DNA from: Escherichia phage vB_EcoM_ULIM9
Sequence record: OQ850288
Length of the DNA: 64,000 nucleotides
Direction: 5' to 3' (one strand)
Shown here: one piece after another, positions 1-64,000 of the stretch
Position numbering within the stretch: position 1 is the first letter of the stretch
How the letters are laid out: each line of letters opens with the position of its first letter
Translations under genes and position numbers: made by a program
The notes under the pieces: model-generated
Database searches by the model: none
Seen by the model: the letters and a program-made list of their open reading frames with translations, nothing else
Told to the model about the DNA's origin: nothing

Positions 1-1115
1 GCGTGACCAACTGCCATAGCAAACTCATCAGCAGATGCTGTGTAGAACATGTCATAGAGTTTTGGTGCATCTTTGTAAGAGAATAGCAACCAATCTGTAT
101 CATACTGAACACACTGCCAGAAATAATCGTTTGTGCCGAATGAGTAGTCCATCTCATTAATACGTTTAGAAGGAACCGTTGTAGGGTGCTTCAAACGCAG
201 TAAGTCTTCAATCTGCGGGTCTAGCGCAGTGTAGAAGTTATTAGCTGAACCACCACGACTCTTCTGTTTATTTGCCTCTACAGATGAACGTACAAGCTTG
301 TAATAAGGTAGCTTACCCATGTGCTCAATAGTATTTTGACGGATACCATCACCAATAGTGCGAGTCTCCATCAGCATACCAATACCAGCTTGCTTTGTAG
401 TCATATCATAAGCAACCTTTGCAGCAATACCAAGTGATTCAGCAGTATCATTTGCCTTAATCAAACAGCATGACGCATAACCTGATTTAGTTGCTCTTAA
501 ACCGTTTAAATAAGGCGTAGGAGCGTTAATCTTCAGGTCAGATAGGTAAGTGTACAGCTTGATAACATCTTGCAGTCTACGGTGCTTTGGTTGCTTCTCA
601 AAGGCTTTCATAGCCATACCCATAAACATAAATTGTGGTGACTCAAAAAGTCTTCCAGTTTTAATATCACGGATACCATACTTGTCTCTGAACTGTTTCA
701 ATACTGCATAGCCGTAAGAGATATCTTTTGAGTGTACGATGTAACCTTGCAGATATTCAAGCTCTTCCTGTGAATAATCCATCTTCTCCCAAAGTCCTGC
801 TCTCTCCATATTTTTAACGAAGGTAATCAGCGTAGGAACCTTAGTAAAGCCTCCAAAGGCTTCTTTGTAGATAATCCCCAGAAGTAGCCGTCCAGCCATA
901 TCTGAGTACTCTTGAGTTTGTTTATCAACACAAACATCAATCATGGCTTGGTGCATCTCTTTTGTAGTACAACCCTCATAGACACGTTTCATAGCTTCCA
1001 TAGTGACTTCTGACCAGATAATTCCACGCTTATCTGCCCATGATGCCCACTTATTCAGTCTTTCTGGGTCAAAGCTTACCACTGTACCATTTGATTTTTT
1101 AATTGTCTTAATCAT
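1..1115 (-). CDS. nrdA: ribonucleotide reductase large subunit (class I), N-terminal part; gene continues beyond window start
   Basis: Open minus-strand frame from ATG at 1113-1115 (MIKTIKKSNGT...) to the window edge; hand-translated segment KVAYDMTTKQAGIGMLMETRT fits the conserved NrdA core; absent from ORF track because no stop lies inside the window. Confidence 0.75.
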   Translation of the reverse strand, partial: MIKTIKKSNGTVVSFDPERLNKWASWADKRGIIWSEVTMEAMKRVYEGCTTKEMHQAMIDVCVDKQTQEYSDMAGRLLLGIIYKEAFGGFTKVPTLITFVKNMERAGLWEKMDYSQEELEYLQGYIVHSKDISYGYAVLKQFRDKYGIRDIKTGRLFESPQFMFMGMAMKAFEKQPKHRRLQDVIKLYTYLSDLKINAPTPYLNGLRATKSGYASCCLIKANDTAESLGIAAKVAYDMTTKQAGIGMLMETRTIGDGIRQNTIEHMGKLPYYKLVRSSVEANKQKSRGGSANNFYTALDPQIEDLLRLKHPTTVPSKRINEMDYSFGTNDYFWQCVQYDTDWLLFSYKDAPKLYDMFYTASADEFAMAVGH

Positions 1116-1161
1116 TTTCGAATCCTACAGGTGAAAAGAGCCTCCGAAGAGGCTCCCTAGT

Positions 1162-1497
1162 TTAAATCTTGAAAATTTGCTCATTCTGCCACATATCGTA
1201 AAACTTATCACTTACCTTTGTGATTGACGATGTGTGCATACAATTCAGGAACCATGATGGCGTGTGGTTATCCATAACTGTTTCAAGCTTTTGTGTAACA
1301 TTCACATCCATGTCTGCAACAACGTAATTACCTCGTATCTTGCAAACAATTCTTCCAAACAAGATTGCACTTCTTCCCCTTCGGTCGTCACAGTACATCA
1401 CTGTATCCCCGTGCTTGACATCTTGTCCGATACTATCAACACCTAATTTAGCACCTGAGATAATGTCATCATAAGATAGATTTTTTGCTTTAGACAC
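1162..1497 (-). CDS. hypothetical protein (111 aa)
   Basis: ORF track; same-strand tight packing with neighbours. Confidence 0.5.
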   Translation of the reverse strand: MSKAKNLSYDDIISGAKLGVDSIGQDVKHGDTVMYCDDRRGRSAILFGRIVCKIRGNYVVADMDVNVTQKLETVMDNHTPSWFLNCMHTSSITKVSDKFYDMWQNEQIFKI

Positions 1498-1822
1498 GGT
1501 ATTTCTCCAAGTTTCTTTTTAGATACAACCAACCATAGTCAGTCCTTTCTACACCCATAAAGAGTGGAGCCATCACAACTTTACCGAAAGTATTCCTGTG
1601 TTGGCAGATTTCAAAGGAATACTCTTTCTCAATATCAATCCCGTATTTGTACAGGACTGCTTTTAAAACTTGTTCATTGTCCAGAAGTGTATCTGGAGTC
1701 TCACCATACTTCTCAAGTAACGGGTCATACATAAACACCGTCATAGAAATATTGTAGTTTGAGAAGTGGCTCTTCTGAGCCACACCCTCTTTATTAATGT
1801 TCTGTGAATCCATTATAACCAA
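1490..1822 (-). CDS. hypothetical protein (110 aa)
   Basis: ORF track; overlaps neighbours by a few nt in operon-like fashion. Confidence 0.5.
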   Translation of the reverse strand: MVIMDSQNINKEGVAQKSHFSNYNISMTVFMYDPLLEKYGETPDTLLDNEQVLKAVLYKYGIDIEKEYSFEICQHRNTFGKVVMAPLFMGVERTDYGWLYLKRNLEKYRV

Positions 1823-2549
1823 CCCCTTTTAACCAGCACTTCAGGTTATTAGCATCATAATTCAGTTTCGGGTATGAGGTTACATGGAACTGCTCACCAT
1901 CATAATAGACAATATCTGCAATCCATAGTCCATTCTCTTTACAGAAGTCTTTATCTGCTTTAGAGGTAATTGGATTAACTTCTACAAAACCATCTACACC
2001 CAAATCCTTTAAGCTACCTACAATACCTTTGCAGATAACGCATGTCTCAGATACTACCACAAAAAGTTCTTGGCTTTCAAGTTCTACAATGTATTCGCCA
2101 AGCTGTACTTTAGGGAGGTTCGATTGCTTCATAACCTTTCCATCGGCTGCACGAACAATCGCATACCATTCTTTACCATCAACTACTGACATTCTGATAA
2201 TACACTCTTGACCAGTGCGCTTTTCAATGTCTGCAAGACGTTTTAAAGCTTCTTCATAGTCATCTGTGTACTTCAGGTCATTATTATGGCAAACAGCTTT
2301 CATAGCACCGTTATGGTCATGCTGTGACAGGTAAATCAAACCATCAAGAACATATTGCAAATCTGCCTGAGCATCCAGTGTCTCAATGGGGTCTTTCTCT
2401 TCAATTGCTTTTACAAGCTCTTTTGCTTCTTCAAGCATACACAGAGACTGGGATTTTAAAGACTCCCAATACTCATCACTGTAAGGTTGCTTTTGAGTGT
2501 TTCCACAACGAAGATTCCAGTTTTTTACTGCTTCTCTTGAGTTAAACAT
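1794..2549 (-). CDS. hypothetical protein with MazG-like (NTP pyrophosphohydrolase) N-terminal motif
   Basis: 251 aa; segment EEAKELVKAIEEKDPIETLDAQADLQYVLDGLIY resembles the acidic EExxE...D...L helix pair of MazG-type NTP-PPases; weak motif-level call. Confidence 0.3.
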   Translation of the reverse strand: MFNSREAVKNWNLRCGNTQKQPYSDEYWESLKSQSLCMLEEAKELVKAIEEKDPIETLDAQADLQYVLDGLIYLSQHDHNGAMKAVCHNNDLKYTDDYEEALKRLADIEKRTGQECIIRMSVVDGKEWYAIVRAADGKVMKQSNLPKVQLGEYIVELESQELFVVVSETCVICKGIVGSLKDLGVDGFVEVNPITSKADKDFCKENGLWIADIVYYDGEQFHVTSYPKLNYDANNLKCWLKGVGYNGFTEH

Positions 2550-2787
2550 TTGGACTCCTTAAAAATCTGTTAACCTTTAGCTCTCGTGTTTCAATATATT
2601 CCAGATGCTCACGTAACTCTTGACGTTTAAGCATTAGGTGTTGCATTTGAGATTCAACAGCTTCAACTTCTTTAATTATTGACTCTCTGGCATTTGCAAG
2701 AATGCGCTCAAGTTCTTCAATCTTGCTGTCAACCTTTGCTACATGACTCACAGCTTTACTTTTGTTAAACATTTTATTCTCTCTCAA
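2542..2787 (-). CDS. hypothetical coiled-coil protein (81 aa)
   Basis: ORF track; charged heptad-like sequence. Confidence 0.4.
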   Translation of the reverse strand: MRENKMFNKSKAVSHVAKVDSKIEELERILANARESIIKEVEAVESQMQHLMLKRQELREHLEYIETRELKVNRFLRSPNV

Positions 2788-2793
2788 TAGTTA

Positions 2794-3294
2794 TCAAGCA
2801 CAATTCGCTTTCATTACCTTATGGATTCTTTTTTCAGCATCTTCATAAGTTTCTTTAGTAATAAACTTAATTGCTGCAATATTGGCATTGTAGAAGAGTC
2901 TGAGCTTAGAGTCAATCCTTTTTGTCATTACATCGAATTTATGTTGGAGGTTTGCTTCACCATAAACTAGACCACCTTTCGTGTAGTAGGTTTGTATAAT
3001 GTAAAAGTCAAAAAATTCTTTTCCAAAGCTCTCAATATCCTTTTTAATATACTCAGAAGAAGTCTCATAAGTCATCCAATCACTTTCCTTAGTGACTATC
3101 TTCTTCCGAGTCTTCCCAGCAACTTTTCTTTTAGTAACACTGTTAAACTGTTTCTTACCCAAATAATACTGTCCAGTCTTTTTGCAGTACACTAGGTAGA
3201 CAAAACCAAAGTGCTTTGCTGGGTCAACTTCACCACATAGTGAAATCCAATGTCCATATTCAGGGCAATTGCCAAAACCTTTTATTTTTCTCAT
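2794..3294 (-). CDS. putative GIY-YIG family nuclease
   Basis: 166 aa; N-terminal FGFVYLVYCKKTGQYYLGKK fits the GIY...YIG pattern; lies beside an HNH endonuclease gene. Confidence 0.4.
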   Translation of the reverse strand: MRKIKGFGNCPEYGHWISLCGEVDPAKHFGFVYLVYCKKTGQYYLGKKQFNSVTKRKVAGKTRKKIVTKESDWMTYETSSEYIKKDIESFGKEFFDFYIIQTYYTKGGLVYGEANLQHKFDVMTKRIDSKLRLFYNANIAAIKFITKETYEDAEKRIHKVMKANCA

Positions 3295-3806
3295 TCATCA
3301 CCTTTATTAGCAAACTCTTTGTGTAAACGTTGACGTTCCCTATTTACAACCTCTGCTGCTTCAGCAATCGTGTCATAGTTGCCGAAGAAGTAAACCCTCT
3401 TCTTAAAAGTTATCTGTGTAGCCCACTTACCATACTGTTTATTGTAGTACACACCTTTAACACCTGATTTATTGTTCTTATTGAGCAATCTATTACATTG
3501 GTTCTCTGATAACGTACATGCTCTAAGATTTACCCAGCGATTATCTAATGTTACATGATTTTTATGGTCAACACACTCAGGGAGGTAACCATCCATATAC
3601 AGAACAGCTAGTGTATGTGCATAATAACCCTTACCAAACAAATAAATTCTGATGTAACCTTTTAAGTTTGTACCTGCAACAGAGCCAATTTTTGTGTGTC
3701 TAGCAGACTTCTTAATCCAAGTAAAGACCCCTGTTTCGGGGTCATAGTGCAGGTATTCTTTAAGAGTTTGTTGGGTTAACATTTGGTGTCCATCCATACT
3801 TGTCAA
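3291..3806 (-). CDS. HNH homing endonuclease with AP2-like DNA-binding domain
   Basis: YLHYDPETGVFTW N-terminus, HNH core ...CVDHKNHVTLDNRWVNLR..., AP2-like GVKGVYYNKQYGKWATQI; true start probably an internal Met (about 3782) because the 5' end overlaps the exonuclease gene. Confidence 0.7.
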   Translation of the reverse strand: MTSMDGHQMLTQQTLKEYLHYDPETGVFTWIKKSARHTKIGSVAGTNLKGYIRIYLFGKGYYAHTLAVLYMDGYLPECVDHKNHVTLDNRWVNLRACTLSENQCNRLLNKNNKSGVKGVYYNKQYGKWATQITFKKRVYFFGNYDTIAEAAEVVNRERQRLHKEFANKGDE

Positions 3807-4806
3807 AAGTGAAATCGTCTTTCTTGTTTCTTTCCTGATAAGCTAAGAAAAAGTGTTGCTGCATTAACTCTAAAGGTGTTCTGGTAATTGTTTGACCATC
3901 CCATGATACATAAGTGTATGACTCTTTCTTAGCATAAAGTTCATAGATAGCATCAAGACACTCTTTATAAGTATTTTTACCTTCAAGGGCTTTCATTACA
4001 GTAGCCTTACCAACGCCCTTTAAACCAAAATAATTATCAGCATTGTCACCAGCCACAGCTTGATAACAAAGGAATTTAAAACCTACACCAACTGTCTTCT
4101 TAGCTTTTGGTGTTGATTTTATTGGGCAATCCCAAATTTCACCTACGTTGTTGTCAGCAATGAAAATCAAAGGCGACTTTTCATAGGTCATATCAATGCA
4201 GTAAGTCCCTTCAGCTTGGCGAAGGTCTTTATCAATACTCATCAAGGCAGCCTTTTTACCCATCTTTTCAGCTTTAGCAATAACGATAGAATCGGCTTCA
4301 AATCCATCAAGAATTAGTTTGAACTCTGGTCTTGACAGAAGGTATTCACGACAAGCGACTAAGTGTGTTGGTGTGACGGCATCTTTACGGTTACCTTGAT
4401 ATTGGTGCTCAAGACCTTTAATGTCTTTATGCTTATGTACACCTTTCTCTGTTAAATAACCTACCCAAGTTCTCTCTTTACCAACCACCTTAAGCCATTC
4501 CTGAAGAACCTGTTGAGTAGCCATGATAGCTTCTTTTTCACTCTTAGCTTCTTTCCAAGTCTGTCTTTCCCATTCATCTTCATCAAATGTCAGGCCAAGT
4601 TCTTCCACAAGGATTCTCTGGTCTGCTAACCATCTTGCAGCATCTTTCGCATTATCAAATGGCTCAGACTCTTCTGCTGTGAGTTTATTGACATATTTAT
4701 ATTTTGCTTTCTCAACTACACAAGCCCCTTTATAGGCAATACTATCAGAGTCAATAAAGACATGTGTAACTGAATCGGGAAGCTTTGTTAATGTGTACTT
4801 CTCCAT
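3760..4806 (-). CDS. 5'-3' exonuclease / flap endonuclease (RNase H-like)
   Basis: 348 aa; acidic active-site clusters (VFIDSDSIAYKG, AGDNADNYFGLKGVGKAT helix-3-turn-helix motif) typical of phage FEN/RNase H. Confidence 0.7.
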   Translation of the reverse strand: MEKYTLTKLPDSVTHVFIDSDSIAYKGACVVEKAKYKYVNKLTAEESEPFDNAKDAARWLADQRILVEELGLTFDEDEWERQTWKEAKSEKEAIMATQQVLQEWLKVVGKERTWVGYLTEKGVHKHKDIKGLEHQYQGNRKDAVTPTHLVACREYLLSRPEFKLILDGFEADSIVIAKAEKMGKKAALMSIDKDLRQAEGTYCIDMTYEKSPLIFIADNNVGEIWDCPIKSTPKAKKTVGVGFKFLCYQAVAGDNADNYFGLKGVGKATVMKALEGKNTYKECLDAIYELYAKKESYTYVSWDGQTITRTPLELMQQHFFLAYQERNKKDDFTFDKYGWTPNVNPTNS

Positions 4807-4868
4807 TATGGCTCTCCATATGAAAAAGCCCCATACTAAGTACAGGGCTTTAAAGTAACTTTTAGAGA

Positions 4869-5726
4869 TTAATCTTCTGTATCGAAGTCTTCATCTTCTT
4901 CGTCATCTGGGTCTGGCAAGTCTTCATCATCGCCATCATCAGAATTATTCGAAGGTTTGTGGTCTGTTGCGTCTTCTTCAGTGATTTCACCGTTATCTTC
5001 AACACCATCAAGACCAAGCATAGCCAGTTCGTCTTCATCCAGTTCAGGTTCACCATTAGCACCGTTACCACCAGTGTAAGGTACAAGAGTATCAATGATA
5101 AACTGTTCCTGAATAGGTTTTGTCAGAACATTGTTCTCAAAAGTGTAGAAGTGAGTAGAAAGAATCACACTACCAAAAGAACCGTTACCAACTGCAATAT
5201 CTGGATGAATTACATCATAGTTCTTGTCATCTTCATGTTTATCAGATGCTTGAGCTTTGATTTTCTTCATTGGCTGCTTAACAGCTACACGCTTACCATT
5301 TACTTCTTCAATCAGCATTACAGGGAATGACTGTTTAGCTGTCCATACAGCACCATCCTTATAAGCTGCTGCACGACTTACTTTCAAGATGTAGTAAGTG
5401 TCTGCTTCAAATGGTGGTTTGCAGCCAAACTTCTCTTCGAAGTCATCTGCATCAACTGCTTCAGTAGTAACTTTATCCCACCCTTCTGGATTTTTCTTAG
5501 ACTTAGTAAACTCTTTAAAGAGCTTGTTACCGTCTTCTGCCAGAATTGATACGCTGTAGTTACAGTCTTTTCCTGGGAATTTCTTATCAATTGATTTACC
5601 TTTTCCCGGACGTGGTGAAGTGTTCAGGTAATAAAACCAGACATCTTTCAGCAGGTAACGCAGAGTTTGACGTTCAGTACCGTTGTACTTCTCTACCGGA
5701 GCTTTCATTTTAACAACTTTAGACAT
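4869..5726 (-). CDS. putative single-stranded DNA-binding protein with acidic C-terminal tail
   Basis: 285 aa; C-terminal 40 residues almost entirely D/E ending DEDFDTED, as in phage SSBs; sits in the replication module. Confidence 0.4.
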   Translation of the reverse strand: MSKVVKMKAPVEKYNGTERQTLRYLLKDVWFYYLNTSPRPGKGKSIDKKFPGKDCNYSVSILAEDGNKLFKEFTKSKKNPEGWDKVTTEAVDADDFEEKFGCKPPFEADTYYILKVSRAAAYKDGAVWTAKQSFPVMLIEEVNGKRVAVKQPMKKIKAQASDKHEDDKNYDVIHPDIAVGNGSFGSVILSTHFYTFENNVLTKPIQEQFIIDTLVPYTGGNGANGEPELDEDELAMLGLDGVEDNGEITEEDATDHKPSNNSDDGDDEDLPDPDDEEDEDFDTED

Positions 5727-5798
5727 TATTTAAACCTCTATCTCAATTTATGAAGAGTACCAATTCTAATTTGTTGATACTCTATTGTCAAACATTAA

Positions 5799-5948
5799 TT
5801 ACTGGAAGTTGTGCTTATCTTTAGAAGCTGCTTTACGTGCAGTTTTTCCAGTTCTTACACGTTTTTCTTCATAGTATTTTGCTGGTTTTCCAGCAGTGGC
5901 TTTTAAGGAATCCCCAAAAACTTTTTCAAATGCTTTAGAGTGTTTCAT
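5799..5948 (-). CDS. small basic protein (49 aa), below ORF-track size cutoff
   Basis: Hand translation MKHSKAFEKVFGDSLKATAGKPAKYYEEKRVRTGKTARKAASKDKHNFQ; ATG at 5946-5948 overlaps the stop of the upstream gene (ATGA). Confidence 0.35.
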   Translation of the reverse strand: MKHSKAFEKVFGDSLKATAGKPAKYYEEKRVRTGKTARKAASKDKHNFQ

Positions 5949-6238
5949 GATATTCTCCGATATACTTGATATTCAAACACATTTTCTTTCATTATAAACA
6001 GCCAACCAATATTATGCTGAGGCAGTGTAATGATGACTGTAATCATACTTTGATGGAACTGTTGTTCTATTTCAACTTCTCCATCGCATTTCATGTGGAG
6101 CATTCTATAGAACCTATCAATCTTTGTCAAACACTCTTCATGAAATTTATTTAAACTTTTTTCTTCAAATAAGGGTGTGAACCCCTCTCTTTTATAGCTA
6201 TCACTCAGTTTCGAACGGGCAGTCATCTGCATCCTCAC
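5945..6238 (-). CDS. hypothetical protein (97 aa)
   Basis: ORF track; start overlaps primase-helicase 3' end. Confidence 0.35.
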   Translation of the reverse strand: MRMQMTARSKLSDSYKREGFTPLFEEKSLNKFHEECLTKIDRFYRMLHMKCDGEVEIEQQFHQSMITVIITLPQHNIGWLFIMKENVFEYQVYRRIS

Positions 6239-8192
6239 TTAATACAGGTGGAATCGTTGAGCTTTGACGCTGCTCTTCAGTATAGACTTCACCAGTCTCA
6301 CGGTCAAACACTTCATCCTCATAATGTGGCAAAGAGTCATCGTAATGGTCTTCAGCTTCACCAATACCAAACTGTTGGCGAATATTTTCTGCTGCACCAT
6401 CAATGTCAACTCCACAACCAGAGGCTTTAATGAGACGTCCTGTATCTGGATTGTACCAAGTATGACCAGCAATACCTGTTGACTTACCGTGACGACGGCA
6501 TTTAGTTAACTTGATTTTTGTCAAGTTTTTCTTAACAGGGTCTGGGTCAACCTTGTTACGCATTAACAGAATGTTGTTCATAGAAATCTGGAAATACGCA
6601 CCAGAACCTTTAATATCCTCTTCAGAGATATCTCCACCTTCGGAGTTAGCCTTCTGACCACCTGCACTCTTACGAACGTGACAGACGTTCACCTGTGCAT
6701 ACTGGTAGCGTTTGCAACGACGCAATAGCTCAGACAAAACTTCTTCTTCATCCGTATCAGAACGTGACAGGGCTAACGTGATAGGGTCAAGAATGATAAT
6801 CTTACAGTCTAAACTGTTAACAAGATAGTCAACAAACTCTAGCAGGTTATCTTGGTCAATTGCCCCTTGATGGTCTACGATGTGGATACGACGACCTTTA
6901 GACAGTTCTGCGTGTGCTTCCTTCAATTCATCCCAATCACGTTCGTCATAAGGAATCTCAGAAATCTGCTTGCTCAGGTGGATTGCACAAAGCATCTCCA
7001 TCAACTCTTCATAGGTATCTTCTACAGGAATTACACCAATATTGTAATCGGTATCTTTCCAAGCAGTATAAATCATTTCACGAGTGTATGCAGATTTACC
7101 CACTGAAGATGGTGCTGCCAGAGTTGTAATCTCACCTAAACCGTAACCACCATAAGTCAGTCTGTTCAAATCCCCGAAAGATTCTGGGAAAGGAATCAAT
7201 GGAATCTGACCACGATTCTTCATTGCCTCAAAACCATCTGCGAAGTTCTTGATACCAGCAGGACAGTAACGAGGTGCATTGTAGATACGCTGCTTAAACC
7301 CCTCCAGAACTGTATCTTTCTCTTTATAGAACTTTGTCCACCACTCGTTAAGGTCTTTTACACCTTCTGGATACTGGAATAAACGAACCTTCTCAATAGG
7401 TAGGATACCAGCAGCCTCTTTAGTGGCTTTAGCACCTGCTTCATCGTTATCAAAGCACAAGTAAATCTCATCAAATGATGTAATGTACTGATAGTTATCC
7501 TTGATAGACTTGATGTTTGCACCTGATGGAACAGATACGTGACAGTAATTCTTACGACGAGACTTATCTTTAATCGCAAGAGAAGTCATATAGATTGCTG
7601 TCGCACATTCCATCTCACCTTCCCAGATGAATAGACGGTTACCACCTTCTGGAGCAATCCATGAACCGAACATTGCCAGTTCGCCTTTAATGTCTCCAAC
7701 ACCACCTGAGAAGTCTTTTAGCTTACCTCGTAGGTGTTCTTTTGGATGGTCTTCTGGATAGCGATGACGTACACGGTAGCCAACGTGCTCTAGCTTACCA
7801 TCTTCATTACGTTTGTAAGTTGGATAGAAATGCGCATCAATTTCACCGTCACTGTCAATGTCAACCTTGATACCCAATCGCTCAAGAACTTTTGCAGGAA
7901 TCTTCCTGTCTTTTAAGTCCATTGCTTCAAGGTTTTCTTTTACATCGTCTAAATCCATTCCACGGAAAGTACGGTTTTTATTGTCTGAACCAGTAGAATA
8001 AGTGCTCACGATTTGTCCTTTATCAAAATCCCACTCTGGGAAACCTTTGTTACAACTAAAGCAAGTCATTGAATAAGAATCATCGTCATGATGATAGATT
8101 GAACCAGCATCTGATGAACCACAACGTGGACATGCGCAATGACCAACAAACTGACCAGCCTCTTTCAATTTACGACCTTTAGACATTAGCAC
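6201..8192 (-). CDS. DNA primase/helicase (T7 gp4-like)
   Basis: 663 aa; N-terminal zinc ribbon (CPRCGSSD...CFSCNKG), TOPRIM-like LCFDNDEAGAKATKEA, helicase Walker A LAAPSSVGKSAYT and Walker B IIILDPIT. Confidence 0.8.
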   Translation of the reverse strand: MLMSKGRKLKEAGQFVGHCACPRCGSSDAGSIYHHDDDSYSMTCFSCNKGFPEWDFDKGQIVSTYSTGSDNKNRTFRGMDLDDVKENLEAMDLKDRKIPAKVLERLGIKVDIDSDGEIDAHFYPTYKRNEDGKLEHVGYRVRHRYPEDHPKEHLRGKLKDFSGGVGDIKGELAMFGSWIAPEGGNRLFIWEGEMECATAIYMTSLAIKDKSRRKNYCHVSVPSGANIKSIKDNYQYITSFDEIYLCFDNDEAGAKATKEAAGILPIEKVRLFQYPEGVKDLNEWWTKFYKEKDTVLEGFKQRIYNAPRYCPAGIKNFADGFEAMKNRGQIPLIPFPESFGDLNRLTYGGYGLGEITTLAAPSSVGKSAYTREMIYTAWKDTDYNIGVIPVEDTYEELMEMLCAIHLSKQISEIPYDERDWDELKEAHAELSKGRRIHIVDHQGAIDQDNLLEFVDYLVNSLDCKIIILDPITLALSRSDTDEEEVLSELLRRCKRYQYAQVNVCHVRKSAGGQKANSEGGDISEEDIKGSGAYFQISMNNILLMRNKVDPDPVKKNLTKIKLTKCRRHGKSTGIAGHTWYNPDTGRLIKASGCGVDIDGAAENIRQQFGIGEAEDHYDDSLPHYEDEVFDRETGEVYTEEQRQSSTIPPVLSEDADDCPFETE

Positions 8193-8379
8193 CTCTTCGT
8201 TGTAGTTCTGCCTTCAATCCGTTTTCAATCTTGTCCAGTTCATGAATTTCATCTGCAATCTCTTTCCTTCGTGATTCAACTCTCTTAAGACGTTCAATCA
8301 TTACCTCATTGGAAAGAGATGAGAGTTCCACTAAACGGTGGTCAATAACTTTAAAATTGTCTTTTACTCTCATCTTCAT
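8179..8379 (-). CDS. hypothetical protein (66 aa)
   Basis: ORF track. Confidence 0.35.
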   Translation of the reverse strand: MKMRVKDNFKVIDHRLVELSSLSNEVMIERLKRVESRRKEIADEIHELDKIENGLKAELQRRGANV

Positions 8380-8387
8380 TCTCTCTT

Positions 8388-9131
8388 TTAAACTTTAATG
8401 ATGGCTCTTAGCTTGTTCTCAAGGTCTGCAAGAGTACCATTATTATGAATAATGTCACGCTCATATTTTGTAGAAATCCCATTTTCTGAAACATGTGATG
8501 AAACTTTGTCCACATTGTCTCTTTTTACTTCAATAGTTTGGTGTGCAAATCTACTCAGCCATTCAGCTTCAGAGTCAAATCTTAAATCACTGATTAAGAC
8601 AAAACCATATTGATTTCTGAGTGAGCACATTTCATGGAATCTAACCATTCTTTTTTCAAGGTCTTTAGACCAGAACTTGTCGCCCATAACTTTACGGATA
8701 ACTTCAGTACCCCAAATCTGTTGAATTTGTCTTGATGAGAATTTATACTTTTTGCTAAACCCCAGACGTGTCAATAGAGTCGGTTTAGCAACCTTCTTAA
8801 GCTCCATGATTAATCGTCCGGTTAACTCTGACATAAGCTTGAAGTCCATATGGTAACGTTCATCTCTGAAGGTGAACTCCATAGCTTCCGTAACTTTAAA
8901 CATCAGTTCAGGATATGATAAGTCAAAAACCTGCGGAGCCTCTTTAGTTTCACCGTACAGGTCATTCCAAGTCAAGTCAAATATCTTTGATGCAGATAGT
9001 TTAAGGTTGTCTGCAAAGGCCATTACTTCAACATTGTAGCCATACTCATCCTCTAAGATGTTCTTCACAATAGAACATGAGGTGTCTTTTCCAGAACGTG
9101 CCTTTCCAGTAAATGCGATAATATTACTCAT
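8388..9131 (-). CDS. deoxynucleoside monophosphate kinase-like P-loop protein
   Basis: 247 aa; N-terminal P-loop IAFTGKARSGKDT as in phage dNMP kinases. Confidence 0.55.
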   Translation of the reverse strand: MSNIIAFTGKARSGKDTSCSIVKNILEDEYGYNVEVMAFADNLKLSASKIFDLTWNDLYGETKEAPQVFDLSYPELMFKVTEAMEFTFRDERYHMDFKLMSELTGRLIMELKKVAKPTLLTRLGFSKKYKFSSRQIQQIWGTEVIRKVMGDKFWSKDLEKRMVRFHEMCSLRNQYGFVLISDLRFDSEAEWLSRFAHQTIEVKRDNVDKVSSHVSENGISTKYERDIIHNNGTLADLENKLRAIIKV

Positions 9132-9192
9132 TTTATCTCCCTTAATTACTAAAAAGCCCCCAACTAAGGAGGCTTGTAAGATTTATAAAGAC

Positions 9193-9993
9193 TTAGTGCA
9201 GTTGCTCAGCATACTCTTTTTCAGCCATAGCTGAGATTTGCTTCACAAAATCATCACCGAAGTTAATGCGTAGTTTCTCTTCAATGATGGAAGCACCAAT
9301 GTTCACCAAAACATCATTGATTGCTTGCATACTGACGCCACCAGTCATCTCTTCAATGAACTCAATACTCACACCCATCATCTGTGAAAGTTGGATTAGT
9401 GCAACGATATTCATCATCGTAGAGATAGCTGGAATCATCAGTGCAACTTTCACCTGAAGCGGTTCTATATCAGCTACAGAGTCATTCTCAACAGCTTCTT
9501 CCAAAGACTCTTTAGTTTGCTGGATAATCTCCTTGATTCGTGGGTTTAGTTCTTCTACACCCCAATCAAGTTTTTCATATCGTGACAACTTCTCTTCCAT
9601 TCGCTTCTCAAGAGCAGCCATAACAGAACTGGTTGATGAAATTAACAGGTCAATTAGCTCATCATTACCTGCGAGTAGTAGCAAGTCTTTTTCTTCAGTG
9701 GTCATGGCAATATAGTCATTTTTCTGCATCTCATAAAAAATGAACTCTGCAAGAGCATCAACACCTACAACGATAGATGCTAAAGCAAGTGTTTTGTCGC
9801 AAAGCATCATGTTAACCTGTTCTGCAAAAGCACCGTTATCAGACTTGTCTTCAGGCAAGTTATAGCTTGAAGGCATAAACTGTTCTGTGTAGTTGTTGCC
9901 ACGAAGAATCATAGCCATGCTTTCTACGGCATTGATTAAGAATGCTTCATCAACACCTTTCTCTTCAAGCATCTTTTCTACATCGATATTCAT
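9193..9993 (-). CDS. hypothetical protein (266 aa)
   Basis: ORF track; no motif recognised. Confidence 0.5.
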   Translation of the reverse strand: MNIDVEKMLEEKGVDEAFLINAVESMAMILRGNNYTEQFMPSSYNLPEDKSDNGAFAEQVNMMLCDKTLALASIVVGVDALAEFIFYEMQKNDYIAMTTEEKDLLLLAGNDELIDLLISSTSSVMAALEKRMEEKLSRYEKLDWGVEELNPRIKEIIQQTKESLEEAVENDSVADIEPLQVKVALMIPAISTMMNIVALIQLSQMMGVSIEFIEEMTGGVSMQAINDVLVNIGASIIEEKLRINFGDDFVKQISAMAEKEYAEQLH

Positions 9994-9994
9994 A

Positions 9995-10417
9995 TTATTT
10001 CTCTCTCAGTTGGTTAAGTTTCTTTCTAGAACATTTTAAGTTTTCAGATGAAGAAAAGTCAAGTGTCTTTTCAGAACGTGGATAATAGTGCCTATCCCAA
10101 GAAGTTTCAACATCGTTAATCAGTGACGCTAGATTACACAGGTCTGTACCACTTTGCAACTTCTTTTTAAGAGAATCTAGTAAAGCAACTGTGTCTTTAG
10201 CTTTACGTCTCGCTGTAGCAACATCTTTCATATGCTCAAATACAGAGCATTTTAAGTCATCTTCATAGTTTTCAGACAACTCTATTTCATGTTGTATATC
10301 AACCATTCTCCTGTGATGGTGAGCATATTCCCGTTGAGCAGCAATGTCAAGTTCTTCCAACTTCTGCAAAGCTCTAACAAAGTCAGCTATGTCTGGGTGA
10401 ACAAACATTTTCTGCAT
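9995..10417 (-). CDS. hypothetical protein (140 aa)
   Basis: ORF track; first gene of the minus-strand block at a divergent promoter region. Confidence 0.5.
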   Translation of the reverse strand: MQKMFVHPDIADFVRALQKLEELDIAAQREYAHHHRRMVDIQHEIELSENYEDDLKCSVFEHMKDVATARRKAKDTVALLDSLKKKLQSGTDLCNLASLINDVETSWDRHYYPRSEKTLDFSSSENLKCSRKKLNQLREK

Positions 10418-10674
10418 GTAAGCCTCTTTTAAGTAACTATTAAGTTTTAATCTTTTATCTTAACGTATTCTATACGTTATACTTTAAAGCTTTTTAAAAG
10501 CTATTAAATAATCTTTTAAGAGTTTTAAAGTATCTGTATAGTTAAACTGTTAAGTAACCTTTTAAGTAAAAACCCACTTCGCAAAGATTAACACCTTGTC
10601 AAGTACATTGTCAACTTGCTTTTTATAATTTTTTGCAGTAATGTATGAGGTTAATGATTTTAGAGGGAGTAAAA

Positions 10675-13374
10675 ATGGAAAACGTAGATTTTAAGAACTT
10701 ACATTTAGTTGGTGATACAGAAACTGATGGTTTACTCCTTGAGTTCACTAAAGTTCACGTAATGGCTTTTGCAGACTATAAATCTGACGATGAAGAGCCA
10801 CCTGTATGGGTCTTCACAGATGAGCCTATCCTCGGTCACAAGTACACTAAGTACATTAAGGGTGGTTTACGTGAAGGTGTTGAGTTTGCGTTAAAGGCAA
10901 AACGACTTTGTATCCATAATGGTCTCGGTTATGACTGGTGGGTTTTCAATCACATTGCACCGGATTTATGGAACTTTGATAATCCAAAATGTAAGCCGTG
11001 GAGTAATTTCTTTCAGGACTCTCTTATCCAGTCTCGTGTTCAGTGGATGGATAGACCAACTCCAAAGGGTTATAAAGGTGCTCATGGTTTGGCTGCATGG
11101 GGTGCTCGTGTTGGTGTTCGTAAGCCAGAGATTGAGCATTGGGGTGTGTGGAATGCAGAAATCTTCACTCGTGTTGTAGAAGATATTCGTATTAACGCCA
11201 AAACTAAACGGGCACTTGATAATGAGTATCTCAAGCTTAAGAAGTGTGGCATAGACACTTATGAAACCTACATGCGAGCTAAAGAAACATCTTTCTGGAT
11301 GAGTCAACAAGCTATCAATGGCTGGAAAGCTGATAAAGAGCTTATGGAGTTCCATGTAAAGGAACTTGACAAGTTGACTAATGAGCTTGCTTCAGAGGTT
11401 GAACCACATCTACCACCAACTATTAAGACCAAAGGTAAAGTCACTGGAGAAGAGTTTGCAAAAGCTTGGAATGAGTATGTTGAAACATTTGGTCATGCAG
11501 ATGGACTGAAAAGAATTACCAAGTACCCTAAGACAAAGTATCGTCAGCAGGTACGTAATGGTGAGATGCAGACATATGAAATCAAGCCATTTGGTAAGCC
11601 AACTACAAAGATTTTTAACATTGAAAAGAGAAATTGCTATACACCAACCAACTCTGTAACTGGTGAAGAGTACAAGGAAGGCTTTGTAGCAATGAAGGAT
11701 GCTCGTGCAATTTGCAATGAGTTGAATGCAAAGATTGGTAAGAAATGCAAAGACTGGAAGCCAGTAAAAACAGTCAAAACTGTGAAGTACTATAACAGCC
11801 ACGTTGTTAACCACTTTGAGCTTGAGTCAAGTCGCTACACAGGTTTGATTGATGCACCATATACACCAATTGAGTTTGAAGTTTCTCGTATGACTCAGGT
11901 AGCAGTTGTTAAAGACTACTTGAAATCAGTTGGTTGGATTCCAGATGACTGGAACTACAAGAAAGACTCAGACGGTCGCCCTATCAAAGTTTGTCGTTTC
12001 AAAGACAATAAAAAGATGATTACAAAACATCCTAAGTGGCAGGAAATGGTTGAGCGGTGCGGTTTGAGCTATGTTGAGCATGAAGGTGTACAGTACATTG
12101 AGCATAACTGGTCTGTTAAGAAGTACACAGACTTACTTGAACCTTGTCTGATTAGGACTTCACCAAAACTTACTGAATCATCTTATGATACGATTGAAGG
12201 TGAGCTTGGACAGAAGATTGCTAAGTACTATACTTTGATGCACCGACGCAGAACTATTGAGAACTCAAAGGATGATGAAAAAGGTTGGTTGAACCAGATT
12301 CGTCCTGATGGTCGCCTTAGTGCTGGTGCAATGGTGTTTGGTACTTCAACTGGACGTATGACACAATATGGTATTGTAAACGTACCGTCTGGTGCTGCTG
12401 TCTATGGAGCACCTATGAGGGCAGTGTGGATTTGTGAAGAGGGGACTAACATTGTTTCTGTTGACCAGAACTCAGCCCAGCTAGTTCTTCTTTGTAACTT
12501 TATGGGTGATGAAGACTTCACTAAAGCGGTAACTGAGGGTAAAGAGTCAGTAGAATTTACCAAGCAAGAAGATGGGAGATATTATTGCAAACATCTTGAT
12601 AAGTACCTTAATCCAGAAACTGATAAGTATCTTCGTTATGATGCTGAGAATGACCTCTATGAAGTCTACACAGGTACTGATGCACATACACTGAATAGTA
12701 TTTACTTTGGTCTGAACAAGGAAGAAGACATTGTTCGTTGTAGGGAGACACAGGATGAGGAACTTCTCCACGAGATTACAAAAGGTCGTAAGAAGAGCAA
12801 AAATGGCATCTACGCCCTGTTATTTGGAGCCGGAGACGAGAAGTTTGCAAAAACTATCAAGGCATCATCTACGGAAGAAGGTGCATTGACTAAACAAACT
12901 TACTATATGCGTCTGCCAAAGATTAAGAAGTTGCTTGATAGCTTAGAAGCCGATTTTAAGGCGTCTAAAAAGGCTCTGGAAGAGGTTTTTGGGAAGAATT
13001 CTTCAATTGCTAAAGGTGGTTATATCAGGGTCGCTGGAGCATGGATATGGTGCAAATCTCCACATAAACTACTGAACTACCTCCTGATGAGTTCGGAAGC
13101 ACAGATTCAGAATGAGGCCATCAACCTAGCAGCAAGAAAAGCCTGTGAAGATGGCCTGACAAAACTGAATGCTCGAAAACCAGCTATCGGAGCAAGGTTA
13201 CTTCTGGCATATCACGATGAAAATAGTTGGGAATGCCCAGAGGGTATGACACATGATATGAAAGCAATTGCTGACTGGATGTATGGACAAGCTTCAAAAA
13301 ACTTAGGTTTGAGGAAAGAAACACTTGTAACTGGTACAGCAAAGGTTGGTAAGAGCTGGTTGGAGGTACATTGA
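10675..13374 (+). CDS. DNA polymerase, family A (Pol I-like) with 3'-5' exonuclease domain
   Basis: ORF track frame 10645-13374; start moved to ATG 10675 (MENVDFKNL), which follows an AGGGAG Shine-Dalgarno; DTETDG exonuclease motif near N-terminus; about 900 aa. Confidence 0.85.
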   Translation: MENVDFKNLHLVGDTETDGLLLEFTKVHVMAFADYKSDDEEPPVWVFTDEPILGHKYTKYIKGGLREGVEFALKAKRLCIHNGLGYDWWVFNHIAPDLWNFDNPKCKPWSNFFQDSLIQSRVQWMDRPTPKGYKGAHGLAAWGARVGVRKPEIEHWGVWNAEIFTRVVEDIRINAKTKRALDNEYLKLKKCGIDTYETYMRAKETSFWMSQQAINGWKADKELMEFHVKELDKLTNELASEVEPHLPPTIKTKGKVTGEEFAKAWNEYVETFGHADGLKRITKYPKTKYRQQVRNGEMQTYEIKPFGKPTTKIFNIEKRNCYTPTNSVTGEEYKEGFVAMKDARAICNELNAKIGKKCKDWKPVKTVKTVKYYNSHVVNHFELESSRYTGLIDAPYTPIEFEVSRMTQVAVVKDYLKSVGWIPDDWNYKKDSDGRPIKVCRFKDNKKMITKHPKWQEMVERCGLSYVEHEGVQYIEHNWSVKKYTDLLEPCLIRTSPKLTESSYDTIEGELGQKIAKYYTLMHRRRTIENSKDDEKGWLNQIRPDGRLSAGAMVFGTSTGRMTQYGIVNVPSGAAVYGAPMRAVWICEEGTNIVSVDQNSAQLVLLCNFMGDEDFTKAVTEGKESVEFTKQEDGRYYCKHLDKYLNPETDKYLRYDAENDLYEVYTGTDAHTLNSIYFGLNKEEDIVRCRETQDEELLHEITKGRKKSKNGIYALLFGAGDEKFAKTIKASSTEEGALTKQTYYMRLPKIKKLLDSLEADFKASKKALEEVFGKNSSIAKGGYIRVAGAWIWCKSPHKLLNYLLMSSEAQIQNEAINLAARKACEDGLTKLNARKPAIGARLLLAYHDENSWECPEGMTHDMKAIADWMYGQASKNLGLRKETLVTGTAKVGKSWLEVH

Positions 13375-13377
13375 TTA

Positions 13378-13911
13378 ATGGATTTAATTTTACAAAAACG
13401 TTTAAAGGAGCTGCTGCACTATGACCCCGAAACAGGGGTCTTTACTTGGCTTCGTAGAGAAGGTAAATCAAGAGCTGTTAGTGTTTTTAACAGTAATTAT
13501 GCAGGAAAGGTGGCAGGTAATATCCAGACTGATTCAAGTGGTCATAAACAGATTAGTATCTATTTTGACAAGAAAGCACATAAAGCACACAGGCTCGCAT
13601 GGCTTTACGTGTATGGCAAGATGCCAAAAGGTATCATTGACCATATCAACGGAGACTCGCTTGACAACAGGATTGTAAACTTAAGGGAAGCAGATGATTT
13701 TCAAAGTGCTTGGAATAAAGGTAAACCAGTCACCAATAAATCTGGGTACAAGGGTGTAAGTCTTAAGAAGAAGTCTGGTAAGTGGGTCGCACAGATAAGT
13801 TATAAAGGTAAGAAGATGTTTTTAGGTCACCATGACACACCAGAAGAAGCCCATAAAGCTTACTGTGAAGCTGCTATTAAACTCCACGGAGAGTTTGCAA
13901 AACTAAGTTGA
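13378..13911 (+). CDS. HNH homing endonuclease with AP2-like domain (free-standing, directly after DNA polymerase)
   Basis: 177 aa; LHYDPETGVFTW, HNH core GIIDHINGDSLDNRIVNLR, AP2-like YKGVSLKKKSGKWVAQISYKGKK; paralog of 3291-3806. Confidence 0.8.
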   Translation: MDLILQKRLKELLHYDPETGVFTWLRREGKSRAVSVFNSNYAGKVAGNIQTDSSGHKQISIYFDKKAHKAHRLAWLYVYGKMPKGIIDHINGDSLDNRIVNLREADDFQSAWNKGKPVTNKSGYKGVSLKKKSGKWVAQISYKGKKMFLGHHDTPEEAHKAYCEAAIKLHGEFAKLS

Positions 13912-13962
13912 CAAGGTTCTCATGGAAGAGTACCTTATACTATATCTTATATAGGAGGGCTT

Positions 13963-14172
13963 ATGAGCCACCGTGGAAGAACCCATGCAGCGATGATGAA
14001 AGATGCTTCAAAGGAAACTATCAAGAACCGTAAACAGAAGTTGTTTGAGAGGATGAACAGGTTAATTGACAATTCATCTCTTTCTGGTTCTGAGAAGGTT
14101 TTCTTGAAAGGTAATCTGAAAAGCATTGCACAAGAACTTATTGACATTGAGTATTGGAGACATCAAAAATGA
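13963..14172 (+). CDS. hypothetical protein (69 aa)
   Basis: ORF track; first of four short overlapping plus-strand ORFs. Confidence 0.4.
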   Translation: MSHRGRTHAAMMKDASKETIKNRKQKLFERMNRLIDNSSLSGSEKVFLKGNLKSIAQELIDIEYWRHQK

Positions 14173-14387
14173 CACTTGCAGACGTTATTCAGCAACTTCA
14201 TGATAACTGCTATACTCCAGAGTTGATTCAGGAGATGCTTATTGTAGTGATGCCTAGTAAGTTCGTAAAAGGTTTTAATAGTGAATCTTTAAAGTCTGCG
14301 CATATCCTTATTGTTGACGGTAAGATTGCAAGAGACCGCACAGGAGTCCTTAAGGGCGAACGTATTGATATTGACTTAGTCTTTTAA
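14154..14387 (+). CDS. hypothetical protein (77 aa)
   Basis: ORF track. Confidence 0.4.
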   Translation: METSKMTLADVIQQLHDNCYTPELIQEMLIVVMPSKFVKGFNSESLKSAHILIVDGKIARDRTGVLKGERIDIDLVF

Positions 14388-14396
14388 GGGAAAACT

Positions 14397-14603
14397 ATGG
14401 AAGTCCTAGTAAACTATATCTATTGTTATGATGTTGTTCACTCCACTACAACGGTAGCTCAACGTAACCCAATCGTCCCACGAGAAGGTGAGTTTGTTCG
14501 CATTGATGGTTGGACTTACACTGTTGAAAGCATCATTCATAAGTTTGATGTTGCTGGCGATGTTCAAGTTATCGACGTAGAGATTGGTGGTAAGAGAAAA
14601 TGA
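14397..14603 (+). CDS. hypothetical protein (68 aa)
   Basis: ORF track; GGAA-type RBS upstream. Confidence 0.4.
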   Translation: MEVLVNYIYCYDVVHSTTTVAQRNPIVPREGEFVRIDGWTYTVESIIHKFDVAGDVQVIDVEIGGKRK

Positions 14604-14791
14604 ACAAAGAAGACAAGCATAAAAATGCTGTACGAACTCCTGATGGGAAGATTCAATCATTCACCCTGACAGTTGGTGGAAAGCCATTCCGTTGCCACTG
14701 CGGAGCAAACTGCTTTCATAAACCAGATAAAAATGACTTAGAGCTTTACGCATGTAATGCTTGCAATACTTGGTATCATTCAGAGGAATAA
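14600..14791 (+). CDS. small zinc-ribbon protein (63 aa)
   Basis: CHCGANC...CNACNTW four-Cys arrangement. Confidence 0.4.
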   Translation: MNKEDKHKNAVRTPDGKIQSFTLTVGGKPFRCHCGANCFHKPDKNDLELYACNACNTWYHSEE

Positions 14792-14792
14792 A

Positions 14793-15896
14793 ATGACAAC
14801 ACTGTACAAACAAAATAAAGATGGTTCCTTCAACGTCTGGTCATGTGTTGCTGTAGGTGATAAAGTTATTACAACCTATGGTAAAGAAAATGGCAAGATG
14901 ATGTTTGAAGAGTATACAGCAGAACCGAAAAACATCGGTAAAAAGAATGAGCGTAACGCTGAACAGCAAGCTCTCTTTGAAGTTGCTGCTAAGTATAAAA
15001 AGCAAGTTGACCGCAAAGGTTATGCTTACACAAAAGAATCTGCACAGAATACTGAGAAGGTAGGTGTACAGCTTGCTCATGATGCTGCAAAGGTTAGTCA
15101 TGCAAAGTATCTGAAGTTCCCTGCTGATACTCAACCAAAACTTGATGGTGTTCGTTGTAGAATTTCAAGACACTTAAGTATTGGCAGTGTATTTACAGCA
15201 TATTCTCGTGAGAACACTATTTATAAAATTCCTACTGAGCTAATACCTGACATTATGGCAATGTTAAGGCTCCATAAAGACGTTGATGAATTTGATGGTG
15301 AAATCTATGCTCATGGGTTGGACTTAGAAGATATTGTCTCCATGATTAAAAATGAAGACAATCCTGACCGACACCTACTCAAGTTTTACTGGTATGATAT
15401 CTGTGACAGTACTAAGACGTGGCCTGAGCGTAGAGATATTATTGAGACTTCACCATTGAATGACTTTAGAGACGGCTGTAAAGTTGTTCCTGTTAAGTCT
15501 CGTCGTGTAAATTCTTGGGAAGAGTTTGATGAAGCTCATGATAAGTGGGTTGAAGCTAAGTTTGAAGGTGCAATGTACCGTTCAATCTCTGAAGACTCCT
15601 TCTATGAGTGTTGTCACCGTTCATACTTCTTGATTAAACACAAGAAGATGCACACTGAAGAGTTTAAAGTGACTGGTGTCAAGACCGATAAACGTGGTCA
15701 TGGCAAGTTCGTTGTAGAGACGCTTCCTAACGTCTTTGTAGATGTTTCATGGAAAACTACCCATGAGAAGAAGCAGTATCTTGCTGAGCATCCTGAAGAG
15801 TTTATCGGGAAACCTTTAACGGTACAGTTTCAGAAGATGACTCGTAAGGGGTCTTTACAGTTCCCTGTTGGTCTCGTTATTCGAGACTACGAATAA
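14793..15896 (+). CDS. ATP-dependent DNA ligase
   Basis: Start moved from 14757 to ATG 14793 (MTTLYKQ) preceded by GAGG; adenylation motif KLDGVRC, plus FDGEIY, EGAMYR and LIKHKK motifs in ligase order. Confidence 0.8.
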   Translation: MTTLYKQNKDGSFNVWSCVAVGDKVITTYGKENGKMMFEEYTAEPKNIGKKNERNAEQQALFEVAAKYKKQVDRKGYAYTKESAQNTEKVGVQLAHDAAKVSHAKYLKFPADTQPKLDGVRCRISRHLSIGSVFTAYSRENTIYKIPTELIPDIMAMLRLHKDVDEFDGEIYAHGLDLEDIVSMIKNEDNPDRHLLKFYWYDICDSTKTWPERRDIIETSPLNDFRDGCKVVPVKSRRVNSWEEFDEAHDKWVEAKFEGAMYRSISEDSFYECCHRSYFLIKHKKMHTEEFKVTGVKTDKRGHGKFVVETLPNVFVDVSWKTTHEKKQYLAEHPEEFIGKPLTVQFQKMTRKGSLQFPVGLVIRDYE

Positions 15897-15903
15897 AAAG
15901 TTG

Positions 15904-15931
15904 TTGACATAGAAAATTTGGTGAGTATACT
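15904..15931 (+). promoter_or_regulatory. sigma70-like promoter (TTGACA-16 nt-TATACT)
   Basis: TTGACA at 15904-15909, 16-nt spacer, TATACT at 15926-15931, directly after the ligase stop. Confidence 0.45.
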
Positions 15932-16111
15932 GAGCAGCATAAACCAACGGGTACTCACCAGCATCACTTAAGAGTCTTTTAAAAGGGTTTTTAAGTGATG
16001 TTTGGTTCGGTATGGTCTAGTAGGCTCTGGTTTGGCAGGGTTTGGTGTGGTTTGGTATGGAAGGATGGCAGTAGCCTTATAAAAAATCTGCCAAATAAGC
16101 TATAAAATCTG

Positions 16112-16140
16112 TTGACAAGTCAGGTGTTATAGCTTATTTT
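16112..16140 (+). promoter_or_regulatory. sigma70-like promoter (TTGACA-17 nt-TATTTT)
   Basis: TTGACA 16112-16117, 17-nt spacer, TATTTT 16135-16140, about 45 nt upstream of ATG 16185. Confidence 0.4.
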
Positions 16141-16184
16141 TATACCCAATGTAATACAAAATTTAATATAACTTTGAGGTCATT

Positions 16185-16568
16185 ATGAAAAAGGTTTTAT
16201 TAGCTGCTGCAATGGTTATGGCAATGAACTTACCAGTCAATGCAACAGAACTTCCAAATGTGGACTTATCAGGTGTTCCAGAAGATACTTGCCAGATTGT
16301 AAAAGGTGTTGCGCTATCTAAAGGTGAGTTACTTAAACCAATCTCTGAAGAGTCTTTAACAGAGATGACTGATAAGGTGACTGACTACCAGTATCGTGTT
16401 CTTGCAGAGTATTTCCTGCAATCTGCAAATATTAAAGAGAAACACCATGATGATATTGATGTACAGGTTATGCTCAATCATCGTATCCAGTTTAAAGAAG
16501 ATTTGATGCAAAAAGCTATGTATGGTGTTGAGTATTTCTTAGAAAACAGAAGCTGCACAGGTATTTGA
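16185..16568 (+). CDS. secreted/periplasmic protein with N-terminal signal peptide
   Basis: 127 aa; MKKVLLAAAMVMAMNLPVNA followed by polar mature region. Confidence 0.5.
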   Translation: MKKVLLAAAMVMAMNLPVNATELPNVDLSGVPEDTCQIVKGVALSKGELLKPISEESLTEMTDKVTDYQYRVLAEYFLQSANIKEKHHDDIDVQVMLNHRIQFKEDLMQKAMYGVEYFLENRSCTGI

Positions 16569-16569
16569 T

Positions 16570-16782
16570 ATGGCTCTTAAAAAGTTACATCCCAGAAGCG
16601 GTTATGGTAAGATAATTGACGATACAGACGGCTTTACAGTCTTTACAGTTATCTGCCAAGATGATTCACAGATTGAAAAGGCTCTTGACGATTATCTTAA
16701 CGATGAACGTGAAAAGGTTCGGGCTACAAACATAGATTCATTGATTGACACTTCACGCAAACGGAAGAAGAAAGATGAATGA
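16570..16782 (+). CDS. hypothetical protein (70 aa)
   Basis: ORF track. Confidence 0.4.
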   Translation: MALKKLHPRSGYGKIIDDTDGFTVFTVICQDDSQIEKALDDYLNDEREKVRATNIDSLIDTSRKRKKKDE

Positions 16783-17074
16783 GGTTTTTGACCCTTATGC
16801 CCCACAAGATGATTGGGAGGCTGATAGAGAGGCTGAAATGGAGAGTTATATTTGTCCAATGGATGTAGACGAAATGAGAGACTTCGTTTCACATCGTTTT
16901 AAGAGAGAGATTAAATCCAGAGGTCTTTCTCAAGAACAAGTTGCTAAAATTTGTGGTATCTCTCAGGCTCGTGTATCCAACATAATCCACCTCACTGGGA
17001 ATGTTTCCCTTGAGTATATGTTGGAAGTATGTGAAAAATTTGGTGTTAGTTTTAATTTAAGGTTGGCAGATTAA
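16775..17074 (+). CDS. putative helix-turn-helix DNA-binding regulator
   Basis: ORF track frame 16745-17074; start moved to internal ATG 16775 (MNEVFDPY); LSQEQVAKICGISQARVSNI resembles an XRE/Cro-type HTH. Confidence 0.4.
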   Translation: MNEVFDPYAPQDDWEADREAEMESYICPMDVDEMRDFVSHRFKREIKSRGLSQEQVAKICGISQARVSNIIHLTGNVSLEYMLEVCEKFGVSFNLRLAD

Positions 17075-17075
17075 T

Positions 17076-17435
17076 ATGAAACGTGAAAACATTATCCACT
17101 CTGAAAACTTCGCATTAGGCTTTTATGGCGTACCCACTCACCTTGAAAAGTATTATGGTGTGAAGATTCTCTCCAATCTCATTATGGCTTACAAAGATGG
17201 TAAGATTAAGCATACCGAGAAGAAACGTGTCATGGGTTATATGGCTGTAGGTTCAGCAATCTCGAACATTAAGCTGGAAACAACTAGCAGTCAGGTTGTG
17301 AAAGACCACTTCATCAAAGAGCTTTACCAGAATCTTGATGGTGTAGATGTTCAGGCTGTTTGGCTGGATGTTGATGGTCATAACTACACAAGTTTCGTTT
17401 TCAAAAACGATGACATTAAGTGTTTGTTCCCATAA
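17076..17435 (+). CDS. hypothetical protein (119 aa)
   Basis: ORF track. Confidence 0.45.
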   Translation: MKRENIIHSENFALGFYGVPTHLEKYYGVKILSNLIMAYKDGKIKHTEKKRVMGYMAVGSAISNIKLETTSSQVVKDHFIKELYQNLDGVDVQAVWLDVDGHNYTSFVFKNDDIKCLFP

Positions 17436-17448
17436 TAGGTGATTAACT

Positions 17449-17964
17449 ATGATTGATATCTACTTACAAGATGCTCATGCAGATTTCCTTAAAGAGATGC
17501 TTAAAAAGTTTATGGCTTCACAGTATGAGAATGAAGCATCTTTTAAAATAGTTACATGTGGCGACGAAGCTGGTTTTGTTGAGATTGAACATGAAGGTAC
17601 TGGAAAGACTGTTTGTAAGTTACCTGATAGTATGTTCTCTAAAACGTTCTTAACAAAGACTAGTATAAATGTTAAGCTTGTACCGCAGATTGAAACATAC
17701 TCTGGTACAGATTACCCTAAAGGTTTTAAGTCACTAATGAAGTACTTCTTAGATGACTTTGTGAGTAATCTTCTGAGGGAGGTAAAAGAAAGTCGTACAG
17801 TGTTAACTGTAGAGAACATGGGAGGAACTATCAAGGTCACTTCTGACTGTTTTGTTATGAGCCTCTTCGACTTCGTTCCTAAGAACTTTGATGGTATTCT
17901 GGATGAAGAAGATGACTGTGTAGATTTTATATTGGTTCTTGAGCCAGTTTTTGAGGTTAAATAG
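17449..17964 (+). CDS. hypothetical protein (171 aa)
   Basis: ORF track. Confidence 0.45.
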   Translation: MIDIYLQDAHADFLKEMLKKFMASQYENEASFKIVTCGDEAGFVEIEHEGTGKTVCKLPDSMFSKTFLTKTSINVKLVPQIETYSGTDYPKGFKSLMKYFLDDFVSNLLREVKESRTVLTVENMGGTIKVTSDCFVMSLFDFVPKNFDGILDEEDDCVDFILVLEPVFEVK

Positions 17965-18225
17965 ATGAAAATTGAACACTGCTATGAGTCTGATGGAACA
18001 CCTATCCGATGTCCACATTGTGGGTGTACAGACTTACAAGGCGAGGTAAGTGAAATAGTCAACGGTCATATTGCTGAAGAGAGTACAAGGTGTACAGGAT
18101 GTAATGAAATCATTGCTTTCTGGGCTTATGGTTCATACCAGCCTACACCACACTTAATCTACCATAGCAATAAAGCTGTGAAGAGTGTTATCAACTGGTT
18201 CATTAAGAAAGGATTTACAAAATGA
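17965..18225 (+). CDS. small zinc-ribbon protein (86 aa)
   Basis: CPHCGC...CTGCNE four-Cys motif. Confidence 0.4.
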   Translation: MKIEHCYESDGTPIRCPHCGCTDLQGEVSEIVNGHIAEESTRCTGCNEIIAFWAYGSYQPTPHLIYHSNKAVKSVINWFIKKGFTK

Positions 18226-18767
18226 TTAAATTAATCTTTGCAAGTGGTGAAAATGGGGAGTTTGGTACTCCAACTGGTATGCCGTGGCCTCGACATAAAC
18301 AGGATATGCAAGAGTTTAAGAGACTCACTAAAGATAACTTAGTAGTAATGGGTAATGAGACTTTTAAGACTCTGGGTAGCAAACCATTACCAGAACGTAC
18401 AAACCTCGTCTTAACGAACTCTGTTCCATATTTGGGTATAGACTTTGACAAAGATGATGTAATGTATGCTAAGGCCAGTAAAGAGTCCTTTGGAGCATTT
18501 TTGAAATATCTTGATAGCTCTATTGATGAAGATGTCTTTGTAATTGGTGGTGCAGGTGTTCTTGTCAATGCTTTGCCGTATGCTGGTGTAGTTTTCCATA
18601 CAGTTTTCCATAAAGTTACTGAAGAGGCCACTGTGTATTTACCTTTTGAAAACTTCTTCGATAAACTGTATGATAGCCGTGTATTTGCAAAGGTGCAGTC
18701 AAGACCCTCAGATGATGGTAAAGCAACCTTTGAGATTTATGTTCCACAAGTAAAAGGACACTTTTGA
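18222..18767 (+). CDS. folA: dihydrofolate reductase
   Basis: 181 aa; N-terminal MIKLIFASGENGEFGTPTGMPW and VMGNETFKTLG...PLPERTNLVLT match the DHFR fold signature. Confidence 0.75.
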   Translation: MIKLIFASGENGEFGTPTGMPWPRHKQDMQEFKRLTKDNLVVMGNETFKTLGSKPLPERTNLVLTNSVPYLGIDFDKDDVMYAKASKESFGAFLKYLDSSIDEDVFVIGGAGVLVNALPYAGVVFHTVFHKVTEEATVYLPFENFFDKLYDSRVFAKVQSRPSDDGKATFEIYVPQVKGHF

Positions 18768-18768
18768 T

Positions 18769-19668
18769 ATGTCACAAGCAGATTCAAGTTATAAAAATAT
18801 CCTGAACCATGTTTTATCAGTTGGTGAACTGCGTACTACACGAACTGGAGATGTTATCTCTGCATTTGCTCCACCTAAGTTTCGTTTTGATATGCGAACT
18901 GGTTTTCCACTCTTAACATCTAAACAGGTGTTTACAAGGCAAGTTATTGGGGAAGCTTTATGGTTCCTGAATGGTGAGAATAAACTTGGTGAACTTCGTT
19001 ACCGCACTTGGGGTGAAAATGATGGAGAACGCTGGACTATCTGGTCAGATGATTTTAAACGCTGGTTAAGCTCTAACTATTCTTCTGAGCAAGACTGGTT
19101 AGAAGATGCAGGTGGGAGAATCTACGGGGTTCAGTGGAGAAACTTTGAAGGTCATAATGGTTGTGTTGTAGACCAGTTAGAAACCTTAGTAACGAAGATG
19201 AAGGGTGATATCACAGACCGCTACATGCTTGTTAATGCTTGGAATGCAGCAGATATTGCAGCTAACTCTATGGCTTTAGCACCTTGCCATGTACTGTTTC
19301 AGATTTATATCACTAACGAAGGTGAAGTTGACTTACAATGGTATCAACGTTCTGTAGACACCTTTTTAGGACTTCCGTTTAACATTGCATCTTATGGTTT
19401 TATTCTGGAAGTTCTTTGCAAGATGACTGGATACACTCCACGGTACTTGATAGGTGTCTTTGGAGATACTCAGATTTATCAGAACCATATGAAGCAGGTT
19501 TATGAACTGATGAACAATGAAGAGTTCCATGCACCTACTTTTGAGATTGGTGTGCAGCTTAACACCCTAAGTGATTTAAAACACCTTACTGCAAGTGATT
19601 TTATTGGCGGCATTAACAACTACCAACATGCAGGGAAGATTGAAGCACCTCTGTCAGTAGGTAAGTAA
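18769..19668 (+). CDS. thyA: thymidylate synthase
   Basis: 299 aa; catalytic-site block PCHVLFQIY...YQRSVDTFLGLPFNIASYGF is the classical ThyA signature. Confidence 0.85.
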   Translation: MSQADSSYKNILNHVLSVGELRTTRTGDVISAFAPPKFRFDMRTGFPLLTSKQVFTRQVIGEALWFLNGENKLGELRYRTWGENDGERWTIWSDDFKRWLSSNYSSEQDWLEDAGGRIYGVQWRNFEGHNGCVVDQLETLVTKMKGDITDRYMLVNAWNAADIAANSMALAPCHVLFQIYITNEGEVDLQWYQRSVDTFLGLPFNIASYGFILEVLCKMTGYTPRYLIGVFGDTQIYQNHMKQVYELMNNEEFHAPTFEIGVQLNTLSDLKHLTASDFIGGINNYQHAGKIEAPLSVGK

Positions 19669-19671
19669 AAC

Positions 19672-19712
19672 AAAAAAGGCTCCCGTAAAAAGGAGCCTTA
19701 AACTTTATTTTT
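19672..19712. terminator. bidirectional intrinsic terminator between convergent genes
   Basis: Hairpin GGCTCC-cgtaaaaa-GGAGCC flanked by A-run upstream and T-run downstream; lies between thyA (+) and the minus-strand gene ending at 19705. Confidence 0.6.
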
Positions 19713-20076
19713 CAGTATTCTTTGTGTTCTTTTCAGTAATAGCTTGGAGGGCTGATACTGATTGAGCCAGATTGTTCACACTGTCAGAGAATTTATCAAG
19801 AGTTTTGGTAAGTTTTGCGTTTTCACCCTTAACATTCTCTAACTGAACTTTCTGGTTCTCCATCCCTAGCTGAATCAGTCTCATGTCAGACTGTAAATCA
19901 CGAATAGCTGAATAGTTACTTTTGGAATAATTATCTAGCTGCTGTAACTTTGTTGTGACAGACACTTCTTGCTTACCACTTGAAACTTGCATAGTGGTAT
20001 ACATCCCAATAACACTAAAAATACCAACTACAATTGCACCAATATTATTTTTAAAAGCTTCCTCTAGCCACTTCAT
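19705..20076 (-). CDS. membrane-anchored coiled-coil protein (possible i-spanin-like or fiber-assembly protein)
   Basis: 123 aa; one N-terminal transmembrane helix (GAIVVGIFSVIGMYTTM) then heptad-rich domain. Confidence 0.3.
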   Translation of the reverse strand: MKWLEEAFKNNIGAIVVGIFSVIGMYTTMQVSSGKQEVSVTTKLQQLDNYSKSNYSAIRDLQSDMRLIQLGMENQKVQLENVKGENAKLTKTLDKFSDSVNNLAQSVSALQAITEKNTKNTEK

Positions 20077-20271
20077 TTATTTCTCCCCCTTAAAAGCTTT
20101 TTCTAAGTTATCTACGAACTCATCATCAATAGGTGTGTCTGTTTTACTCGCAAGGTATCTTGCAAGCTTAAAGAACACTTTCTCAATCATGTATTCACTT
20201 AGAAGGGATAAAATGAGTTTCCAGAAGAAGCTACCTAGATTTTTTAGAAGAATTGCTAGGATTGTAGGCAT
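20077..20271 (-). CDS. small membrane protein (holin-like candidate)
   Basis: 64 aa; hydrophobic N-terminal half, charged C-terminus. Confidence 0.25.
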   Translation of the reverse strand: MPTILAILLKNLGSFFWKLILSLLSEYMIEKVFFKLARYLASKTDTPIDDEFVDNLEKAFKGEK

Positions 20272-20350
20272 TTAATCACCTCATCAGCCAAGATGGTGAG
20301 AATACCCATAAAGAATATTAACACCATCTTAACAATCAGTCAACAAGGGA

Positions 20351-22699
20351 TTAAGCAGTTCTCACCCAAGCCATTAACTTGTAGAACTGGTTAGTAACAC
20401 TAAATGCTGAACCAGAACCTGTACCACCAGTGTTACCACTAACTGTGTGACTGTGAGCACCAATACCTACAGAGTGAGCATGGTCGCCAGCAGATGCAGC
20501 AGTACCACTGACTGAGTGAGTGTGCGCACCATCATTTTCAGTCCAACCAACATGGGTCTGTCTAGAGTTTGAAGACGCGACTCTACCTGATGAAACGTTA
20601 GCGTTGTCACCCTGTGAAATTCTGTGTGCGTGTTGCCCAGAAGTTGCAGCAGTACCACTAACTGAGTGAGTGTGTGCACCAGTACCATTAGTGTTCTTCG
20701 TACCATAATCAAAAGATGAAGTGGTAGCAGAGAAACTATGGGTATGTGATGGTAAGTTACCAACAGCTAACGTCACAGAATCTGAGCCGCCTGTTGTAGC
20801 AACATCTGAACCGTTTGCTGCTGCGATTCTGATAGTTCTACCAACACCATTGTTCAGGTAAGTCCAAGTTAACCCAGGAAGTGCTGTATTAGGGTCAACA
20901 TTGCTGTTAAACCACGTTACAATACCTACTGGATAGATTTTATTAAGGTCTGTAGAGTCACTAATTGCTGTTGCAATTTTCTGGTCAGTTTCTGCTTTAG
21001 TATATGCACCAATCTCTGAAGGAGTTGGTTTAAAATCAGTTGTGTAAAGCTGTGCCTCTCCGGCATAGTCACCATTTCCGTCATAGGCATAGGTGAATGT
21101 TGCCAAACCGTTTGAACCGTATACAAAAGAGATACCCCTTGCGTGTGCAGCAGTCTTACTAGAGTGAGCAACATGAATTGCCAACTCTTTCAGACCACTA
21201 GTCACATTGTTGTTTCTGACAAAACCTGAATACCCAAGATTAAATGCTGAAGGGTTTCCAAGATTATCTACAGATGCAGTCATCAAAGATTGATTTAATA
21301 ACTGAGTCTTAACAAAGTATCTAGCATCTAAGTTAGACCAATTTTGTGGTTGAACCTGCCCATTAATATACAGATTCTTATTCATACTAACCAATGTTGG
21401 CTCTAGGGAAATTTGAGTGCCTGAAAAGCTGTTGCTCAAGGTTACCACGTTAGAATTAGCAGTTCCTACGCCCAGCCACCACCTAGATACGTTCGCAGTA
21501 TCCACACCACGGATATATTGTGGCTGTCCCTGTGTTAAGTTCCTCAATACTAGGCCTTCATTGTTAGATACAATAGTCTGCACATTCGTGAAAGTGTTTG
21601 CCACATTAATCTTAGCAAGACTACTCAAAGTAGCTGCTGGAATGTATCTAGAGTCGATATTAGCCCAATCAGAAGGTTGAACTTGACCTCCAATTTGGAC
21701 TGTTCTGCTCATGGTAATGGTGTTACCTAATGAGATTTGTGTTTTTGCTAAATAGTTATAGATGTTTACAATGTTTTCATCACCATCATTACCAATGTAC
21801 CACTTATTAGTTCCATCTGATTTCCTTGCTTGGATATACAAAGCCGCAGTTGTATCTACATTTTGAATAGTAATAGCATTAGCATTCTTCTTAATAACAA
21901 AATTAGTGAAAATATTAGAACCACTAAATGTGTTATTGCCAGCTAACTGCGCAAATCTCTGATTAGCTGCTGTCTGAGTAAAGTATCTAGAATCTAAGTT
22001 AGCCCAATCAGATGGTTGAACTTGACCAGTAATCTGGATAGATTTGTTCACAGAAATTAGGTTATCCAAAAGAGCTAAATACGCACCGGATTTGACATTT
22101 TTGATAACAAGATTGTCTGTACCTCTATTATCATTACCTAGATACCACCTGTTAGTGCCATCTACATCTTGACCACGAATATAGAGTGGCATATCCTGTG
22201 TGATATTTTTAACAATAAGAGCTTCATTGTCAGAGAGAATAGCTTGAGTACCTCTAAAGGTGTTATTTACAGCTAGTCTTGCATACCTTGCATCATTCTC
22301 TTCATTAGTTCTCATCCCAAGTTCATTAGGACTTGGCTTATTCAGAGTATGATAGACAGTTGCTGACCTTGAAGCATCTGCAATAGTTAGTTTAAGGCCG
22401 TTTGCGTTGATTTTAAAAGTCTTTAAAACATCCCCAACAGTAATCTCAGAAGAGCCTGTAGGGTCGAATACAGCCTTGCCACCGTAAAGTAGCTTAACAA
22501 TTCCTAAGTCACCCGTCATAGTGCTACCAGCAATCTGAACAAATCTTTCAAGTTTAAAAGATGCTAAGAAATCTTGATAGGTCATTCGACGGTCTTCATC
22601 ACCCAGCATTTCAGGTCTCTTTTTAACCCTGACATGAAGAAGGTCGTCTGAACGAATTGTGTCGATTGAGTTTAATTCACTCAACTTGTAGTCTGCCAT
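20351..22699 (-). CDS. tail fiber protein with three internal repeats and His-rich C-terminal tip
   Basis: 782 aa; three roughly 110-aa repeats each ending GQVQPSDWANLDSRY-like; C-terminal HxH array (GAHTHSVSGTAA...HAHSVGIGAHSHTVSG). Confidence 0.7.
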   Translation of the reverse strand: MADYKLSELNSIDTIRSDDLLHVRVKKRPEMLGDEDRRMTYQDFLASFKLERFVQIAGSTMTGDLGIVKLLYGGKAVFDPTGSSEITVGDVLKTFKINANGLKLTIADASRSATVYHTLNKPSPNELGMRTNEENDARYARLAVNNTFRGTQAILSDNEALIVKNITQDMPLYIRGQDVDGTNRWYLGNDNRGTDNLVIKNVKSGAYLALLDNLISVNKSIQITGQVQPSDWANLDSRYFTQTAANQRFAQLAGNNTFSGSNIFTNFVIKKNANAITIQNVDTTAALYIQARKSDGTNKWYIGNDGDENIVNIYNYLAKTQISLGNTITMSRTVQIGGQVQPSDWANIDSRYIPAATLSSLAKINVANTFTNVQTIVSNNEGLVLRNLTQGQPQYIRGVDTANVSRWWLGVGTANSNVVTLSNSFSGTQISLEPTLVSMNKNLYINGQVQPQNWSNLDARYFVKTQLLNQSLMTASVDNLGNPSAFNLGYSGFVRNNNVTSGLKELAIHVAHSSKTAAHARGISFVYGSNGLATFTYAYDGNGDYAGEAQLYTTDFKPTPSEIGAYTKAETDQKIATAISDSTDLNKIYPVGIVTWFNSNVDPNTALPGLTWTYLNNGVGRTIRIAAANGSDVATTGGSDSVTLAVGNLPSHTHSFSATTSSFDYGTKNTNGTGAHTHSVSGTAATSGQHAHRISQGDNANVSSGRVASSNSRQTHVGWTENDGAHTHSVSGTAASAGDHAHSVGIGAHSHTVSGNTGGTGSGSAFSVTNQFYKLMAWVRTA

Positions 22700-22745
22700 T
22701 ATAAATTTTCCTCTAAAAAGGGGCTATAAAGCCCCTGTAAAGAAA

Positions 22746-23918
22746 TTAAGCTGTTCTCTGCCATACATACAGTACGAAGGATGGCTGCTCAATATTAACT
22801 GCCTGACCTCCACCAACGCTATTTGTATTGCCACTATGTGTATGTTCAGAAGAAGAAACTGTTACAGTGCCACTGTGCGTGTGTGAACCAATACCAACTG
22901 TATGGCTGTGAGCACCAATACCAACCGTGTGGCTGTGGTCACCTGATGCACCAGATGTGACGTTAAAGCTGTGTGAGTGCGCACCGTCACTAGAAGTCCT
23001 TGATGTTCTTCTTGCACCACCACCATCAGAGTCAGCTACAGCATTACCAGTGCCATCATTTTCTCTAGGATACACATCATGGTTGTGAGTACCATTGGTG
23101 CTAGTGTTACCTGACACACCGTGTGTATGGTTGCCAGTTGTGTTAGTAGCTTTTGTTCCATAGTCAAAAGAGCTAGTAGTCTTAGTCCCATAGTCAAAAG
23201 CTGAAATTGACACAGTTGCATTATGAGTGTGACCACCACCACTAAGAGATACAGAGTGGGAGTGTTGAGGCATGTTATTAACTGACAAAGTAACAGTTGA
23301 AGCACCAAATACAGAACCTGCTGGTCTTGCATCAGAGGCATAACCAACCAATGCCCTACCTTTTGAAACCAACTCCCAAGTACCTCCACAAATTAAATAT
23401 GTAGAAGGGTTTGCAGAGTTCATGGAAAGATGGATAGTACCTACCGGATAGGAAGCCTGAACAGCCTTGTACAAGTTATTTACTGCTCTCGCTGTAGCAT
23501 ACTTATCTGCATCTTCATTATAAAGGTTAGATGTTGTCCAGTTCTGGACATTACTCAACCCTACCTGTACCTTAGTTGTATTGTGCGGATTACTCTTATC
23601 ATTAATATGCTGTTGAACAAGGCTATTAACCTCTTCGGAAGACATAATCTGTAGATTTGCTCTTGCCTCAGCTACATTAACAATATCTGATAAGTTATTT
23701 GCAGCAACTAACTGAAGAGCATTAATAACATTATCTAAACCAATTTGTGTTTTAGTAACACCATGAGGGTTATTTCTTAGGCTTGAGTGTGGAGCAAGCA
23801 ATTGCTCAAGAGTGCATCTCTTATCCTCAATACCCTGCTTAAGATGGAAGATATCACTAAGGTCAATTGGTAAGGCTGCTTGAGGCAAGGCACTAATTTG
23901 AATTTCACCTACTGCCAT
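22746..23918 (-). CDS. tail fiber / receptor-binding protein with His-rich C-terminal tip
   Basis: 390 aa; C-terminal HxH array (GNHTHGVSGN...GAHSHTVGIGSHTHSG) and terminal ...YVWQRTA similar to ...MAWVRTA of the neighbouring fiber. Confidence 0.65.
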   Translation of the reverse strand: MAVGEIQISALPQAALPIDLSDIFHLKQGIEDKRCTLEQLLAPHSSLRNNPHGVTKTQIGLDNVINALQLVAANNLSDIVNVAEARANLQIMSSEEVNSLVQQHINDKSNPHNTTKVQVGLSNVQNWTTSNLYNEDADKYATARAVNNLYKAVQASYPVGTIHLSMNSANPSTYLICGGTWELVSKGRALVGYASDARPAGSVFGASTVTLSVNNMPQHSHSVSLSGGGHTHNATVSISAFDYGTKTTSSFDYGTKATNTTGNHTHGVSGNTSTNGTHNHDVYPRENDGTGNAVADSDGGGARRTSRTSSDGAHSHSFNVTSGASGDHSHTVGIGAHSHTVGIGSHTHSGTVTVSSSEHTHSGNTNSVGGGQAVNIEQPSFVLYVWQRTA

Positions 23919-23920
23919 TA

Positions 23921-31915
<7,995 letters not shown>

Positions 31916-31916
<1 letters not shown>

Positions 31917-32155
31917 TACATTTTTCCTGCTCTTCTAAGTTCGTTGTAAGCAATTTCCTCTTTATACGACCTCTGAATTTCAAGAAATTGTCTCAATGAT
32001 AATAAATCAGAGAATGTCATAGCAAAGAGTTGGTCAAGTGTTTCTTTACACCCTTCCATACCATAAATAGCAAGCACAAATTTCATCTCGTCTGCTTCTT
32101 CATAGGTTGCCTCTACAGCAGCATCAGTTAGTGGTGTCTGTAGAGTGTTACCCAT
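31916..32155 (-). CDS. tail assembly chaperone, frameshift-extension segment
   Basis: 79-aa ORF in the -1 frame relative to 32158-32556; that frame stays open across the upstream T6 run. Confidence 0.5.
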
Positions 32156-32157
32156 GT

Positions 32158-32556
32158 TTACTGAGAAGTTAGGCTTTTGAAAATGCTTGCTTCGAAAAAA
32201 CTTCCGAAGTTTGCCTCCAGCGCAAATGCTAAGTAATCAATAAATTCACCATAGTTTGCTTGGAAGTACGTATCAATATTAAGTGGGAAGTCATCAACAG
32301 TTGCCCCTTGAAATAGTAATGTAGCCATCTCTTCAAGGTTAATTTCTTCAATTCTGTCAAAACAAGCTTCAACAAGTTCTTTAAATGGAACCATTGGAGC
32401 TTCTTTCTTACCCTTGTCAGTCAGACTTGATAGCATCTGTGCAAAAGTTGGAACAACAATTTTACCCAACTTCATAGACATCTTAATACCATCTCTTGCC
32501 CCAAGCAGAACGATATTTACTTTCTTGCCGTTAATTACTCTAGATTCTGTTTTCAT
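32158..32556 (-). CDS. tail assembly chaperone
   Basis: 132 aa; between tail tube and tape measure; TTTTTTC slippery run near its 3' end. Confidence 0.55.
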   Translation of the reverse strand: MKTESRVINGKKVNIVLLGARDGIKMSMKLGKIVVPTFAQMLSSLTDKGKKEAPMVPFKELVEACFDRIEEINLEEMATLLFQGATVDDFPLNIDTYFQANYGEFIDYLAFALEANFGSFFEASIFKSLTSQ

Positions 32557-32583
32557 TGTGATTCCTTAATACTTTTAAAAGAA

Positions 32584-32618
32584 ACAAAAAAGGGGAAGAC
32601 CTTTTAAAGTCTCCCCCT
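32584..32618 (-). terminator. intrinsic terminator after tail tube gene
   Basis: Minus-strand hairpin GGGGAGAC-loop-GTCTTCCCC followed by TTTTTTGTTTC. Confidence 0.55.
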
Positions 32619-32629
32619 TATAGGATTTA

Positions 32630-33076
32630 TTAAACACTTGACGCTGGAATTGTAGAAGTGTAGTCTAGCTTCTCACAACCAAAAATCCAAGTTTTAGAGT
32701 TTTGGTCACGACCAAGTTCAACCTGTGGTAATTCCTGCAACCAAGCGTTAATACCAGTTGCCAGAACAGAGCCTGATGGGTCGTAGATTACGAAGTTAGA
32801 AGAGATATCTTCTTCAAGTTCCATATTGTCTTGTTTAGCTTGAATTGCAGAAAGCATCTGGTTAGAGAGGGAAGTCTGCATTAGCTCAATCTCAATAGTA
32901 CCTGTCTTGTCTGCATTTCTTGTCAGAGCAACTTGACCACCTGCACCAACAACTGGTGTTACAAGTGGTGATGTTCTCTGTAGACGCAAGAATGAGTCTG
33001 GGGCAAAGCCTTCAATGGCAATACCATTCCAGCTACATACAACGTCTTTAGGGGAATATTGCTGATACATAGCCAT
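32630..33076 (-). CDS. tail tube protein
   Basis: 148 aa; directly downstream of the sheath gene, followed by a strong terminator. Confidence 0.55.
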   Translation of the reverse strand: MAMYQQYSPKDVVCSWNGIAIEGFAPDSFLRLQRTSPLVTPVVGAGGQVALTRNADKTGTIEIELMQTSLSNQMLSAIQAKQDNMELEEDISSNFVIYDPSGSVLATGINAWLQELPQVELGRDQNSKTWIFGCEKLDYTSTIPASSV

Positions 33077-33091
33077 TCCAATTTACCTCTA

Positions 33092-34444
33092 TTATTCGTA
33101 AGCCACTGTACCTTTCAAGTCAACATCCAAGATAGCCCCTGCTAAGACACCTGCGAAGGTAACGTCTTTCAGGATACGCGCTTTCTTGTCTGCCAAAGCA
33201 ACTTGAGAGGCTTTAGGAACATTAACTGTGTAAGATGACAGGAAGTTTCTGTTGACTGCTCTTTGCAGAGAGGTTTCAATGACTTGACGAATACGGGTAA
33301 TACCAGTATCATCATAAGTAATCTTACCACCCTTCTGATTAATTAGCAAGTCTCTCAGAGAAGTTTTCAGGTCTGATTCTAACCAGTCAACACCACGGAT
33401 GATATCAATCCATTCCCCACCAGAAGTAATCCCTCTACGAACCACCGGAACACCACCATCAAGGTCGATAAAGTTACAGTGACGTGCATCTAAAGCTGAC
33501 TTCTGAATACTTGTCAGAGGTCTCTTATTAGCTGGCTGTAGAGAAGCAGCTACACCAGTTAGCTGAGCATTACCCCAAGCAATTGAACCTGCATCATATG
33601 GAGCACCATAAGCAATGTATGCCATCTCTGGATAATCTTCTGCTGCTGTGTGATGCCACAAGCAAACTGTGCGAGTATACATACTCTTAGCAAGCTGTGC
33701 TGGAACATCATTTGCACTGTTTAATTCTGTACCTTGTAGTGCTGATACATCAGAGTTAGCAGTGAAGAAGATTTTCTTACGAGCCTGAATCTCAGAAGCC
33801 ATTGCTAAGACAAACTGTTGAGTTCTGTCTTCTGCTGCAATGAAATACCAGTCGGTAGAATAAGCTTCAATGGCTGCCAGAGCAGTTGATGCTGTATCGG
33901 CAGTTGTACTTGCAATATATACAGTCTGTGCTGTGGTTGTTACTTTCACAAAGTCATTATCACCAGCTTTGGTAATAATCATTGTGGCAGAACCAGCACT
34001 ACCAGTTACATTCACAGAAACCTTATCTTTGATTGTTGGGTCAGCTTCAATCTGTGTTTTAAACTGTTGCAAAACTTTCTCAGCAGTATCTGAGCTTTTT
34101 GATGTGTACTGATATGGTTGAGAAATTCCACCACCAACAGCTACAGTAATTGAGTAGTCTGTACTTTCGGTAACAGTATTAGGAATTGATACAGTGTACT
34201 GCATAGTACGTCTACCAATATAAAGCTGAGTTACTTTAGGAGTCTGACTCCAAAGTTGTTTAGCAGCCTTATATGCAGCAGACCTCTCATCGAAATCTTC
34301 AGCAACTTCAGTTAAGGAAGTGTAGCCACGTACTCTTTCTTCAAAGTTATCTGTTGAAGCTAAGAATAGTGGCAAACCAAAACCTTCTCTTGTAGTTCCT
34401 GCGGTGTTCAATGTAATATCTACATTAACAATTGGATTCCACAT
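33092..34444 (-). CDS. contractile tail sheath protein
   Basis: 450 aa; size and position upstream of tube, chaperones and tape measure. Confidence 0.55.
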   Translation of the reverse strand: MWNPIVNVDITLNTAGTTREGFGLPLFLASTDNFEERVRGYTSLTEVAEDFDERSAAYKAAKQLWSQTPKVTQLYIGRRTMQYTVSIPNTVTESTDYSITVAVGGGISQPYQYTSKSSDTAEKVLQQFKTQIEADPTIKDKVSVNVTGSAGSATMIITKAGDNDFVKVTTTAQTVYIASTTADTASTALAAIEAYSTDWYFIAAEDRTQQFVLAMASEIQARKKIFFTANSDVSALQGTELNSANDVPAQLAKSMYTRTVCLWHHTAAEDYPEMAYIAYGAPYDAGSIAWGNAQLTGVAASLQPANKRPLTSIQKSALDARHCNFIDLDGGVPVVRRGITSGGEWIDIIRGVDWLESDLKTSLRDLLINQKGGKITYDDTGITRIRQVIETSLQRAVNRNFLSSYTVNVPKASQVALADKKARILKDVTFAGVLAGAILDVDLKGTVAYE

Positions 34445-35044
34445 TTATTTTACCCCTTTGGAGTCTACATCTAGATGGATAGTATATTCTGGTGGCTCTT
34501 GTCCTTCTTCATAAACCAACTCACCATCAACAATGACACGCTCAATAATACTTCCACGTTCATCCTTCAGGACTGAGTTTTTTACAAGAGTTACAACAAG
34601 AGGTGCAGAATTTTCGAAATCTGTATTGAGATAAGTGTAATCATTTGGGATTGCTCCAGTGTCTAGTACTGTAGCCCCTGTTTCTTCAAGGATTAAATCT
34701 CTGACTGAACTCATCTCTAATCGTTGTTTAAGCTCAAGCATAATACTGTGAGCACCTTTACCATTCACCGTAATTAATACTGGAATCTGAAAAGCAATTC
34801 TGTAGCAAACTACATCATCCTCAACAAACTTATCAAGAACCCAACCATAAGGTGTTGCAGCATCTTGACAGTATACGGTAATAAATGGCTGGTCAGGTTT
34901 TAAACCTTTGTCATTTGAGTTATCAGAAGGGTAAGCTCTAATTACGTTTGGTCTATTATTTTTATCACGAGCTAGTCTGTGACCAATAACATCCACTAAG
35001 GTTCTAACTAGACCTTTTTCAAGTTCTGCTGTTTCTAACTGCAT
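34445..35044 (-). CDS. neck / tail completion protein
   Basis: 199 aa; synteny between capsid and sheath. Confidence 0.35.
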   Translation of the reverse strand: MQLETAELEKGLVRTLVDVIGHRLARDKNNRPNVIRAYPSDNSNDKGLKPDQPFITVYCQDAATPYGWVLDKFVEDDVVCYRIAFQIPVLITVNGKGAHSIMLELKQRLEMSSVRDLILEETGATVLDTGAIPNDYTYLNTDFENSAPLVVTLVKNSVLKDERGSIIERVIVDGELVYEEGQEPPEYTIHLDVDSKGVK

Positions 35045-35420
35045 TCATTTTATCCCTTCTAATAATAATATATTCATAATGGGACGTATGGGCTAATTGC
35101 TGTGACCAATCCATAGTCATAAATACTTCATACTCATGACCATCAATCATAACAATATCAGACTCATTCCACTCTACATCATCTGAAGTTCTAAGTTTAT
35201 ATGTGGTATACAGGATTCTTGTATCGGTAAGTCTGATACCTTCCGGTAAAGCAATCTGTGTACCATTCTTTACAGAACCTTTGATATATGGCTGGATATT
35301 ACCTTTACAGTTAACCTCTACAATATCTTGTGAAGCTACCCAATCACCATCATCATTGTAATAACCGTCTTCAGAGACTTTACGCTTTACTACAAAGCTG
35401 TGTCTGTTTAAGAGTCTCAT
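35019..35420 (-). CDS. head-tail connector protein
   Basis: 133 aa; synteny. Confidence 0.35.
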   Translation of the reverse strand: MRLLNRHSFVVKRKVSEDGYYNDDGDWVASQDIVEVNCKGNIQPYIKGSVKNGTQIALPEGIRLTDTRILYTTYKLRTSDDVEWNESDIVMIDGHEYEVFMTMDWSQQLAHTSHYEYIIIRRDKMNAVRNSRT

Positions 35421-35899
35421 TTCTTAATACCCTTCTTAGTAGAAATTTTATAAGCAAGATTATCTCTTAAGTCACCTGTCTCAACAAGAGGTGCGTTAAA
35501 GCCTTTTTTCTTGACTGTGGAAGGTGCGTTAGGAGGGAGGATAGCAGAATTACCAAAACCCCTTTTAATTGCCTTTTGAGCATTCTTTGCAAATGCTTCT
35601 AAGGTATTTGAAGGGTCTGTGTTGAGACTGCTAAGTTGCTTATATAGATTCTTCTTAGTCTGCTCTAACAAGGTCTGTTTGTTTAGCATCATAGTGATTT
35701 CAAACAACCTACGATATACTTTACCAGAAGCTGAAGGAACCCCAATAACTTCTTGTAAATACATTAAAGCAGGATAAGAAAAACCAGAGCTATGTTGACC
35801 TTGTTCTTGAAAATACCCAACTTGAGCATTAGCCGTTTGCAAGTTCTTCATAGCCCCGACTAATTTTGCTCTAGCGGGGTGAATAACCCTTTTAACCAT
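35417..35899 (-). CDS. head-tail joining protein
   Basis: 160 aa; synteny. Confidence 0.35.
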   Translation of the reverse strand: MVKRVIHPARAKLVGAMKNLQTANAQVGYFQEQGQHSSGFSYPALMYLQEVIGVPSASGKVYRRLFEITMMLNKQTLLEQTKKNLYKQLSSLNTDPSNTLEAFAKNAQKAIKRGFGNSAILPPNAPSTVKKKGFNAPLVETGDLRDNLAYKISTKKGIKK

Positions 35900-36348
35900 T
35901 ATTCATCTCGCTCGATAATAAATACGCCATTAACACGGTTGCAGTAATCTCTGCCTTCGTATCTGGCAGCATCACCATATTCTGTGTATTTCTTGACAGA
36001 GCAAGGATTCTGACGACGCATGTCAATATCACACTGATTAATACCACCTGCATAGGGTAGTCCTGAAACAGAGCTTTTAACAAGGTCGTCATAAACAGCT
36101 TTCAGAGACTTGAATCTGGAAGAGTTACGTAAATAAACACCACCAACCTTCTCATCTCCCATCTTGGCTACTTGAAAGAGTAAATATTTAAGAGCTTTGA
36201 TGGCTGCTTTCTTTTCATCCTTTCCAGATTCTAGGTAGAACCACTCTAGCACAGACTGCTCAATAAGAATTTCATCATTATTAGTGTCTGTGCAGAGGAT
36301 TCTTACTCTATCAAGAGGGTTATTGGCTGGGTCGCCTGTATAACACAT
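35899..36348 (-). CDS. head completion / adaptor protein
   Basis: 149 aa; synteny. Confidence 0.35.
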   Translation of the reverse strand: MCYTGDPANNPLDRVRILCTDTNNDEILIEQSVLEWFYLESGKDEKKAAIKALKYLLFQVAKMGDEKVGGVYLRNSSRFKSLKAVYDDLVKSSVSGLPYAGGINQCDIDMRRQNPCSVKKYTEYGDAARYEGRDYCNRVNGVFIIERDE

Positions 36349-36368
36349 TCATAACCCTCCTAAGTTTA

Positions 36369-37475
36369 TTAGCCACCTTGAGCGTCAGCGCGAACATCTA
36401 CCAGCAACTGAGGACGAGTACAGTATGGCAGCATGTAAGAGTGAGCTTCGAAGTCAATACCTTCGTCACGGTCTTTTTCGTATTCAAATACGTACAGTTC
36501 CTGACCAAGTGTATTTGCGTAACCCATCTTAGGACATGGGCCATATGCCACTTCGAAGATGTTGTTAGCTTCACCCAGCATAGATACGTTAGGGAAGGCA
36601 TGACCAACACCAACAGTTGCTGCTACACTGTCAATGCTCACCAGAGTGTGAACATTACCACGCTTGTCTTTGAACTTACCGTTGTACTGGACAAACTTAA
36701 CACCACCGTAGTAGAAGGTGTTCATATGAGCCTGAACGCCGTCAGTACCACCAGTTCTCAGAGAACCAGTAATCTGTTGCCAAGCCAGCGGAGTCTGCTG
36801 TGCAAGATAAGCATCACGAATCTTCGGATGCTTGGTAAGTTTACTGAAGAAAGTTCTGTCAACAACTACGTGAATCTCTTCACCGTTGATTACAGTACCA
36901 GTCTTAGCTTCGTCTTCCATGTGCATACGTAGTTCTTCGATGTGAGCATCAATATCAGAGTTCGGATTGTCAAGGTCGAAGTAAACAGTCTTCTTCTCAA
37001 CGTCGAACTGCTTGTACAGGTCAGCGTACAGAGTACCACGAGCATCAACAACTTTACCCTTCAGAGCTTGCATAAACAGGAACTCACGAGTAATATCGAA
37101 CTTGGTACGAATCTTCATCAGCTTCTTAGCACGTACTACAGCTTCAGTAGTCAGTTCATTTGCAGTGCCTGGCTGACGTACACCCTGAATCTCATCAGGA
37201 GTAATGCTTTCAACTTCTTTGAAGTACATCATTGGGAAGCTGATTTGACGAACACGCTCAGGTGCGCTAGTCTCTGCTTTACGGCTATCACGGTCTACCG
37301 CATCAAGCAAGCTAACATCCCAATCTGTCAAGTCCATAAGGAAAGTAGTTTGGGTGATTGGTGCTGAACGGAACAGACCTAAGTTGGAAATATACCCATA
37401 AGTATTTGGGATAGACTGGACTTCACCAGTCAGGTCAGCAAGGAAAAATCTGCTTTTTTCAGAATTAGTCAACAT
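36369..37475 (-). CDS. major capsid protein
   Basis: 368 aa; follows protease and a small decoration-like gene; strong AGGAGG-type RBS region. Confidence 0.6.
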   Translation of the reverse strand: MLTNSEKSRFFLADLTGEVQSIPNTYGYISNLGLFRSAPITQTTFLMDLTDWDVSLLDAVDRDSRKAETSAPERVRQISFPMMYFKEVESITPDEIQGVRQPGTANELTTEAVVRAKKLMKIRTKFDITREFLFMQALKGKVVDARGTLYADLYKQFDVEKKTVYFDLDNPNSDIDAHIEELRMHMEDEAKTGTVINGEEIHVVVDRTFFSKLTKHPKIRDAYLAQQTPLAWQQITGSLRTGGTDGVQAHMNTFYYGGVKFVQYNGKFKDKRGNVHTLVSIDSVAATVGVGHAFPNVSMLGEANNIFEVAYGPCPKMGYANTLGQELYVFEYEKDRDEGIDFEAHSYMLPYCTRPQLLVDVRADAQGG

Positions 37476-37508
37476 TGTAAAATTCTCCAGAATGTCTTAT
37501 TATTGTTA

Positions 37509-37886
37509 TTACAGGCCAGTTGGTACGAAATCAATACCTTTAGCAGCCAGAGCTTTCTTGACTTCAGCAGCATCAACGCTTGATTCAAGAATTAGCAGGT
37601 CTTTTAGTTCTGCATCACGGTGGATACCAACAACTTTCAACTGACCGTGGTAAGACAGTTGCAGGTCTGCATAAAAGTTAACGATACATACAGAATCAGC
37701 CTGAGATTCTTCTCCTGCTGCAACTTTAGAGCCATCTGCTTTCAGAACTTCACCTACACGGTATTCTGTAGAAGCTTTTGGAGTGTACTCTTTGCGAGAG
37801 TGACCTGTTGGGGTAATCTGTTCCCAAAGAATGATATCATTCAGAGGTTCTCTGTTACCTAACTTAGTAAAACCTTGATATGCCAT
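37509..37886 (-). CDS. putative head decoration protein
   Basis: 125 aa; sits between prohead protease and major capsid genes. Confidence 0.35.
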   Translation of the reverse strand: MAYQGFTKLGNREPLNDIILWEQITPTGHSRKEYTPKASTEYRVGEVLKADGSKVAAGEESQADSVCIVNFYADLQLSYHGQLKVVGIHRDAELKDLLILESSVDAAEVKKALAAKGIDFVPTGL

Positions 37887-37897
37887 TATTGTGTTCC

Positions 37898-39244
37898 TTA
37901 TTTGATAAGAGATTTTAGAGCATTCTGGAGAGCCAGTTTGCGTTGTTCAGCGGTGTCTTCGGAAGCATTCTTAGCTGGTTCTTTTTCTTCTTCAACCAAA
38001 TCAGCTTCGCCGTCATTACCCACTTCTTCCATAGCGTTGGAATGTTCAAGAACAGCACCAGCAGTTTCTTTCAACTTGGTAATTTCTGATTCTTTTTCTT
38101 CCATTGCAGAAGCATGGGACGCGATAGTTTCATTAAGTTTCTGGTTAGCACCTTCCATAGCATTCATAAACAGAACGCTCAGAGGGTTATCAAGACCAGC
38201 ACCTAAAATAGTCGTTGCAGCTTCTTTTGCATCAAATCCAAAAGCTTCAGCAGAAGCAGAAATCTTATTAGTCAAATCTGACAAAGCAGCTTCCTGTTCT
38301 TTAGCTTTCATTTGAGCAACCTGAAGACGCAAAGCTTCTAGTTCTTGCTTTTCTTGTTCAGTCATTTCTTCACCTGAATTGTTAACGTTTAAACTTACAG
38401 GAGCCTCTTCAGAACCTTGTAAGTAATTTAAGAAATCATCTTGAGACATGATTGAGTTAATTAAACCAAGTTCAAGAGCTTCCTGAGCAGAATAAACATT
38501 CGCCTCAGTATTCTTTACAGCTTCTTCAGAGAGATTACGAGATTCAGCTACAAAACCTGTAAAGGTTGTGTAGGTATCATTAATTCTCTTTTGAAGTCTT
38601 TCTTTGCTTTCTTCTGAGAGTGCTTGGAATGGTGAACCCATACCTTTAAACTCACCAGCTTTGATGACGTTAATTGTTACGCCATTCTTTTCAAATGCCT
38701 TAGTTAATTCCTGATGAACCATAATTACACCAATAGAACCAACATCTGCATCTGGTGATGCAATAATTTCTTCAGCAGAAGATGCAAGAGCGTATGCAGC
38801 GGAACAAGCGAACTCATCTACATAAGCAATAATTTTCTTTTGGCCTCTTGAAGCCATAATGTGACGTGCTAATTCAAAGCAACCTGAAGCTTCACCACCA
38901 CCAGAATCAATGTGCAGAACGATAGTCTTAATTGACTCATCTGCTAAAGCTTCGTCAAAGCCTCTACGCAAACCTTCATAAGAGCTTAATCCACCTGTAC
39001 ACATTGCATCAATGAATGTCATACGATGGGTTAAACCACCCATAATAGGGATAATAGCAATGTCATCTTTTACTTTTAAAAGACTTCTTGCTTCACCTTT
39101 GGGTTTATCAAAGTTTACTGCTGCTTGGACATCACCCAGCAATCTGTTATTCACATAAGTTGCTGCTGAGTGAGCTAATGATTCAGTGGCTAGTAAAGGT
39201 TGGTTGAATAATCTATCAGCAAGTCTGAAGATATTCGAACTCAT
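37898..39244 (-). CDS. prohead protease (S49/ClpP-like) fused to acidic coiled-coil scaffold-like C-terminus
   Basis: 448 aa; N-terminal 270 aa carry peptidase-like blocks (HIDSGGGEASG, FACSAAYALASSAEEII); C-terminal 170 aa are E/K/A-rich. Confidence 0.55.
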   Translation of the reverse strand: MSSNIFRLADRLFNQPLLATESLAHSAATYVNNRLLGDVQAAVNFDKPKGEARSLLKVKDDIAIIPIMGGLTHRMTFIDAMCTGGLSSYEGLRRGFDEALADESIKTIVLHIDSGGGEASGCFELARHIMASRGQKKIIAYVDEFACSAAYALASSAEEIIASPDADVGSIGVIMVHQELTKAFEKNGVTINVIKAGEFKGMGSPFQALSEESKERLQKRINDTYTTFTGFVAESRNLSEEAVKNTEANVYSAQEALELGLINSIMSQDDFLNYLQGSEEAPVSLNVNNSGEEMTEQEKQELEALRLQVAQMKAKEQEAALSDLTNKISASAEAFGFDAKEAATTILGAGLDNPLSVLFMNAMEGANQKLNETIASHASAMEEKESEITKLKETAGAVLEHSNAMEEVGNDGEADLVEEEKEPAKNASEDTAEQRKLALQNALKSLIK

Positions 39245-39255
39245 TTTTACTCACC

Positions 39256-39588
39256 CTATTTGTTTAAATCTACAGAGACTGAAGAGATAACATAGATACC
39301 TTCTTCAGCAAAGAATTGAGGTTTGCTAAGAGCACCAGTTGCCACGCATTTATCGTTAGCATCCCACAAGCTATAGTGTGAGACCGTTGCAGAAGCTGGG
39401 ACAGTGATGTTAACTGTGTCTTCTGAGGCAATTAAGCCATTATCCGGTTCAGAAAAATAAATAGCCACTGGCTGAGTAACCTTATTTGCTGTAGGGTCTG
39501 CCGTTGGGTCTACATTGTGTAAAATAATAGTCGTTGGGGTTAGCGTGGCGAGGATTTTATTCTTACCATCAATAGTTAATGTTCCCAT
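39256..39588 (-). CDS. virion-associated hypothetical protein (110 aa)
   Basis: ORF track; in head module. Confidence 0.4.
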   Translation of the reverse strand: MGTLTIDGKNKILATLTPTTIILHNVDPTADPTANKVTQPVAIYFSEPDNGLIASEDTVNITVPASATVSHYSLWDANDKCVATGALSKPQFFAEEGIYVISSVSVDLNK

Positions 39589-40088
39589 TAATTAAACCTT
39601 ACTTTTTGTTTAAGGACTGTTGAATGGTTACCAGATTCATCTACCACATTTACAATCATAGCATATACTTTGCCTTTGACAAGTACTTTGTAATCATTTT
39701 GTGAAAAAATGTATTCAAGTCTGTTTGTTTCTTTATTAACTGTCATTGGAGATTGAAATGCAGTGTCGAGGGTAATGAAAGCGGCTTCAATGCTATTAAC
39801 ATTGATACGTTTATTCTCGCAGTTATATAACTTTACACCCAAAAGGCATGAACTGTCAAATGGAATTTTAACAATTTCACTACAATTTCCTGAAATAAAC
39901 GGTTTTCCACTCATTGGAGCATCAAGTAACCTGCAAATAGTGAAAACGTCAGAGGTTCCACCATCACTTACGTAACCTGAAAGGCTGACCCTTGAGCCAG
40001 CCTCTACAGATAATTTGTCAGTGATGATAAGAACACCTCTATACGAATGCACTCGTGTAGCATTTGAAATAGAGATAACTTCAGCCAT
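39588..40088 (-). CDS. virion-associated hypothetical protein (166 aa)
   Basis: ORF track; in head module. Confidence 0.4.
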   Translation of the reverse strand: MAEVISISNATRVHSYRGVLIITDKLSVEAGSRVSLSGYVSDGGTSDVFTICRLLDAPMSGKPFISGNCSEIVKIPFDSSCLLGVKLYNCENKRINVNSIEAAFITLDTAFQSPMTVNKETNRLEYIFSQNDYKVLVKGKVYAMIVNVVDESGNHSTVLKQKVRFN

Positions 40089-41563
40089 TATTTATTTGCC
40101 TTATTTGCTGTGCTTGGGTCTTTCGCTGAAGGTGTCTTTGCAGTACCTTCTCCAGCGGTCTTATAACCATCTCCTGAACGGCTTTGGCTATTTGGAGAAA
40201 GCTTTTCAGATACTGGCTGAGACTCATCAGCAGGAGGAAGACCAATATGCTCTCTAAGCTTGTTAGATAGCTCTTTGTCAACTTCCAAAGCACCTACTGC
40301 AACAGTCTTCTGGATATAAGAACCAATTACTTCAAGGTCTGGGGTTTCGATATCATCATATGTGATTTGTACATGTTCTTCATCGTCCCACATATTAAGA
40401 GCATAAGTCTGTGCAACTAAATCACGGTTAATTACGTTCTTAATTTGCTTCAGCAGAATATCTACTGACATTGCTAGTAAGCTTGTCTTAGAATCTGCAA
40501 GAGAGAATGAACCGTATTTTGACTGACCCATAGCAAGAATATCTGACATAAATGCCATCATAATCTGCTTAGAATATCTGTCAATAATAGAACCTGTATC
40601 GTATGCTTTAGCACCCTGTCTAGAAACTAATGAGAACTCAAAAATATCCTCTTTAGTATCTGGGTCGATATATCTAGGCCAGATTAAACCTGCTCTATCA
40701 TTAGCAATCATATCGTTAACAACAGTTTTGCAGTATTGTACGAAAGCTTTCTTTTCAGGTTCTGCATTTTCATCCAGATAATCTGGTGGTAAACCAATCT
40801 TTGGCATACCTACCAAGTCTCTTGAAACACCAACGGCTTCGTACTCTTCAATCTGAACTTTATACTTCCACGGTACATAGGCATTAAGTAATGGTGAACG
40901 ACCTTCTGGGTTTCCATATTCATCATCATACTTAAACAGCATGAATTTAGCTCGTGGAAGTTTTCTTGTTAGTGGCCTTTCTCCGAGATTAATTGCCCCA
41001 GCAATATGTGAAACATTTCTCAGATTCTGTCTAACACCAGTAACTTTTCTAAAGTCTTCGTCAAAATACCACTTATCAAGTGTTGATTGGTTTCTGATTG
41101 GTAATTTAGCCCATCCAATCAGACCATCATCAAATTTTGACTGGTACTTTCCTTTTTTACCCTGTCGCTTCTTATAAACTTTCTCGTTAACACAGAACCC
41201 ATAAGTGCAGAATGACATTACAGAATTAATAAAATCTGCCCAATCATGCTCCATGTCATCCATTAAAGAATTAAAGAAGTCTGCTCTTTCAAGCATTTTA
41301 GGGTCTTGCTCTTTTCCCTTTGGAGGTACGAATCTCCAGTTGACTTTTCTGACAAACATCTTAATAATATTTACAGATGCTGCTACAGCAGGGTCACGCA
41401 TCATTAATTGGAAAGTTTTAATACTTTCAGGGAACCTTAGTGCCTGACGAGGTTCTTCATAGATTCTTCCATTCTTAACCTTCAGACCCAAAGAACCTAC
41501 TTCACCCATTCTAAATGGTGGTAAGCTTTCTTGTGTTTCTGTAATATCTGCCATTCTTCTCAC
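40088..41563 (-). CDS. portal protein
   Basis: 491 aa; directly downstream of large terminase, upstream of protease. Confidence 0.6.
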   Translation of the reverse strand: MRRMADITETQESLPPFRMGEVGSLGLKVKNGRIYEEPRQALRFPESIKTFQLMMRDPAVAASVNIIKMFVRKVNWRFVPPKGKEQDPKMLERADFFNSLMDDMEHDWADFINSVMSFCTYGFCVNEKVYKKRQGKKGKYQSKFDDGLIGWAKLPIRNQSTLDKWYFDEDFRKVTGVRQNLRNVSHIAGAINLGERPLTRKLPRAKFMLFKYDDEYGNPEGRSPLLNAYVPWKYKVQIEEYEAVGVSRDLVGMPKIGLPPDYLDENAEPEKKAFVQYCKTVVNDMIANDRAGLIWPRYIDPDTKEDIFEFSLVSRQGAKAYDTGSIIDRYSKQIMMAFMSDILAMGQSKYGSFSLADSKTSLLAMSVDILLKQIKNVINRDLVAQTYALNMWDDEEHVQITYDDIETPDLEVIGSYIQKTVAVGALEVDKELSNKLREHIGLPPADESQPVSEKLSPNSQSRSGDGYKTAGEGTAKTPSAKDPSTANKANK

Positions 41564-41570
41564 CTAGCTA

Positions 41571-43187
41571 TCAACGTCTAAGCCCCTCATATGGGTTTCC
41601 TCTCACTAAATCTGTGTGAGCACCCATTGATGGTGGCTTGAATAATTTAACTTCGTTAAGACTGTTGAAAGCATCACTGGTAGCATCCACTTGGTCATCT
41701 TTAGTTTTACCGTCACCACAAAAGCCTTCAAGTTCTTGAAAGTAAGCTTCATTCCAACTACCTCTCAAGACTTTTACAAGTCCAGCTTCAGAAGCAGCAG
41801 AAAATCCCGCAAAGCGGGTAACTTTATCTTTATTTGTTGGTTTGGCTCTTGCTCGATAACCTTTCTCGGCAAGTTTCCTGATGAGGGATGTTGCGTAGGA
41901 TTTACCAGCAGCGCCTGGGTCTTGAGGGATAAAAATACCAGTTCGCTTACCGTCACTTTCAGCAGTCAAATTAATTTGTGTTTCGACTCCAGAGGGTCTA
42001 TCTCTAAATCTTACTACATCAATGATATAATAGCAACCGTCTTTTTTAGATTTACCCATCTTAACACCTGCTGTCCAGTCTGGATTAGGGTTAACCTCAG
42101 ATGGTAAAGTTGCTGCTAAGTCCCATGCTCTAACATCAAATACATCTTCTGGGAGTGAATCAACAATTTCACACCATTGTCTTTGCCAATAGTTTGAACC
42201 TTCTGCACGAGCCTTCCAGTTACCGAAACGAAGTCTTGCAACGTTTACAGGAGTGTTGTTTTCAAGCTTACCGCGATACTTTGGTTCTAAGAAGTCAAGA
42301 ATCGGGTTATCATCAATCGTACCAGAGATGAAGGTGTATGTTTGAGGAATCTCAAGAGGGAACATTTCAAGAATCTTGTCTCTCTCCCAATCAGAAACCA
42401 TCACACCATCATTCATTACATACCAACGAATACGACCACACTTTTCAGGGTCTGGATAACCTTCTTCATCTAAGAATGGCTCTACCCAATCGTAAATAAA
42501 GTGGTCTCTGTCTGGGTTCATGGAAATCTTCATGTATGAATCGCCTTCAGCACCAGAACGTAGACGGGTTTGTAGGTATGAAATCTGTGAAGCAGAGAAG
42601 TGTGTACCTTCGTCAAAGTAAATAGCTGAGTATTCAATACCCTGATGACCTTCAGCGTGCTTTTCAAGTTCTAGGTAGGTAAACTTGATAGTTGCCCCAG
42701 AAGGGAACGTGATAGTCATTTTCTGCTCGTGAGGAATCCCACCAAACTTACCAAATAGTTTCTTTGCAGCAGGCCATAAACCACCTTGTAGCTGTGTTGT
42801 ATTTCGACGGAAATATACAGCATTATAGTTAGGGTCTTCAATAAATCTTAAAGAGTCCATTAACAATGCAGCAGTTTTACCAGCACCAGCAGCACCACCA
42901 TAGAGAACCAAGTCAGCATTAGTATTTAAAAAGACCTCTTGAGAACCCGGTTGAGGGGCTACATAGTTCTTATCAGTCATCAATTTAAAGATGAGGCGAA
43001 CTTGGTCTGGTGTATATCTTAATAAAGTCAGAATTTGAGTTGGAAGGAATTTAGAGGGGTCTTTACCGAATGACTTGATAATTTCTTTTACTTCATCAGA
43101 AAGCCCCAACTCTCCAGCTAGGACTTTCCTAACATCTTCCACTCGCTTCTGCTTAACAGCATTTAAGTCCATTAAGCGCCTCCGCAA
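41571..43187 (-). CDS. terminase large subunit
   Basis: 538 aa; Walker A LVLYGGAAGAGKTAAL near N-terminus, acidic nuclease-like C-terminal half. Confidence 0.8.
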   Translation of the reverse strand: MRRRLMDLNAVKQKRVEDVRKVLAGELGLSDEVKEIIKSFGKDPSKFLPTQILTLLRYTPDQVRLIFKLMTDKNYVAPQPGSQEVFLNTNADLVLYGGAAGAGKTAALLMDSLRFIEDPNYNAVYFRRNTTQLQGGLWPAAKKLFGKFGGIPHEQKMTITFPSGATIKFTYLELEKHAEGHQGIEYSAIYFDEGTHFSASQISYLQTRLRSGAEGDSYMKISMNPDRDHFIYDWVEPFLDEEGYPDPEKCGRIRWYVMNDGVMVSDWERDKILEMFPLEIPQTYTFISGTIDDNPILDFLEPKYRGKLENNTPVNVARLRFGNWKARAEGSNYWQRQWCEIVDSLPEDVFDVRAWDLAATLPSEVNPNPDWTAGVKMGKSKKDGCYYIIDVVRFRDRPSGVETQINLTAESDGKRTGIFIPQDPGAAGKSYATSLIRKLAEKGYRARAKPTNKDKVTRFAGFSAASEAGLVKVLRGSWNEAYFQELEGFCGDGKTKDDQVDATSDAFNSLNEVKLFKPPSMGAHTDLVRGNPYEGLRR

Positions 43188-43193
43188 ATAGAA

Positions 43194-43394
43194 TTATTCA
43201 GAGTCTGTAGTAGTCTCTTCTTTCTTAACTTCGAACTTTGCATCAACAGCATCAAGAAGTGCATCCATAGATGCTTCTTTAATATCAATACCTGTTGCTA
43301 CAGATAGTCTGTCTGCAATTGCCATAATAGTATTCTGCATAAACTCTAACTTCTTGTTAGCTTCATAAAGTTCTTTATAAACGTTCTCGCTCAT
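43194..43394 (-). CDS. hypothetical protein (66 aa) upstream of terminase
   Basis: ORF track; too small for a typical small terminase. Confidence 0.35.
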   Translation of the reverse strand: MSENVYKELYEANKKLEFMQNTIMAIADRLSVATGIDIKEASMDALLDAVDAKFEVKKEETTTDSE

Positions 43395-43518
43395 TATGTT
43401 TTCTCCAAATAATTAATATTGTTTCCCCTTAAAAAAGACGGCACAGAGACCGTCAAGGAGAAACCACAATGTACGTCAGAGACATACTGTATAAGTCTTC
43501 CTATAAAGTATAACTCTG

Positions 43519-43580
43519 TAAAAAAGCCCTGTCTAAAAATACTCTTCGGTAGCGAAAGGAAGAATACTTATAGCAGGGCA
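43519..43580 (-). terminator. long hairpin plus U-tract downstream of the tRNA array
   Basis: AGCCCTG...CAGGGC outer stem (43525-43579); on minus strand followed by TTTTTT. Confidence 0.4.
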
Positions 43581-43605
43581 TTATTATTATTTTAATTGAG
43601 AGAGA

Positions 43606-43681
43606 GTAAAATAACTTGGAGAATCCGAAGGGACTCGAACCCTTATAAACCTGTTTTGCAGACAGGCACATAGCCATTTCT
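43606..43681 (-). tRNA. tRNA-Cys (anticodon GCA), CCA encoded
   Basis: Hand fold: acceptor GAATCCG/CGGATTC, anticodon loop CUGCAAA, T-arm with TTCGAGT. Confidence 0.55.
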
Positions 43682-43685
43682 GTCA

Positions 43686-43778
43686 CGGATTCAAATTGGA
43701 GGAAGATACCAGACTTGAACTGGTACACCGATTTCTCAGCTACTGGCAGTTTAGCAAACTGCTCCCTTACCTTTTAGG
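43686..43778 (-). tRNA. tRNA-Ser (anticodon GCU), type II long variable arm
   Basis: 93 nt; acceptor GGAAGAT/ATCTTCC, anticodon stem GCAGT/ACTGC with loop UUGCUAA, long variable arm, T-loop TTCAAGT. Confidence 0.55.
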
Positions 43779-43791
43779 GTTAATCTTCCAT

Positions 43792-44526
43792 TTATTTCTG
43801 TAATGCGCTCTTCATTTCTGGTGTTGCAATAGTGTCAATCACACCAGTTTTACAGGCATCGTCAAACCAGTCTGGTAAGATACCTGCTAAGAACCCATTG
43901 ATATTCGTTTTAAGGTACTCTGCAATAAGGGCAGCTTCTTCTTCAATCATCTGCACAACTTCATCTGCATAAGCTGTAATCTTTGAAATACCTTCATTAA
44001 TCTTACTGACAGCTTGGTTAGCTAAATCAGAAACAGTATCAAGACCCTTATCAATAGCATCTTGTAAGTCACTTAACACACCGTTAACACTGTCTAGTGT
44101 GCTGTTAATCATGTCAATAGCTTGCTGACCATACTCTGTAGCAACACCCATAATACCACTAAATGGTGTACAACCAACTTGTTCTCCTGCTGCACCCATA
44201 ACATTGGAATACCCCTTTGCTACCTGCATACGTGATGAAAACTCATCAATAGACTTTTGACCATAGTCTGTTAGGGTCTTAGTAGTTGCTGTAGTGCTTG
44301 TCAGGCTTGTTGTAAAGCTGTTTAGAAGGACTGTTGTAAGTCCAGCAGCAACAAGCTTCTCCTTCATTGTAGGGTCTGTTACAGAGCTAATAGAGCTTAC
44401 AAGTGATGTAGAGGCAGCTACGGTTCCACCGAGAACTGCTGCACCAGTAATAAGTGGGTTAGAAAACCCTTTACCGGTTTTTAAGAGATTAAAAATCTCC
44501 TTACCTTGTTCTGTCATCTCTTTCAT
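43792..44526 (-). CDS. hypothetical S/T-rich protein embedded in tRNA array
   Basis: ORF track frame 43792-44742 trimmed to Met at 44524-44526 (MKEMTEQ) because the upstream 72 codons run through two tRNA genes. Confidence 0.5.
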   Translation of the reverse strand: MKEMTEQGKEIFNLLKTGKGFSNPLITGAAVLGGTVAASTSLVSSISSVTDPTMKEKLVAAGLTTVLLNSFTTSLTSTTATTKTLTDYGQKSIDEFSSRMQVAKGYSNVMGAAGEQVGCTPFSGIMGVATEYGQQAIDMINSTLDSVNGVLSDLQDAIDKGLDTVSDLANQAVSKINEGISKITAYADEVVQMIEEEAALIAEYLKTNINGFLAGILPDWFDDACKTGVIDTIATPEMKSALQK

Positions 44527-44542
44527 TAAGCACCTTTGAAAT

Positions 44543-44618
44543 TGGTAGTCCAGTGGGATTTGAACCCTCTTCTCATGTTTTTCAGACACGCGCTTTACCA
44601 TATAAGCTACTTGGACTA
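44543..44618 (-). tRNA. tRNA-Phe (anticodon GAA)
   Basis: Anticodon loop CUGAAAA, T-arm GGTTCAAATCC. Confidence 0.5.
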
Positions 44619-44623
44619 TAAAT

Positions 44624-44699
44624 TGGGGTGACCTACGGGATTTGAACCCGTATAGACCATGTTCACAGCATGGGTCATTACCATTTATGATAAGGCCAC
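44624..44699 (-). tRNA. tRNA-His (anticodon GUG)
   Basis: Anticodon stem CCATG/CATGG with loop CUGUGAA; T-arm ACGGG/CCCGT. Confidence 0.55.
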
Positions 44700-44730
44700 A
44701 TTTAAGGACTCTCGTAAGAACCCTTAGAAG

Positions 44731-44806
44731 TGGCAGCGGCATAAGGATTTGAACCTTAATAGGACAGCTTCAGAGACTGCTGCATTGCCAGTTATGCTAT
44801 ACCGCT
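44731..44806 (-). tRNA. tRNA-Gln (anticodon CUG), tentative
   Basis: D-arm GCAT/ATGC, anticodon loop CUCUGAA, T-arm TAAGG/CCTTA. Confidence 0.45.
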
Positions 44807-44811
44807 AAAAT

Positions 44812-44882
44812 TGGTACTCCATATCGGATTCGAACCGATACATAACACAGATTTTAAGTCTGGCCTCTCTGCCAATTGGAGT
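44812..44882 (-). tRNA. tRNA, anticodon read as UAA (Leu-type) but short variable arm; isotype uncertain
   Basis: 71 nt; T-arm ATCGG/CCGAT perfect; anticodon loop CUUAAAA. Confidence 0.4.
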
Positions 44883-44892
44883 AATGGAGCAT

Positions 44893-44968
44893 TGGCGGGG
44901 GATGTTGGAATTGAACCAACTTCTTCGATTTCAAAGACCGAGGTTTTAACCTTGTAAACTAATCCCCT
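44893..44968 (-). tRNA. tRNA-Gln (anticodon UUG), tentative
   Basis: D-stem GTTT/AAAC, anticodon loop CUUUGAA, T-arm GTTGG/CCAAC. Confidence 0.45.
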
Positions 44969-44976
44969 TTAATTCT

Positions 44977-45534
44977 TTACTTTCTCAGTGGATGAATAAA
45001 GAATGCCAACATAACTCTTTCCCTTGAGAATGCTCTTTCTTCTGGGACAACACTTTTTAGTTTCCATCCAATATAAATTCTCCAGTAAAACTGTTTACCA
45101 AAGACTTTAATTGATGGGATAAAAGCGAATAATCCCCAAGCATTACTGTTCCACATTAGGAGATAACCAGTCTGATTATCTTCAGGGTCAGAACTTACGT
45201 TGATATTACCTTTCCACTTAGTAACATCTTTGACATCTCTTCCTAATACATGGTAAGAGAAGTTATAAGCTTTGTTTCTCCAGAGCCATCCGACTCTCTG
45301 CATGTAGACACCAAACTTACCAATCTTTCTAATCTTAGCCCATCTTTTAACGTGACCTTCATCACCATCAATCGGGTTGTCATAGGTTTCCATCCATCTG
45401 AATCCAAAAGGTAGATGTCCTTTCTTCTCACTGTAGAATGGAACTACGAAAGGTGCTAAGATGACTGCTAGGGTTGCTGCAAATGGTTCTAGTAAAGCTA
45501 GGAAAATCCATGAAGCATACTTCAAATATCTCAT
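44977..45534 (-). CDS. membrane protein embedded in tRNA array
   Basis: 185 aa; N-terminal hydrophobic helix (WIFLALLEPFAATLAVILAPFVVPF). Confidence 0.5.
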   Translation of the reverse strand: MRYLKYASWIFLALLEPFAATLAVILAPFVVPFYSEKKGHLPFGFRWMETYDNPIDGDEGHVKRWAKIRKIGKFGVYMQRVGWLWRNKAYNFSYHVLGRDVKDVTKWKGNINVSSDPEDNQTGYLLMWNSNAWGLFAFIPSIKVFGKQFYWRIYIGWKLKSVVPEERAFSRERVMLAFFIHPLRK

Positions 45535-45553
45535 CTAAATAGCCTCTTAAAAT

Positions 45554-45631
45554 TGGTGTTCCAAGACGGATTCGAACCGTCACTAATACAAGGTTTGAGC
45601 TTGCATCCTCTGCCAATTGGGATACTGGAAC
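45554..45631 (-). tRNA. tRNA, anticodon read as CAA; isotype uncertain
   Basis: T-arm GACGG/CCGTC; anticodon stem GCAAG/CTTGT with loop CUCAAAC. Confidence 0.4.
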
Positions 45632-45632
45632 A

Positions 45633-45707
45633 TGGTACTCACTAAAGGACTTGAGCCTTTTTCTTCATCTTGTAAGGGTGATGTTTTACCATATAAACTA
45701 AGCGAGT
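45633..45707 (-). tRNA. tRNA-Val (anticodon UAC), tentative
   Basis: D-stem GTTT/AAAC, anticodon loop CUUACAA, T-stem AAAGG/CCTTT. Confidence 0.45.
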
Positions 45708-45802
45708 GTGAAAGAGGTCTGAAGTTGTGCCGCTAACTCAACTCCGTGGAATTTGTTACGGTCTTCAGTTGACACCAGCGGTCTTTCACTTGACCTCTGA
45801 AT

Positions 45803-45879
45803 TGGTGCTGCTCACAGGACTCGAACCTGCATTTCCATCCTTACAAGGGATGTGTAATAGCCAATTATACGAAAGCAGC
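45803..45879 (-). tRNA. tRNA-Thr (anticodon UGU)
   Basis: Anticodon stem CATCC/GGATG perfect, loop CUUGUAA; T-loop TTCGAGT. Confidence 0.55.
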
Positions 45880-45885
45880 TTTATT

Positions 45886-53884: not shown

Positions 53885-54177
53885 TGAGTAAAGTACAGGT
53901 TATTTTCCCTATTTGTGACTTCTCACTAGAGCGTGAACTTGACCTGTACGAAGAAATTACTGACGATATTATCTGGTCTGTTGTAGAAGAGGCTATCAAG
54001 AAGCTGTATGGTGGCCTCTTAAACACATCAAGTAAGAAGTTAAGCACTAAGCAAGTAGCTGACCCATATGTTTCATATGATGCCTACAACAAACCTTTTG
54101 AAAATACCTGCTTTGACCTTATGGTAGGTAATAACAAAGTCAACTATTTCTTCGTCAGAGAGTTTAACGATGAGTAA
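53884..54177 (+). CDS. hypothetical protein (97 aa)
   Basis: ORF track. Confidence 0.45.
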   Translation: MSKVQVIFPICDFSLERELDLYEEITDDIIWSVVEEAIKKLYGGLLNTSSKKLSTKQVADPYVSYDAYNKPFENTCFDLMVGNNKVNYFFVREFNDE

Positions 54178-54514
54178 GCTCCATGTCACAGTGTACAAAA
54201 ACTTCTCAGATATCAAAGAGTCTTTAACAAATAAGCTTGACTTACAACGTAAAAGGCTCTTTTTAATGTATGATATCGACAACTACGACCATCCTAAAGA
54301 GTTTAACTACAAAGATGGTACAAAGGTCGTTGAATTTGAAGATTCTGTAACGGTGTATGTCAAACATGACTTACCAGCAAAGTATATAGGGATGTTAGAG
54401 TACTACATATTCAAACATACCGGTATGCGTGGTGAATCTGTAAAGATATCTTCTATAGAAGTTTTTGAGAAACCTAACACACAACTTAAAAAGTATTTAA
54501 TGAGGAAACTGTAA
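54170..54514 (+). CDS. hypothetical protein (114 aa)
   Basis: ORF track. Confidence 0.45.
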   Translation: MSKLHVTVYKNFSDIKESLTNKLDLQRKRLFLMYDIDNYDHPKEFNYKDGTKVVEFEDSVTVYVKHDLPAKYIGMLEYYIFKHTGMRGESVKISSIEVFEKPNTQLKKYLMRKL

Positions 54515-55095
54515 TGTCCGAAGAGCAACAGAATATCACTCCACAAGTTACACTAGTACAACATTTTGGAAATATTGAAGGGTGTATTGCACTTTTTCAA
54601 CCAAGTATCAACTCTCCTGCAAAAGTTTGCAAGTTGACTATGAATGTTAACAACATCAGTGTTTGCCTTGTTGATGAAGTACAATACTTCAAATTCAATG
54701 ACAGAGAGGTTGATGCTGCACTATTGAAGTATCGAGCAAGCCTTGAAAAAGACATTGACCATAAAGAGCTTGTCACACTGTTTGGTGACCTACACAAGCT
54801 TCTTGAAAAGGTTATTAAGCGTACATACTACATGAACAATGGTTCAATCGTCACAACTTTGATTTCACCATGTATCTCAGAGCCGATTCTGACTGATGAA
54901 GGTGGATACTACGTAGTGGCATCAGCAGATTCTGATTGGTGGATGAAGAATACAGCACTTAAGACGGTTATTGAGGCTATTCGTGAACATATCCCCTCAT
55001 TCAGCCCGTGGAAAGGTAAAGGTGACGATTTTATCGCACTATTGAGTGAAGAAAGTAATAAGCGTAGCGCATTGCTGCCTAAAAAATACTCTTGA
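54514..55095 (+). CDS. hypothetical protein (193 aa)
   Basis: ORF track. Confidence 0.5.
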   Translation: MSEEQQNITPQVTLVQHFGNIEGCIALFQPSINSPAKVCKLTMNVNNISVCLVDEVQYFKFNDREVDAALLKYRASLEKDIDHKELVTLFGDLHKLLEKVIKRTYYMNNGSIVTTLISPCISEPILTDEGGYYVVASADSDWWMKNTALKTVIEAIREHIPSFSPWKGKGDDFIALLSEESNKRSALLPKKYS

Positions 55096-55167
55096 CCAAG
55101 TATACAATATTAACTATGATGGGAGCTATCGAGAGGTAGTTCCCTTTTTAGTTTCTGGAGAATAGAT

Positions 55168-55713
55168 ATGCCTAAAGTGAAAGAACACGATAAAATTATT
55201 CTGTATGTTAAACAGAACCCTTCGAAAAGTGTTGAGGCTGTTGTGACACATGTCTCACACAATGGTACAGTCTATTTTCGACCCCTGAAGAACTTAGACT
55301 TTGATACTACACCAAACCACACATTTAGTACTTCTGCAAGATTGTGTGCAGGGACTGTTTACTCAACCGCTGAGATTGAGTCATTAGCTTTCACAGGTGC
55401 TTATAAGAACTTTATAGGAATTGCTTTAAAGGATTCTGAAGAAACTTTTAAGTTTTTCATGGAGACTAATAAAGGCTGTTATGAACATGTCATGCCAGTT
55501 TTTAAGAGGGTTGGTACAGAACTTACCAGTAAGTGCGAAGAAATTAGCAGTGACCTGAAGGAGCGCAAAACAGCTATTCAGAATGCCATTTACATCATTG
55601 AGAGGAACCATTTAGAAGTTCTTTTCAGAGATATGCTAAAAGCAGGGTTTACTCCAAACGAAATTACAAGAGAAACTCAACGCCAGTTCAGAAATGCTAT
55701 GGTGAAAGAATGA
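55168..55713 (+). CDS. hypothetical protein (181 aa)
   Basis: ORF track. Confidence 0.5.
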   Translation: MPKVKEHDKIILYVKQNPSKSVEAVVTHVSHNGTVYFRPLKNLDFDTTPNHTFSTSARLCAGTVYSTAEIESLAFTGAYKNFIGIALKDSEETFKFFMETNKGCYEHVMPVFKRVGTELTSKCEEISSDLKERKTAIQNAIYIIERNHLEVLFRDMLKAGFTPNEITRETQRQFRNAMVKE

Positions 55714-55928
55714 AAAAGTTAACTACAGTTGAAGACTACTATAAACTGTCCCTGTTAGAACAGTATCGCAGGAGCCAGAATATCAGAAAATGCTATGGTA
55801 AACACGCTGAAGGTGACTTTTACCGTTGCTACGATGCAGATTTAAAAGGTGTAACACCTAGAGGGAAAGTACTGCAAAGACTTGTTGACCTTGAGTGGGA
55901 CAAACGATTGAGAGGGGTTGGGAAATGA
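55710..55928 (+). CDS. hypothetical protein (72 aa)
   Basis: ORF track. Confidence 0.4.
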   Translation: MKKLTTVEDYYKLSLLEQYRRSQNIRKCYGKHAEGDFYRCYDADLKGVTPRGKVLQRLVDLEWDKRLRGVGK

Positions 55929-56368
55929 TTTACGAAGAAAGATACAAGATAGATTTTCAGGATACTCGCCATCATACTTCTTTAAGAGTGACCAAACCAA
56001 ATGGAGAGACTGGTATCATAGCACATTTTGGTGGTGATTATTGGTACGGTACAGGATGCTTTGAAGGTTACACTCAAGAATACTTGAAAGCTTTTTACAG
56101 AGACTTTGCAAACGACTACAACAGGGTTGTTGATGAAAAGAACAAGTGTATTAAGCATGAACACCATGCCAGAGGCTGCCTAAGTATTGTTATGGTACTT
56201 GCGTTCTTCTTAGCAATGTTACTGGCAGTATCAGCAATTAGCTGCATAGCTCAAGATTTGACAATTACACAGATTACTGCAAAGCTACATGATATCTGGT
56301 ACTTGTATGCTGTCCCTTTAGCTGGTATCATCATCTCACTAATTAGGTTCAGAGTTCATAAGAAATGA
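55895..56368 (+). CDS. membrane protein with two C-terminal transmembrane helices
   Basis: 157 aa; LSIVMVLAFFLAMLLAVSAISCIA and YLYAVPLAGIIISLI hydrophobic segments. Confidence 0.45.
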   Translation: MGQTIERGWEMIYEERYKIDFQDTRHHTSLRVTKPNGETGIIAHFGGDYWYGTGCFEGYTQEYLKAFYRDFANDYNRVVDEKNKCIKHEHHARGCLSIVMVLAFFLAMLLAVSAISCIAQDLTITQITAKLHDIWYLYAVPLAGIIISLIRFRVHKK

Positions 56369-56504
56369 CTTAAGGATTCTGAGGTTAAACTTGAAGAGGT
56401 AAGTAAAGAATGCAACCTACAATTATAGCTGTATGTGTTCGTTTTGCAATCGCTGAAATGATTAACAAGGCAATCTTGAAAGATGCCTATGGAGAAACTA
56501 AGTA

Positions 56505-56729
56505 ATGATTAAGACACCTGTACCAATTTTTGGATTTCCTTCTATAGAGGAATTTAAAGTTTATCTTGACAAAAACTTCTATAATGAACAGCCTGTTACT
56601 TTGCTGAAGAGTGACTTATCAGAGCTTCTTGATATGGTTATCAAGGTAACTTCTGAGAAGGAACCTGAGCAGAAAGCTGAGAAGAAGACTAGTAAGAAGT
56701 CCGATAAGAAGACTGAAAAGTCTGAGTAG
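56505..56729 (+). CDS. hypothetical protein with K/E-rich tail (74 aa)
   Basis: ORF track. Confidence 0.4.
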   Translation: MIKTPVPIFGFPSIEEFKVYLDKNFYNEQPVTLLKSDLSELLDMVIKVTSEKEPEQKAEKKTSKKSDKKTEKSE

Positions 56730-56782
56730 TAGCTTGAGGGGTTACTTGATAGCCCCTTTGTAGAAACTTAGAAGGTAGCGAA

Positions 56783-57205
56783 ATGAAAGAGCTTATTGGT
56801 AAAAGATTGACAGTTTACTGCTCTAAAACAAAGACACCACTCACTTCTATGAAGGTCTTTGATGTTGACGACACTGGTGTAGAGTATCCAATCCAATGCA
56901 CAATAATTACTCCATTCAACGCAGATGATATGGATTTTAAAGAATGTGAAGTGATATCTTTTAATGCTGATGGGTATTGGAGAGGTAAGTTAAATAAGCA
57001 ATCAAAAGATTTTGATATGCAAATACTTATCAATGGAGGCTATATCGGTGTAAAAGATATCCTTGTAGAAGCCTATGAAGAAGGTATAATAGATGTTGTG
57101 CATGATGTTGAAGAAGCTTTAAAGCTCATTATGCCACATTTAGAATCTGGAAAGCTGACTTTAGAGATGCTTAATAGGGTTATTCGGAGAGCTTATGAAA
57201 ATTAA
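56783..57205 (+). CDS. hypothetical protein (140 aa)
   Basis: ORF track. Confidence 0.45.
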   Translation: MKELIGKRLTVYCSKTKTPLTSMKVFDVDDTGVEYPIQCTIITPFNADDMDFKECEVISFNADGYWRGKLNKQSKDFDMQILINGGYIGVKDILVEAYEEGIIDVVHDVEEALKLIMPHLESGKLTLEMLNRVIRRAYEN

Positions 57206-57659
57206 AGAAGTAGTCCAAAAAGCAATGCTTGACAACTCAACTAAAGATGACATGTACAAAGAGATTTGTGATAAGTTGAATTGCTCAAGACATGCTGCTA
57301 AAGTTCTTGTACATTGTTTTATCTGGGAATGCTCAGAAGCCTATATGCAATATGTAGCGTTTGAAAGTTCTCACTTACTAGGTGATGTAGAAGCTGGTGA
57401 GAAGCTAAAAGAGCCTGAAGTGAAAACAGTTCCCAAAGTTGGTAATGTATACCCTCTTAAAGATTTCAAGACTGGAAAGATTGTTGCAAAAGGTGTAGTA
57501 GAATCTGTTTATCACGATGGTAAATACTTACTTAAAATATTTGAGTATGATAGCCACTACACACACTTGTGTGGGATTACATTCTTAGTAACAGAAGAAG
57601 ACCTCATTAAGAACAACGGCAACAAGTTTGCAGTTCCAGCTTACCAAGTTTTACGATAA
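57195..57659 (+). CDS. hypothetical protein (154 aa)
   Basis: ORF track. Confidence 0.45.
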   Translation: MKIKEVVQKAMLDNSTKDDMYKEICDKLNCSRHAAKVLVHCFIWECSEAYMQYVAFESSHLLGDVEAGEKLKEPEVKTVPKVGNVYPLKDFKTGKIVAKGVVESVYHDGKYLLKIFEYDSHYTHLCGITFLVTEEDLIKNNGNKFAVPAYQVLR

Positions 57660-58221
57660 TGGTGTGATAGCTATGGAAAAAGATAACTTAAAAGAAGTTG
57701 AAGGTAACTATCTAGTCCTTGACTGGAGTGATATTCGGGAAGCACTCTCCGAAGAAAATCTTGACTGGCTCCAACAAATCATCTTTGCAGTACGGCATAA
57801 CAGAGAGACTGTAAATGGTAAAGAGCCATTAGAAGGAATCTTTGTAGAGAGGTCTTATCCGTTCTATGAAGACACTTTACAGAAAGTTAAGATGTACTTT
57901 AGACAGAAGAACCGTAAAGTAGTCACTATGGTCTCTCTTGGTGGACAGAGTATGTCTATCATGGAAGATATCAACCCTAAGAGACCGAGTAAAGGTGTTT
58001 GTATAAAAATCACAGGTCATGAAGAGTATATCTCAGTGGACGATTTTAGTGTATTCTGTAATGGTTCTGCTGTCTTTAATGGGTTTCACTATGATATCCG
58101 AGTGTACCCAATCAAGGGTGATGCTGTTATGATGCAGATATTTGATAACAACAATGGGTTTACTCATTTTTATCAGACAACTAAGTCATCACTAAAAACA
58201 GTTTTAGAAAGCTTGATTTAA
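57628..58221 (+). CDS. hypothetical protein (197 aa)
   Basis: ORF track; last gene before a terminator. Confidence 0.5.
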   Translation: MQFQLTKFYDNGVIAMEKDNLKEVEGNYLVLDWSDIREALSEENLDWLQQIIFAVRHNRETVNGKEPLEGIFVERSYPFYEDTLQKVKMYFRQKNRKVVTMVSLGGQSMSIMEDINPKRPSKGVCIKITGHEEYISVDDFSVFCNGSAVFNGFHYDIRVYPIKGDAVMMQIFDNNNGFTHFYQTTKSSLKTVLESLI

Positions 58222-58232
58222 AATATCTTAAG

Positions 58233-58265
58233 AGCCTCCTTAATTGGGGGCTTTTTAATTTTTAT
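58233..58265 (+). terminator. intrinsic terminator ending the plus-strand gene block
   Basis: AGCCTCC-ttaattg-GGGGGCT followed by TTTTTAATTTTT. Confidence 0.55.
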
Positions 58266-58269
58266 AAAA

Positions 58270-59798
58270 TTTTATCGGTTGTCCCAACCTCTGGGTCACC
58301 ATCATATGTGAATAAAATATCTACCCTTCTTAACAACCTTCTTAATCTTACTCTCTATATAGTTATATAGTACTATATAGTATCTTAGTATCTATCTAGT
58401 GGTCTTAATAGCCCCTCTGTATAGACCTTCTAAACACTCTTCTAACAAGCCTTCTTAACAACCTATACAATCACCTTAACCATCTCTCTATACCCTCTTA
58501 GAAGCCCCTATACACCTCTTAATCTCTAGGTAAGCTATGTTACCCTCTATAGGTGTTCACTAGGTATTACTAAGCCTCTATATAGACTGTTTTAACAAAC
58601 TTAACAGGAATATCTTTACAGACCTTATCTCACAAGGTCTAACACGGTACTAACAAGGTATCTTATAAGCCTGTTATTACCTGTATTTTAGAAAGACTGT
58701 ATAGGTAATTATTCAGATTTTTAAAATTTTTATAAAATAGGACTGTCAAGTCATTTTTTAGGGTCTTTGAAGGAACTGAAAAATATCTGTAGAAGATGTA
58801 TATCTGCTTGGTAGCCCTTAACATCCCTGTAACATCCCCTTTGCAAAATTTTAAAATATCCTTAACAATCTCTTAACAACTCTCTCAAGCTCTTAACATC
58901 TCTTCAGAGGTCTTAACAGATTCTTAACAGAACTAACAAAGCTGTAACAAGTTCTTAACAGTCGATACATGGTCTTTATAGTTTCTTAACAGATGACTAA
59001 CAAGAGCTAACAAGTTAATTTTTAAGAGTTATTTTGTTAAGACAATTAACAAGTTCCTAACAAGTGTCTAATCTTTTTAACAAGCTATTAACATGGTCAC
59101 TATCTCTTTTCTTATCGTTCCCTTTCACTCTTAGTGATTCTCTAAATAGCCCTCTTAAAAGCTCTCTATAGCTCTTTGTAAGCTCTTTTAAGTCTCTTCC
59201 TAGTAATTACACCCCAACTATGAAGAAAGCTCTTTATAGGGCTTTACAGGGGCTTTAAAGGCTCTTACAAGGCTTTTACTTGGTCTTAACAGAGATTTAA
59301 CAAGGGGCTAACAAGTTGCTAACAAGTGCCTTAAAAGCATAACTATGTAGGGATTGTTAAGAAATTGTTAAGAAAATGTTAAGGGGGCTAGCATTTACGT
59401 AACTTTTAAGCAACTTTTAATCTACTTCATAGCCCCTATAACATACTTTTAAGACTCTAACAAGCCCTTTTTAGTTATTCACAAGAATACTGACGAGATG
59501 ATAAAGCTTACACCCTTATAAGATTCTTTTAAGCCTCTATAAAGCCCTGTAAAGAGCTTTTTAAGGTTGGTTAATGCAATCCCTTAAGTTAGGTTGATAA
59601 GGCTGTTATAGAGCTTTATAGAGCGTTTTAGGGGTTGCCCTTCCCTTTCGGGTTATGGGCTTATATTTAAGTTGATTTGATAAGGGGCTATAGAGTAATC
59701 TATAGAGTTATTGCTTTTTAAGGTATGAGATAGATTCTATCGAATTAGTGGGATAGATTCTGGAAAGGGAAAGGATTGTATAGGGATTTGATAAGACG
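58270..59798. repeat. ORF-free, strand-skewed region dense in short direct repeats
   Basis: No ORF of 60 aa or more except one overlapping the flanking terminator; plus strand very G-poor; recurring CTTAACA(A/G), CTAACAAG, (C)TATAGAG, TGTTAAG x3 near 59350, GGGATAGATTCT x2 near 59730. Confidence 0.6.
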
Positions 59799-59826
59799 TA
59801 AAAAAGCCCCTATGAGAAAGGGGCTG
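59799..59826 (-). terminator. intrinsic terminator ending the minus-strand small-gene block
   Basis: Minus-strand hairpin AGCCCC-loop-GGGGCT followed by TTTTTT. Confidence 0.55.
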
Positions 59827-59863
59827 TTGAGGTATCTGGGGCTATTTAGCCCCGCTGCGTCGA

Positions 59864-60112
59864 TTAGTTGTAACCTTGTTTATTGTAGTACAGGGAAACA
59901 ATCAAGTCACCCCAGTAATGATAGTGATGCTCGTCGTTTAATGCCTCTTTTACAGCATCTTTCCAGAAGTCATCAGTAGGGTTATAATCTGGAATAACTT
60001 GTTTGATAACTGTCTTCACTAATGAAAAACACTCATCAGTTCCACCAATATCGAATTTAACGTCCAGAGTATAACAGCCATAGGCATTGACAGTAGCGCG
60101 GATAGTTGCCAT
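59864..60112 (-). CDS. hypothetical protein (82 aa)
   Basis: ORF track; preceded by type A cassette. Confidence 0.5.
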   Translation of the reverse strand: MATIRATVNAYGCYTLDVKFDIGGTDECFSLVKTVIKQVIPDYNPTDDFWKDAVKEALNDEHHYHYWGDLIVSLYYNKQGYN

Positions 60113-60120
60113 TTTTGAAT

Positions 60121-60184
60121 CTCCTAGTTTAAGGGTTTTATTTAGTGGGGAGGTTATCGCCTCCCGTTGATTAGTAATTTACTG
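60121..60184 (-). repeat. type A upstream cassette, copy 1 (variant)
   Basis: CTCCTAGTTTAAGGGTTTTATTTAGTGGGGAGG-ttatcg-CCTCCCCGTTGATTAG; hairpin kept by compensatory changes. Confidence 0.6.
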
Positions 60185-60442
60185 CATATTGGCGTATGTT
60201 GCAAGCCTTTTTTCGTTGTATTTTGTAAGAATCTCACAAGATACGACATCATACTTTGTGACAGCGTTGCCTTTGTCGAGGTCAAAAAAGCCAAACGCTT
60301 TACCATCTTTGAATCCGACAACTTCGTAAGACTCTTTGATGATTTCACCATTGAATAAATCGCTTTCGATACGGTGAAACAGTGCTACATCTTCTTTGTC
60401 AGTTGCAATTTGTAAAAGTGTGGTTAATTCTACGTTTTCCAT
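60179..60442 (-). CDS. hypothetical protein (87 aa)
   Basis: ORF track; preceded by type A cassette. Confidence 0.5.
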   Translation of the reverse strand: MENVELTTLLQIATDKEDVALFHRIESDLFNGEIIKESYEVVGFKDGKAFGFFDLDKGNAVTKYDVVSCEILTKYNEKRLATYANMQ

Positions 60443-60451
60443 CTTGATAAC

Positions 60452-60520
60452 TCCAGTTTAGGACTTTATTTAGTGGGGAAGGTCATTCCCTCCCCGTTGA
60501 TTGACAATTTACAGACTTTT
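60452..60520 (-). repeat. type A upstream cassette, copy 2
   Basis: CTCCAGTTTAGGACTTTATTTAGTGGGGAAGG-tcatt-CCCTCCCCGTTGATTGACAATTTACAGAC; hairpin 60476-60496. Confidence 0.65.
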
Positions 60521-61039
60521 TATTGTCTCGTCAATATCTTTTTCAATATCTTTTAAAGTTTTTTCTAAGTTCTTGATATTGAACGTTAAACCTTCACCGA
60601 GAGTCTTAGAGTAACCGTTAGGTCGATGGTCGTAAAGCTCGATTTCTTCCACTTCGAAGAGACTAACAGTCCAACCGCCTACGCCATAGGCTGAAGCAAC
60701 AGAGTTTTCAGGGGCTTTATAGAACTTGTTTAGTGACTTGATAGAACGTTCATAAGCCATTTTATAACCGTTTAAAAGGTTTTTAACGTGGTTGTGAACG
60801 TTTTTACACTCATCTAAGTAAATCTCTAAGAATAACGGTAATAATTCCGCTACAGCTTGCATAAAGTGAGAGACTACAACGGTTGAAACATTACGACGAT
60901 GAACGTAATAAGCCCCGTTTTCTGATTTGGTGATTGTTGCGAAATGTACCCCATTACAACGGAATTCGTATGTATCTTTTACAGGCTTAGACATTACAGC
61001 ATTTGAACGAATGAAGTTGATAGCTTGAAATTTGTTCAT
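60509..61039 (-). CDS. hypothetical protein (176 aa)
   Basis: ORF track; preceded by type A cassette; my hand count puts the stop about 1 nt from the track coordinate. Confidence 0.5.
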   Translation of the reverse strand: MNKFQAINFIRSNAVMSKPVKDTYEFRCNGVHFATITKSENGAYYVHRRNVSTVVVSHFMQAVAELLPLFLEIYLDECKNVHNHVKNLLNGYKMAYERSIKSLNKFYKAPENSVASAYGVGGWTVSLFEVEEIELYDHRPNGYSKTLGEGLTFNIKNLEKTLKDIEKDIDETIKSL

Positions 61040-61047
61040 TTTAGAAT

Positions 61048-61112
61048 CTCCAGTTTAGGACTTTATTTAGTGGGGAGGTTATTGCCTTCCCGTTGATTAG
61101 TAATTTACTTGT
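61048..61112 (-). repeat. type A upstream cassette, copy 3 (variant)
   Basis: Hairpin variant GGGGAGG-ttattg-CCTTCCC. Confidence 0.6.
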
Positions 61113-61259
61113 TTTGATAGTTGATTGCAAGTAATTTTTTGAGCTTATCTATAAAGAATCTTTTAAGTGAATCCCTTTTAGATAAACCCCCTCGAACAAA
61201 GTTACCAATGTCAAGGGGTATTGTCAACACTTTTTTAAAAGTTTTTTGTAAGTTATTGA

Positions 61260-61601
61260 TTAACTGATGAATATTTTTTCAGGTTTTACATAGCTGATAC
61301 GTTGGTTTTTTAGCAGGTCATCCCAGATTAACGCGGCGATATGGGCATAACCGGATTCACGTAAAAGCTTCATTGTTTTACTTCTCGTTTCAAAACGGCT
61401 TGCGTAGTACTCACTATTTAAAACCGTTTTATTCCCTTCATTATCTACATGGATAATCTGCATCACTTGAAAGGGGCTTGTGTCCTCGCCTTTGTTCCAC
61501 TGTTCAAAGTATTTTAGGCACTGCATAGGTGACATCTTATCACTTACTTGAGTTGACCAAGATGCGCCAGCTTTATCGGTAATTACGGTTACATAAGCCA
61601 T
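61260..61601 (-). CDS. hypothetical protein (113 aa)
   Basis: ORF track; preceded by type A cassette. Confidence 0.5.
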   Translation of the reverse strand: MAYVTVITDKAGASWSTQVSDKMSPMQCLKYFEQWNKGEDTSPFQVMQIIHVDNEGNKTVLNSEYYASRFETRSKTMKLLRESGYAHIAALIWDDLLKNQRISYVKPEKIFIS

Positions 61602-61610
61602 TTTTTGAAT

Positions 61611-61680
61611 CTCCTAGTTTAAGGATTGTACTTAGTGGGGAAGGTCATTCCCTCCCCGTTGATTGACAATTTACAGACTT
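61611..61680 (-). repeat. type A upstream cassette, copy 4
   Basis: Near-identical to copy 2 over hairpin and 3' flank. Confidence 0.65.
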
Positions 61681-61693
61681 TTATCAGGCTTGT

Positions 61694-61927
61694 CTAGTCT
61701 TTTTCAATGATAATTTCATATTGACCGTCAACACTGTCGAAATAGATTCCGTCGTCATCTTCTGTCTTAAAGTAACATTGTATATCATCACTGGCGGGAT
61801 AGTCTTGCCTTGCTATCTGGCAAACTTGAATAGCATTTTCTTTACTTCCTGTAAACTCTTCAAGCCCTTTAAAGTCACATGAATGGCCATTACAAATTGA
61901 GAGGATGAGATAAACGGTTGTAAGCAT
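61694..61927 (-). CDS. small Cys-containing protein with hydrophobic N-terminus (77 aa)
   Basis: MLTTVYLILSICNGHSC resembles a signal/lipoprotein-like leader. Confidence 0.4.
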   Translation of the reverse strand: MLTTVYLILSICNGHSCDFKGLEEFTGSKENAIQVCQIARQDYPASDDIQCYFKTEDDDGIYFDSVDGQYEIIIEKD

Positions 61928-61993
61928 GATTTAAGCCCTCTAAAAGCCCCTACAAGGGGCTGATTAGTGTTTATAAGGTGATTGCATAGGTTT

Positions 61994-62536
61994 TTAGAAA
62001 AAGCTCTTTAAATCCTCTTCTGCAATGTTTCCTGTCAGTGTATCTATGATGTCACAAAAAACCTGAATACTGTCCGACTGTTGAACACTTTTAGCAAGTA
62101 GTTCTAATGTCTCATCAAGATAGTTCATATTTGGGTTATCCAGTGAAGGAAGACAAAAAGGCGAATACATAGCGTTAAACTCTGTTGTATAGACCTTTTT
62201 AATCCAGTTTACATCAAAGTACTCTGTAAAACTTGCTACACTCGACATATTATCACAAGAATAATCATCATTTAGCTCATCATCTGGAATATCGAGTTCT
62301 AAGATAACAATATTTTGGGTTTTCATCTGGAAGGCCGCCGTAATAGTGGCGTTCCCTAGAGCTTGCTGAATGCCCTCCGATGTTATCTCTTCATCATCGT
62401 CGCCATAGATTTTATTTTCTGGATACACGTAAAAATTGCCGTCCATATCCGAACAATTCCATGCGCCTGATGGTTTATCACCGTTATTAATCAGGTTGAG
62501 GAAATTTTCTTGAGTAGTTCCGTGATAACATCTCAT
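61994..62536 (-). CDS. hypothetical protein (180 aa)
   Basis: ORF track; preceded by type B cassette. Confidence 0.5.
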   Translation of the reverse strand: MRCYHGTTQENFLNLINNGDKPSGAWNCSDMDGNFYVYPENKIYGDDDEEITSEGIQQALGNATITAAFQMKTQNIVILELDIPDDELNDDYSCDNMSSVASFTEYFDVNWIKKVYTTEFNAMYSPFCLPSLDNPNMNYLDETLELLAKSVQQSDSIQVFCDIIDTLTGNIAEEDLKSFF

Positions 62537-62544
62537 TTTTGAAT

Positions 62545-62625
62545 CTCCAGTTTAGGATTGAGTAGTAAAGCTCTTTATCTGGGGCTTAAGATATCAACTT
62601 TTAAGCCCCTTGTAAAGTACTTTAT
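62545..62625 (-). repeat. type B upstream cassette, copy 1
   Basis: CTCCAGTTTAGGATTGAGTAGTAAAGCTCTTTATCTGGGGCTTAA-loop-TTAAGCCCCTTGTAAAGTACTTTA; 9-bp perfect hairpin. Confidence 0.6.
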
Positions 62626-62825
62626 TTGTTATTTTTGACAACTTTTAAAACTGCAAGATAGCCTAAGCAATAAGAATCACCGAAGAGAGTCCTACCCATG
62701 AAAGAATCCTCTTTGATATCCTTTGCAGTGACAGTTTTTTCTACGCCGTGGGAAAGGACTATATCACCAACTTTGATATCTTTGATGTGTGTAGTTTCAA
62801 TGGTTAAACCATTAATAATAGCCAT
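62622..62825 (-). CDS. hypothetical protein (67 aa)
   Basis: ORF track; preceded by type A cassette. Confidence 0.45.
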   Translation of the reverse strand: MAIINGLTIETTHIKDIKVGDIVLSHGVEKTVTAKDIKEDSFMGRTLFGDSYCLGYLAVLKVVKNNK

Positions 62826-62834
62826 TTTCAGAAT

Positions 62835-62930
62835 CTCCAGTTTAGGACTTTATTTAGTGGGGAAGGTCATTCCCTCCCCGTTGATGTGTAATTTAATCTA
62901 TCTAAAAACCAGTGTCAACAAAAATTTTTT
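62835..62930 (-). repeat. type A upstream cassette, copy 5 (extended)
   Basis: About 90-nt near-identical to copy 6, including GTTGATGTGTAATTTAATCTATCTAAAAACCAGTGTCAACA extension. Confidence 0.65.
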
Positions 62931-63348
62931 ATAGTTCTGCATAAATTGCATCGCAGATATTACGGAAATCGTGATTTGCCAAATTACGCTGCAACCAAGT
63001 GGCGAAAAAGTCAGCGATTGCAAAGTTAGCATCATACTCGACAGATAACCACACTTTAACAGCAAATCGGAACATTTTCAAATCTAACTCTTTATTCATT
63101 ACCTTAGATTTGCCTAACATGTCGGCCATTTCATGTTGTGCACCGTCTAGCGTGATACCTGCTGCAACGTCAGTCAATGAGTTTTTTACGCTTTCAACGT
63201 CTAAGATAACACTTTGAATCTTCCCAATAATGTTTTGCAGTGTTTCATCTGGTGCTGATGACGTGATAACATTAATCCGGTTAACGGTCAAACGTGCTTT
63301 TAAAATTGATAATTCACGGTTATTAATAGCCATTTTTAAGTTCTCCAA
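62929..63348 (-). CDS. hypothetical protein (139 aa)
   Basis: ORF track; preceded by type B cassette. Confidence 0.5.
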   Translation of the reverse strand: MENLKMAINNRELSILKARLTVNRINVITSSAPDETLQNIIGKIQSVILDVESVKNSLTDVAAGITLDGAQHEMADMLGKSKVMNKELDLKMFRFAVKVWLSVEYDANFAIADFFATWLQRNLANHDFRNICDAIYAEL

Positions 63349-63425
63349 TTTAGGATTTAGTGGTAAAGCTCTTTATCTGGGGCTTACTTTATCGAACTAT
63401 AAGCCCCTTGTAAAGTACTTTACAT
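63343..63425 (-). repeat. type B upstream cassette, copy 2
   Basis: Same flanks; hairpin GGGGCTTA-loop-TAAGCCCC with different loop. Confidence 0.6.
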
Positions 63426-63734
63426 TAAATGCAGTTTTTTGCCTTTTACTATAATGTAACTCGATGCGCTATTGCTTTGCACATCTTGATAAATTCTGCG
63501 TAAACGTCCTTCGTAGTATACTTTCCAACTGGTTGGAATCTTTTTCCCGTATCCTGTAGCAGTTTTTTGGAGTCCTGCAACTTGCCAATTTAAGATGTGT
63601 TGCTCAGCCCGTAAATCTTCAAAGCACATCACACCGTCTACATAGTGACGCAAGGTGACATTTAAGGTGCGACCATTGTTAGTAGTGTACATTTTAAAAG
63701 CTCCTAGTTTAAGGGTTTTATTTTGACAGTTCAC
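63420..63734 (-). CDS. hypothetical protein (104 aa)
   Basis: ORF track; ATG at 63732-63734 lies inside the partial type A copy. Confidence 0.45.
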   Translation of the reverse strand: MNCQNKTLKLGAFKMYTTNNGRTLNVTLRHYVDGVMCFEDLRAEQHILNWQVAGLQKTATGYGKKIPTSWKVYYEGRLRRIYQDVQSNSASSYIIVKGKKLHLM

Positions 63735-63740
63735 TAATTA
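63701..63740 (-). repeat. type A cassette, partial copy (no hairpin)
   Basis: CTCCTAGTTTAAGGGTTTTATTTTGACAG; only the RBS-proximal part is retained. Confidence 0.5.
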
Positions 63741-63878
63741 AGACATCAAAGATTATATCATTATCTGCTACAGTTGCAACACCAGTGATATAATCAATTT
63801 CTAGGATAACAACAACTTTCGTACATAAACCGTCATCTATATCATTCCAGACAACTTTATCACCTGCACAAAACATTT
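63741..63878 (-). CDS. small ORF (about 45 aa) below track cutoff
   Basis: Hand translation MFCAGDKVVWNDIDDGLCTKVVV...; preceded by a full type A cassette at 63886. Confidence 0.3.
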
Positions 63879-63885
63879 TCAGAAT

Positions 63886-63972
63886 CTCCAGTTTAGGACT
63901 TTATTTAGTGGGGAAGGTCATTCCCTCCCCGTTGATGTGTAATTTAATCTATCTAAAAACCAGTGTCAACAG
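63886..63972 (-). repeat. type A upstream cassette, copy 6 (extended)
   Basis: Same as copy 5. Confidence 0.65.
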
Positions 63973-64000
63973 TTTTGTTTTCGTTTGCTCAATTCTTGAA

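Follow-up and report, generated by a model that had tools for sequence, protein, structure and literature searches.

We consider it likely that two mobile HNH-AP2 endonuclease genes of a Felix O1-like phage each carry a stem-loop, situated early in the coding region, whose stem is under selection at its synonymous sites and which acts in the mRNA. The stretch of DNA analyzed, called the window below, comprises 64,000 nucleotides from the genome of a Felixounavirus (Felix O1-like) myovirus and is matched at 90-97% identity by 256-257 Felixounavirus records. That the two genes encode homing endonucleases was already known, and our assignment agrees with the GenBank annotation; the conservation of the hairpin is the new element of this analysis. 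The features discussed here are collected in Table 1.

Table 1. Positions in the window of the two endonuclease genes, their shared stretch and the neighboring features.
Feature	Position	Strand	Basis
GIY-YIG domain gene, 166 aa	2794..3294	-	Pfam SegE_GIY-YIG 3.6e-27, residues 22-139
HNH-AP2 homing endonuclease gene A (exonuclease site)	3291..3806	-	ORF list, Pfam, PHROG_99
36-nt stretch, copy 1; hairpin core 3726-3743	3717..3752	-	sequence comparison, folding
5'-3' exonuclease gene (exo)	3760..4806	-	Pfam, PHROG, allele comparison
Family A DNA polymerase gene (pol), intact	10645..13374	+	ORF list, Pfam
HNH-AP2 homing endonuclease gene B (polymerase site), 177 aa	13378..13911	+	ORF list, Pfam, PHROG_99
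36-nt stretch, copy 2; hairpin core 13423-13440	13414..13449	+	sequence comparison, folding
Constant 3' module of polymerase-site endonuclease genes, ending in EEAHKAYCEAAIKLHGEFAKLS and the stop codon	13837..13911	+	alignments
Conserved intergenic sequence, TTGACA at start, promoter-like	13908..13941	+	empty vs occupied allele alignment

The original prediction had drawn attention to an identical 21-nt segment in the two genes. This 21-mer, CTGCACTATGACCCCGAAACA, was found exactly twice, at 3732-3752 on the minus strand and at 13414-13434 on the plus strand, with 0 occurrences expected from 100 shuffles. The segment is real and had been understated, as the identity runs over 36 nt, CTGCACTATGACCCCGAAACAGGGGTCTTTACTTGG, and spans all 12 codons of LHYDPETGVFTW. 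Both copies contain the hairpin core GACCCC-GAAACA-GGGGTC, with a 6-nt loop and a GC stem of 6 bp in which five pairs are G-C. The predicted fold (-12.6 kcal/mol, z -2.97) forms in both sequence contexts and topped the list of terminator-like structures in our scan. Folds of 121 nt around the hairpin were not significantly stable (z -1.8 and -0.6), and no Rfam family matched the hairpin at E<=1 in the region 2500-14500. The hairpin begins 17 nt past the exo stop codon in copy 1; in copy 2 it begins 49 nt past the pol stop codon and 45 nt past the gene B ATG. Its offset from the endonuclease start codon is 39-51 nt. Within the 64 kb, the pattern ACCCC-N3-10-GGGGT is present in both endonuclease genes and nowhere else. 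We rejected a general phage regulatory motif, as matches to the 18-mer with up to 3 mismatches in the 64 kb were confined to the same two genes. Felix O1 has a fourth HNH copy (L001, 452-943), which is without the hairpin motif.

The two endonucleases had been predicted to be paralogs with a common N-terminus, and this was confirmed by a protein identity of 41% over about 172 aligned residues (E 4e-39). Both proteins exceeded the Pfam cut-off for HNH_3 (1.5e-11 for the exonuclease-site protein and 9.1e-15 for the polymerase-site protein), and both genes matched the PHROG_99 HNH endonuclease family (2.5e-68 and 5e-72, respectively). The AP2 domain of the polymerase-site protein was also above the Pfam cut-off (1.4e-12) and is resembled by plant ERF/WRI1 AP2 structures. 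The AP2 match of the exonuclease-site protein, at 2.3e-4, fell below the cut-off, and the same region aligns with the polymerase-site copy. The D-H of the HNH motif and three Asn columns are invariant across nine lineages of these endonucleases. Outside the 36-nt stretch, the nucleotide likeness of the two genes is limited to a patch of 28/34 in the AP2 part, and tblastn revealed no other HNH-AP2 or GIY paralogs in the 64 kb.

Both genes occupy the positions originally described for them, A between the exonuclease and GIY-YIG genes with an overlap of the exonuclease 3' end, and B directly after the polymerase stop. The gene A reading frame of 171 aa opens with a TTG at 3806, and the ATG at 3782, which would give 163 aa, is the likelier start. 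Its 5' end is overlapped by the exonuclease ORF by 23-47 nt, the exo stop lying at 3760-3762, and it overlaps the GIY-YIG gene by 4 nt. Gene A is inserted in the last codons of the exonuclease gene, of which the last approximately 13 end in KYGWTPNVNPTNS in occupied alleles and in KYNWEPCMNED in empty alleles. At the other site, pol stops 3 nt before the gene B ATG, and the TGA stop of gene B overlaps the TTGACA of the following intergenic region; gene B sits between the polymerase stop codon and a conserved sequence preceding the next genes. This sequence forms the right-hand insertion boundary in every allele and is unique in the window. It may serve as a promoter for the next genes, with a -10 element that is weak or uncertain; our promoter scan did not pick it up. 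The gene A lineage is found in 23 of about 256 Felix-like GenBank records and the gene B lineage in 58 of about 257.

Occupancy of the sites was counted over 34 related loci, and the comparison with relatives lacking the insertions, which the original prediction had proposed as a check, revealed exact empty alleles at both sites. The exonuclease site was occupied in 14 loci and empty in 20. The polymerase site was occupied in 18 of the 34, the gene being absent in 12 of 30 close relatives, and all four combinations of occupied and empty sites occur among the 34 loci. At least three endonuclease lineages were distinguished at the exonuclease site and at least five at the polymerase site, 33-60% identical to one another. 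One frameshifted endonuclease pseudogene was seen (L020); the dN/dS values of 0.04-0.32 for the HNH-AP2 genes show that the proteins are under purifying selection.

Next to the insertions, exo and pol were 15-39% divergent per 100 nt over 600-1000 nt, with peaks of up to 29-39% (exo 3' 600 nt and pol 3' 1000 nt), and the divergence decayed with distance, reaching the background level of about 3% within 0.6-1 kb. This supports the recombination hot spots that had been predicted beside the HNH-AP2 genes. The 3' 600 nt or so of exo (3763-4400) exist as two haplotypes up to 29% apart. In pol, a hot spot of mosaicism takes up the 3' 1000 nt or so (12375-13374); its limits are an intron-like insertion site of relatives at codon 724/725, at about 12817, and the endonuclease gene that follows the stop. 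Some relatives have this separate insertion inside pol, and the window is without it. Flank haplotypes mostly track the endonuclease state, with exceptions in L010, L012, L018 and L032. A break in the endonuclease-free allele may be repaired from an occupied allele, copying flanking markers along with the gene, and the divergent exo and pol tracts are the footprint expected from such repair. Because the genes are optional in relatives, because lineages alternate at each site, and because divergence rises sharply in the 3' parts of exo and pol, we infer that both genes are free-standing, belong to one HNH-AP2 family and encode homing endonucleases, with mobility read from these population patterns. 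The exo, pol and GIY-YIG ORFs are intact, the endonuclease ORFs lie in separate frames with overlaps of a few nucleotides with their neighbors, and no Rfam intron matched in 2500-14500, in keeping with the original statement that the flanking genes are intact and that no intron need be invoked.

The prediction of mobile insertions beside replication genes thus stood for the two polymorphic HNH-AP2 genes but not for the GIY-YIG gene, which was found at the same position in 34 of 34 loci (52-98% identity), with no presence/absence polymorphism. It is kept even in relatives whose polymerase is only about 50-60% identical, and its dN/dS is 0.03-0.06. The gene is a fixed core gene of the phage group, as conserved as the replication genes, and is not mobile here. 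Its product resembles T4 SegE in matching the SegE GIY-YIG catalytic domain model (Table 1). Unlike the T4 Seg type, however, the match fills nearly the whole protein and a separate DNA-binding domain is not apparent; searches of Pfam for a second domain and of the PDB for sequence relatives found none. Its PHROG match is PHROG_447, labeled 'NAD synthetase'. Also unlike the Seg type, the gene keeps a single position in all 34 relatives and behaves as a resident nuclease-like core gene.

Across 15 variants of the HNH-AP2 genes, the stem GACCCC-N6-GGGGTC was invariant, and the codons GAC CCC ... GGG GTC were identical in all nine lineages. The loop between the arms varies (GAAACA, GAAATA, GATACA, TTAACA or GACAAA), and the adjacent codons differ synonymously. 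Third bases agreed in 108 of 108 comparisons within the stem, versus 48% of comparisons at other conserved four-fold codons. In the long ORFs of the window, CCC, GGG and GTC make up 3%, 7% and 10% of the Pro, Gly and Val codons, respectively. The same stem is present in an HNH gene of Klebsiella phage KpV52 (Jedunavirus), with 38-48% amino acid identity, and in the phage contig L057, with 29-39%; since the motif itself was the query that led to both, they do not indicate its frequency. Since the stem is invariant in nine lineages and two other phage groups while loop and flanking synonymous sites vary, and since the rarest codons are used, we conclude from these alignments that selection at the nucleotide level, acting on synonymous sites, holds the stem invariant in every lineage at both sites, as well as in the related genes of the Klebsiella myovirus and of L057. 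The identical 36 nt is not a simple by-product of paralogy. A covariation test of the stem gave no signal, since none of the six pairs ever varies and compensatory changes are barred by the D-P..G-V protein sequence. We also rejected constraint from an overlapping gene: exo stops before the hairpin begins, and the alternative-frame ORF from the ATG in the motif (13421-13678) is missing in lineages with TAC GAC. An invariant stem of this kind is as compatible with a sequence-specific DNA site as with an RNA structure.

We considered whether a conserved peptide combined with codon bias, or a 'ramp' of rare codons, might account for the identity through a constraint on the protein or on translation speed, with no structure involved. 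HNH endonucleases of many phages share the N-terminal sequence ..L(H/D)YDPETGVFTW. Yet 117 unrelated viral sequences use more than 80 codon combinations for this peptide and the Felix combination 0 times. The full stem occurs in a single one of these 117 sequences encoding YDPETGV, and in no low-GC phage among them. From the codon usage of the window, the joint probability of the four stem codons is about 8e-5 per gene, and a ramp would permit CCG, GGC and GTG, none of which is ever used. Such a constraint is therefore disfavored to the point of being scarcely credible. Chance or codon bias as the source of the identical stretch was rejected on the combined basis of the shuffles, codon usage and the 117-sequence comparison.

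The shared nucleotides could also be functionless, a patch homogenized by gene conversion or recombination among endonuclease copies, within a phage or between co-infecting phages. That these genes recombine is evident from the constant module at the end of the polymerase-site genes, where lineages share the last 75 nt at 92-100% identity beside sequence, in the 75 nt just upstream, that is only 37-59% identical. The flanks are mosaic, and lineages A1, A2 and B1 agree at 33 of 33 nt beyond the stem. Conversion, however, leaves an unbroken tract, yet the loop in the middle differs while both arms never do, and the codons flanking the stem vary synonymously. The two copies within one genome can differ, with CTA versus CTG in L006 and L018, and the stem is kept in the genes of other phage genera without shared flanks. 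Efficient homologous exchange needs more than an island of 18 nt, and the codons retained are the rarest ones, exactly those that give complementarity. We consider homogenization improbable as the cause of the invariant stem.

Somewhat more plausible, although still unlikely in our estimate, is that a protein binds the stem as a palindromic site in double-stranded DNA, the binder being either the AP2 domain of the endonuclease (as an autorepressor or roadblock) or another phage or host factor. The twelve stem bases are fixed and the 6-nt spacer is variable, which is the usual pattern of two half-sites, and the synonymous G-U variants that an RNA stem would accept (GAT, CCT, GTT) were never seen. 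Magnani et al. in 2004 are said to have found that the AP2 domain of a cyanobacterial HNH-AP2 protein binds poly(dG)/poly(dC) runs, which would favor a DNA site. On the other hand, the element lies 39-51 nt within the coding region and not over a promoter, and no adjoining promoter-like site was found. The targets inferred from empty alleles have no G4/C4 run and no similarity to the motif. Furthermore, lineages with very different DNA-binding domains (33-58% identity) must all have kept the same operator. Autorepression by I-TevI is a documented precedent, and as with I-TevI, a cis element is tied to the endonuclease gene and is a candidate limiter of its expression (PMC2988022). The I-TevI operator overlaps the promoter and resembles the homing site, whereas the element here is within the ORF, palindromic and unlike either inferred target. 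That the motif might be a copy of an inferred target site was rejected, as no similarity was seen in the empty alleles.

Most likely, in our reading of the sequence evidence, the hairpin is an RNA element, an attenuator or insulator of nuclease gene expression. Situated 17-49 nt after the stop of an essential upstream gene, the stem-loop would act in the mRNA by weak termination, by attenuation or by blocking RNA decay, and would keep endonuclease expression low and uncoupled from that of exo or pol. At the polymerase site, the conserved promoter-like sequence 3' of the insertion could re-supply the downstream genes. At the exonuclease site, the promoter scan found no promoter-like site between gene A and the GIY-YIG gene, so that strong termination there would starve the downstream genes. 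The U-tract after the hairpin is short and far weaker than those of the terminators of Felix O1 itself, whose list is confined to intergenic regions and in which 5-8 U are present (PMC3185647). In the window, the stem is followed by UUUACUU and in other lineages by UUAACAU, UUGACUU or UUCUACA, with only two U in lineages B3 and B4; in L057 the sequence is GUAACAC, with no U-tract.

The closest described parallels are mobE and segF of T4, whose endonuclease coding regions carry weak terminators with a GC stem-loop at their 5' ends; mobE is also followed immediately by a promoter that supplies the next essential gene (PMC2988022). As with T-even mobE (T4, Aeh1) and segF, the genes here are small nuclease ORFs wedged between or overlapping essential genes of nucleic-acid metabolism; relatives may lack them, and their flanks are co-converted or divergent. 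The polymerase site has the layout of mobE, a 5' stem-loop and a sequence after the gene that may act as a promoter. In contrast to mobE and segF, the proteins here combine HNH_3 with a C-terminal AP2 domain, the phages belong to the subfamily Ounavirinae, and the U-tract is shorter. A further difference is the conservation of the stem over many diverged lineages and phage genera, which is not described for mobE or segF.

A broader proposal, which we put forward only tentatively, is that the stem-loop is a portable cis-regulatory module of one HNH-AP2 subfamily that moves between unrelated enterobacterial phages (Felixounavirus and Klebsiella Jedunavirus). Such a module would be encoded in the conserved D-P..G-V turn, where only the rarest codons could be used. 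It could make the insertion less costly by shielding the mRNA of the essential upstream gene from the endonuclease message; alternatively, it would be a palindromic operator for the endonuclease. Together with the 3' module shared at the polymerase site, the genes might then be regarded as cassettes with constant ends and exchangeable cores.

As homing endonuclease genes, the two genes are ordinary and already annotated in dozens of Felix O1-like genomes; six HNH endonuclease homologs were reported for Felix O1 (PMC3185647), and the Felixounavirus copies in GenBank that are 95-99% identical are the same genes, labeled 'HNH (homing) endonuclease'. The published Felixounavirus accounts that we found give annotations only, without the empty alleles, the turnover of lineages, the mosaic 3' module or the intragenic hairpin. 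The genes are useful markers, as they explain the mosaic 3' parts of exo and pol, and probably of ligase, in phages that are otherwise 95-99% identical, and this mosaicism bears on how Felix O1-type phages for therapy and diagnostics are classified and engineered. The hairpin offers a clean natural example of synonymous sites under strong selection within a selfish gene, conserved across lineages in which such sites are otherwise saturated. If attenuation or insulation is its function, the observation made with T4 mobE and segF would extend to another phage subfamily, and elements of this kind would then look like heritable components of the mobile gene, not like local adaptations.

The window (39% G+C) was matched over 2500-5000 and 12500-15000 by 256-257 GenBank phage records, mostly at 90-97% identity, and nearly all of these were Felixounavirus, the Felix O1-like myoviruses of Escherichia, Salmonella, Shigella, or Citrobacter. 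Both HNH-AP2 open reading frames exist as originally predicted, one at the exonuclease gene and one after the DNA polymerase gene. Their reported placement was also correct, with the polymerase stop codon at 13372-13374 preceding the HNH start codon at 13378, and the exonuclease stop codon (3760-3762) falling within the 5' end of the minus-strand HNH gene, which in turn shares 4 nt with the GIY-YIG gene. Translation of the minus-strand gene most plausibly begins at ATG 3782, which lines up with the paralogue's own start and has a weak GGA, read straight off the sequence, six nt upstream. The two HNH proteins share 41% amino acid identity and are assigned to PHROG_99, "HNH endonuclease"; in the polymerase-site protein the AP2 region resembles solved plant AP2/ERF domains.

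Features of the exonuclease and polymerase sites
Feature	Position	Strand	Match or extent
GIY-YIG gene	2794-3294	-	SegE GIY-YIG catalytic domain, 3.6e-27
HNH-AP2 gene, exonuclease site	3291-3806	-	Pfam HNH_3, 1.5e-11; AP2, 2.3e-4 (weak, below Pfam cut-off)
Shared 36-nt stretch, exonuclease site	3717-3752	-	
Hairpin, exonuclease site	3726-3743	-	
HNH-AP2 gene, polymerase site	13378-13911	+	Pfam HNH_3, 9.1e-15; AP2, 1.4e-12
Shared 36-nt stretch, polymerase site	13414-13449	+	
Hairpin, polymerase site	13423-13440	+	
Constant 3' end, polymerase-site HNH gene	13837-13911	+	Equivalents in related loci L001 (Felix O1), L002, L011, L013, L021, L023, L024

The window genes were mapped onto 34 loci, comprising Felix O1 and 33 related IMG/VR loci around the primase-helicase gene. 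At the exonuclease site, 14 loci carried an HNH gene and 20 were empty. One of the 14 is a frameshifted pseudogene, in the Salmonella phage Si3-like L020 (IMGVR_UViG_2974574300), where a 1-nt deletion in the hairpin C-run (GACCCC to GACCC) leaves a remnant ORF of 105 aa. In the empty allele the exonuclease gene, ending ..KYNWEPCMNED*, overlaps the GIY-YIG gene directly; in the occupied allele it ends ..KYGWTPNVNPTNS*, and the insertion therefore swaps the last ~13 exonuclease codons for its own version. The polymerase site was occupied in 18 loci and empty in 12, the four most distant loci having a different arrangement. Its empty allele reads polymerase stop, TTAGTA, and TTGACAAGG..., and in every occupied allele the HNH stop codon overlaps the TTGACA of that sequence. 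All four combinations of occupancy were found.

Lineages of the same family alternate at each site at only 33-60% identity, with a minimum of three at the exonuclease site and five at the polymerase site, where that of Felix O1 differs from that of the window. The window lineages are minority alleles in GenBank (23 of ~256 records at the exonuclease site and 58 of ~257 at the polymerase site). The HNH genes are under purifying selection (dN/dS 0.04-0.32), which indicates that they encode working proteins. Haplotypes in the last 600 nt of the exonuclease gene and the last 1000 nt of the polymerase gene are 15-39% apart per 100 nt, the divergence peaking beside the insertion sites and falling to a background of ~3%; their linkage with endonuclease state is large but not perfect. 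Judged by polymorphic occupancy, lineage turnover, and divergent flanks, the two HNH genes bear population signatures of free-standing homing endonuclease genes, as had been proposed, and the reading of the two sites as recombination hot spots is likewise supported.

At the polymerase site alone, the last 75 nt are 92-100% identical across all lineages, and the sequence directly before is 37-59% identical, with a sharp edge between them. Constant ends beside divergent cores show that recombination among lineages is frequent; the cores have evidently been exchanged repeatedly as the 3' end stayed with the locus.

Other polymorphisms lie nearby. The polymerase gene, uninterrupted in the window, is split in six relatives (L003, L007, L009, L012, L015, and L020) by an insertion of ~800 nt, located in L003 at reoriented coordinates 16613-17416 (tool coordinates about 4574-5377), corresponding to about 12817 in the window, codon 724/725. 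The insertion codes for a 160-aa HNH protein of the Endonuclease_7 family (Pfam 1.1e-19) and matches a group I intron below threshold (RF00028, 24.8 bits where the cut-off is 50; E 9e-4). Downstream of this point, the two allele types have polymerase proteins that are only ~82% identical. A further presence/absence polymorphism follows shortly after the polymerase-site endonuclease gene: at 14385-14397, between ORFs 14154-14387 and 14397-14603, most relatives have a segment of 240-450 nt that is missing from the window; the Felix O1 version (L001 24479-24736) codes for a protein of 85 aa with a lipoprotein-type signal (..FLAGC..). Divergence also reaches 30-38% per 100 nt at 14605-14705 and at 15105-15500, in the DNA ligase gene (14757-15896), between genomes otherwise ~97% identical, and GenBank relatives have the ligase annotated in two or three pieces. 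These patches probably mark additional mosaic hot spots associated with endonucleases or introns.

The reading as a mobile insertion did not hold for the GIY-YIG gene: every one of the 34 loci has it in the same place, even relatives with a polymerase only 50-60% identical, its identity follows that of the exonuclease and polymerase genes, and its dN/dS is 0.03-0.06. By the refuting condition set out in the original prediction, it is not a mobile insertion in this group but a resident GIY-YIG nuclease-like core gene. The label "NAD synthetase" that it carries in PHROG_447 and in many GenBank Felixounavirus records is unsupported by domain content and is probably a propagated misannotation, since the SegE-type GIY-YIG domain is the only one recognizable.

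The original prediction noted an identical 21-nt segment in the two HNH genes. It is present in exactly two copies and absent from shuffled sequences, but the true identity is 36 nt long and takes in each of the twelve codons of LHYDPETGVFTW; elsewhere the two genes have no nucleotide similarity except 28/34 positions in the AP2 region. Within the 36-mer is a perfect inverted repeat, GACCCC-GAAACA-GGGGTC. Among nine endonuclease lineages from both sites (amino acid identity below 85%, mostly 33-58%), the stem codons GAC CCC...GGG GTC are the same in all, while the loop varies (GAA ACA, GAA ATA, GAT ACA, TTA ACA, or GAC AAA) and the flanking codons vary synonymously (five Leu codons; TAT/TAC, TTT/TTC/TTA/TTG, ACT/ACG/ACA). 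Pairwise third-base agreement was 108/108 in the stem versus 48% at other conserved four-fold codons of the same genes. With synonymous divergence within lineages of up to 1.3-1.5, these sites are otherwise at saturation. The stem also uses the rarest available codons (CCC, GGG, and GTC make up 3%, 7%, and 10% of the Pro, Gly, and Val codons, respectively, in the window's long ORFs), and 9 of the 10 CCC codons in the nine genes belong to the hairpin.

The peptide does not impose the stem: 117 unrelated viral sequences write YDPETGV in more than 80 codon combinations, with the full stem once, in a contig of 60% G+C, and in none of the low-GC phages among them. Nor was the stem found elsewhere in the 64-kb window, in another Felix O1 HNH paralogue, or in HNH genes of more distant relatives. 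In the distant relatives L027 and L028, with polymerase ~61% identical, an HNH-AP2 gene directly precedes the polymerase gene rather than following it (about 14975-15450, reoriented coordinates) and is without the hairpin (LKYRKSTGEFIW). Because the stem codons are invariant, rare, and not forced by the peptide while loop and flanks vary, nucleotide-level constraint on the stem is well supported.

Gene conversion alone is an unlikely cause of this uniformity, as the loop varies mid-island between constant arms, the two copies within one genome can differ (L006, L018), and phage genera that are unrelated retain the stem. An optional HNH gene of Klebsiella phage KpV52 (Jedunavirus), whose protein is 38-48% identical, has this stem around a loop of its own, and the stem also occurs in one further contig of 45% G+C. 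The KpV52 gene (L277, vB_KpnM_KpV52, NC_041900.1 36618-37133), found in 4 of 72 related Klebsiella phages, has a hypothetical gene on one side and an exonuclease gene on the other; its motif, CAT TAT GAC CCC GTC ACA GGG GTC TTT ACT TGG, matches the Felix type at 31/33 nt. The motif TATGACCCC also creates an out-of-frame ATG, at 3745(-) and, at the polymerase site, opening an 85-aa ORF (13421-13678, plus strand) inside the endonuclease gene; this ORF is probably spurious, since lineages with TACGACCCC lack the ATG.

We favor the interpretation that the stem acts as an RNA attenuator, weak terminator, or decay barrier. It is predicted to fold in either mRNA context (the 36-mer at -12.6 kcal/mol), heads the list of terminator-like elements in the first 17 kb, and in all lineages is placed 39-51 nt inside the endonuclease reading frame, 17 nt after the exonuclease stop codon and 49 nt after that of the polymerase. 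The closest documented parallel is T4 mobE, within which about 30% of transcripts stop and directly after which a promoter feeds the next essential gene (PMC2988022); the polymerase site would share this layout if the conserved TTGACA sequence after the gene, promoter-like but with a weak or uncertain -10 element, serves as a promoter. Against this reading, a scan of the first 17 kb found no promoter-like site ahead of the GIY-YIG gene. Likewise against it, the U-tract after the stem is short and not conserved among lineages, and the terminators of Felix O1 itself have much longer ones (PMC3185647). The stem also shows no covariation; the D-P..G-V protein constraint allows none, yet even G-U pairs, which would be tolerable in an RNA stem, are missing from the lineages compared, a pattern that a palindromic DNA-binding site would explain equally well.

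A 2010 study described six HNH endonuclease homologues in Felix O1 and confined its terminator prediction to intergenic regions (PMC3185647), a comparative Felixounavirus paper includes homing endonucleases as annotations only (PMC8300805), and GenBank records already label these genes HNH homing endonucleases. In its original form the finding is therefore already known and ordinary. Papers searchable yielded no description of the synonymous-site conservation of the hairpin, which both sites share, of the lineage turnover, or of the constant 3' module, and these are modest additions to the known picture. The interest of the finding rests entirely on the conserved hairpin; as an RNA element, it would hold endonuclease expression low and separate it from that of the upstream essential gene.

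Follow-up and report, generated by a model that had tools for sequence, protein, structure and literature searches.

A conserved 49-codon gene in the replication region of Felix O1-like phages

The closest described counterpart of the gene considered here is ORF103 of phage Felix O1, which supplementary table 1 of the Felix O1 genome paper places at 68198-68347, with a product of 49 aa and a pI of 10.2 (PMC3185647). The same paper predicts a promoter, P102, and assigns the flanking ORFs 101 and 104 by RT-PCR to the same transcript class (the tested set being without ORFs 102 and 103); gp103 is absent from its main text, including the virion proteomics tables (PMC3185647). In phage UAB_Phi87 the counterpart is orf91 (PMC4837284). 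A literature search, limited in extent, found no transcriptome or Ribo-seq study of a Felixounavirus.

Phage T7 provides a second point of reference. Its gp4 primase/helicase gene is followed by two small non-essential genes, gp4.3 (70 aa) and gp4.5 (89 aa), which are placed like the two genes – orf93 and orf49 – that follow the primase/helicase gene at the present locus: the resemblance is positional only, with hhalign probabilities of 0.4% (orf49 against gp4.3) and 0.25% (orf93 against gp4.5). T7 gp4 and gp2.5 dock onto basic patches through acidic tails that contain an aromatic residue, and these tails are resembled by those of the primase/helicase and of orf285, the gene downstream of orf49. 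A further parallel is with the ATGA pairs of phage and bacterial operons, usually read as translational coupling, in which stop and start codons overlap by four bases and the Shine-Dalgarno (SD) sequence lies within the 3' end of the upstream gene. The start of orf49 has both features; it differs from the classic coupled pairs in that its SD is free in the predicted RNA fold, and dependence on the upstream gene is thus not implied.

The DNA analyzed (hereafter the window) is a stretch of 64,000 nt from Escherichia phage vB_EcoM_ULIM9 (OQ850288). A 1.2-kb piece around orf49 has matches in 258 phage records, almost exclusively from Felixounavirus (Ounavirinae), and is closest to Escherichia phage VpaE1_ev78 (up to 99% identity); on sequence grounds the window is a Felixounavirus (Felix O1-like) genome. 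It also carries a cluster of 21 tRNA genes on the minus strand (43617..48295), as expected in Felix O1-like phages. The ORF list, PHROG matches and the annotations of relatives together give the minus-strand order dNMP kinase, a 66-aa ORF, primase/helicase, orf93, orf49, orf285 and exonuclease, the start of the primase/helicase being taken from the 1986-nt CDS annotated in relatives. Within the T7-like replication region, orf49 accordingly closes the string of cistrons dNMP kinase, primase/helicase, orf93, orf49. Coordinates are collected in Table 1.

Table 1. Genes and sequence elements of the window referred to in the text (position 1 is the first letter of the window).
Feature	Position	Strand	Basis
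T7 gp4-like DNA primase/helicase	6201..8186	-	PHROG 239, E 2e-184; relatives' annotations
orf93 (Felix O1 ORF102, PHROG 4982), 93 aa	5945..6226	-	PHROG match, annotations
orf49 (Felix O1 ORF103 / FelixO1p245, PHROG 4424), 49 aa, basic	5799..5948	-	ORF listing, PHROG, orthologs
orf285 (Felix O1 ORF104, PHROG 3877), acidic, 285 aa	4869..5726	-	ORF listing, PHROG
T7 gp6-like exonuclease	3760..4806	-	PHROG, annotations
ATGA stop/start overlap of orf93 (TGA) and orf49 (ATG)	5945..5948	-	sequence
GGAG, SD of orf49, 6 nt before the ATG, in the last orf93 codons (Arg-Arg)	5955..5958	-	sequence
Putative promoter TTGACC-17-TATACT, 53 nt upstream of the orf93 ATG	6279..6307	-	promoter scan; equivalent to Felix O1 P102
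Putative promoter, exact TTGACA-17-TAGAAT inside orf93, 154 nt upstream of the orf49 ATG	6102..6130	-	promoter scan
Putative promoter, exact TTGACA-17-TAGAAT just past the orf49 stop, upstream of orf285	5763..5791	-	promoter scan, 11/12
Inverted repeat AGAGTA..TACTCT overlapping the promoter-like site at 5763..5791	5755..5782	-	sequence
Second small gene, 31 aa, PHROG 6279	56410..56505	+	ORF listing, PHROG, codon pattern
TGA nonsense codon (CGA in Felix O1) in the ORF27-like membrane-protein gene 55925..56368	56366..56368	+	alignment

A first-pass annotation of the window had described orf49 as an unannotated ORF for a lysine/arginine-rich peptide that overlaps the upstream stop codon and fills a gap of about 220 nt. 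A frame of 49 codons running from ATG to TAA is indeed present, on the minus strand, which the first-pass annotation had left unstated, and its product (MKHSKAFEKVFGDSLKATAGKPAKYYEEKRVRTGKTARKAASKDKHNFQ; 5.6 kDa, net charge +9, pI 10.2) is basic as claimed, with 14 K+R against 5 D+E. The overlap is likewise as described: the ATG of orf49 (5948-5946) and the TGA of orf93 (5947-5945) combine into ATGA. The gap was estimated correctly, in that the spacer between orf93 and orf285 measures 218 nt (5727..5944), but orf49 occupies only 150 nt. The gene is unannotated in so far as it is missing from the track, which applied a size cutoff; most related records, on the other hand, annotate it as a hypothetical protein. 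These include Felix O1, VpaE1_ev78, UAB_Phi87 and Meda (Meda_030, accompanied by an RBS feature), and by tblastn orf49 falls under hypothetical-protein features in wV8. The Felix O1 protein (FelixO1p245, YP_001504375.1) is 100% identical to that of orf49, and the two agree without material difference in position, in length (49 aa), in pI (10.2) and in their overlap with ORF102. Since orf49 has been catalogued from 2007-2010 onwards as a hypothetical protein of the type species, its absence from the track is an ordinary annotation gap and not a new kind of element.

Several features of the start of orf49 bear on its expression. The SD region TATCGGAG and the ATGA are invariant in six aligned sequences (Felixounavirus, Suspvirus, Mooglevirus and two IMG/VR contigs), CGGAG being kept in the same six; the ATGA overlap itself is kept in Suspvirus, Mooglevirus and metagenomic relatives, and an RBS for the gene is annotated in both Meda and Mijalis. 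Pectobacterium phage Wc4-1 differs at this point, having AGAGG followed by TAA, 2 nt and ATG. Among metagenomic homologs GGAG, AGAGG or AAGGG is found shortly 5' of the ATG, and one contig (L061) shows GGAG together with a stop/start overlap. RNA around the start (5900..6010) is predicted to fold less than its shuffles do (z = +1.3); the start region being unstructured, the SD is accessible and coupling need not be obligatory. On this layout orf49 would be translated from its own GGAG within the last codons of orf93, and that the ATGA overlap would allow ribosomes terminating on orf93 to reinitiate at orf49: reinitiation is plausible, independent initiation equally possible.

orf49 could be transcribed by read-through from upstream, and the sigma-70-like sites at 6307..6279 and 6130..6102 may add transcripts of their own. 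The three sigma-70-like sites in Table 1 are consensus matches, that is, putative promoters. Both hexamers of the site inside orf93 are invariant in 21 Felixounavirus loci, and a counterpart is found in Suspvirus/Mooglevirus-type loci (TTGACT-17-TAAAGT in five of six, TTGACG in the sixth) despite differences in the encoded amino acids; this site could be an internal promoter for orf49. The element beyond the orf49 stop precedes orf285 in all seven aligned Ounavirinae sequences, with or without orf49, while its hexamers vary: the -35 hexamer reads TTGAC- in six, among them that of Hafnia phage SarahDanielle (without orf49), and TTGCAA in the seventh, from Erwinia phage M7 (also without orf49). 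The arms of the inverted repeat that overlaps this element (6-7 nt) co-vary, being AGAGTA/TACTCT in the window and GGAGTA/TACTCC in SUSP2 and Moogle-like phages, and the repeat could be an operator or a hairpin. Recurrence of a promoter plus inverted repeat within the window is not above chance (3 matches against 1.2 expected).

Evidence that orf49 is a gene comes from comparisons among phages. The PHROG 4424 profile matches residues 1-49 on positions 1-49 of 49 (E 7.4e-36), and tblastn finds orf49 in 262 phage records, 170 of them at an identity of at least 99%. At the corresponding position, orthologs of 45-46 aa are found in Suspvirus SUSP2 (84% protein identity), in Mijalis (80%) and Sf18 (76%), both Mooglevirus, and in Pectobacterium phage Wc4-1 (57%). 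Conservation of the reading frame in related phages, the check that the first-pass annotation had itself proposed, was found in 18 of 18 distinct homologous DNAs, and when all six frames were compared over these DNAs that of orf49 alone was free of stops in all 18. Variable columns over the first 42 codons of the same 18 DNAs are distributed 11/7/31 over the three codon positions. Comparison with other genera gives a pS of 0.59-0.77 (near saturation) and a pN of 0.09-0.16, with dN/dS at approximately 0.03-0.12; within Felixounavirus pN/pS is 0.064 for orf49, 0.026 for orf285 and 0.016 for the primase/helicase. Conserved parts of the protein are the N-terminal SKAFxxVFGxSxxAT and the basic core KR[VI]RxGKT, and all lineages share the pattern K-x-S-K-[AD]-F-x-x-V-F-G-x-S-x-x-A-T-x-G-[KH]-x-A-x-x-[YF]-x-x-K-R-[VI]-R-x-G-K-T, which is followed by a variable basic tail. 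An AF2 model, of low confidence (pLDDT 67, pTM 0.30), has three short helices.

Length on its own is weak evidence for a gene, because an ATG-initiated ORF of at least 49 codons was found in 151 of 5000 dinucleotide shuffles of the gap (approximately 3%). This frequency, along with the promoter-like sites on either side of orf49, is what could be said for a chance open frame in an AT-rich spacer, the conserved entity being instead a non-coding element – a promoter, a leader or an sRNA. Such an account does not fit the codon-periodic substitutions, the dN/dS far below 1, or a frame that stays open in 18 of 18 DNAs despite saturated synonymous sites, and it is on these grounds that we reject it as very improbable. 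Nor does the RNA favor it: the start of orf49 is less structured than its shuffles, and a search of Rfam with 5600..6300 gave no match above threshold, the best being an S15 leader (E 0.16, below the gathering score) that lies mostly outside orf49. The overlap of the two frames, with orf49 in the same frame relative to orf93 in the window and in Wc4-1, raises the further idea that orf49 is a C-terminal extension of orf93 produced by programmed ribosomal frameshifting at the ATGA. Against this, each orf49 homolog comes with an ATG and an SD of its own, the junction is without a slippery heptamer, and on contig L060 (Logan SRR26282644_116395) the relative frame is different and the upstream protein unrelated; a frameshift fusion can for all practical purposes be dismissed. 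What decides that orf49 is a gene is its conservation. Our best overall explanation, in which confidence is high, is that orf49 genuinely encodes a protein, is orthologous to Felix O1 ORF103 and belongs to the replication region as one of its cistrons, with the layout proposed above.

The family to which orf49 belongs is tiny. A word-indexed search of 5.8 billion proteins yielded 16 clusters, to which an exhaustive HMMER profile search of 1.84 billion representatives added two further true clusters (45-46 aa). Two other profile matches were discarded as repeat-protein artefacts, as judged from their multiple matched stretches and, for one of them (P0020), from its sequence. Scanning of 185,579 bacterial species genomes revealed no copy of orf49, and on present matches the family is confined to virulent Ounavirinae-like phages. 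Three records stand apart by host: GU169904.1 (Staphylococcus phage SA1) and MG065668.1 and MG065664.1 (Campylobacter phages A126 and A132) hold Felixounavirus sequence with 98-100% protein identity to the locus, which suggests chimeric or contaminated deposits.

Gene order around members of PHROG 4424 is the same in Felix O1, Meda, SUSP2, Mijalis, Sf18 and Wc4-1. Four named phages, from Suspvirus, Mooglevirus and the Wc4 group, have annotations in the order primase/helicase, X, orf49, a gene of approximately 285 aa, exonuclease, and three metagenomic contigs (L061-L063) show the same order by ORF size: a primase/helicase-sized ORF, X, orf49, approximately 290 aa, approximately 350 aa. Hafnia phage SarahDanielle and Erwinia phage M7 (Kolesnikvirus) have the primase/helicase directly before a 286-aa gene, leaving no room for orf93 or orf49. 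Since two Ounavirinae lineages are without both genes, the pair is accessory to the replication module, and orf49 would appear to be an accessory gene and not a part of the core replisome. A different context is found on contig L060, which derives from a divergent phage and carries a 46-aa homolog 72% identical to orf49 together with a gp6-like exonuclease of only 26% identity. The neighbors of the homolog are unrelated to orf93 and orf285: the order is exonuclease, an acidic 97-aa protein, then the orf49 homolog, 3' of which lies what looks by eye like a hairpin and T-run, followed by a PAPS-reductase-like gene. Given this context, orf49 appears to move alone and to work without orf93 or orf285.

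The upstream partner evolves in a very different manner. Within the genus the pN/pS of orf93 is 0.40, against 0.02-0.06 for the flanking genes; between genera it is 40% identical to its Suspvirus/Mooglevirus orthologs, and variation is concentrated in residues 44-74. orf93 could be under diversifying pressure. An AF2 model (pLDDT 81) consists of one helix and a four-stranded sheet; Foldseek searches with this model found nothing in the PDB below E 0.13 and, in BFVD, three orthologs plus one weak match to an uncharacterized viral protein (TM 0.43).

What orf49 might do has to be approached from its composition and context. No match was found in Pfam (E up to 1), NCBIfam or PADLOC, and Foldseek comparison of the AF2 model with the PDB gave zero matches. 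The best profile match among PDB sequences, to the ribosomal protein eL39, was rejected (E 0.37 over 14 residues), as was, by eye, a reading of RTGKT as a Walker A motif, there being no Gly five residues before the GK.

We suggest, tentatively, that orf49 encodes a small autonomous binder of a polyanionic and highly conserved target, acting in the replication phase of infection; weighed in favor of this were the pI of 10.2, the net charge of +9 and the replication-gene context. The target might be a host factor or nucleic acid; it might also be an acidic patch on a protein, for example the acidic C-terminal tail that each of the two neighbors, the helicase and the SSB-like protein, carries. 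About equally likely, and overlapping with this suggestion, is that orf49 serves in host takeover or anti-defense – a small protein, made early, that would block a conserved host protein or turn it to other ends, the location in the replication region being coincidental. This we regard as possible rather than probable. The gene is small and found in phages only (0 of 185,579 bacterial species genomes), some Ounavirinae are without it, it has apparently passed from one phage background to another, unrelated one (at 72% identity, where the exonuclease has 26%), it is under the very strong constraint expected of a tight fit to a conserved target, and its partner orf93 is fast-evolving. It is, however, unlike any described inhibitor or defense-related family, and in every genome examined it sits among DNA-metabolism genes; moreover, a host target is already allowed for in the best explanation, with which host takeover overlaps.

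A third account has the products of orf49 and orf93 forming a stoichiometric complex and thus a single unit, as the conserved stop/start overlap and the joint presence or absence of the two genes in the Ounavirinae genera examined might indicate. That the homolog on contig L060 follows an unrelated acidic 97-aa protein, and that between genera orf93 is 40% identical where orf49 is approximately 80% identical, point the other way: the contig and the very different rates of evolution make an obligate complex with orf93 less likely, and we judge it rather unlikely. More ambitious, and quite improbable, is the idea that orf49 is the founder of an undescribed class of basic phage proteins of approximately 5 kDa that pass from one virulent phage to another, unrelated one and influence replication or recombination. 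It is allowed by the contrast between the identities of orf49 (72%) and exonuclease (26%) and by an extreme conservation that fits a close match to a conserved target. Such proteins might grip the acidic C-termini of T7-type helicases, of T7-type SSBs and of the host SSB, tails that serve as interaction hubs, or might neutralize a conserved host factor that binds nucleic acid in defense or repair. Strong purifying selection, restriction to virulent phages and apparent transfer between backgrounds make orf49 a reasonable, low-cost candidate for functional tests; its biological value is modest, and it points to no new mechanism.

Acidic tails are in fact present on both large neighbors of the orf93-orf49 pair. 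The primase/helicase ends, within 6201..6230, in ...DADDCPFETE and orf285, within 4869..4900, in ...EDEDFDTED: in each an aromatic residue is followed by x-T-E (PFETE and DFDTED in the window, PFRTE and PFKTE in Erwinia phage M7). That orf49 would bind these tails is purely conjectural, and phages without orf49 keep the acidic SSB-like tail – M7 keeps that of the primase/helicase as well – which counts against the idea. orf285 itself carries no annotation beyond hypothetical protein in any of the 301 matching records, and gave no match in Pfam, PHROG-SSB or the PDB; hhalign returned a weak match to T7 gp2.5 (E 1.4e-3, probability 17%). It may be a gp2.5-like SSB, and so the unrecognised SSB of the Ounavirinae; because the gp2.5 match is weak, this identity is one that we only infer. 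Separately, a 259-aa protein on contig L060 (2250..3029) contains MDFDDDIPF, the C-terminal tip motif of E. coli SSB, at an internal position 15 residues before its own C-terminus.

The first-pass annotation had also pointed to a small hydrophobic ORF of about 31 aa at 56411-56506 on the plus strand, filling a similar gap. This ORF, whose product is MQPTIIAVCVRFAIAEMINKAILKDAYGETK, is real and has 31 aa, its coordinates being one base lower than given; its hydrophobicity is moderate only, the best 19-residue Kyte-Doolittle window scoring 1.77 and containing Arg and Glu. Residues 1-30 match positions 1-30 of 30 of the PHROG 6279 profile (E 2.7e-23), pN (0.09-0.22) is below pS (0.36-0.92) whichever sequences are compared, and the variable columns number 6, 2 and 14 at codon positions 1, 2 and 3: judged from these substitutions the ORF evolves as a protein and is a conserved gene. 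It is annotated in SUSP2, Mordin and Silverhawkium and absent from the Felix O1 RefSeq record. GAGGT is located 9 nt upstream (56396-56400), and a 74-aa gene downstream (56505..56729) starts within the stop codon, TAA and ATG merging into TAATG. The track's size cutoff has thus dropped at least two genuine conserved small genes from one phage genome.

The gap in front of this second gene is visible, but is in part an artefact of the nonsense codon in the neighboring gene, since a TGA in place of CGA shortens that gene to 147 codons. Twenty codons are lost (Felix O1 ORF27 has 167 aa), and the PHROG 4343 match of the truncated gene covers only positions 1-147 of 167. No suppressor tRNA that would read this TGA is found among the 21 tRNA genes of the window, and none of the GenBank phages compared with 56300..56440 is at least 99% identical. 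The TGA may be a real truncation or a sequencing error: in IMG/VR the surrounding 23-mer has 0 matches in its TGA version and 17 in its CGA version. One apparent annotation gap is in this way traced to a nonsense mutation next door; in relatives, where the membrane-protein gene keeps its full length, its end covers the first 19 nt of the second ORF.

Follow-up and report, generated by a model that had tools for sequence, protein, structure and literature searches.

The 64,000-nt window analysed here (the whole stretch from Escherichia phage vB_EcoM_ULIM9, OQ850288) comes from a Felixounavirus (Felix O1-like), shows about 96-97% identity to phage bumzen and its relatives, and is reversed in orientation relative to Felix O1 AF320576. 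Genes switch from the minus to the plus strand at two intergenic regions, at 10.5 and 50.4 kb, just as the original prediction had stated. These correspond to the Felix O1 intergenic regions 96/97 and 40/41, respectively, and it is exactly there that the four transcription units of Felix O1 diverge (PMC3185647). On the right-hand side of the first region, the real start of the DNA polymerase gene is the plus-strand ATG at 10675. Felix O1 reportedly has no RNA polymerase or specificity factor of its own, and its genome paper gives 'P41' as the sole promoter of the two regions, with none in 96-97 (Whichard et al. 2010, PMC3185647); temporal control and the promoters of the 96-97 region were left unresolved in that 2010 work (PMC3185647). 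Start-site maps for Felixounavirus were not found in the literature searched, and single-protein scans of viral contigs returned close relatives only.

The two regions are homologous, as had been proposed. Local alignment of 10418-10675 with 50331-50580 scores 51 (z = 8.5), dinucleotide shuffles scoring 22.0 +/- 3.4; with the reverse complement as control, z is 2.9. The 20-mer TTGTCAAGTACWTTGTCAAC occurs exactly at 10596-10615 and 50462-50481 only, with 0.02 occurrences expected even when up to three mismatches are allowed, and the 14-mer AACCTTTTAAGTAA is likewise exact at 10556-10569 and 50421-50434 only. In both regions the copies of TTGTCAA start 12 nt apart, and the related TTGACAAGTCA is indeed present at 16112 on the plus strand.

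The direction of the motif is another matter. The original prediction let the tandem repeat head the plus-strand operons and pointed out that its distance to TATAAT-like hexamers does not suit a 17-bp spacer. That misfit is real on the plus strand, where the TATAAT-like spacers at 10.5 kb are 10 and 22 nt, but it vanishes once the motif is read on the minus strand, where the spacers are 17-18 bp. TTGTCAA is the reverse complement of minus-strand TTGACA -35 hexamers behind an A-tract, and the motif on that strand, GTTGACAAWGTACTTGACAAGGTG, consists of two perfect sigma-70 -35 hexamers. At 16112 TTGACAA lies on the plus strand before a plus-strand gene, so the copies at 10.5 and 50.4 kb point left. 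A phage-specific promoter class had also been suggested; the 20-mer occurs only twice, and the element that recurs genome-wide is the sigma-70 consensus. What is left of a special control class is that the regions are paralogous and, together with a module at 61.2 kb, share more than a minimal promoter. The motif was thus read on the wrong strand, and the claimed new promoter class is removed. The features of both regions, and of related sites elsewhere in the window, are collected in Table 1.

Table 1 Features of the three promoter modules and related elements (window positions).
Feature	Position	Strand	Description
Gene 97	9995-10417	-	
Intergenic region, 10.5 kb	10418-10674		between gene 97 (-) and DNA polymerase (+)
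P97 AT-rich leader	10459-10554		nested inverted repeats, CTTWWWAG-type boxes; holds the window's least stable 100 bp
Shared 14-mer TTACTTAAAAGGTT	10556-10569	-	about +10 to +23 of P97; first of two 12-bp tandem boxes
P97 extended -10	10585-10593	-	TG (10593-10592), n, TAATCT (10590-10585); spacer 18
P97 second TTGACA	10597-10602	-	in spacer, 12 bp downstream of no. 1; invariant in three genera
P97 -35 no. 1, TTGACA (6/6)	10609-10614	-	right-hand TTGTCAA; invariant in all orthologues; AYO145A promoter
Candidate weak rightward DNA-polymerase promoter	10616-10644	+	TTGCTT (10616-10621), N17, TAATGT (10639-10644)
P97 A-tract AAAAAATTATAAAAAG	10619-10634	-	about -40 to -57, UP-element type
Gene 41	49959-50330	-	DUF5681
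Intergenic region, 50.4 kb	50331-50579		between gene 41 (-) and a small plus-strand ORF
P41 leader dyad	50346-50426		imperfect dyad symmetry over about 80 bp, with 30 potential pairs
Shared 14-mer TTACTTAAAAGGTT	50421-50434	-	about +12 to +25 of P41; second of two tandem boxes (ATACTTAGAAGA-TTACTTAAAAGG)
P41 -10, TAGGCT	50452-50457	-	spacer 17, TG directly upstream
P41 second TTGACA	50463-50468	-	in spacer, period 12
P41 -35 no. 1, TTGACA (6/6)	50475-50480	-	P41 of the Felix O1 paper; AYO145A promoter feature
P41 A6 tract	50485-50490	-	just upstream of the -35 (TTAAAAAAGTTG-TTGACA)
Candidate rightward gene-40-block promoter	50506-50534	+	TTGACT-N17-TACCAT; identical in SUSP2, Sf13, Michonne
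Non-coding box array	58260-59850		CTTAACAG, CTAACAAG, CTTTTAAG; about 10.5 bp period; same box family
Third module, P22	61149-61253	-	A-tract; TTGACA 61227-61222; second TTGACA 61214-61209; -10 TAACTT 61204-61199
Promoter family, tRNA cluster	48351, 48442		
Promoter family, gene 42	49946		
Promoter family, repeated early	62918, 63969		
Promoter family, further members	16112 (+), 10614 (-), 50480 (-)		

By carefully examining the minus strand, we noticed that both regions have the layout of a leftward promoter: AAAAAATTATAAAAAGCAAG-TTGACA-N18-(TGT)TAATCT at 10.5 kb (P97) and TTAAAAAAGTTG-TTGACA-N17-TAGGCT at 50.4 kb (P41). A-runs of five to six lie at -38 to -46 in both. The two -10 hexamers match TATAAT at just three of six positions, and a promoter scan of the window did not report them. 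At 10.5 kb TGT-TAATCT is a canonical extended -10, whereas at 50.4 kb the invariant TG abuts the -10, one base off the canonical register. In the record of phage AYO145A (GenBank KR014248), a promoter feature on the same strand covers exactly 10585-10614, that is TTGACA-N18-TAATCT, and a second one, also on the same strand, covers the 50.4 kb copy. The hexamer of P41 was paired in the Felix O1 paper with TATAGG at N15 (PMC3185647).

We then listed every TTGACA of the window and kept those with both TAnnnT at N16-18 and a run of four or more A at about -37 to -49, a combination found at 12 sites, compared with 0.23 in shuffles. The A-run is common to all 12 promoters of this family, and all 12 are co-oriented with the local genes, so that P97 and P41 would serve the minus-strand operons. 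What the sequences show directly is fit, family membership, orientation and conservation; sigma-70 use, the positions at which transcription starts and whatever part the boxes and the second hexamer play are inferred. On this basis, the tandem TTGTCAA is most probably the minus-strand -35 region of two paralogous leftward host-sigma-70 promoters, P97 and P41.

In such a scheme, host RNA polymerase would be recruited by the UP-type A-tract and the perfect TTGACA, and opening would occur at the weak TAnnnT -10, 17-18 bp downstream, aided by the upstream TG. Transcription is predicted to start near 10578 (P97) or 50445 (P41) and would proceed leftward through a 115-160 nt AT-rich leader that opens with CTTAAAAG-type boxes. 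P97 would drive the block of gene 97, dNMP kinase and primase-helicase, and P41 would drive gene 41, gene 42, the tRNA cluster and structural genes. Weaker rightward promoters may lie back-to-back with them, TTGCTT-N17-TAATGT for the DNA polymerase and TTGACT-N17-TACCAT for the gene-40 block. The former is a candidate weak promoter whose pattern TTGCTT-N17-TAnnGT is kept in Michonne, CHB7 and Sf13, four lineages altogether.

Strong sigma-70 promoters with UP elements are well known from E. coli rrnB P1 and from the early promoters of T4, T5 and T7 (A1-A3). P97 and P41 resemble them in the A-tract at about -40 to -57, which matches the proximal UP subsite known from rrnB P1, in TTGACA, the 17-18 bp spacer, T-12/A-11/T-7 and the upstream TG, as well as in their position before early or replication genes and, as inferred here, in the use of unmodified host polymerase. 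Unlike those promoters, they combine a weak -10 (3/6) with a spacer TTGACA conserved across genera and a box at +10 to +25.

The opposite reading takes the tandem TTGTCAA as a plus-strand phage-specific promoter, or a Pho-box-like activator or operator site, for the DNA-polymerase and gene-40 operons. The geometry is suggestive of a class II activator: the plus strand reads TTGTCAA-N5-TTGTCAA-N9-TATAAT at 10.5 kb and the same with TAACTT at 50.4 kb. TTGTCA moreover matches five of six positions of a -35, and TTGTCA-N18-AATAGT with a TG was picked up by the scan at 50474. A Pho box of the PhoB/OmpR type is CTGTCAT-N4-CTGTCAT placed 10 bp before the -10, and the motif is like it in having two TGTCA-containing 7-mers as a direct repeat near a plus-strand -10-like hexamer at 10.5 kb. 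It differs in that it repeats every 12 nt (every 11 or 13 elsewhere) and not every 11, in that its hexamers are the -35 consensus of the other strand, and in that the plus-strand -10 is not conserved: the TATAAT at 10625 has become TGAAGA, TGAAAC and TCAAAA in Michonne, CHB7 and Sf13 (Mooglevirus and Suspvirus). We therefore rejected the Pho-box-like version on its period and on the loss of TATAAT. A period that differs between this pair of regions (12), Zyzzx (11) and the 61.2 kb module (13) is also ill-suited to a dimer with fixed spacing, and relative to the best rightward promoters the repeats sit at about -40/-52 in one region against -64/-76 in the other. With a 20-mer present only twice there is no genome-wide promoter class, and the reported lack of a phage polymerase or specificity factor (PMC3185647) likewise argues against a phage-specific element. 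Altogether, we consider a plus-strand element very unlikely. A T4-late-type TATAAATA that follows the motif at 50.4 kb was also rejected, being TAATAAAT or TAATAAAAC in Moogle- and Suspvirus.

Conservation was followed in orthologues from Mooglevirus (Michonne, Sf13, Sf15, Sf19, SFPB, Mijalis), Suspvirus (CHB7, SUSP2, EcSzw_1), two metagenomic lineages, about 20 Felixounavirus contigs and the distant Ounavirinae Arno18, SE5, Panisse, phiEa21-4, Zyzzx and P778. Felixouna-, Moogle- and Suspvirus, as well as the two metagenomic lineages, all carry the two hexamers and the TG unchanged. The -10 varies at inner positions only: P97 orthologues keep TGn and TA(A/G)TCT (TAATCT or TAGTCT), and at 50.4 kb TAGGCT is replaced by TAGCCT, TAAGTT or TAGTGT with T-12, A-11 and T-7 kept. 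Farther away, a single leftward TTGACA-N17-TAnnnT lies in the same place in SE5, Panisse, Arno18 and P778, Kolesnikvirus has TTGACA-N17-TACATT at the P97 position, and Zyzzx has tandem hexamers with a period of 11.

The 6-nt linker between the hexamers (10603-10608) is free to vary. At 10.5 kb it reads ATGTAC, ATGCAC, ATGCGC, ATACAC, AATCAC, ATTCAC or AAGCAC, and at 50.4 kb its variants are AAGTAC, AAGGAC, AATGAC, TTCCTC, AGCCTC and AGGGGA. Among 21 Felixounavirus sequences, variable sites fall in the linker (10604-10606, 50471) and leave the hexamers unaffected. Selection thus acts on the second TTGACA as a hexamer, at a distance of roughly one turn of the helix downstream from the -35 in use. 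Fis or marbox sites in the linker, judged by eye, were dropped because the linker is polymorphic. The linkers of the two copies show no co-variation within a genome. Concerted evolution, which GCAC in both copies of Felix O1 versus GTAC in the window might suggest, was likewise rejected, 20 paired genomes carrying independent linker variants.

The window has four pairs of TTGACA on the same strand at a distance of 6-26 bp, compared with 0.26 by chance. One lies within a coding region, and the three intergenic pairs are 10614/10602, 50480/50468 and 61227/61214, the last with a period of 13. This third pair belongs to the module P22 at 61.2 kb, which can be aligned to the 10.5 kb module along some 105 nt (z = 8.8). 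Common to the two, in the same order, are the A-tract, both hexamers, TAACTT, CGAGGGGGTTT (versus CGAAGTGGGTTTT), ATCTAAAAGG, CACTTAAAAG and CTTTATAG. Downstream of its -10, P22 carries GGGGGTTT followed by three CT(T)AAAAG / CTTTATAG boxes. Mooglevirus keeps the P22 tandem together with a TAnnnT (TAACTT or TAGATT), and a further full-length paralogue is absent from the 22 kb of Felix O1 that lie outside the window.

A second TTGACA working as a separate promoter was rejected, as it has no TAnnnT at N15-19 in P97 or P22; lacking a -10 of its own, it is taken here for an accessory site that has been conserved. Within the family, -10 hexamers are weakest in the three tandem promoters (3/6 each), and the second TTGACA could offer sigma region 4 an alternative place to dock, or bind a regulator, tuning these three weak -10 promoters.

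We next turned to sequence diversity, calculated from 20-21 distinct Felixounavirus sequences. Nucleotide diversity is 0.0098 in the 10.5 kb intergenic region (14 of 258 sites variable), against 0.017-0.090 in its flanking genes, and 0.0035 in the 50.4 kb region (5 of 250 sites), against 0.045-0.059. The intergenic regions are 4-15 times less diverse than the genes beside them. In BLAST, 182 and 164 phage records match the 10.5 and 50.4 kb regions, respectively, at 99% identity or more, whereas identity over the surrounding 5 kb lies mostly at 90-95%. The standard promoter model accounts neither for the invariant second TTGACA and the conserved box at +10 to +25 nor for the near-invariance of about 250 bp. 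RT-PCR in Felix O1, although coarse, places the peaks of genes 41, 96 and 97 at 25 min and that of gene 22 at 5 min. The 25-min timing is unexpected for unregulated strong host promoters and hints at regulation.

Downstream of the predicted promoters lie unusually AT-rich leaders. No 100 bp of the window are more AT-rich or less stable than 10429-10528 (18% GC; 4.3 sd away from the mean), which covers +50 to +150 of P97; the leader of P41 ranks fifth. In all Ounavirinae relatives examined, the leftward promoter is likewise followed by about 100 bp with a GC content of 17-25%. The leaders are built of CTTAAAAG / CTTAACAG / CTTTAAAG-type boxes, some as 12-bp tandems and others as nested inverted repeats. 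The 14-mer pointed out in the original prediction belongs to these boxes and occupies +10 to +25 in either promoter, and the box that follows it at P97 is TTACTTAACAG. The pattern CT[TAC][TA]A[ATC]AG occurs 187 times in the window, compared with 55 in shuffles, and clusters at the three modules and in the array at 58.3-59.6 kb. One box copy overlaps each Shine-Dalgarno sequence.

The 1.6-kb array probably contains the genome termini, which were placed from the breakpoints of other assemblies. UAB_Phi87 was rejected as a source of physical ends, since its record begins arbitrarily in the tRNA region and its paper gives no coordinates. The 'repeat_region' features annotated in garuso and humlepung are just 30-35 bp long. 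The terminal repetition of T7 is flanked by arrays of short repeats (SRL/SRR), and the array at 58.3-59.8 kb is like these in its 7-8-bp AT-rich repeats, its roughly helical spacing and its location beside the probable genome ends.

One may ask whether the leaders act as RNA, for example as an AU-rich 5' UTR hairpin of the gene 97 and gene 41 mRNAs that forms an RNase III site or a translational operator. The predicted leader RNAs do fold better than shuffles (z = -2.6 and -3.1), and pairing in the consensus hairpins is kept through one double change at 50.4 kb and two at 10.5 kb, along with several G-U changes. These are few independent substitutions, however, and in 13 of 14 sequences the opposite strand folds just as well or better, so that a strand-specific leader RNA is not supported. 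The same 3' columns fit two mutually exclusive helices, and Rfam gave no match to the leaders, tRNAs being the only families found. In addition, from genus to genus the boxes changed in parallel, direct copies together with inverted ones (CTTAAC / AACG / CGTTAAG versus CTTTAC / TACG / CGTAAAG versus CTTTAT / TATG / CATAAAG). With both strands folding alike, the helices exclusive and the boxes changing together, the symmetry of the leaders points to DNA palindromy, with co-evolving putative binding sites, over one RNA helix. A function as RNA therefore appears quite unlikely.

The conserved extras, the second TTGACA and the boxes of CTTAAAAG / CTTAACAG type that begin at +10, might be operators of a conserved phage or host DNA-binding protein that represses or times the three promoters and coats the 1.6-kb array. 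The enrichment of the boxes, their clustering at the modules and the array, and their period of about 10.5 bp are consistent with this, as are the parallel changes between genera and a dyad symmetry equally strong on both strands. In Arno18, SE5, Panisse, Zyzzx and P778, although the sequence there can no longer be aligned, box arrays of the same type are again found behind the leftward promoter, and it is the three tandem -35 promoters that have the weakest -10s of the family. On the other side, a box-binding protein has no named candidate, and the boxes are AT-rich and partly palindromic, so that composition or ribosome-binding-site context may account for part of the enrichment. We hold these putative operators to be a tentative possibility, with the odds against it.

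Alternatively, and compatibly with P97 and P41 being host-type promoters, the modules could be transcription-activated origins of the T7/T4 type, in which the leftward transcript would prime replication or open the DNA. The primary origin of T7 consists of the tandem promoters phi1.1A/B and an AT-rich region, and T4 oriF and oriG of a middle promoter with a downstream unwinding element. Here too a promoter directly precedes the easiest-melting DNA, with the least stable 100 bp of the window behind P97, and a low-GC stretch occupies this place in all relatives examined. The 10.5 kb module lies between the DNA polymerase and the primase-helicase block, the replisome genes, polymerase and primase-helicase included, are annotated as T7-like, gene orientation diverges at both regions, and the low diversity relative to flanking genes is beyond the usual need of a promoter. 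Unlike the T7 and T4 origins, the modules have a host sigma-70-type promoter, ordered box arrays with dyad symmetry and three copies. Strong promoters, too, are often followed by AT-rich leaders; a total of three copies, of which one lies in the variable early region, is many for an origin; and ordered box arrays suggest protein binding over simple unwinding. A replication origin of Felix O1 was not found in the literature searched. On balance, we regard an origin function as unlikely.

An operator array and a transcription-activated origin do not exclude each other. Put together, the three modules might form a dedicated Ounavirinae control class, in which the duplicated -35 would load host polymerase, a protein reading the box arrays would use or gate the transcript or the open complex, a transcription-activated bidirectional origin would lie at 10.5/50.4 kb, and the same protein would organise the array at the genome ends. 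This scheme is speculative, and we think it improbable as a whole.

The identity of P97 and P41 as promoters, the reading that we prefer, is ordinary and already partly published or annotated: the Felix O1 P41 and the AYO145A (KR014248) promoters have the same sequence, strand and downstream gene as here. The Felix O1 paper and the AYO145A record are silent on the third module and the boxes, and likewise on the paralogy, the doubling of the hexamer and the extreme conservation. Relative to the literature searched, where a description of a duplicated -35 hexamer was not found, four features appear to be new: the paralogous relation of the three modules, their doubled -35, the family of boxes and the extreme degree of conservation. 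Felix O1-type phages are widely used for typing and biocontrol of Salmonella and E. coli. The leftward promoters of their replication and tRNA/structural blocks are now placed, most probably, within a 12-member family of host type, and the three paralogous modules, with their extra conserved parts, offer concrete targets for work on the transcription programme and the origin of Felix O1-type phages.

Across Felixounavirus genomes, diversity in the divergent intergenic regions at 10418-10675 and 50331-50580 is 4-15 times lower than in the neighbouring protein-coding genes. In the 50.4 kb region only 5 sites vary in 250 nt, compared with 66 in 369 nt in adjoining gene 41. At 10.5 kb, where the intergenic region separates gene 97 from DNA polymerase, the conserved CTTGCTTTTT, our candidate -35 of the DNA-polymerase promoter, is followed at 17 bp by a TAnnGT -10. 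Within CTTGCTTTTT lies TGCTT, the core of the MotA box of T4; no homologue of MotA/AsiA has been described in Felix O1.

The DNA polymerase itself (10645-13911 region) is annotated as two CDSs in many relatives, where the matching stretch exceeds that of the window by about 270 bp. This indicates that an insertion splits the polymerase gene of those relatives. The abutting TTGACATTGACA at 7853-7864 (minus strand) falls within the primase/helicase coding region and is kept in Felix O1; no promoter context was found for it at that position.

On the minus-strand side of the 50.4 kb region, gene 41 encodes a DUF5681 protein; the N-terminal KGQSGNPxGRPKG motif of DUF5681 is frequent in small-terminase-like proteins. 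The homologue of gene 42 in Yersinia phage P778 is annotated as an 'RNA-binding protein'. Directly downstream of gene 42 lies the tRNA cluster, preceded by two strong promoters (48351 and 48442) of the 12-site family defined by an A-run, TTGACA, N16-18 and TAnnnT.

Candidate elements and neighbouring features (window positions)
Feature	Position	Strand	Description
Conserved CTTGCTTTTT	10616-10623	plus	candidate -35 of DNA-polymerase promoter
HNH/homing endonuclease ORF	13378-13911		downstream of DNA polymerase
tRNA cluster	43620-48295	minus	20 genes (Rfam)
Gene 42	48462-49877	minus	DUF2828 + DUF7788
Gene 41	49959-50330	minus	DUF5681 protein
Box array	58260-59850		non-coding, 1.6 kb; CTTAACAG / CTAACAAG / CTTTTAAG / CTMTATAG
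Third promoter-module paralogue	61140-61253		-35 duplicated, 13-bp period; variable early-gene region
Identical promoter block TTGACACTGGTTTTTAGATAGATTAAATTACACATCAAC	62918 and 63969	minus	two copies; TTGACA-N17-TAAATT

The variable early-gene region around the third module paralogue has 3-6 matches in each genome of related phages, a pattern that suggests repeated promoter/terminator cassettes. Further along, the duplicated TTGACACTGGTTTTTAGATAGATTAAATTACACATCAAC block is a predicted early promoter, and it corresponds to the 39-bp repeat of the Felix O1 paper (PMC3185647). Felixounavirus sequence with 95-98% identity also appears in MG065664, MG065668 and GU169904, which bear the names 'Campylobacter phage A132/A126' and 'Staphylococcus phage SA1'; these records are probably contaminated or chimeric.

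The boxes, short AT-rich repeats also found downstream of module promoters, form an array with a period of about 10.5 bp (inter-box distances of 11, 21, 31 and 42-43), and their orientation flips near 59340. The array shows 84-92% identity, being more variable than its surroundings, and its Felix O1 counterpart (12305-13928) carries no annotation. Since several other assemblies start or end inside the array (at about 59370-59430, 59188 and 58957), the direct terminal repeat and packaging ends probably lie within it.

Follow-up and report, generated by a model that had tools for sequence, protein, structure and literature searches.

Four small ORFs between the HNH endonuclease and DNA ligase genes of a Felix O1-like phage: likely separate accessory genes, the last encoding a predicted zinc-ribbon protein

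In Escherichia phage vB_EcoM_ULIM9, four small ORFs lie one after another between the genes for an HNH endonuclease and a DNA ligase. Are they genes at all, do they act as one unit, and what might their products do? The window analysed here is a stretch of 64,000 nucleotides from this phage (sequence record OQ850288). The region is matched by 259 phage records, the best of them Felixounavirus at about 95% identity, and the window belongs to this Felix O1-like group. The first-pass annotation had placed four plus-strand ORFs between the two genes; they are seen as described, with corrections. The features are as follows.

13378..13911, + strand: gene for a free-standing HNH/AP2 homing-type endonuclease, 177 aa (Pfam HNH_3 9.1e-15, AP2 1.4e-12; phrog_99 5e-72)
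13908..13962, + strand: conserved spacer 5' of the first small ORF (sequence reading)
13963..14172, + strand: ORF1, 69 aa (phrog_5180 6e-46, full length)
14169..14387, + strand: ORF2, 72 aa (phrog_4230 1.7e-42, full length)
14397..14603, + strand: ORF3, 68 aa (phrog_4427 8e-46, full length)
14600..14791, + strand: ORF4, 63 aa, predicted zinc-ribbon protein (phrog_5768 5e-40, full length)
14793..15896, + strand: gene for an ATP-dependent DNA ligase, 367 aa from ATG 14793 (Pfam DNA_ligase_A_M 4e-07; phrog_114 2.7e-94)

The four proteins are covered from residue 1 to the end by PHROG families 5180, 4230, 4427 and 5768, all of which are classed as 'unknown function'. In over 200 Felixounavirus genomes these genes are already listed as hypothetical proteins, and their layout is normal phage gene packing. 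Shine-Dalgarno-like motifs are found upstream of every start. The start of ORF2 is placed at ATG 14169 (72 aa) and not at TTG 14154 (77 aa), because relatives without ORF1 have the same ATG directly after a GGAGG site. Similarly, ATG 14793 and not the in-frame ATG 14757 is read as the real start of the ligase gene, because the same ATG overlaps the ORF3 stop in relatives that lack ORF4. The chain of overlapping stop and start codons described earlier is found in part. ATGA overlaps exist at the ORF1/ORF2 (14169-14172) and ORF3/ORF4 (14600-14603) junctions, but ORF2 and ORF3 are separated by 9 nt, and ORF4 and the ligase gene by 1 nt. Nine ATGA junctions joining ORFs of at least 50 aa are present in the window, compared with about 0.4 in shuffled sequences, so the overlap is not peculiar to this segment.

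Alleles from relatives were used to examine coding status. The 14-29 unique alleles per ORF are all intact (e.g., 19/19 for ORF1 and 27/27 for ORF2), and the NG86 dN/dS ratios are 0.056 for ORF1, 0.147 for ORF2 (codons 1-68), 0.108 for ORF3, and 0.117 for ORF4. Variable sites at codon positions 1/2/3 number 9/5/34 in ORF1, 14/12/43 in ORF2, 20/15/53 in ORF3, and 21/14/46 in ORF4. Other reading frames have dN/dS of 1 or more, except an antisense frame with shared third positions. Homologues in other genera are 35-60% identical. These patterns indicate that ORF1-4 are real genes under strong purifying selection, as the earlier description of tightly packed small genes in a replication module had supposed. 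Conservation of the frames in relatives, whose absence the first-pass annotation had named among its refuting conditions, is found for all four (dN/dS 0.06-0.15, every allele intact), so they stand as genes. The reading of ORF1-4 as chance ORFs in AT-rich DNA without a protein product has next to no probability left: antisense ORFs of 66 and 84 aa in the same segment show that such sizes can arise by chance, but the comparative data (low dN/dS, intact alleles, third-position bias, and the behaviour of the alternative frames) already refute it, and the Shine-Dalgarno-like motifs, the homologues in other genera, and an RT-PCR signal in Felix O1 also stand against it.

Do these genes belong together? 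Among 31 related loci, ORF1 is missing in 11, ORF4 is missing in eight and duplicated in four, and most have extra ORFs between ORF2 and ORF3. For example, REP8 has no ORF4, pSJ21 has two ORF4 paralogues, and ph2-2, Felix O1, and Bas63 have two additional ORFs between ORF2 and ORF3. Deletions of small ORFs are clean, running from start codon to start codon. In the ORF4 allele shared by Felix O1 and Bas63, both paralogues are joined into a chimera that crosses over at the FHKPD codons. The comparison indicates that ORF1-4 are not a fixed unit but have been gained, lost, duplicated, and recombined independently. The segment shows small phage genes swapped as clean start-to-start cassettes, and tandem paralogues collapsing into chimeras.

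This distribution bears directly on whether ORF1-4 form one functional operon, in which translational coupling would set the stoichiometry of a complex (e.g., a replication or ligase accessory complex). Roughly one-quarter to one-third of related genomes lack ORF1, and likewise ORF4, in all combinations; other phage groups have either gene by itself in an unrelated setting. Although the genes share a strand, have two ATGA overlaps and very short gaps, and contain no internal sigma-70 promoter or terminator scoring above shuffled sequences, ATGA junctions are common throughout the window, and in most relatives extra ORFs interrupt the series between ORF2 and ORF3. That ORF3 always precedes the ligase gene, and overlaps the start of this gene in relatives without ORF4, fits an operon. 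Such an operon is nevertheless highly improbable, and the earlier reading of the chain as a single coupled unit is not supported, since its members are not co-inherited among the 31 loci and overlap at two junctions only.

The small ORFs could also be cargo or leftovers of homing-endonuclease mobility, carried along by co-conversion around the HNH cut site and having little function. Consistent with this, a free-standing HNH/AP2 gene lies directly 5' and is itself variable among the 31 loci, existing as several divergent alleles (47-99% identity) or missing, and the boundaries between modules are sharp. However, all four ORFs are under strong purifying selection, the presence of ORF1 is independent of the HNH allele and of HNH presence, and ORF4 variation is accounted for by recombination between its own paralogues, all of which makes this explanation improbable. 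ORF1-4 were also considered as homing endonucleases or their remnants and rejected, as no HNH, GIY-YIG, LAGLIDADG, or related domain is found in them (Pfam, NCBIfam, PHROG). A repeat search of the segment gave short chance matches only. A paralogue of the HNH endonuclease gene, 41% identical, exists at 3309-3785 on the minus strand of the window.

The spacer upstream of ORF1 (13908..13962) contains, in order, TTGACA, the imperfect palindrome GGTTCTC-N6-GAGTACC, TATACT, and a GGAGG ribosome-binding site. In relatives, too, this spacer stands directly after the HNH or the polymerase gene, with ORF1 (or, in loci lacking ORF1, ORF2) as the next gene. It may be a promoter or an operator; the 22 nt between TTGACA and TATACT are too long for a standard sigma-70 site. 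The spacer is unique within the window when searched for as a repeated motif, and its RNA fold is not significant (z = -0.8). In Felix O1, RT-PCR signals of ORF93, ORF90, ORF89, and the ligase gene are maximal at 25 min, placing them in the 'middle' class (Whichard et al. 2010, PMC3185647). These are the homologues of ORF2-4 and the ligase gene, and the 'early' expression that the first-pass annotation had assumed is not supported.

The explanation preferred here, including the binding proposed for ORF4, is that this Felix O1-like phage carries ORF1-4 as separate small accessory genes, and as a whole it is likely to be correct. ORF1-4 would occupy a part of the replication-module transcription unit that is prone to recombination, with the polymerase and HNH genes on one side and the ligase gene on the other. 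Judging from the layout, they are probably co-transcribed, one gene closely following the other. Both ATGA overlaps would reflect genome-wide packing and probably permit translational re-initiation, implying no functional unit. By computed character and charge, the four products are soluble proteins of about 8 kDa apiece. This is too small for enzymes, and each most likely acts by binding another macromolecule.

The first three proteins differ in character and spread. ORF1 (Felix O1 ORF94, Bas63 gp45) is hydrophilic and basic, with a pI of 10.2; being very basic, it may be a nucleic-acid binder. Its tblastn matches come from 284 phage records, among them those of Kolesnikvirus (53-59% identity) and of T4-like Karamvirus and Aeromonas phages (about 50%), and the homologue in Karamvirus PG7 adjoins a tRNA block. 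ORF2 (Felix O1 ORF93, Bas63 gp44) has homologues in 254 phage records, confined to Felixounavirus and Mooglevirus. Some genomes have an ORF2 paralogue that is 35-42% identical, and the last two to four codons of ORF2 differ according to the downstream module. ORF3 (Felix O1 ORF90, Bas63 gp41) is predicted to be all-beta and is 100% identical in SSBS18_WS_10_728; with a shallow alignment, only one of five structure models reached a pLDDT of 78. The gene adjoins the ligase gene directly or stands one to three small ORFs, either copies of ORF4 or others, away from it. Conservation of ORF2 and ORF3 extends across Felixounavirus and Mooglevirus. Pfam, NCBIfam, and PDB sequence searches with all four proteins gave nothing meaningful (in NCBIfam, two matches at 15-20 bits against cut-offs of 131-618), in agreement with the earlier statement that no domain is recognisable besides the zinc ribbon of ORF4. 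Word-indexed homologue searches found close relatives only, and a comparative Felixounavirus paper is silent on ORF1-4.

The C4 zinc-ribbon motif reported for the last ORF is indeed present, with predicted ligands C32-x-C34 and C52-x2-C55. ORF4 is predicted to fold round one zinc ion held by CxC and CxxC; note that the first knuckle is CxC, compared with the usual CxxC of zinc ribbons. Among 68 aligned homologues, C32 never varies and the other three cysteines (C34, C52, and C55) are kept in at least 90%, but C38 is not conserved. The spacing CxC-(15-19)-CxxC is found in 141 of the 150 top representatives, as is the family signature [FY]-R-C-x-C-G-[CA]-N-V-F-H-K-P-D...C-N-x-C. The AF2 model (pLDDT 88, pTM 0.70) consists mostly of short beta elements. 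In Foldseek, the structures nearest to it are zinc ribbons (DESR1, TFS4, and ribosomal zinc-ribbon proteins) at E of about 0.6 or worse, and no match in PDB or BFVD has E<=0.001. Searching PDB with a profile from the ORF4 alignment returned weak C2H2-finger noise only (E 0.03 or worse). ORF4 has no Pfam match at E<=1, and the family is absent from Pfam.

The ORF4 family appears from sequence searches to be large and almost exclusive to phages. A profile search found at least 574 representative clusters (50% identity) at E<=1e-3 and 107 at E<=1e-10, from enterobacterial myoviruses, actinophages, and uncultured viruses. A degenerate DNA motif pattern matched 11 viral-contig loci but only one locus in a set of genomes covering 185,579 species of bacteria and archaea, and no recurrent partner gene is found in the neighbourhoods of these loci. 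Homologues lie near rII/pnk in Kolesnikvirus and near a DNA methyltransferase gene in a Klebsiella phage, and ORF4 is 100% identical in REP6. An ORF4 paralogue is labelled as DNA ligase in GenBank (e.g., in pSJ21). This identity is rejected for ORF4, which has no Pfam ligase match and no tblastn match at E<=10 to the ligase gene of the window; the label probably stems from overlap with the ligase ORF.

ORF4 is 74% identical over 62 aa to gp40 of phage Bas63 (JohannRWettstein), with all predicted zinc ligands conserved. gp40 occupies the same position as ORF4, between gp41 (the homologue of ORF3) and the ligase gene, but its first 42 residues derive from the other paralogue (nucleotide identities to the window type: 70% against 93%). 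Sequence and position thus identify ORF4 as the orthologue of gp40, and the Bas63 allele reads as a recombinant of two paralogues. According to the PhageMaP preprint (PMC11482910), Bas63 g40 triggers the Hhe helicase-nuclease defence. g40 is dispensable, it is toxic only in Hhe-carrying cells when expressed alone, and its knockout gains fitness under the defence (PMC11482910, preprint). That 'g40' is bas63_0040, the ORF4 homologue, is inferred from the numbering: PhageMaP gene numbers match Bas63 locus tags for g65, g79, g80, g84, g85, and g124, but for g74 ('ribonucleotide reductase activator') bas63_0073 is a better fit than bas63_0074. Note that 'trigger' describes a phenotype and not a native function, and that the source of the Hhe result is a preprint, in which the protein concerned shares just 74% identity with ORF4.

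Because the Bas63 orthologue is dispensable and reportedly toxic only with Hhe, ORF4 most likely binds and perturbs a component of host or phage DNA metabolism. Hhe would sense the ORF4-type protein or the perturbation that it causes. Of the host-takeover or regulatory role suggested previously for the small proteins, the part concerning ORF4 is thus plausible through the reported activation of Hhe by its orthologue gp40 (preprint), but no function can be assigned to ORF1-3. No mechanism for Hhe turned up in a literature search, and other phage gene-essentiality preprints do not cover Felixounavirus.

ORF4, perhaps with its neighbours, may instead be a counter-defence gene of the anti-restriction type, which blocks a host immune or DNA-processing nuclease while Hhe, as a guard, detects that inhibition. 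One member of the family carries a fused Lar restriction-alleviation domain (P0018; L038), but the fusion partners of other members vary (NUDIX, MazG-like, and RyR domains), and none is consistent. Members adjoin DNA methyltransferase genes in two unrelated phages, and the same Bas63 region contains the Lar-like zinc-ribbon gene bas63_0032 and the reported DRT7 trigger bas63_0035. ORF4 is dispensable and patchy, as is usual for anti-defence genes, and gp40 was 'more non-essential' under several defence systems (PMC11482910). However, gp40 scored as a trigger and not as a counter, no defence is reported where it protects, and ORF4 has no similarity to known anti-defence proteins in Pfam, PHROGs, or PDB. 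A counter-defence function is therefore unlikely, although it survives better than the other alternatives.

A bolder extension of the preferred explanation is that the whole ORF4 family binds one conserved bacterial factor of DNA metabolism or surveillance, through which Hhe and possibly other defences detect infection. This is a speculative proposal that is probably wrong as it stands; if true, the family would be a general 'sensed effector' and a handle on Hhe activation. This large family, absent from Pfam, is tied by one preprint to the poorly understood Hhe. Relatives of the window provide a natural allelic series for studies of Hhe sensing: no copy, the allele of the window, the chimeric allele, and tandem paralogues.

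Several known systems resemble this locus. Lar-type and other small phage zinc ribbons (Pfam Lar_restr_allev PF14354) are likewise small, phage-encoded proteins with cysteine knuckles from early or accessory regions, and bind zinc as predicted for ORF4. Unlike them, ORF4 has no Pfam match, its first knuckle is CxC and not CxxC, and it has a distinct FHKPD loop.

T4-like phages have small hypervariable clusters of early and middle genes, each of 50-100 aa, with overlapping stops and starts; these genes are dispensable and patchy among relatives. The packing of ORF1-4 resembles such clusters, and the ORF1 homologue of Karamvirus PG7 sits in one, beside tRNA genes. T4-like phages are a different lineage, and we know of no named T4 gene that is any of ORF1-4.

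Within PHROG families 5180, 4230, 4427, and 5768, the proteins of the window are ordinary members and show no difference. The closest system is Felix O1 itself (NC_005282), in which ORF94, ORF93, ORF90, and ORF89, all annotated as hypothetical proteins, correspond to ORF1-4 in the same order between HNH ORF95 and ligase ORF88. Protein identities to the window are 99%, 94%, 96%, and 76%, respectively. Felix O1 has ORF92 and ORF91 between ORF93 and ORF90, both of which are absent from the window, and its ORF89 is the chimeric 72-aa allele running into the ligase gene, whereas the window carries the 63-aa allele.

The 2.6 kb around the four short reading frames ORF1 to ORF4 matches 259 phage records, nearly all of them from Felixounavirus (Felix O1-like myoviruses of Escherichia, Salmonella, and Shigella), the best being about 95% identical. 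The flanking genes are those named in the first-pass annotation, an HNH endonuclease gene upstream and a DNA ligase gene downstream. The features are:

10645-13374: DNA polymerase gene, a single 909-aa ORF, farther upstream than the HNH gene
13378-13911: HNH_3 + AP2 endonuclease gene, upstream flank
13963-14172 (+): ORF1, 69 aa
14169-14387 (+): ORF2, 72 aa
14397-14603 (+): ORF3, 68 aa
14600-14791 (+): ORF4, 63 aa
14793: ATG of the ATP-dependent DNA ligase gene, downstream flank

A mechanical ORF list opens ORF2 at TTG 14154 (77 aa). This start is ruled out by relatives without ORF1, in which ORF2 opens at an ATG directly after a GGAGG site; the real start is therefore ATG 14169. ATGA stop/start overlaps join ORF1 to ORF2 and ORF3 to ORF4, the gap between ORF2 and ORF3 is 9 nt, and the ORF4 stop lies 1 nt from the ligase ATG. 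ATGA junctions are a genome-wide habit of this phage: the window has 9 between ORFs of at least 50 aa, compared with ~0.4 in shuffles.

Three other features of the surrounding genes are recorded here. A further HNH/AP2-type endonuclease gene at 3309-3785 (-) is a paralogue of the 13378-13911 gene, with 41% identity (tblastn E 5e-34). In phages REP8 (L002) and pSJ21 (L003), the polymerase is annotated as two CDS ~230 nt apart (1-1575 of each locus), which could reflect a small insertion, an intron-like element, or a sequencing frameshift in the records. The 290-nt gap 3' of the ligase gene has strong sigma-70-like promoter matches at 15904-15931 and 16112-16140 (+), TTGACA-16-TATACT (11/12) and TTGACA-17-TATTTT, preceding a 127-aa ORF (16185-16568) with a signal-peptide-like N-terminus.

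ORF1 to ORF4 are real genes under purifying selection. Homologous alleles were taken from 31 related loci, some in GenBank phages and some in IMG/VR contigs retrieved by an ORF3 query.

Selection on the four ORFs (NG86 dN/dS; unique alleles, all intact; variable sites at codon positions 1/2/3)
ORF1: 0.056; 19 alleles; 9/5/34
ORF2 (codons 1-68): 0.147; 27 alleles; 14/12/43
ORF3: 0.108; 29 alleles; 20/15/53
ORF4: 0.117; 14 alleles; 21/14/46

dN/dS is at least 1 in four of the five alternative frames; the expected low value is seen in the fifth (antisense, sharing third positions). Every one of the four proteins has a full-length match to a PHROG family (E 5e-40 to 6e-46), and all these families are listed under 'unknown function'. 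The counterparts are ORF94, 93, 90, and 89 in Felix O1, and gp45, 44, 41, and 40 in Bas63. In Felix O1, RT-PCR detected expression of ORF93, 90, 89, and the ligase gene ORF88 with a maximum at 25 min, which places them in the 'middle' class (Whichard et al. 2010). The data contradict an origin as chance ORFs. Hundreds of genomes already list these genes as hypothetical proteins, and 100%-identical GenBank phage entries exist for ORF4 and ORF3.

The stretch from polymerase to ligase is a patchwork among relatives. The observation of four ORFs was essentially right and its interpretation reasonable; calling them a chain reads too much into the layout, since the genes are gained and lost independently among relatives. 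ORF1 is missing from 11 loci and ORF4 from 8, with two ORF4 copies in another 4, and the HNH gene is either missing or represented by alleles at 47-99% identity. In most relatives, Felix O1 and Bas63 among them, ORF2 and ORF3 are separated by two extra ORFs absent from the window. Some loci have an ORF2 paralogue (39-42% identical) upstream of ORF1, in the same order as in Mooglevirus. None of the 31 shares the exact arrangement seen in the window, with ORF1, a downstream-type ORF4, and no extra pair. Gene losses are clean, from start codon to start codon. Without ORF1, the conserved spacer and GGAGG directly abut the ORF2 ATG; without ORF4, it is the ligase ATG that the ORF3 stop overlaps, again within ...AGAAAATGAC.... 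Optional ORFs also occur: one between ORF4 and the ligase gene (~530 nt, L028 2893-3427, one contig) and a small one between ORF3 and ORF4 (~160 nt, 2705-2862 of four contigs, L013-L015 and L019). These further inserts at the same junctions indicate that the ATGA junctions are repeated insertion points. Both a four-subunit complex and an origin from homing-endonuclease debris are contradicted by the data.

The non-coding spacer 13908-13962 (+) contains TTGACA, GGTTCTC-N6-GAGTACC, TATACT, and GGAGG in that order. It occurs once in the window and lies ahead of the first small ORF in every relative examined, with or without the HNH gene or ORF1; it shows no significant RNA fold. The spacer may act as a middle promoter or operator, in agreement with the expression peak of the Felix O1 HNH gene ORF95 at 5 min (Whichard et al. 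2010) as against 25 min for the downstream ORFs. ORF1 to ORF4 would be co-transcribed with the ligase gene, possibly from this conserved 52-55-nt spacer, translation would re-initiate at the ATGA overlaps, and each product may act as a small binding protein. The ORF1 protein is hydrophilic and very basic (pI 10.2), and all its matches are unnamed. The ORF2 protein is mildly acidic; its PHROG family and all listed matches are annotated as hypothetical or of unknown function. ORF2 and ORF3 are near-universal in ~255 records. This presence, together with the strong constraint on all three, argues that ORF1 to ORF3 are useful to the phage.

ORF4 has a conserved four-Cys zinc-ribbon signature, with C32, C34, N37, F39, C52, N53, and C55 conserved. 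At E<=1e-3, a profile built from eight close homologues retrieves 574 representative clusters (at the 50% identity level), 107 of which reach E<=1e-10. Among the best 150 matches, whose consensus is [FY]-R-C-x-C-G-[CA]-N-V-F-H-K-P-D, 141 have CxC-(15-19)-CxxC, and in 104 of them the spacer is 17 residues long. Of these 141, 91% have the domain at the C-terminus, and the proteins are 51-234 aa long. The N-terminal extensions vary: Lar, RyR, MazG-like dATP/dGTP pyrophosphohydrolase, NUDIX, or no recognisable domain. A degenerate DNA pattern based on the motif hits 11 viral contigs as against one contig in genomes of 185,579 bacterial/archaeal species, so the family is essentially one of phages. 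It is absent from Pfam and NCBIfam. By Foldseek, an AlphaFold2 model (68-sequence alignment; pLDDT 88, pTM 0.70) retrieves nothing but generic zinc ribbons from PDB (none better than E 0.6) and nothing but uncharacterised phage proteins from BFVD (none better than E 0.12).

Felix O1, Bas63, and ph2-2 have an ORF4 allele that is a chimera of two paralogues. It matches the upstream pSJ21 paralogue at 91% identity over nt 1-126 and the downstream one (the window type) at 95-100% over nt 127-186, so a tandem pair has collapsed with a crossover at the conserved FHKPD codons. Several GenBank records label as 'DNA ligase' the upstream paralogue or an ORF4 allele overlapping the ligase gene (pSJ21, L003 3192-3395; phages heid, tootiki, DR094, JLBYU32, and fjerdesal). 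The labelled products show no ligase similarity, and the label therefore looks like annotation carry-over.

Beyond Felixounavirus and Mooglevirus, to which ORF2 and ORF3 are confined, genes of the four travel singly. ORF4 homologues lie near rIIA/rIIB and a polynucleotide kinase gene in Kolesnikvirus, adjoin a DNA methyltransferase gene in a Klebsiella Stephanstirmvirinae phage, and occur in Gordonia and Microbacterium phages; no recurrent partner gene was found among neighbours in unrelated phages. ORF1 homologues are found in Kolesnikvirus and, adjoining a tRNA block, in T4-like Karamvirus. Sequence nearly identical to that of Felixounavirus, at 87-97% protein identity to ORF3 and ORF1, also appears in two records named for other hosts, MG065664 ('Campylobacter phage A132') and GU169904 ('Staphylococcus phage SA1'), which are probably mixed or mislabelled phage preparations.

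The locus is of low-to-moderate interest, solely for the large uncharacterised ORF4 family and its link to the Hhe defence in a preprint, the one functional lead for the four. In genome-wide Bas63 knockouts by PhageMaP (Chen et al. 2024, PMC11482910), g40 is more dispensable under several defence systems. Plasmid-expressed g40 is reported to impair growth only where the cells have Hhe, a helicase-nuclease system encoded by one gene, and is called a trigger by the authors (PMC11482910). The gene numbers in PMC11482910 agree with the locus tags in GenBank for g65 (glutaredoxin), g79 (Prs), g80 (NAMPT), g84/85 (rIIA/B), and g124 (Ig-like), with the exception of g74, better fitted by bas63_0073; g32, called 'Lar-like', is a CPxCG zinc-ribbon protein. 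The ORF4 homologue is bas63_0040, 74% identical to the window protein, and the N-terminal two-thirds of gp40 come from the other paralogue. By homology only, the trigger role may extend to the window ORF4. The main alternative, of which there is a hint, is that ORF4 has a counter-defence role, with Hhe as a guard; the Lar fusion in the family and the methyltransferase genes beside its members point this way. As a trigger, ORF4 would perturb a DNA-metabolism component monitored by Hhe, or would itself be recognised.

A 99-aa helix-turn-helix protein at 16775-17074 (+) is 98% identical to Bas63 gp35 (bas63_0035). Bas63-035 is reported to be the phage activator of the DRT7 reverse-transcriptase/primase defence, with escape mutants mapping to Bas63-035 and toxicity on co-expression (2026 bioRxiv preprint 10.64898/2026.04.18.719102). 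Counterparts of two reported defence triggers, of Hhe and of DRT7, therefore lie at most 2.5 kb apart in the window's replication module.

Follow-up and report, generated by a model that had tools for sequence, protein, structure and literature searches.

An iteron-like spacer in a Felix O1-like phage is very probably a stand-alone guide-RNA gene of the VIPR system

Background

What does a 288-nt spacer with a conspicuous G/T-rich repeat array do in a lytic phage genome? The spacer lies at positions 15897-16184 of the stretch of DNA analysed here (the window, 64,000 nt of Escherichia phage vB_EcoM_ULIM9, record OQ850288), the source of which is a Felixounavirus (Felix O1-like phage). An earlier note on this DNA had described promoters, inverted repeats and an array of iterons, and had proposed that the region might encode a small RNA, bind a regulatory protein or serve as a replication origin. 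The spacer goes unmentioned in the Felix O1 genome paper, and the records of Felix O1-like phages that were inspected carry no annotation for it. A paper on retron Eco2 that names Felixounavirus was found to be irrelevant to the spacer.

VIPR is a phage CRISPR-like system of RNA-guided DNA silencing, the guides of which are termed vrRNAs; it has been described in publications at the preprint stage, in which the same ligase-proximal locus was characterised in Escherichia phage SUSP1 (bioRxiv 10.64898/2026.04.26.720920, 10.64898/2026.04.26.720927). At the SUSP1 locus, vrRNAs of ~100 nt were detected by sRNA-seq and co-purify with Vipr, which binds them, and a vrRNA is defined as 9-16 units in which GGY is conserved and NN is hypervariable (10.64898/2026.04.26.720920, 10.64898/2026.04.26.720927). 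Each GGY is gripped by one Vipr protomer (bioRxiv 10.64898/2026.04.26.720927). Targets were found for only 20 of the 41 guides of the SUSP1 clade, and satellites are stated to encode vrRNAs (10.64898/2026.04.26.720920, 10.64898/2026.04.26.720927). The analysis below indicates, with a probability of about 0.9, that the "iteron array" is a vrRNA gene of the VIPR system.

Genomic setting and transcription signals

The spacer is flanked by a DNA ligase gene on one side and a gene for a 127-aa protein on the other, and the gene order ligase, VIPR locus, 127-aa, 70-aa and HTH is common to the window, SUSP1 and 27 relatives. No open reading frame of at least 40 aa was found within the spacer, and the 5-nt period of its repeats means that a reading frame cannot be held in the tract. 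A search of positions 15000-17000 against Rfam 15 in evalue mode gave no match at the gathering threshold, the lowest E-value being 0.12 at an unrelated site. ARAGORN predicted no tRNA or tmRNA near the spacer (tRNAs occur only at 43.6-48.3 kb), and BLAST found no match to the spacer among 5,426 E. coli genomes. The HTH protein gene is located at 16745-17074; nothing ties the repeat array to its product. Coordinates of the features are collected in Table 1.

Table 1. Features of the spacer and of the gene start that follows it (positions in the window)
Feature	Positions	Strand	Elements
Promoter P1 (sigma70-type, near-consensus)	15904-15931	+	-35 TTGACA 15904-15909; 16-nt spacer; -10 TATACT 15926-15931; 11/12 consensus
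Inverted repeat H1	15919-15960	.	TGGTGAGTA 15919-15927; 24 nt; TACTCACCA 15952-15960; 9/9 complementary
Leader hairpin H2	15962-16000	+	CATCACTTAAGAGTCTTTT / AAAGGGTTTTTAAGTGATG; directly adjoins first repeat
Guide region	16001-16060	+	12 tandem YNNGG units (GGY + NN)
3' tail, H-type pseudoknot	16061-16092	+	S1 AAGG 16061-16064 / CCTT 16075-16078; S2 GGCAG 16067-16071 / CTGCC 16088-16092
Hairpin H4 and T run	16093-16144	+	arms 16093-16111 / 16121-16139; 19 nt; 89% complementary
Promoter-like site P2	16112-16140	+	TTGACA 16112-16117 (H4 loop); 17-nt spacer; TATTTT 16135-16140; 10/12 consensus
Downstream 127-aa gene (signal-peptide gene)			RBS GAGG 16176-16179; ATG 16185

The near-consensus promoter that had been proposed after the ligase gene is present (P1), with a predicted transcription start at ~15937-15939. 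It was located in 27 relative loci when up to three substitutions were allowed, with perfect conservation in all 27, is fully conserved in four aligned relatives, and is identical to the promoter ahead of SUSP1 vrRNA1. Promoter-like sites in the surrounding 3 kb are not more frequent than expected by chance (5 observed, 7.7 expected from shuffled sequence). The inverted repeat described as overlapping this promoter was also recovered. This repeat, H1, overlaps the -10 element, is invariant in the aligned relatives and in SUSP1, and has a folding energy as RNA of -15.3 kcal/mol (z = -3.1); only one other copy of its 9-mer occurs within the window. Because its left arm lies within the spacer and -10 element of P1, H1 is probably outside the P1 transcript, and it may be an operator.

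The 10-bp repeat reported downstream of H1, CATCACTTAA-n19-TTAAGTGATG (15962-15971 / 15991-16000), was confirmed and is part of a longer, 19-bp hairpin, H2, with a folding energy as RNA of -18.2 kcal/mol (z = -6.6). The last five nucleotides of H2 (TGATG, 15996-16000) are already in the YNNGG register. When the leader motif GTCTTnnnnnAGGGTnTTTTAA was tried as a general phage promoter, only four loose matches were found in the window. At the other end of the spacer, two features absent from the earlier note were identified, namely a tail able to form a pseudoknot and a third hairpin (H4) followed by a T run. H4 has a folding energy of -17.8 kcal/mol (z = -4.8), is invariant in the aligned relatives and in SUSP1 vrRNA4, and together with the T run probably forms the intrinsic terminator at which the vrRNA transcript ends. 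A second TTGACA had been noted ahead of the next gene, and indeed lies in the H4 loop as part of P2, which is conserved in the aligned relatives and in SUSP1; this putative promoter would drive the downstream 127-aa gene.

A tandem YNNGG tract followed by a structured tail

The G/T-rich array is real, with an extent of 16001-16060 rather than the ~16040-16070 first given. The helical spacing of 10-11 bp attributed to it was not borne out, as the true period is 5 nt and the three copies of GGTTTGG that lie 10 nt apart represent every second unit. The twelve units read TTTGG TTCGG TATGG TCTAG TAGGC TCTGG TTTGG CAGGG TTTGG TGTGG TTTGG TATGG, giving the NN dinucleotides TT TC AT CT AG CT TT AG TT GT TT AT. 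With the leader unit TGATG counted, 10 of 13 units are perfect. In-phase GG was scored on both strands of the 64-kb window, and reached 8/10 in the tract, far above chance, against a maximum of 4-5 elsewhere; the tract is unique in the window. The GG is degenerate in two of the twelve units (TCTAG and TAGGC) and NN is TT in four, which would fit some decay.

The tract is followed by an H-type pseudoknot with an A-rich loop, the sequence of which is identical to the tail of SUSP1 vrRNA4; a tail pseudoknot has been reported for the SUSP1 clade (bioRxiv 10.64898/2026.04.26.720920, 10.64898/2026.04.26.720927). Across tail types, 98% of cells were paired and compensatory changes were observed at four of the nine pairs, compared with only 28-48% paired in a control in which the partner columns were slid. 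The stems of tail types C and D differ yet stay complementary. The window shows two characteristic parts of a vrRNA, a repeat tract within the range of 9-16 YNNGG units and an invariable structured 3' tail.

Comparison with SUSP1 and other relatives

A total of 69 distinct guides from 28 related loci was compared. The Y position was a pyrimidine in 99%, the fourth position was G in 80% and the fifth was G in 97%. The GGY positions had an entropy of 0.2-0.9 bits, and the NN positions one of ~1.9 bits. The conservation in relatives that had been suggested as a check thus holds for GGY, whereas NN is hypervariable despite nearly identical flanks. In each of nine further loci checked, the tract length was exactly divisible by 5, phage L27 carrying a whole-unit insertion, and the number of modules varied from 1 to 5, with or without a vipr and vap cassette.

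Judged by its sequence, the cassette of the relatives is vipr plus vap. Its 200-aa ORF (the annotated 195-aa SUSP1 CDS with five additional N-terminal codons) is 98% identical to SUSP1 Vipr and has eight of the nine RNA-contact residues named in 10.64898/2026.04.26.720927, at the stated positions. No homolog of vipr, a RAMP homolog of ~20 kDa, was detected in the 64-kb window by tblastn with the Vipr of relatives (nothing below E = 0.27); the genome extends ~22 kb beyond the window. Phage D1-2, with 94% identity to the window and 98.3% in the spacer, gave no vipr match at E <= 1 in its complete genome. Neither the window nor the D1-2 genome contained a homolog of vap (146 aa) by tblastn. The window has the syntenic phage-borne locus of a complete type II VIPR system, with neither an adjacent vipr nor an adjacent vap.

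The locus resembles that of SUSP1 in its genomic position, from the DNA ligase gene to the 127-aa signal-peptide gene. Upstream, P1, H1 and the H2 leader match those of SUSP1 vrRNA1; downstream, the tail, terminator and P2 have the same sequence as their counterparts in SUSP1 vrRNA4; and the 12 units equal the number in the vrRNA used for cryo-EM. SUSP1 differs in having vipr, vap1 and four vrRNAs, as against a single vrRNA without either protein gene in the window, and the NN guide sequence of the window is not the same. Of the functions first offered, that of a small RNA is upheld, since promoter, leader, repeats, tail and terminator form a unit homologous to the ~100-nt SUSP1 vrRNAs at the same locus. 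The protein-binding option survives in altered form, because GGY is gripped by a Vipr protomer as RNA in SUSP1; an iteron acting at the level of DNA is not supported, and Vipr is not encoded in the window. Taken together, the 288-nt spacer is in all likelihood a stand-alone, effector-less vrRNA gene of the SUSP1 clade (type II).

By analogy with SUSP1, host RNA polymerase would start at P1 and produce a transcript composed of the leader hairpin, 12 YNNGG repeats, the pseudoknotted tail and the terminator hairpin, from which a mature RNA of ~95 nt (roughly 16001-16093) would be expected. One Vipr protomer per GGY would leave NN exposed to pair with double-stranded DNA, every third base being skipped, and the bound complex would silence transcription of the target; both steps were shown for SUSP1. 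The usual target in the SUSP1 clade is a satellite phage that parasitises these phages. CRISPR crRNAs and orphan arrays offer a comparison: in both systems the guide is programmable, its variable targeting portion carries a conserved, structured handle at the end, and RAMP-fold proteins bind it; some CRISPR arrays, too, have no effector genes beside them and can act in trans. Unlike CRISPR, a VIPR guide has no repeat-spacer units, its targeting is non-contiguous (2 of every 5 nt, with a 1-nt skip on the DNA), and the system is phage-borne and without acquisition machinery.

The window joins P1 and a vrRNA1-type leader to a guide with the tail of the last vrRNA, with vipr, vap and the other vrRNAs absent. 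H2-type leaders precede several modules, and in Vipr-encoding relatives stand before both the first and the last vrRNA, so the cassette was probably lost by recombination at the H2 leader. Recombination between the two H2 leaders of a complete locus would leave the arrangement seen in the window.

Targets and satellite phages

A bioinformatics approach was used to search for targets, a natural target being defined by an NN match of at least 80% under the 1-nt-skip rule. Under this rule, 34 of the 69 guides of relatives matched E. coli satellite phages at >=85% of NN, above all 20 shuffled controls. The guide of the window gave a best score of 0.71-0.75 against 18 satellite loci, equal to shuffled controls. 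Its exact 24-base pattern had no match in viral, genome and metagenome collections, and two masked 20-base patterns had none in viral contigs. One masked pattern had five genome and nine metagenome matches, all in unrelated environmental organisms and all failing at the masked units. No self-target of the guide was found within the window, and the guides of relatives had no match above control in the window phage or in D1-2. The exact target pattern of SUSP1 vrRNA1 likewise had no match in viral contigs.

The satellites themselves carry a single vrRNA gene, driven by a sigma70 promoter of its own and closed by a phage-type pseudoknot tail and a terminator. With no vipr in the element, they must borrow Vipr in trans, and they give a precedent for guides without an effector. 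The solo gene of the window shares this make-up. The satellite elements differ in being integrated and helper-dependent, and in having another promoter and leader and a type B tail, whereas the carrier of the window gene is a complete lytic phage, a Felixounavirus with Vipr-encoding relatives.

Alternative explanations

If the spacer is a vrRNA gene, the balance tilts slightly towards a relic without current guide function; use of the guide in trans is the less probable outcome, though a real possibility. The corresponding rival to a working guide carries about even odds. According to this view, the tract became mere transcribed spacer after deletion of vipr and vap, and P1, the terminator and P2 were kept for expression of the downstream genes. 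Several results fit: Vipr is lacking from the window and from the near-identical complete genome of D1-2, and the window guide has no target found when half of the guides of relatives have one. The D1-2 guide differs from that of the window at 3 of 60 nt (5%), near the genome-wide 6%, with one change breaking a GG, while the rest of the spacer differs by ~1%. In addition to the window, five single-module guides were sampled from IMG/VR and GenBank, and none of them had a satellite match. Against decay, GGY fidelity is alike in Vipr-less and Vipr-encoding loci (0.71 and 0.77 perfect units, respectively), and every tract checked is a multiple of 5, including the one with the L27 insertion. The same guide persists across phages that have diverged by ~6% genome-wide, and phage DE7 has a guide identical to that of the window. 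Eight of the 19 guides found only in Vipr-less loci match satellites at >=85%, and so does the solo guide of each of two single-module phages, JLBYU28 (0.92) and radambza (0.88). Furthermore, 230 GenBank records of relatives contain the spacer and 118 a close Vipr, so that roughly half are without Vipr yet have kept their vrRNAs.

These last observations are consistent with a broader and tentative proposal, itself rather unlikely, that effector-less vrRNA genes in lytic Felixounaviruses are maintained rather than decaying, and work in trans on the Vipr of a co-infecting relative. Vipr-less relatives (about half, the window phage included) keep 1-3 promoter-driven guides with intact GGY scaffolds, many of which still spell genes of satellite phages. 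The Vipr-encoding relative onto whose Vipr they would load has an identical tail type. The outcome could be that a shared parasite is silenced at no protein cost, or that a competitor's Vipr is diluted or redirected by a decoy at the level of the guide. The guide of the window would be active only if a compatible Vipr reached it in trans, as from a Vipr-encoding relative infecting the same cell, and would otherwise be an expressed relic.

A replication origin or DNA-level protein site, with iterons bound by an initiator or the HTH protein, or R-loop priming through a G-rich non-template strand, was judged extremely improbable. The spacer does sit in a replication and nucleotide-metabolism module, a strong promoter lies ahead of AT-rich DNA and of a non-template strand rich in G, and H1 forms an operator-like palindrome over P1. 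As in plasmid and lambda-like iteron origins, short tandem direct repeats occur in a non-coding spacer beside an AT-rich neighbour. Those origins have conserved units of 17-22 bp beside an initiator gene, whereas the window has 5-nt units, hypervariable at two of five positions, which is the opposite of an initiator-binding iteron, and no initiator gene. In addition, the number of modules varies between close relatives, the same element occurs with its own promoter and terminator in non-replicating chromosomal satellites, and at least 120 unrelated viral contigs contain degenerate GGTNN arrays. The GC-skew turning point (a minimum) is near 10 kb, where transcription diverges, and not at 16 kb. 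Finally, the product of the homologous SUSP1 locus has been defined experimentally as small RNAs bound by Vipr. The origin suggested by the earlier note was abandoned on these grounds.

An RNA element independent of Vipr was considered very improbable. It could be a two-tetrad G-quadruplex, a GU-rich leader modulating termination or translation of the downstream operon, or an antisense C-rich Rho-loading site. In its favour, G-quadruplexes of two quartets could arise from (GGNNN)n, the antisense strand is rich in C and poor in G, and the P1 transcript folds far better than shuffled sequences (z = -4.95). An element of this type leaves unexplained the conserved pyrimidine after GG, the strict register held from leader to tail, the covarying pseudoknot and the spelling of satellite genes by sister NN positions, and no Rfam family was matched. 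The G-quadruplex and the antisense Rho-loading site were dropped as they do not explain the GGY/NN pattern, the tail pseudoknot and the satellite matches. For the same three features, a TRAP-like or CsrA-like protein sponge, nut/boxA-boxC antitermination, a T7-type primase-site array and Chi-like sequences were also rejected.

Implications

Identification of the spacer as a stand-alone vrRNA gene would turn a conspicuous "iteron-like" spacer of Felix O1-like phages into an annotated VIPR guide-RNA gene. VIPR is a newly reported form of RNA-guided DNA recognition and a proposed ancestor of CRISPR effector complexes, and the published 1-nt-skip targeting rule was here reproduced on independent sequences. 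Guides without an effector persist in about half of these phages, which are widely used for typing or therapy of Salmonella and E. coli, and such orphan guides are ready-made natural guides for testing the rules of Vipr loading. Should they act in trans, they would add a social layer to the phage-satellite-phage conflict through the sharing or hijacking of effectors; should they be maintained for that role, a 'cheater' or 'anti-VIPR' layer would exist that a discovery pipeline centred on Vipr, as in the preprints, could not reveal. As relics, they would serve to date and map a recurrent deletion route, leader-repeat recombination, by which phages shed VIPR. One further observation concerns the satellites, which have a baseplate gene 92% identical to positions 28912-29709 of the window.

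Organisation of the ligase-gp127 spacer

The 288-nt spacer (15897-16184) was matched by 230 phage records, nearly all from Felixounavirus, a group of Felix O1-like myoviruses that infect Salmonella and E. coli, with the best matches showing 96.6-98.3% identity over the full length. No real feature annotation was found at the spacer in the public records inspected. Downstream, the 127-aa gene is followed by a 70-aa gene and an HTH regulator. The sigma70-type promoter P1, both inverted repeats (H1 over the P1 -10 element, and the leader hairpin H2) and the second TTGACA described in the earlier note are all present. Its G/T-rich array is present too, the reported 10-bp spacing being that of every second unit in a 5-nt repeat tract: TTTGG TTCGG TATGG TCTAG TAGGC TCTGG TTTGG CAGGG TTTGG TGTGG TTTGG TATGG. 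The phase-locked GG count was 8/10 at this tract, against a maximum of 4-5 elsewhere on both strands of the 64 kb. The -35 element of the second promoter, P2, sits in the loop of the AT-rich hairpin.

Features of the spacer, its neighbours and the satellite query gene
Feature	Coordinates	Strand	Details
ATP-dependent DNA ligase gene	14757-15896	+	5' neighbour of spacer
P1	15904-15931		TTGACA, 16 nt, TATACT; 11/12 consensus positions
H1 inverted repeat	15919-15927 / 15952-15960		TGGTGAGTA / TACTCACCA; overlaps P1 -10
H2 hairpin	15962-16000		19 bp; dG -18.2 kcal/mol, z = -6.6; outer part CATCACTTAA-n19-TTAAGTGATG
Repeat tract	16001-16060		12 units: pyrimidine, two variable bases, GG
Conserved tail	16061-16092		absent from earlier note
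Long AT-rich hairpin, then T run	16093-16139		dG -17.8 kcal/mol, z = -4.8; absent from earlier note
Second TTGACA (P2 -35)	16112
127-aa gene	16185-16568	+	3' neighbour of spacer; encodes signal peptide
Baseplate-hub gene	28912-29709	-	query for satellite search

The H1 palindrome over P1 may be an operator and is invariant among aligned relatives. UAB_Phi87 (L002 1354-1500), JK55 and TP15 carry about 150 nt extra after the ligase stop codon, ahead of P1; the UAB_Phi87 record lists this stretch as a small hypothetical ORF, and the window lacks it.

Identification of the spacer element as a probable vrRNA gene

VIPR is a CRISPR-like, RNA-guided DNA-silencing system comprising Vipr, a phage-encoded RAMP-fold protein of ~20 kDa, an accessory gene, vap, and guide RNAs (vrRNAs) of ~100 nt, in which 9-16 YNNGG repeats (GGY conserved, NN hypervariable) precede an invariant tail that forms a pseudoknot in the SUSP1 clade (bioRxiv 10.64898/2026.04.26.720920). 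Pairing of the NN dinucleotides with double-stranded DNA follows a 1-nt-skip rule and silences transcription, a satellite phage being the main target of SUSP1-clade guides (10.64898/2026.04.26.720920), and the GGY of each repeat is gripped by one Vipr protomer (companion structure preprint, 10.64898/2026.04.26.720927). In Escherichia phage SUSP1 (Ounavirinae) the VIPR locus follows the ligase gene, as the spacer element does in the window. Sequence upstream of SUSP1 vrRNA1 aligns with P1, H1 and H2, and the tail, terminator hairpin and P2 of vrRNA4 are identical to those of the window.

In 14 related loci, two genes encoding 200 aa and 146 aa form a cassette between repeat modules. The 200-aa ORF corresponds to the annotated 195-aa SUSP1 CDS with five extra N-terminal codons and shares 98% identity with the SUSP1 protein; of the nine residues that the structure paper names as RNA contacts, eight (H17, E71, M72, R138, C173, D177, W178 and R179) are found at the exact positions. 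This identifies the cassette as vipr plus vap and, given this identity and the homology to the SUSP1 locus, the window element is very probably a vrRNA gene (probability about 0.9). The small RNA that the earlier note had listed among its options was the right one. Preprints of April and June 2026 had already described elements of this kind, using the corresponding locus of a sister phage.

Runs of seven or more GGTNN units were found in at least 120 viral stretches of IMG/VR (L028-L147), and the occurrence of many such arrays in unrelated phages indicates a general phage element. Among the matches listed, many are degenerate arrays of up to ~1.2 kb (L125, L047, L053), often just 5' of a ribosome-binding site in phages unrelated to Felix O1, and presumably belong to other VIPR types as vrRNA arrays; plain pentanucleotide microsatellites are also among the matches.

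Conservation of the module among relatives

Related loci taken from IMG/VR and GenBank, 27 in number, were compared with the window, giving a sample of 28. The ligase-to-gp127 spacer ranged from ~285 nt to ~2,000 nt and consisted of 1-5 copies of one module, comprising a leader (the H2 hairpin or the related motif CCTTTTTAAAAGGTCTTTAAGAGGGTCTTTTAATGAGG), 9-20 pentamer units and a tail. Parsing of 83 modules yielded 69 distinct repeat tracts. Conservation throughout these tracts holds for the pyrimidine (99%) and the two G residues (80% and 97%); the two positions between them are close to random (~1.9 bits), even where the flanks are nearly identical between phages. Tract length was an exact multiple of five in 9/9 further GenBank loci, one of which showed a whole-unit insertion.

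The tails fall into four sequence types, every one folding as the same H-type pseudoknot, with AAGG/CCTT, GTGG/CCAC or GTAG/CTAC in stem 1 and GGCAG/CTGCC, GGTAG/CTACC, TAATCGA/TCGATTA or AGTCTCA/TGAGACT in stem 2. When two same-length tail types and the satellite variants were aligned, 98% of cells were paired, compared with 28-48% in slid controls, and compensatory double changes occurred in 4/9 pairs.

Absence of vipr and vap

Searches by tblastn with Vipr and Vap found neither gene in the 64-kb window (best E = 0.27), nor in Salmonella phage D1-2, whose complete genome is 86.9 kb long. D1-2 matches the window at 94% identity over 60.9 kb, shares its single-module spacer and contains no other pentamer tract. 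The cassette was missing from 13/28 sampled loci and, among GenBank phages, a close Vipr was found in only 118, compared with 230 records carrying the spacer. In Vipr-encoding relatives an H2-type leader precedes the first and last vrRNA alike. Recombination between the two copies would remove vrRNA1, vipr, vap and the internal vrRNAs, and its predicted product is exactly the arrangement of the window. That lytic Felixounaviruses often lack the effector while their guides stay on target is a tentative reading, and one absent from the text of the two VIPR preprints.

Guide targets in satellite elements

The baseplate protein of the published satellite is 72% identical to that of SUSP1 (10.64898/2026.04.26.720920). 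A search of 5,426 complete E. coli genomes with the window's baseplate-hub gene gave matches in 474, with DNA identity reaching 93%. These matches lie in ~11-kb chromosomal elements (L165-L182) that adjoin tonB or yecD and encode tape-measure and baseplate proteins and serine recombinases. Such satellites are the targets of most sister vrRNAs.

The 69 guides were scored against seven satellites under the 1-nt-skip rule, with 20 unit-order shuffles as the control. The published targeting code was independently reproduced on the relatives' guides, 34/69 of which gave an NN match of at least 85%, above all 20 shuffles. Of the 19 guides found only in Vipr-less loci, 8 were among these satellite matches, and two single-module phages, JLBYU28 and radambza, have solo guides that matched satellites at 22/24 and 21/24 positions, respectively.

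Four satellites themselves contain a single vrRNA gene, a stand-alone design the same as in the window, with its own sigma70 promoter (TTGACG, 17 nt, TATAAT), 10-14 YNNGG units, the phage type-B tail and a GC-rich terminator. Seven E. coli satellite loci were searched by tblastn and yielded neither vipr nor vap, so satellite guides must use the Vipr of a helper phage.

The guide of the window is copied exactly in E. coli phage DE7 (L184), has one extra unit in L27 and differs by three changes in D1-2 and RPN213. In DE7 the inner part of the H2 leader hairpin is rewritten (CATCACTTAAAAACACTTTTAAAAGGTTCTTAAGTGATG) despite the identical guide.

Functional state and alternative readings

At the sequence level, the window element is homologous to characterised vrRNA genes with its scaffold intact, and lies between a conserved, strong predicted promoter and a terminator-like hairpin in a genome region without the effector. 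Transcription would start near 15937 and the RNA would be processed to ~16001-16093; following the preprints, Vipr would polymerise on GGY, the NN would read DNA with a 1-nt skip, and binding would repress transcription. The best match of the window guide on 18 satellite loci (0.71-0.75) equalled shuffled controls, exact and masked patterns found nothing among viral contigs, genome and metagenome collections gave nothing or chance-level matches in unrelated organisms, and no self-target was found; a target of this guide, which belongs mostly to Salmonella phages, would most likely lie in the Salmonella pangenome, outside the collections covered. Together with a divergence from D1-2 near the genome average, this slightly favours a relic without current guide function, if the element is a vrRNA gene. 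However, the 5-nt register is kept, GGY fidelity is equal in Vipr-less and Vipr-encoding loci (0.71 vs 0.77), and several orphan guides still match satellites, observations that argue against simple decay. That the guide acts in trans is the less probable of the two readings.

The replication origin with iterons suggested in the earlier note is contradicted on four counts: the unit is 5 nt and hypervariable, module number varies, the element also occurs in non-replicative satellites, and the skew minimum is located elsewhere. A Vipr-independent RNA element (G-quadruplex, antisense Rho-loading site or leader regulation) does not account for the conservation of the pyrimidine, the fixed register, the covariation in the pseudoknot or the satellite matches.

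Other observations in the window

The leader motif of vrRNA genes, GTCTTTnnAGAGGGnnTTnTAAG, had 4 matches in the window against 0.86 expected. Loose copies lie at 46275-46296 (-), 46883-46904 (-) and 58750-58771 (+); they were noted in the tRNA cluster, where tRNA-Leu (46132-46209) begins ~65 nt downstream of one copy. Small-RNA genes might share the motif as a phage promoter or as a signal for processing. An AT-rich stretch of ~1 kb (58300-59300) has no + strand ORF of at least 40 aa, contains several CTTAACA / CCTTAACA words at 58815-58900, and is a candidate origin, terminus or packaging region. The DNA polymerase is a single 909-aa ORF in the window (10645-13374) and two CDSs with a gap in the D1-2 record (36791-39758), which suggests an insertion or frameshift in D1-2.

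Follow-up and report, generated by a model that had tools for sequence, protein, structure and literature searches.

A predicted periplasmic protein encoded among the replication genes of Felix O1-like phages

The current study describes a small protein of Felix O1-like phages that is predicted to act in the periplasm, where its role is most likely conditional, rather than part of the core infection cycle, and where its conserved head most likely binds a partner. Felix O1-like phages are widely used in Salmonella typing, biocontrol, and therapy cocktails, even though most of their genes have no known function. The gene in question is encoded on the plus strand of Escherichia phage vB_EcoM_ULIM9 (sequence record OQ850288), and all coordinates below refer to the window, i.e. 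the whole 64,000-nucleotide stretch of this DNA that was analyzed. The family itself was already known from PHROGs and the gene is annotated as hypothetical in hundreds of genomes. What is new is the recognition of a conserved export signal and cysteine pair, a confident predicted fold, and a link to published expression and fitness data, as well as the rank of the gene as the fastest-diverging one shared with phage Moogle and the non-homology of its product to the T4 proteins Spackle and RI. Judged from its sequence, the protein appears to belong among the small periplasmic accessory proteins of virulent phages, and there is nothing surprising about it as yet.

Gene, operon, and expression

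The open reading frame at 16185-16568 (+) encodes 127 amino acids from an ATG start codon, which is preceded at a distance of 5 nt by the Shine-Dalgarno sequence GAGG (16176-16179, +), a feature that is kept in the multi-genus alignment. Its product matches the phrog_4332 profile over the full length (E 9.3e-66, residues 1-127 versus profile positions 1-126 of 126) and does not differ from Bas63 gp37 at any residue. Orthologues could be identified in 258 phage records, among them Felix O1 ORF87 (Felix01p159; 127 aa, pI 4.8) and SUSP1 AVU07_agp037. The dN/dS ratio in close pairs is 0.07-0.12, which indicates that the gene is protein-coding and under purifying selection. In addition, the 4 kb surrounding the gene are matched by approximately 200 Felix O1-like myoviruses (Felixounavirus) at 90-96% nucleotide identity, with Salmonella phage Si3 as the best match. 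It is evident that the frame is a real gene of a Felixounavirus genome. The 127-aa frame had first been proposed in a sequence-only reading of this DNA and is confirmed exactly as given there.

That reading had also placed the gene amid replication genes, which its surroundings bear out. The DNA polymerase gene (10645-13374, +) lies in the same rightward block and is followed by small open reading frames, while the immediate upstream neighbor is an ATP-dependent DNA ligase gene (14757-15896, +). The gene opens a tightly packed operon, the remainder of which (16570-19668, +) begins with a 70-aa protein, whose start codon is located 1 nt past the stop codon of the studied gene, and continues with an HTH regulator, proteins of 119 and 171 aa, a Lar-like protein of 86 aa, DHFR, and thymidylate synthase. 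This order is common to Moogle, CHB7, ESh22, Sf13, 3HA14, and the metagenomic contig L009.

Two further members of the operon exhibit features of their own. The 171-aa protein (17449-17964, +; phrog_4422) is second to the studied protein as the least conserved product of the operon, at 32-41% in every genome compared. Its residues 90-151 yield weak matches to Csa5/Cas11a, the small Cascade subunit (Pfam E 0.11, PADLOC E 0.011), which may be due to chance. The 86-aa CxxC protein (17965-18225, +) has sub-threshold matches to the ECs_2282 and Lar restriction-alleviation families, and its Bas63 orthologue, gene 32, has been reported to be less essential in DH10B versus the other three hosts.

Upstream of the gene, two sigma-70-like sites could be located, in agreement with the promoters anticipated by the sequence-only reading. 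The distal promoter-like site (15904-15931, +; TTGACA-N16-TATACT, 11/12) is found immediately past the ligase stop codon, whereas the proximal operon promoter (16112-16140, +; TTGACA-N17-TATTTT, 10/12) has its -35 sequence at 16112-16117 and its -10 sequence at 16135-16140. A promoter scan by itself is weak proof, because the number of sigma-70-like sites in the region is not above the shuffled expectation. The proximal -35 TTGACA is, however, unchanged in all 9 loci compared, which represent at least three genera (Felixounavirus, Mooglevirus, and Suspvirus, plus one metagenomic relative), while its surroundings have diverged. Among Moogle-type and Susp-type phages, the proximal site takes the form TTGACA-N16-TATACT, and the annotation of ASO1B includes a promoter at the matching position. 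The orthologues of CHB7, Sf13, and ESh22 are each immediately preceded by a promoter of the form seen at the distal site.

ASO1B, SUSP1, and Moogle each encode two additional genes (about 196 and 146 aa) between the ligase and the orthologue. Relative to ASO1B, the ligase-to-gene spacer of the window (15897-16110) is a deletion scar, and the distal site probably once drove the two genes lost in this lineage. When compared with ASO1B, the two flanks of the deletion share ~55 nt, an overlap that points to a repeat bordering the indel. A strong hairpin is predicted at ~15957-16003 (-52 kcal/mol for the whole region, z = -3.5), and Rfam has no match in positions 15600-16700 of the window. Between the proximal -10 sequence and the Shine-Dalgarno sequence, positions 16141-16175 read ATACAAAATTTAATATA, most of which is invariant across genera. 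This segment is an imperfect inverted repeat centered on AAATTT and could be a candidate operator for the HTH regulator encoded by the third gene of the operon, which would imply autoregulation.

Published data on relatives provide some insight into when the gene is expressed and how far it is needed. RT-PCR of Felix O1 detected the ORF87 transcript with a maximum at 25 min, and the same 25-min class includes the ligase (88), polymerase (96), and thymidylate synthase (80) genes (PMC3185647). ORF87 was not among the virion proteins of Felix O1 determined by mass spectrometry (PMC3185647). The "early/replication" label of the sequence-only reading can therefore be retained only in part: the gene does belong to the replication class, since its transcript peaks together with those of the ligase and polymerase, but a maximum at 25 min makes it a middle or replication-phase gene rather than an immediate-early one. 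In the PhageMaP study of Bas63, knock-outs of gene 37 scored -0.41, 0.08, and -0.08 in one host and 0.08, -0.08, and -0.09 in another, as compared with values in the same hosts of mostly -0.3 to -4.5 for structural genes and mostly +0.3 to +1.5 for clearly neutral genes. Likewise, CRISPRi-ART in SUSP1 classified the orthologue as "Not Fit" (fitness -0.76, p 0.87). Since the gene is dispensable in both the Bas63 knock-outs and the SUSP1 knock-down, it can be regarded as accessory under laboratory conditions, and due to this dispensability mutants should be easy to make.

Predicted export and fold

Sec-dependent export of the protein to the periplasm, with signal peptidase I cleavage after Ala20, is predicted with high confidence. 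The putative signal peptide comprises residues 1-20 (MKKVLLAAAMVMAMNLPVNA; 16185-16244, +) and is followed directly by TELPNV. Its n-region carries two lysines and a charge of +2, its uncharged h-region spans 13 residues (10-residue Kyte-Doolittle mean 2.7), and V-N-A occupies positions -3 to -1 of the predicted cleavage site, with a residue other than Pro at +1, as is appropriate for signal peptidase I. The window protein has neither a Cys at +1 nor a twin-arginine motif, and no later hydrophobic segment was found in it (maximum 19-residue hydropathy 0.6). A crude heuristic scan of every open reading frame in the 64 kb identified this as the sole full-length gene with an N-terminus of this kind.

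The same architecture is found throughout the family. Among 33 sequences, M1, K2, K3, and A20 are invariant and the net n-region charge is +2, while the h-region has a length of 11-13 residues and a 10-residue hydropathy of 2.2-2.9 in all relatives. The -3/-1 positions conform to V/A/T-x-A in 33/33 (VNA, AAA, AVA, ASA, TSA, VKA, or AYA). Mooglevirus, Suspvirus, and metagenomic relatives are only 30-41% identical and have altered h-cores (LLVGIIALGMSF, IALCLFAALSF, and LLVAALIFASF, for example), yet the architecture is constant. Its maintenance across 33 relatives despite such drift is far beyond chance. Thus, the cleavable signal peptide proposed in the sequence-only reading holds up well, with Sec-type n- and h-regions and a -3/-1 site that are all conserved among these relatives.

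As export is a matter of prediction, one could also envision that the N-terminus is an uncleaved anchor or is simply unused, and that the protein acts at the inner membrane or in the cytoplasm instead of as a soluble periplasmic protein. This is very improbable. At 11-13 residues, the h-region is too short to serve as a membrane anchor, the Ala at -1 is invariant, the residue at -3 is small in every case, and the whole pattern is kept while the sequence drifts. Furthermore, a conserved cysteine pair such as the one described below is typical of exported proteins.

Several other classes of envelope protein were considered and rejected. The lipoprotein, Tat-signal, and membrane-anchor readings are ruled out by the lack of a lipobox, the lack of twin arginines, and the short h-region, respectively. 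The lipobox pattern [LVI][ASTVI][GAS]C is absent in all 33 relatives, none of which has a Cys directly after the h-region or a second membrane segment; the Cys7 of some Moogle-type sequences is preceded by A-L, but sits within the h-region. A spanin can similarly be dismissed, given the compact predicted bundle, the lack of an embedded or adjacent lipobox reading frame, and the annotation of the spanins of this phage group elsewhere in the genome. A weak match to the N-terminus of the fimbrial subunit StaA (residues 1-45, E 0.0028) involves the signal peptide only. The orthologue from Shigella phage vB_SflM_004 is chimeric, as it joins a Felix O1-type signal peptide (MKKILLASAMVMAMNLPVKA) to a Moogle-type mature part (MKMPEANF...). 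The two parts meet at the predicted cleavage site, so that the Felix O1 and Moogle types seem to have recombined.

The predicted mature protein (16245-16565, +) consists of 107 residues, with a mass of 12.3 kDa, a pI of 4.7, and a net charge of -8, and every mature orthologue is likewise acidic (pI 4.4-5.2). AlphaFold2, provided with an alignment of 33 sequences, returned a three-helix bundle with a pLDDT of 94.9 and a pTM of 0.85. The helices of the model occupy mature residues 11-25, 35-67, and 73-101, and the last 7 residues are also modeled with a pLDDT of 95. Two cysteines are invariant in the 33 sequences: Cys36 (codon 16290-16292, +) in helix 1 and Cys124 (codon 16554-16556, +) in the C-terminal tail, within the sequence R-x-C-x-G. 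Based upon this invariant pair, a Cys36-Cys124 disulfide would probably form in the oxidizing environment of the periplasm.

Sequence conservation is unevenly distributed along the protein. The most conserved motif of the family is the loop between helices 1 and 2, G47-E48-L49-L50-K51-P52 (16323-16340, +), which is kept as G47-E48-L49-x-K51-P52. Other invariant or near-invariant residues include D63, D67, Y70, and Y76 in the first half of helix 2, D90, and G114 and F118 late in helix 3, in addition to the conserved tail R122-x-C124-x-G126. In an up-down-up bundle with a short first helix, all of these with the sole exception of D90 would come to lie in one half of the molecule, whereas the lower hairpin of helices 2 and 3 is variable and accommodates an indel. 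We infer that the conserved half constitutes a functional "head" in which the C-terminal tail would be stapled to helix 1. Within it, the GEL-KP loop, together with D63, D67, and Y70 of helix 2, is a candidate binding site. The fold itself gives no functional clue, because three-helix bundles are generic.

Distribution, divergence, and possible roles

When examining its distribution, the family phrog_4332 appears to be restricted to virulent Ounavirinae. A full scan of 1.84 billion representative proteins returned 5 clusters and a profile search of 5.8 billion proteins returned 32 proteins, all of which belong to this family. IMG/VR contains 30 loci, every one of them on a contig of 51-94 kb, while no member of the family turned up in 185,579 bacterial and archaeal genomes. 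Even the most distant member is still syntenic with a 63-70-aa gene, an HTH regulator gene, and a ~120-aa gene. Every record of the family is listed as a hypothetical protein without an assigned function. Searches for related proteins of known function or structure were similarly unrevealing: Pfam, NCBIfam, and PADLOC scans gave nothing meaningful (Smoothelin, E 0.12), a profile search of PDB sequences gave no matches under E 0.3, and a fold search of BFVD returned solely the Sf13 orthologue of the protein. No kinship in fold with any solved structure emerged either.

The protein is the least conserved of all those encoded by open reading frames shared with phage Moogle, with 33% identity. In the replication block, the corresponding values are 86% for the ligase, 89% for the polymerase, 68% for the HTH regulator, and 67% for DHFR, while other proteins are 80% (tape measure), 94% (hub), 86% (spike), 89% (sheath), and 91% (holin-like) identical. 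Tail-tip proteins are conserved at 78-94% where the studied protein is at 33%. Such strong divergence would suit a protein located at a conflict or host interface.

The tail spike protein of the window (26971-27594, -) matches the Pfam entry PF18352, printed as "xxxxx_N / Phage protein xxxxx N-terminal domain", which looks like a masked or placeholder name and not biology. Hafnia phage Zyzzx, a distant member of the Ounavirinae that lacks a phrog_4332-type gene, encodes between its DNA polymerase and ligase genes a 162-aa protein, ZYZZX_13 (L045 6621-7109, -), with the canonical signal peptide MKKLALAIGLTMALTGSAMA. Its homology to the family is undemonstrable (probability 7.7%) and it has no PHROG match, although there is a faint motif likeness (Y-R...Y...N-x-D-V-L). 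As Zyzzx has a different signal-peptide protein in the same gene cluster, the presence of an exported accessory protein in the replication cluster is seemingly recurrent.

Several roles can be considered for a protein with these properties. One is that the acidic bundle neutralizes a host periplasmic protein as an envelope modulator or counter-defense factor, and thereby keeps the envelope favorable for the phage. Candidates would include the DegP protease, endonuclease I, a Tol-Pal or Lpt component, an envelope-stress sensor, or a defense acting in the periplasm. The predicted export, the acidity, and the conserved surface patch would all be expected of such a protein, as would its conditional dispensability and rapid divergence, and periplasm-acting anti-phage defenses exist (PMC13128918). 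On the other hand, genera with very different versions of the protein both infect E. coli, so host differences fail to explain the divergence, and the main text of a Bas63 screen with 12 defense systems does not mention gene 37 among the defense counters or triggers. On balance, we consider this role unlikely.

Alternatively, the protein could regulate the timing of lysis by binding the periplasmic domain of the holin-like protein, a spanin, or the endolysin, and thus delay or tune lysis in the manner of T4 RI with holin T. T4 RI is likewise small, helical, and periplasmic, and laboratory growth does not depend on it, and the dispensability of the studied gene would be compatible with a similar role. 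A potential partner is at hand in the 123-aa holin-like protein (19705-20076, -), which is annotated as a holin in related records and whose gene closes the same block. A single membrane segment at its N-terminus leads into a coiled coil of ~90 residues, which would be exposed to the periplasm. However, the holin-like protein is 90-92% identical between genera versus 30-34% for the studied protein, which argues against a tightly co-evolving pair, and no case of lysis inhibition among these phages was found in the literature. Membership in the RI family can be rejected, as the hhalign probability is 0.2% and the protein has a short cleavable signal peptide instead of the long signal-anchor-release domain of RI. 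A lysis-timing role is accordingly quite unlikely. The holin-like protein is itself unlike small multi-span holins, its coiled coil has a weak DivIC match, and in Bas63 its loss carries a fitness cost on MG1655 (about -1.5).

The role that we favor, albeit tentatively and by analogy, is that of exclusion. During the replication phase, host RNA polymerase would use the conserved TTGACA promoter to transcribe the gene. The precursor would leave the cytoplasm by the Sec route, signal peptidase I would remove the signal peptide behind Ala20, and the mature 107-residue acidic protein would fold into a three-helix bundle. Taken together, these predicted steps are highly probable. The Cys36-Cys124 disulfide would then pin the C-terminal tail to the head, near the GEL-KP loop and the D63/D67/Y70 face, and the acidic head would bind a protein partner in the cell envelope. 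As a result, the infected cell might be shielded from secondary or competing phages at the stage of penetration or DNA entry. Possible targets are an incoming tail component or a host factor of the periplasm or inner membrane on which DNA entry relies; the target must be something other than lysozyme, because Felix O1-like virions carry no tail lysozyme. The protein would thus be a functional analogue, but not a homologue, of T4 Spackle.

A number of features fit this explanation without proving exclusion, namely the signal-peptide architecture, the cysteine pair, the confident all-helical model, the acidity, the conserved promoter, the transcript peak shared with the ligase and polymerase together with the absence of ORF87 from the virion, the dispensability, the divergence, the narrow range among virulent phages, the Spackle-like outline of the protein, and the different signal-peptide protein of Zyzzx. 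Others count against exclusion. Transcription peaks at 25 min and not immediately after infection, and the case for superinfection exclusion is weakened both by the lack of a tail lysozyme in the virions and by the conservation of the tail-tip proteins. Co-evolution with a tail-tip target of its own kind is not evident, because the tape measure, hub, and spike are far better conserved. The protein resembles neither Spackle nor other known exclusion proteins in sequence or fold, and literature searches revealed neither a report of superinfection exclusion by Felix O1-like phages nor a functional study of the gene.

A more ambitious version of the exclusion model, which we regard as somewhat unlikely, holds that the proteins form a new family of periplasmic exclusion or competition effectors that are structurally unrelated to Spackle, are made by contractile-tailed phages lacking a tail lysozyme, and block penetration or DNA entry via a target new to exclusion systems. 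This could be the emerging tape-measure/tail-tube channel or a host factor that DNA requires to cross the periplasm, and the inter-genus divergence would then be the product of competition among co-occurring Ounavirinae.

The practical consequences depend upon which of these roles applies. If the protein excludes or handicaps other phages, it would affect interference among the components of phage cocktails, and true exclusion would mean that infection includes a step in the periplasm which can be blocked even where no lysozyme serves as the target. If the protein is instead a tuner of lysis or a disarmer of the host envelope, it would constitute a compact and easily expressed tool, as it has only 107 residues and is predicted to form a stable helical bundle.

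Comparison with known phage envelope proteins

Three groups of phage proteins lend themselves to comparison. The first includes T5 Llp and the Cor-type proteins, which are likewise exported phage proteins of the envelope that counter secondary infection. Unlike the studied protein, which has no lipobox, these are lipoproteins that block an outer-membrane protein receptor. Receptor masking of this type, which the sequence-only reading had offered as one option for an exported phage protein, requires a lipoprotein and can be set aside. The receptor of Felix O1-like phages is LPS (PMC12609058).

The second is T4 RI, which is similarly a small helical protein that ends up in the periplasm (predicted here for the Felix O1-like protein) and is non-essential. 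The two cases are dissimilar in that the putative holin partner is conserved while the studied protein diverges.

The third and closest parallel in outline is T4 Spackle (Sp, gp61.3), which inhibits the tail lysozyme gp5 in the periplasm and has a part in superinfection exclusion. Sp is made as a 97-residue precursor (MKKFIF...) with a 22-residue signal peptide, and the mature 75-residue protein is acidic and helical with a Cys29-Cys81 disulfide; its gene is located between those of the primase and helicase. The studied protein resembles it in its MKK start, its predicted cleavable signal peptide, its small, acidic, and helical mature part, and its placement of one cysteine near each end, and it too is encoded among the replication genes of a virulent myovirus. 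Nevertheless, membership in the Spackle family was rejected, as there is no relation in sequence or fold: hhalign gave a probability of 16.6% with the signal peptide alone aligned, and Sp structures were not found among the fold matches of the protein. The Spackle-type target is missing as well, because no peptidoglycan-hydrolase domain was found in the tape measure, tube initiator, hub, spike, or wedge proteins of the window, and in the cryo-EM study of the Bas63 virion the hub comprises the tape measure, tube initiator, hub, and puncture proteins, with no lysozyme described. Since the protein is homologous to neither Sp nor RI, its likeness to either would be at most a functional one.
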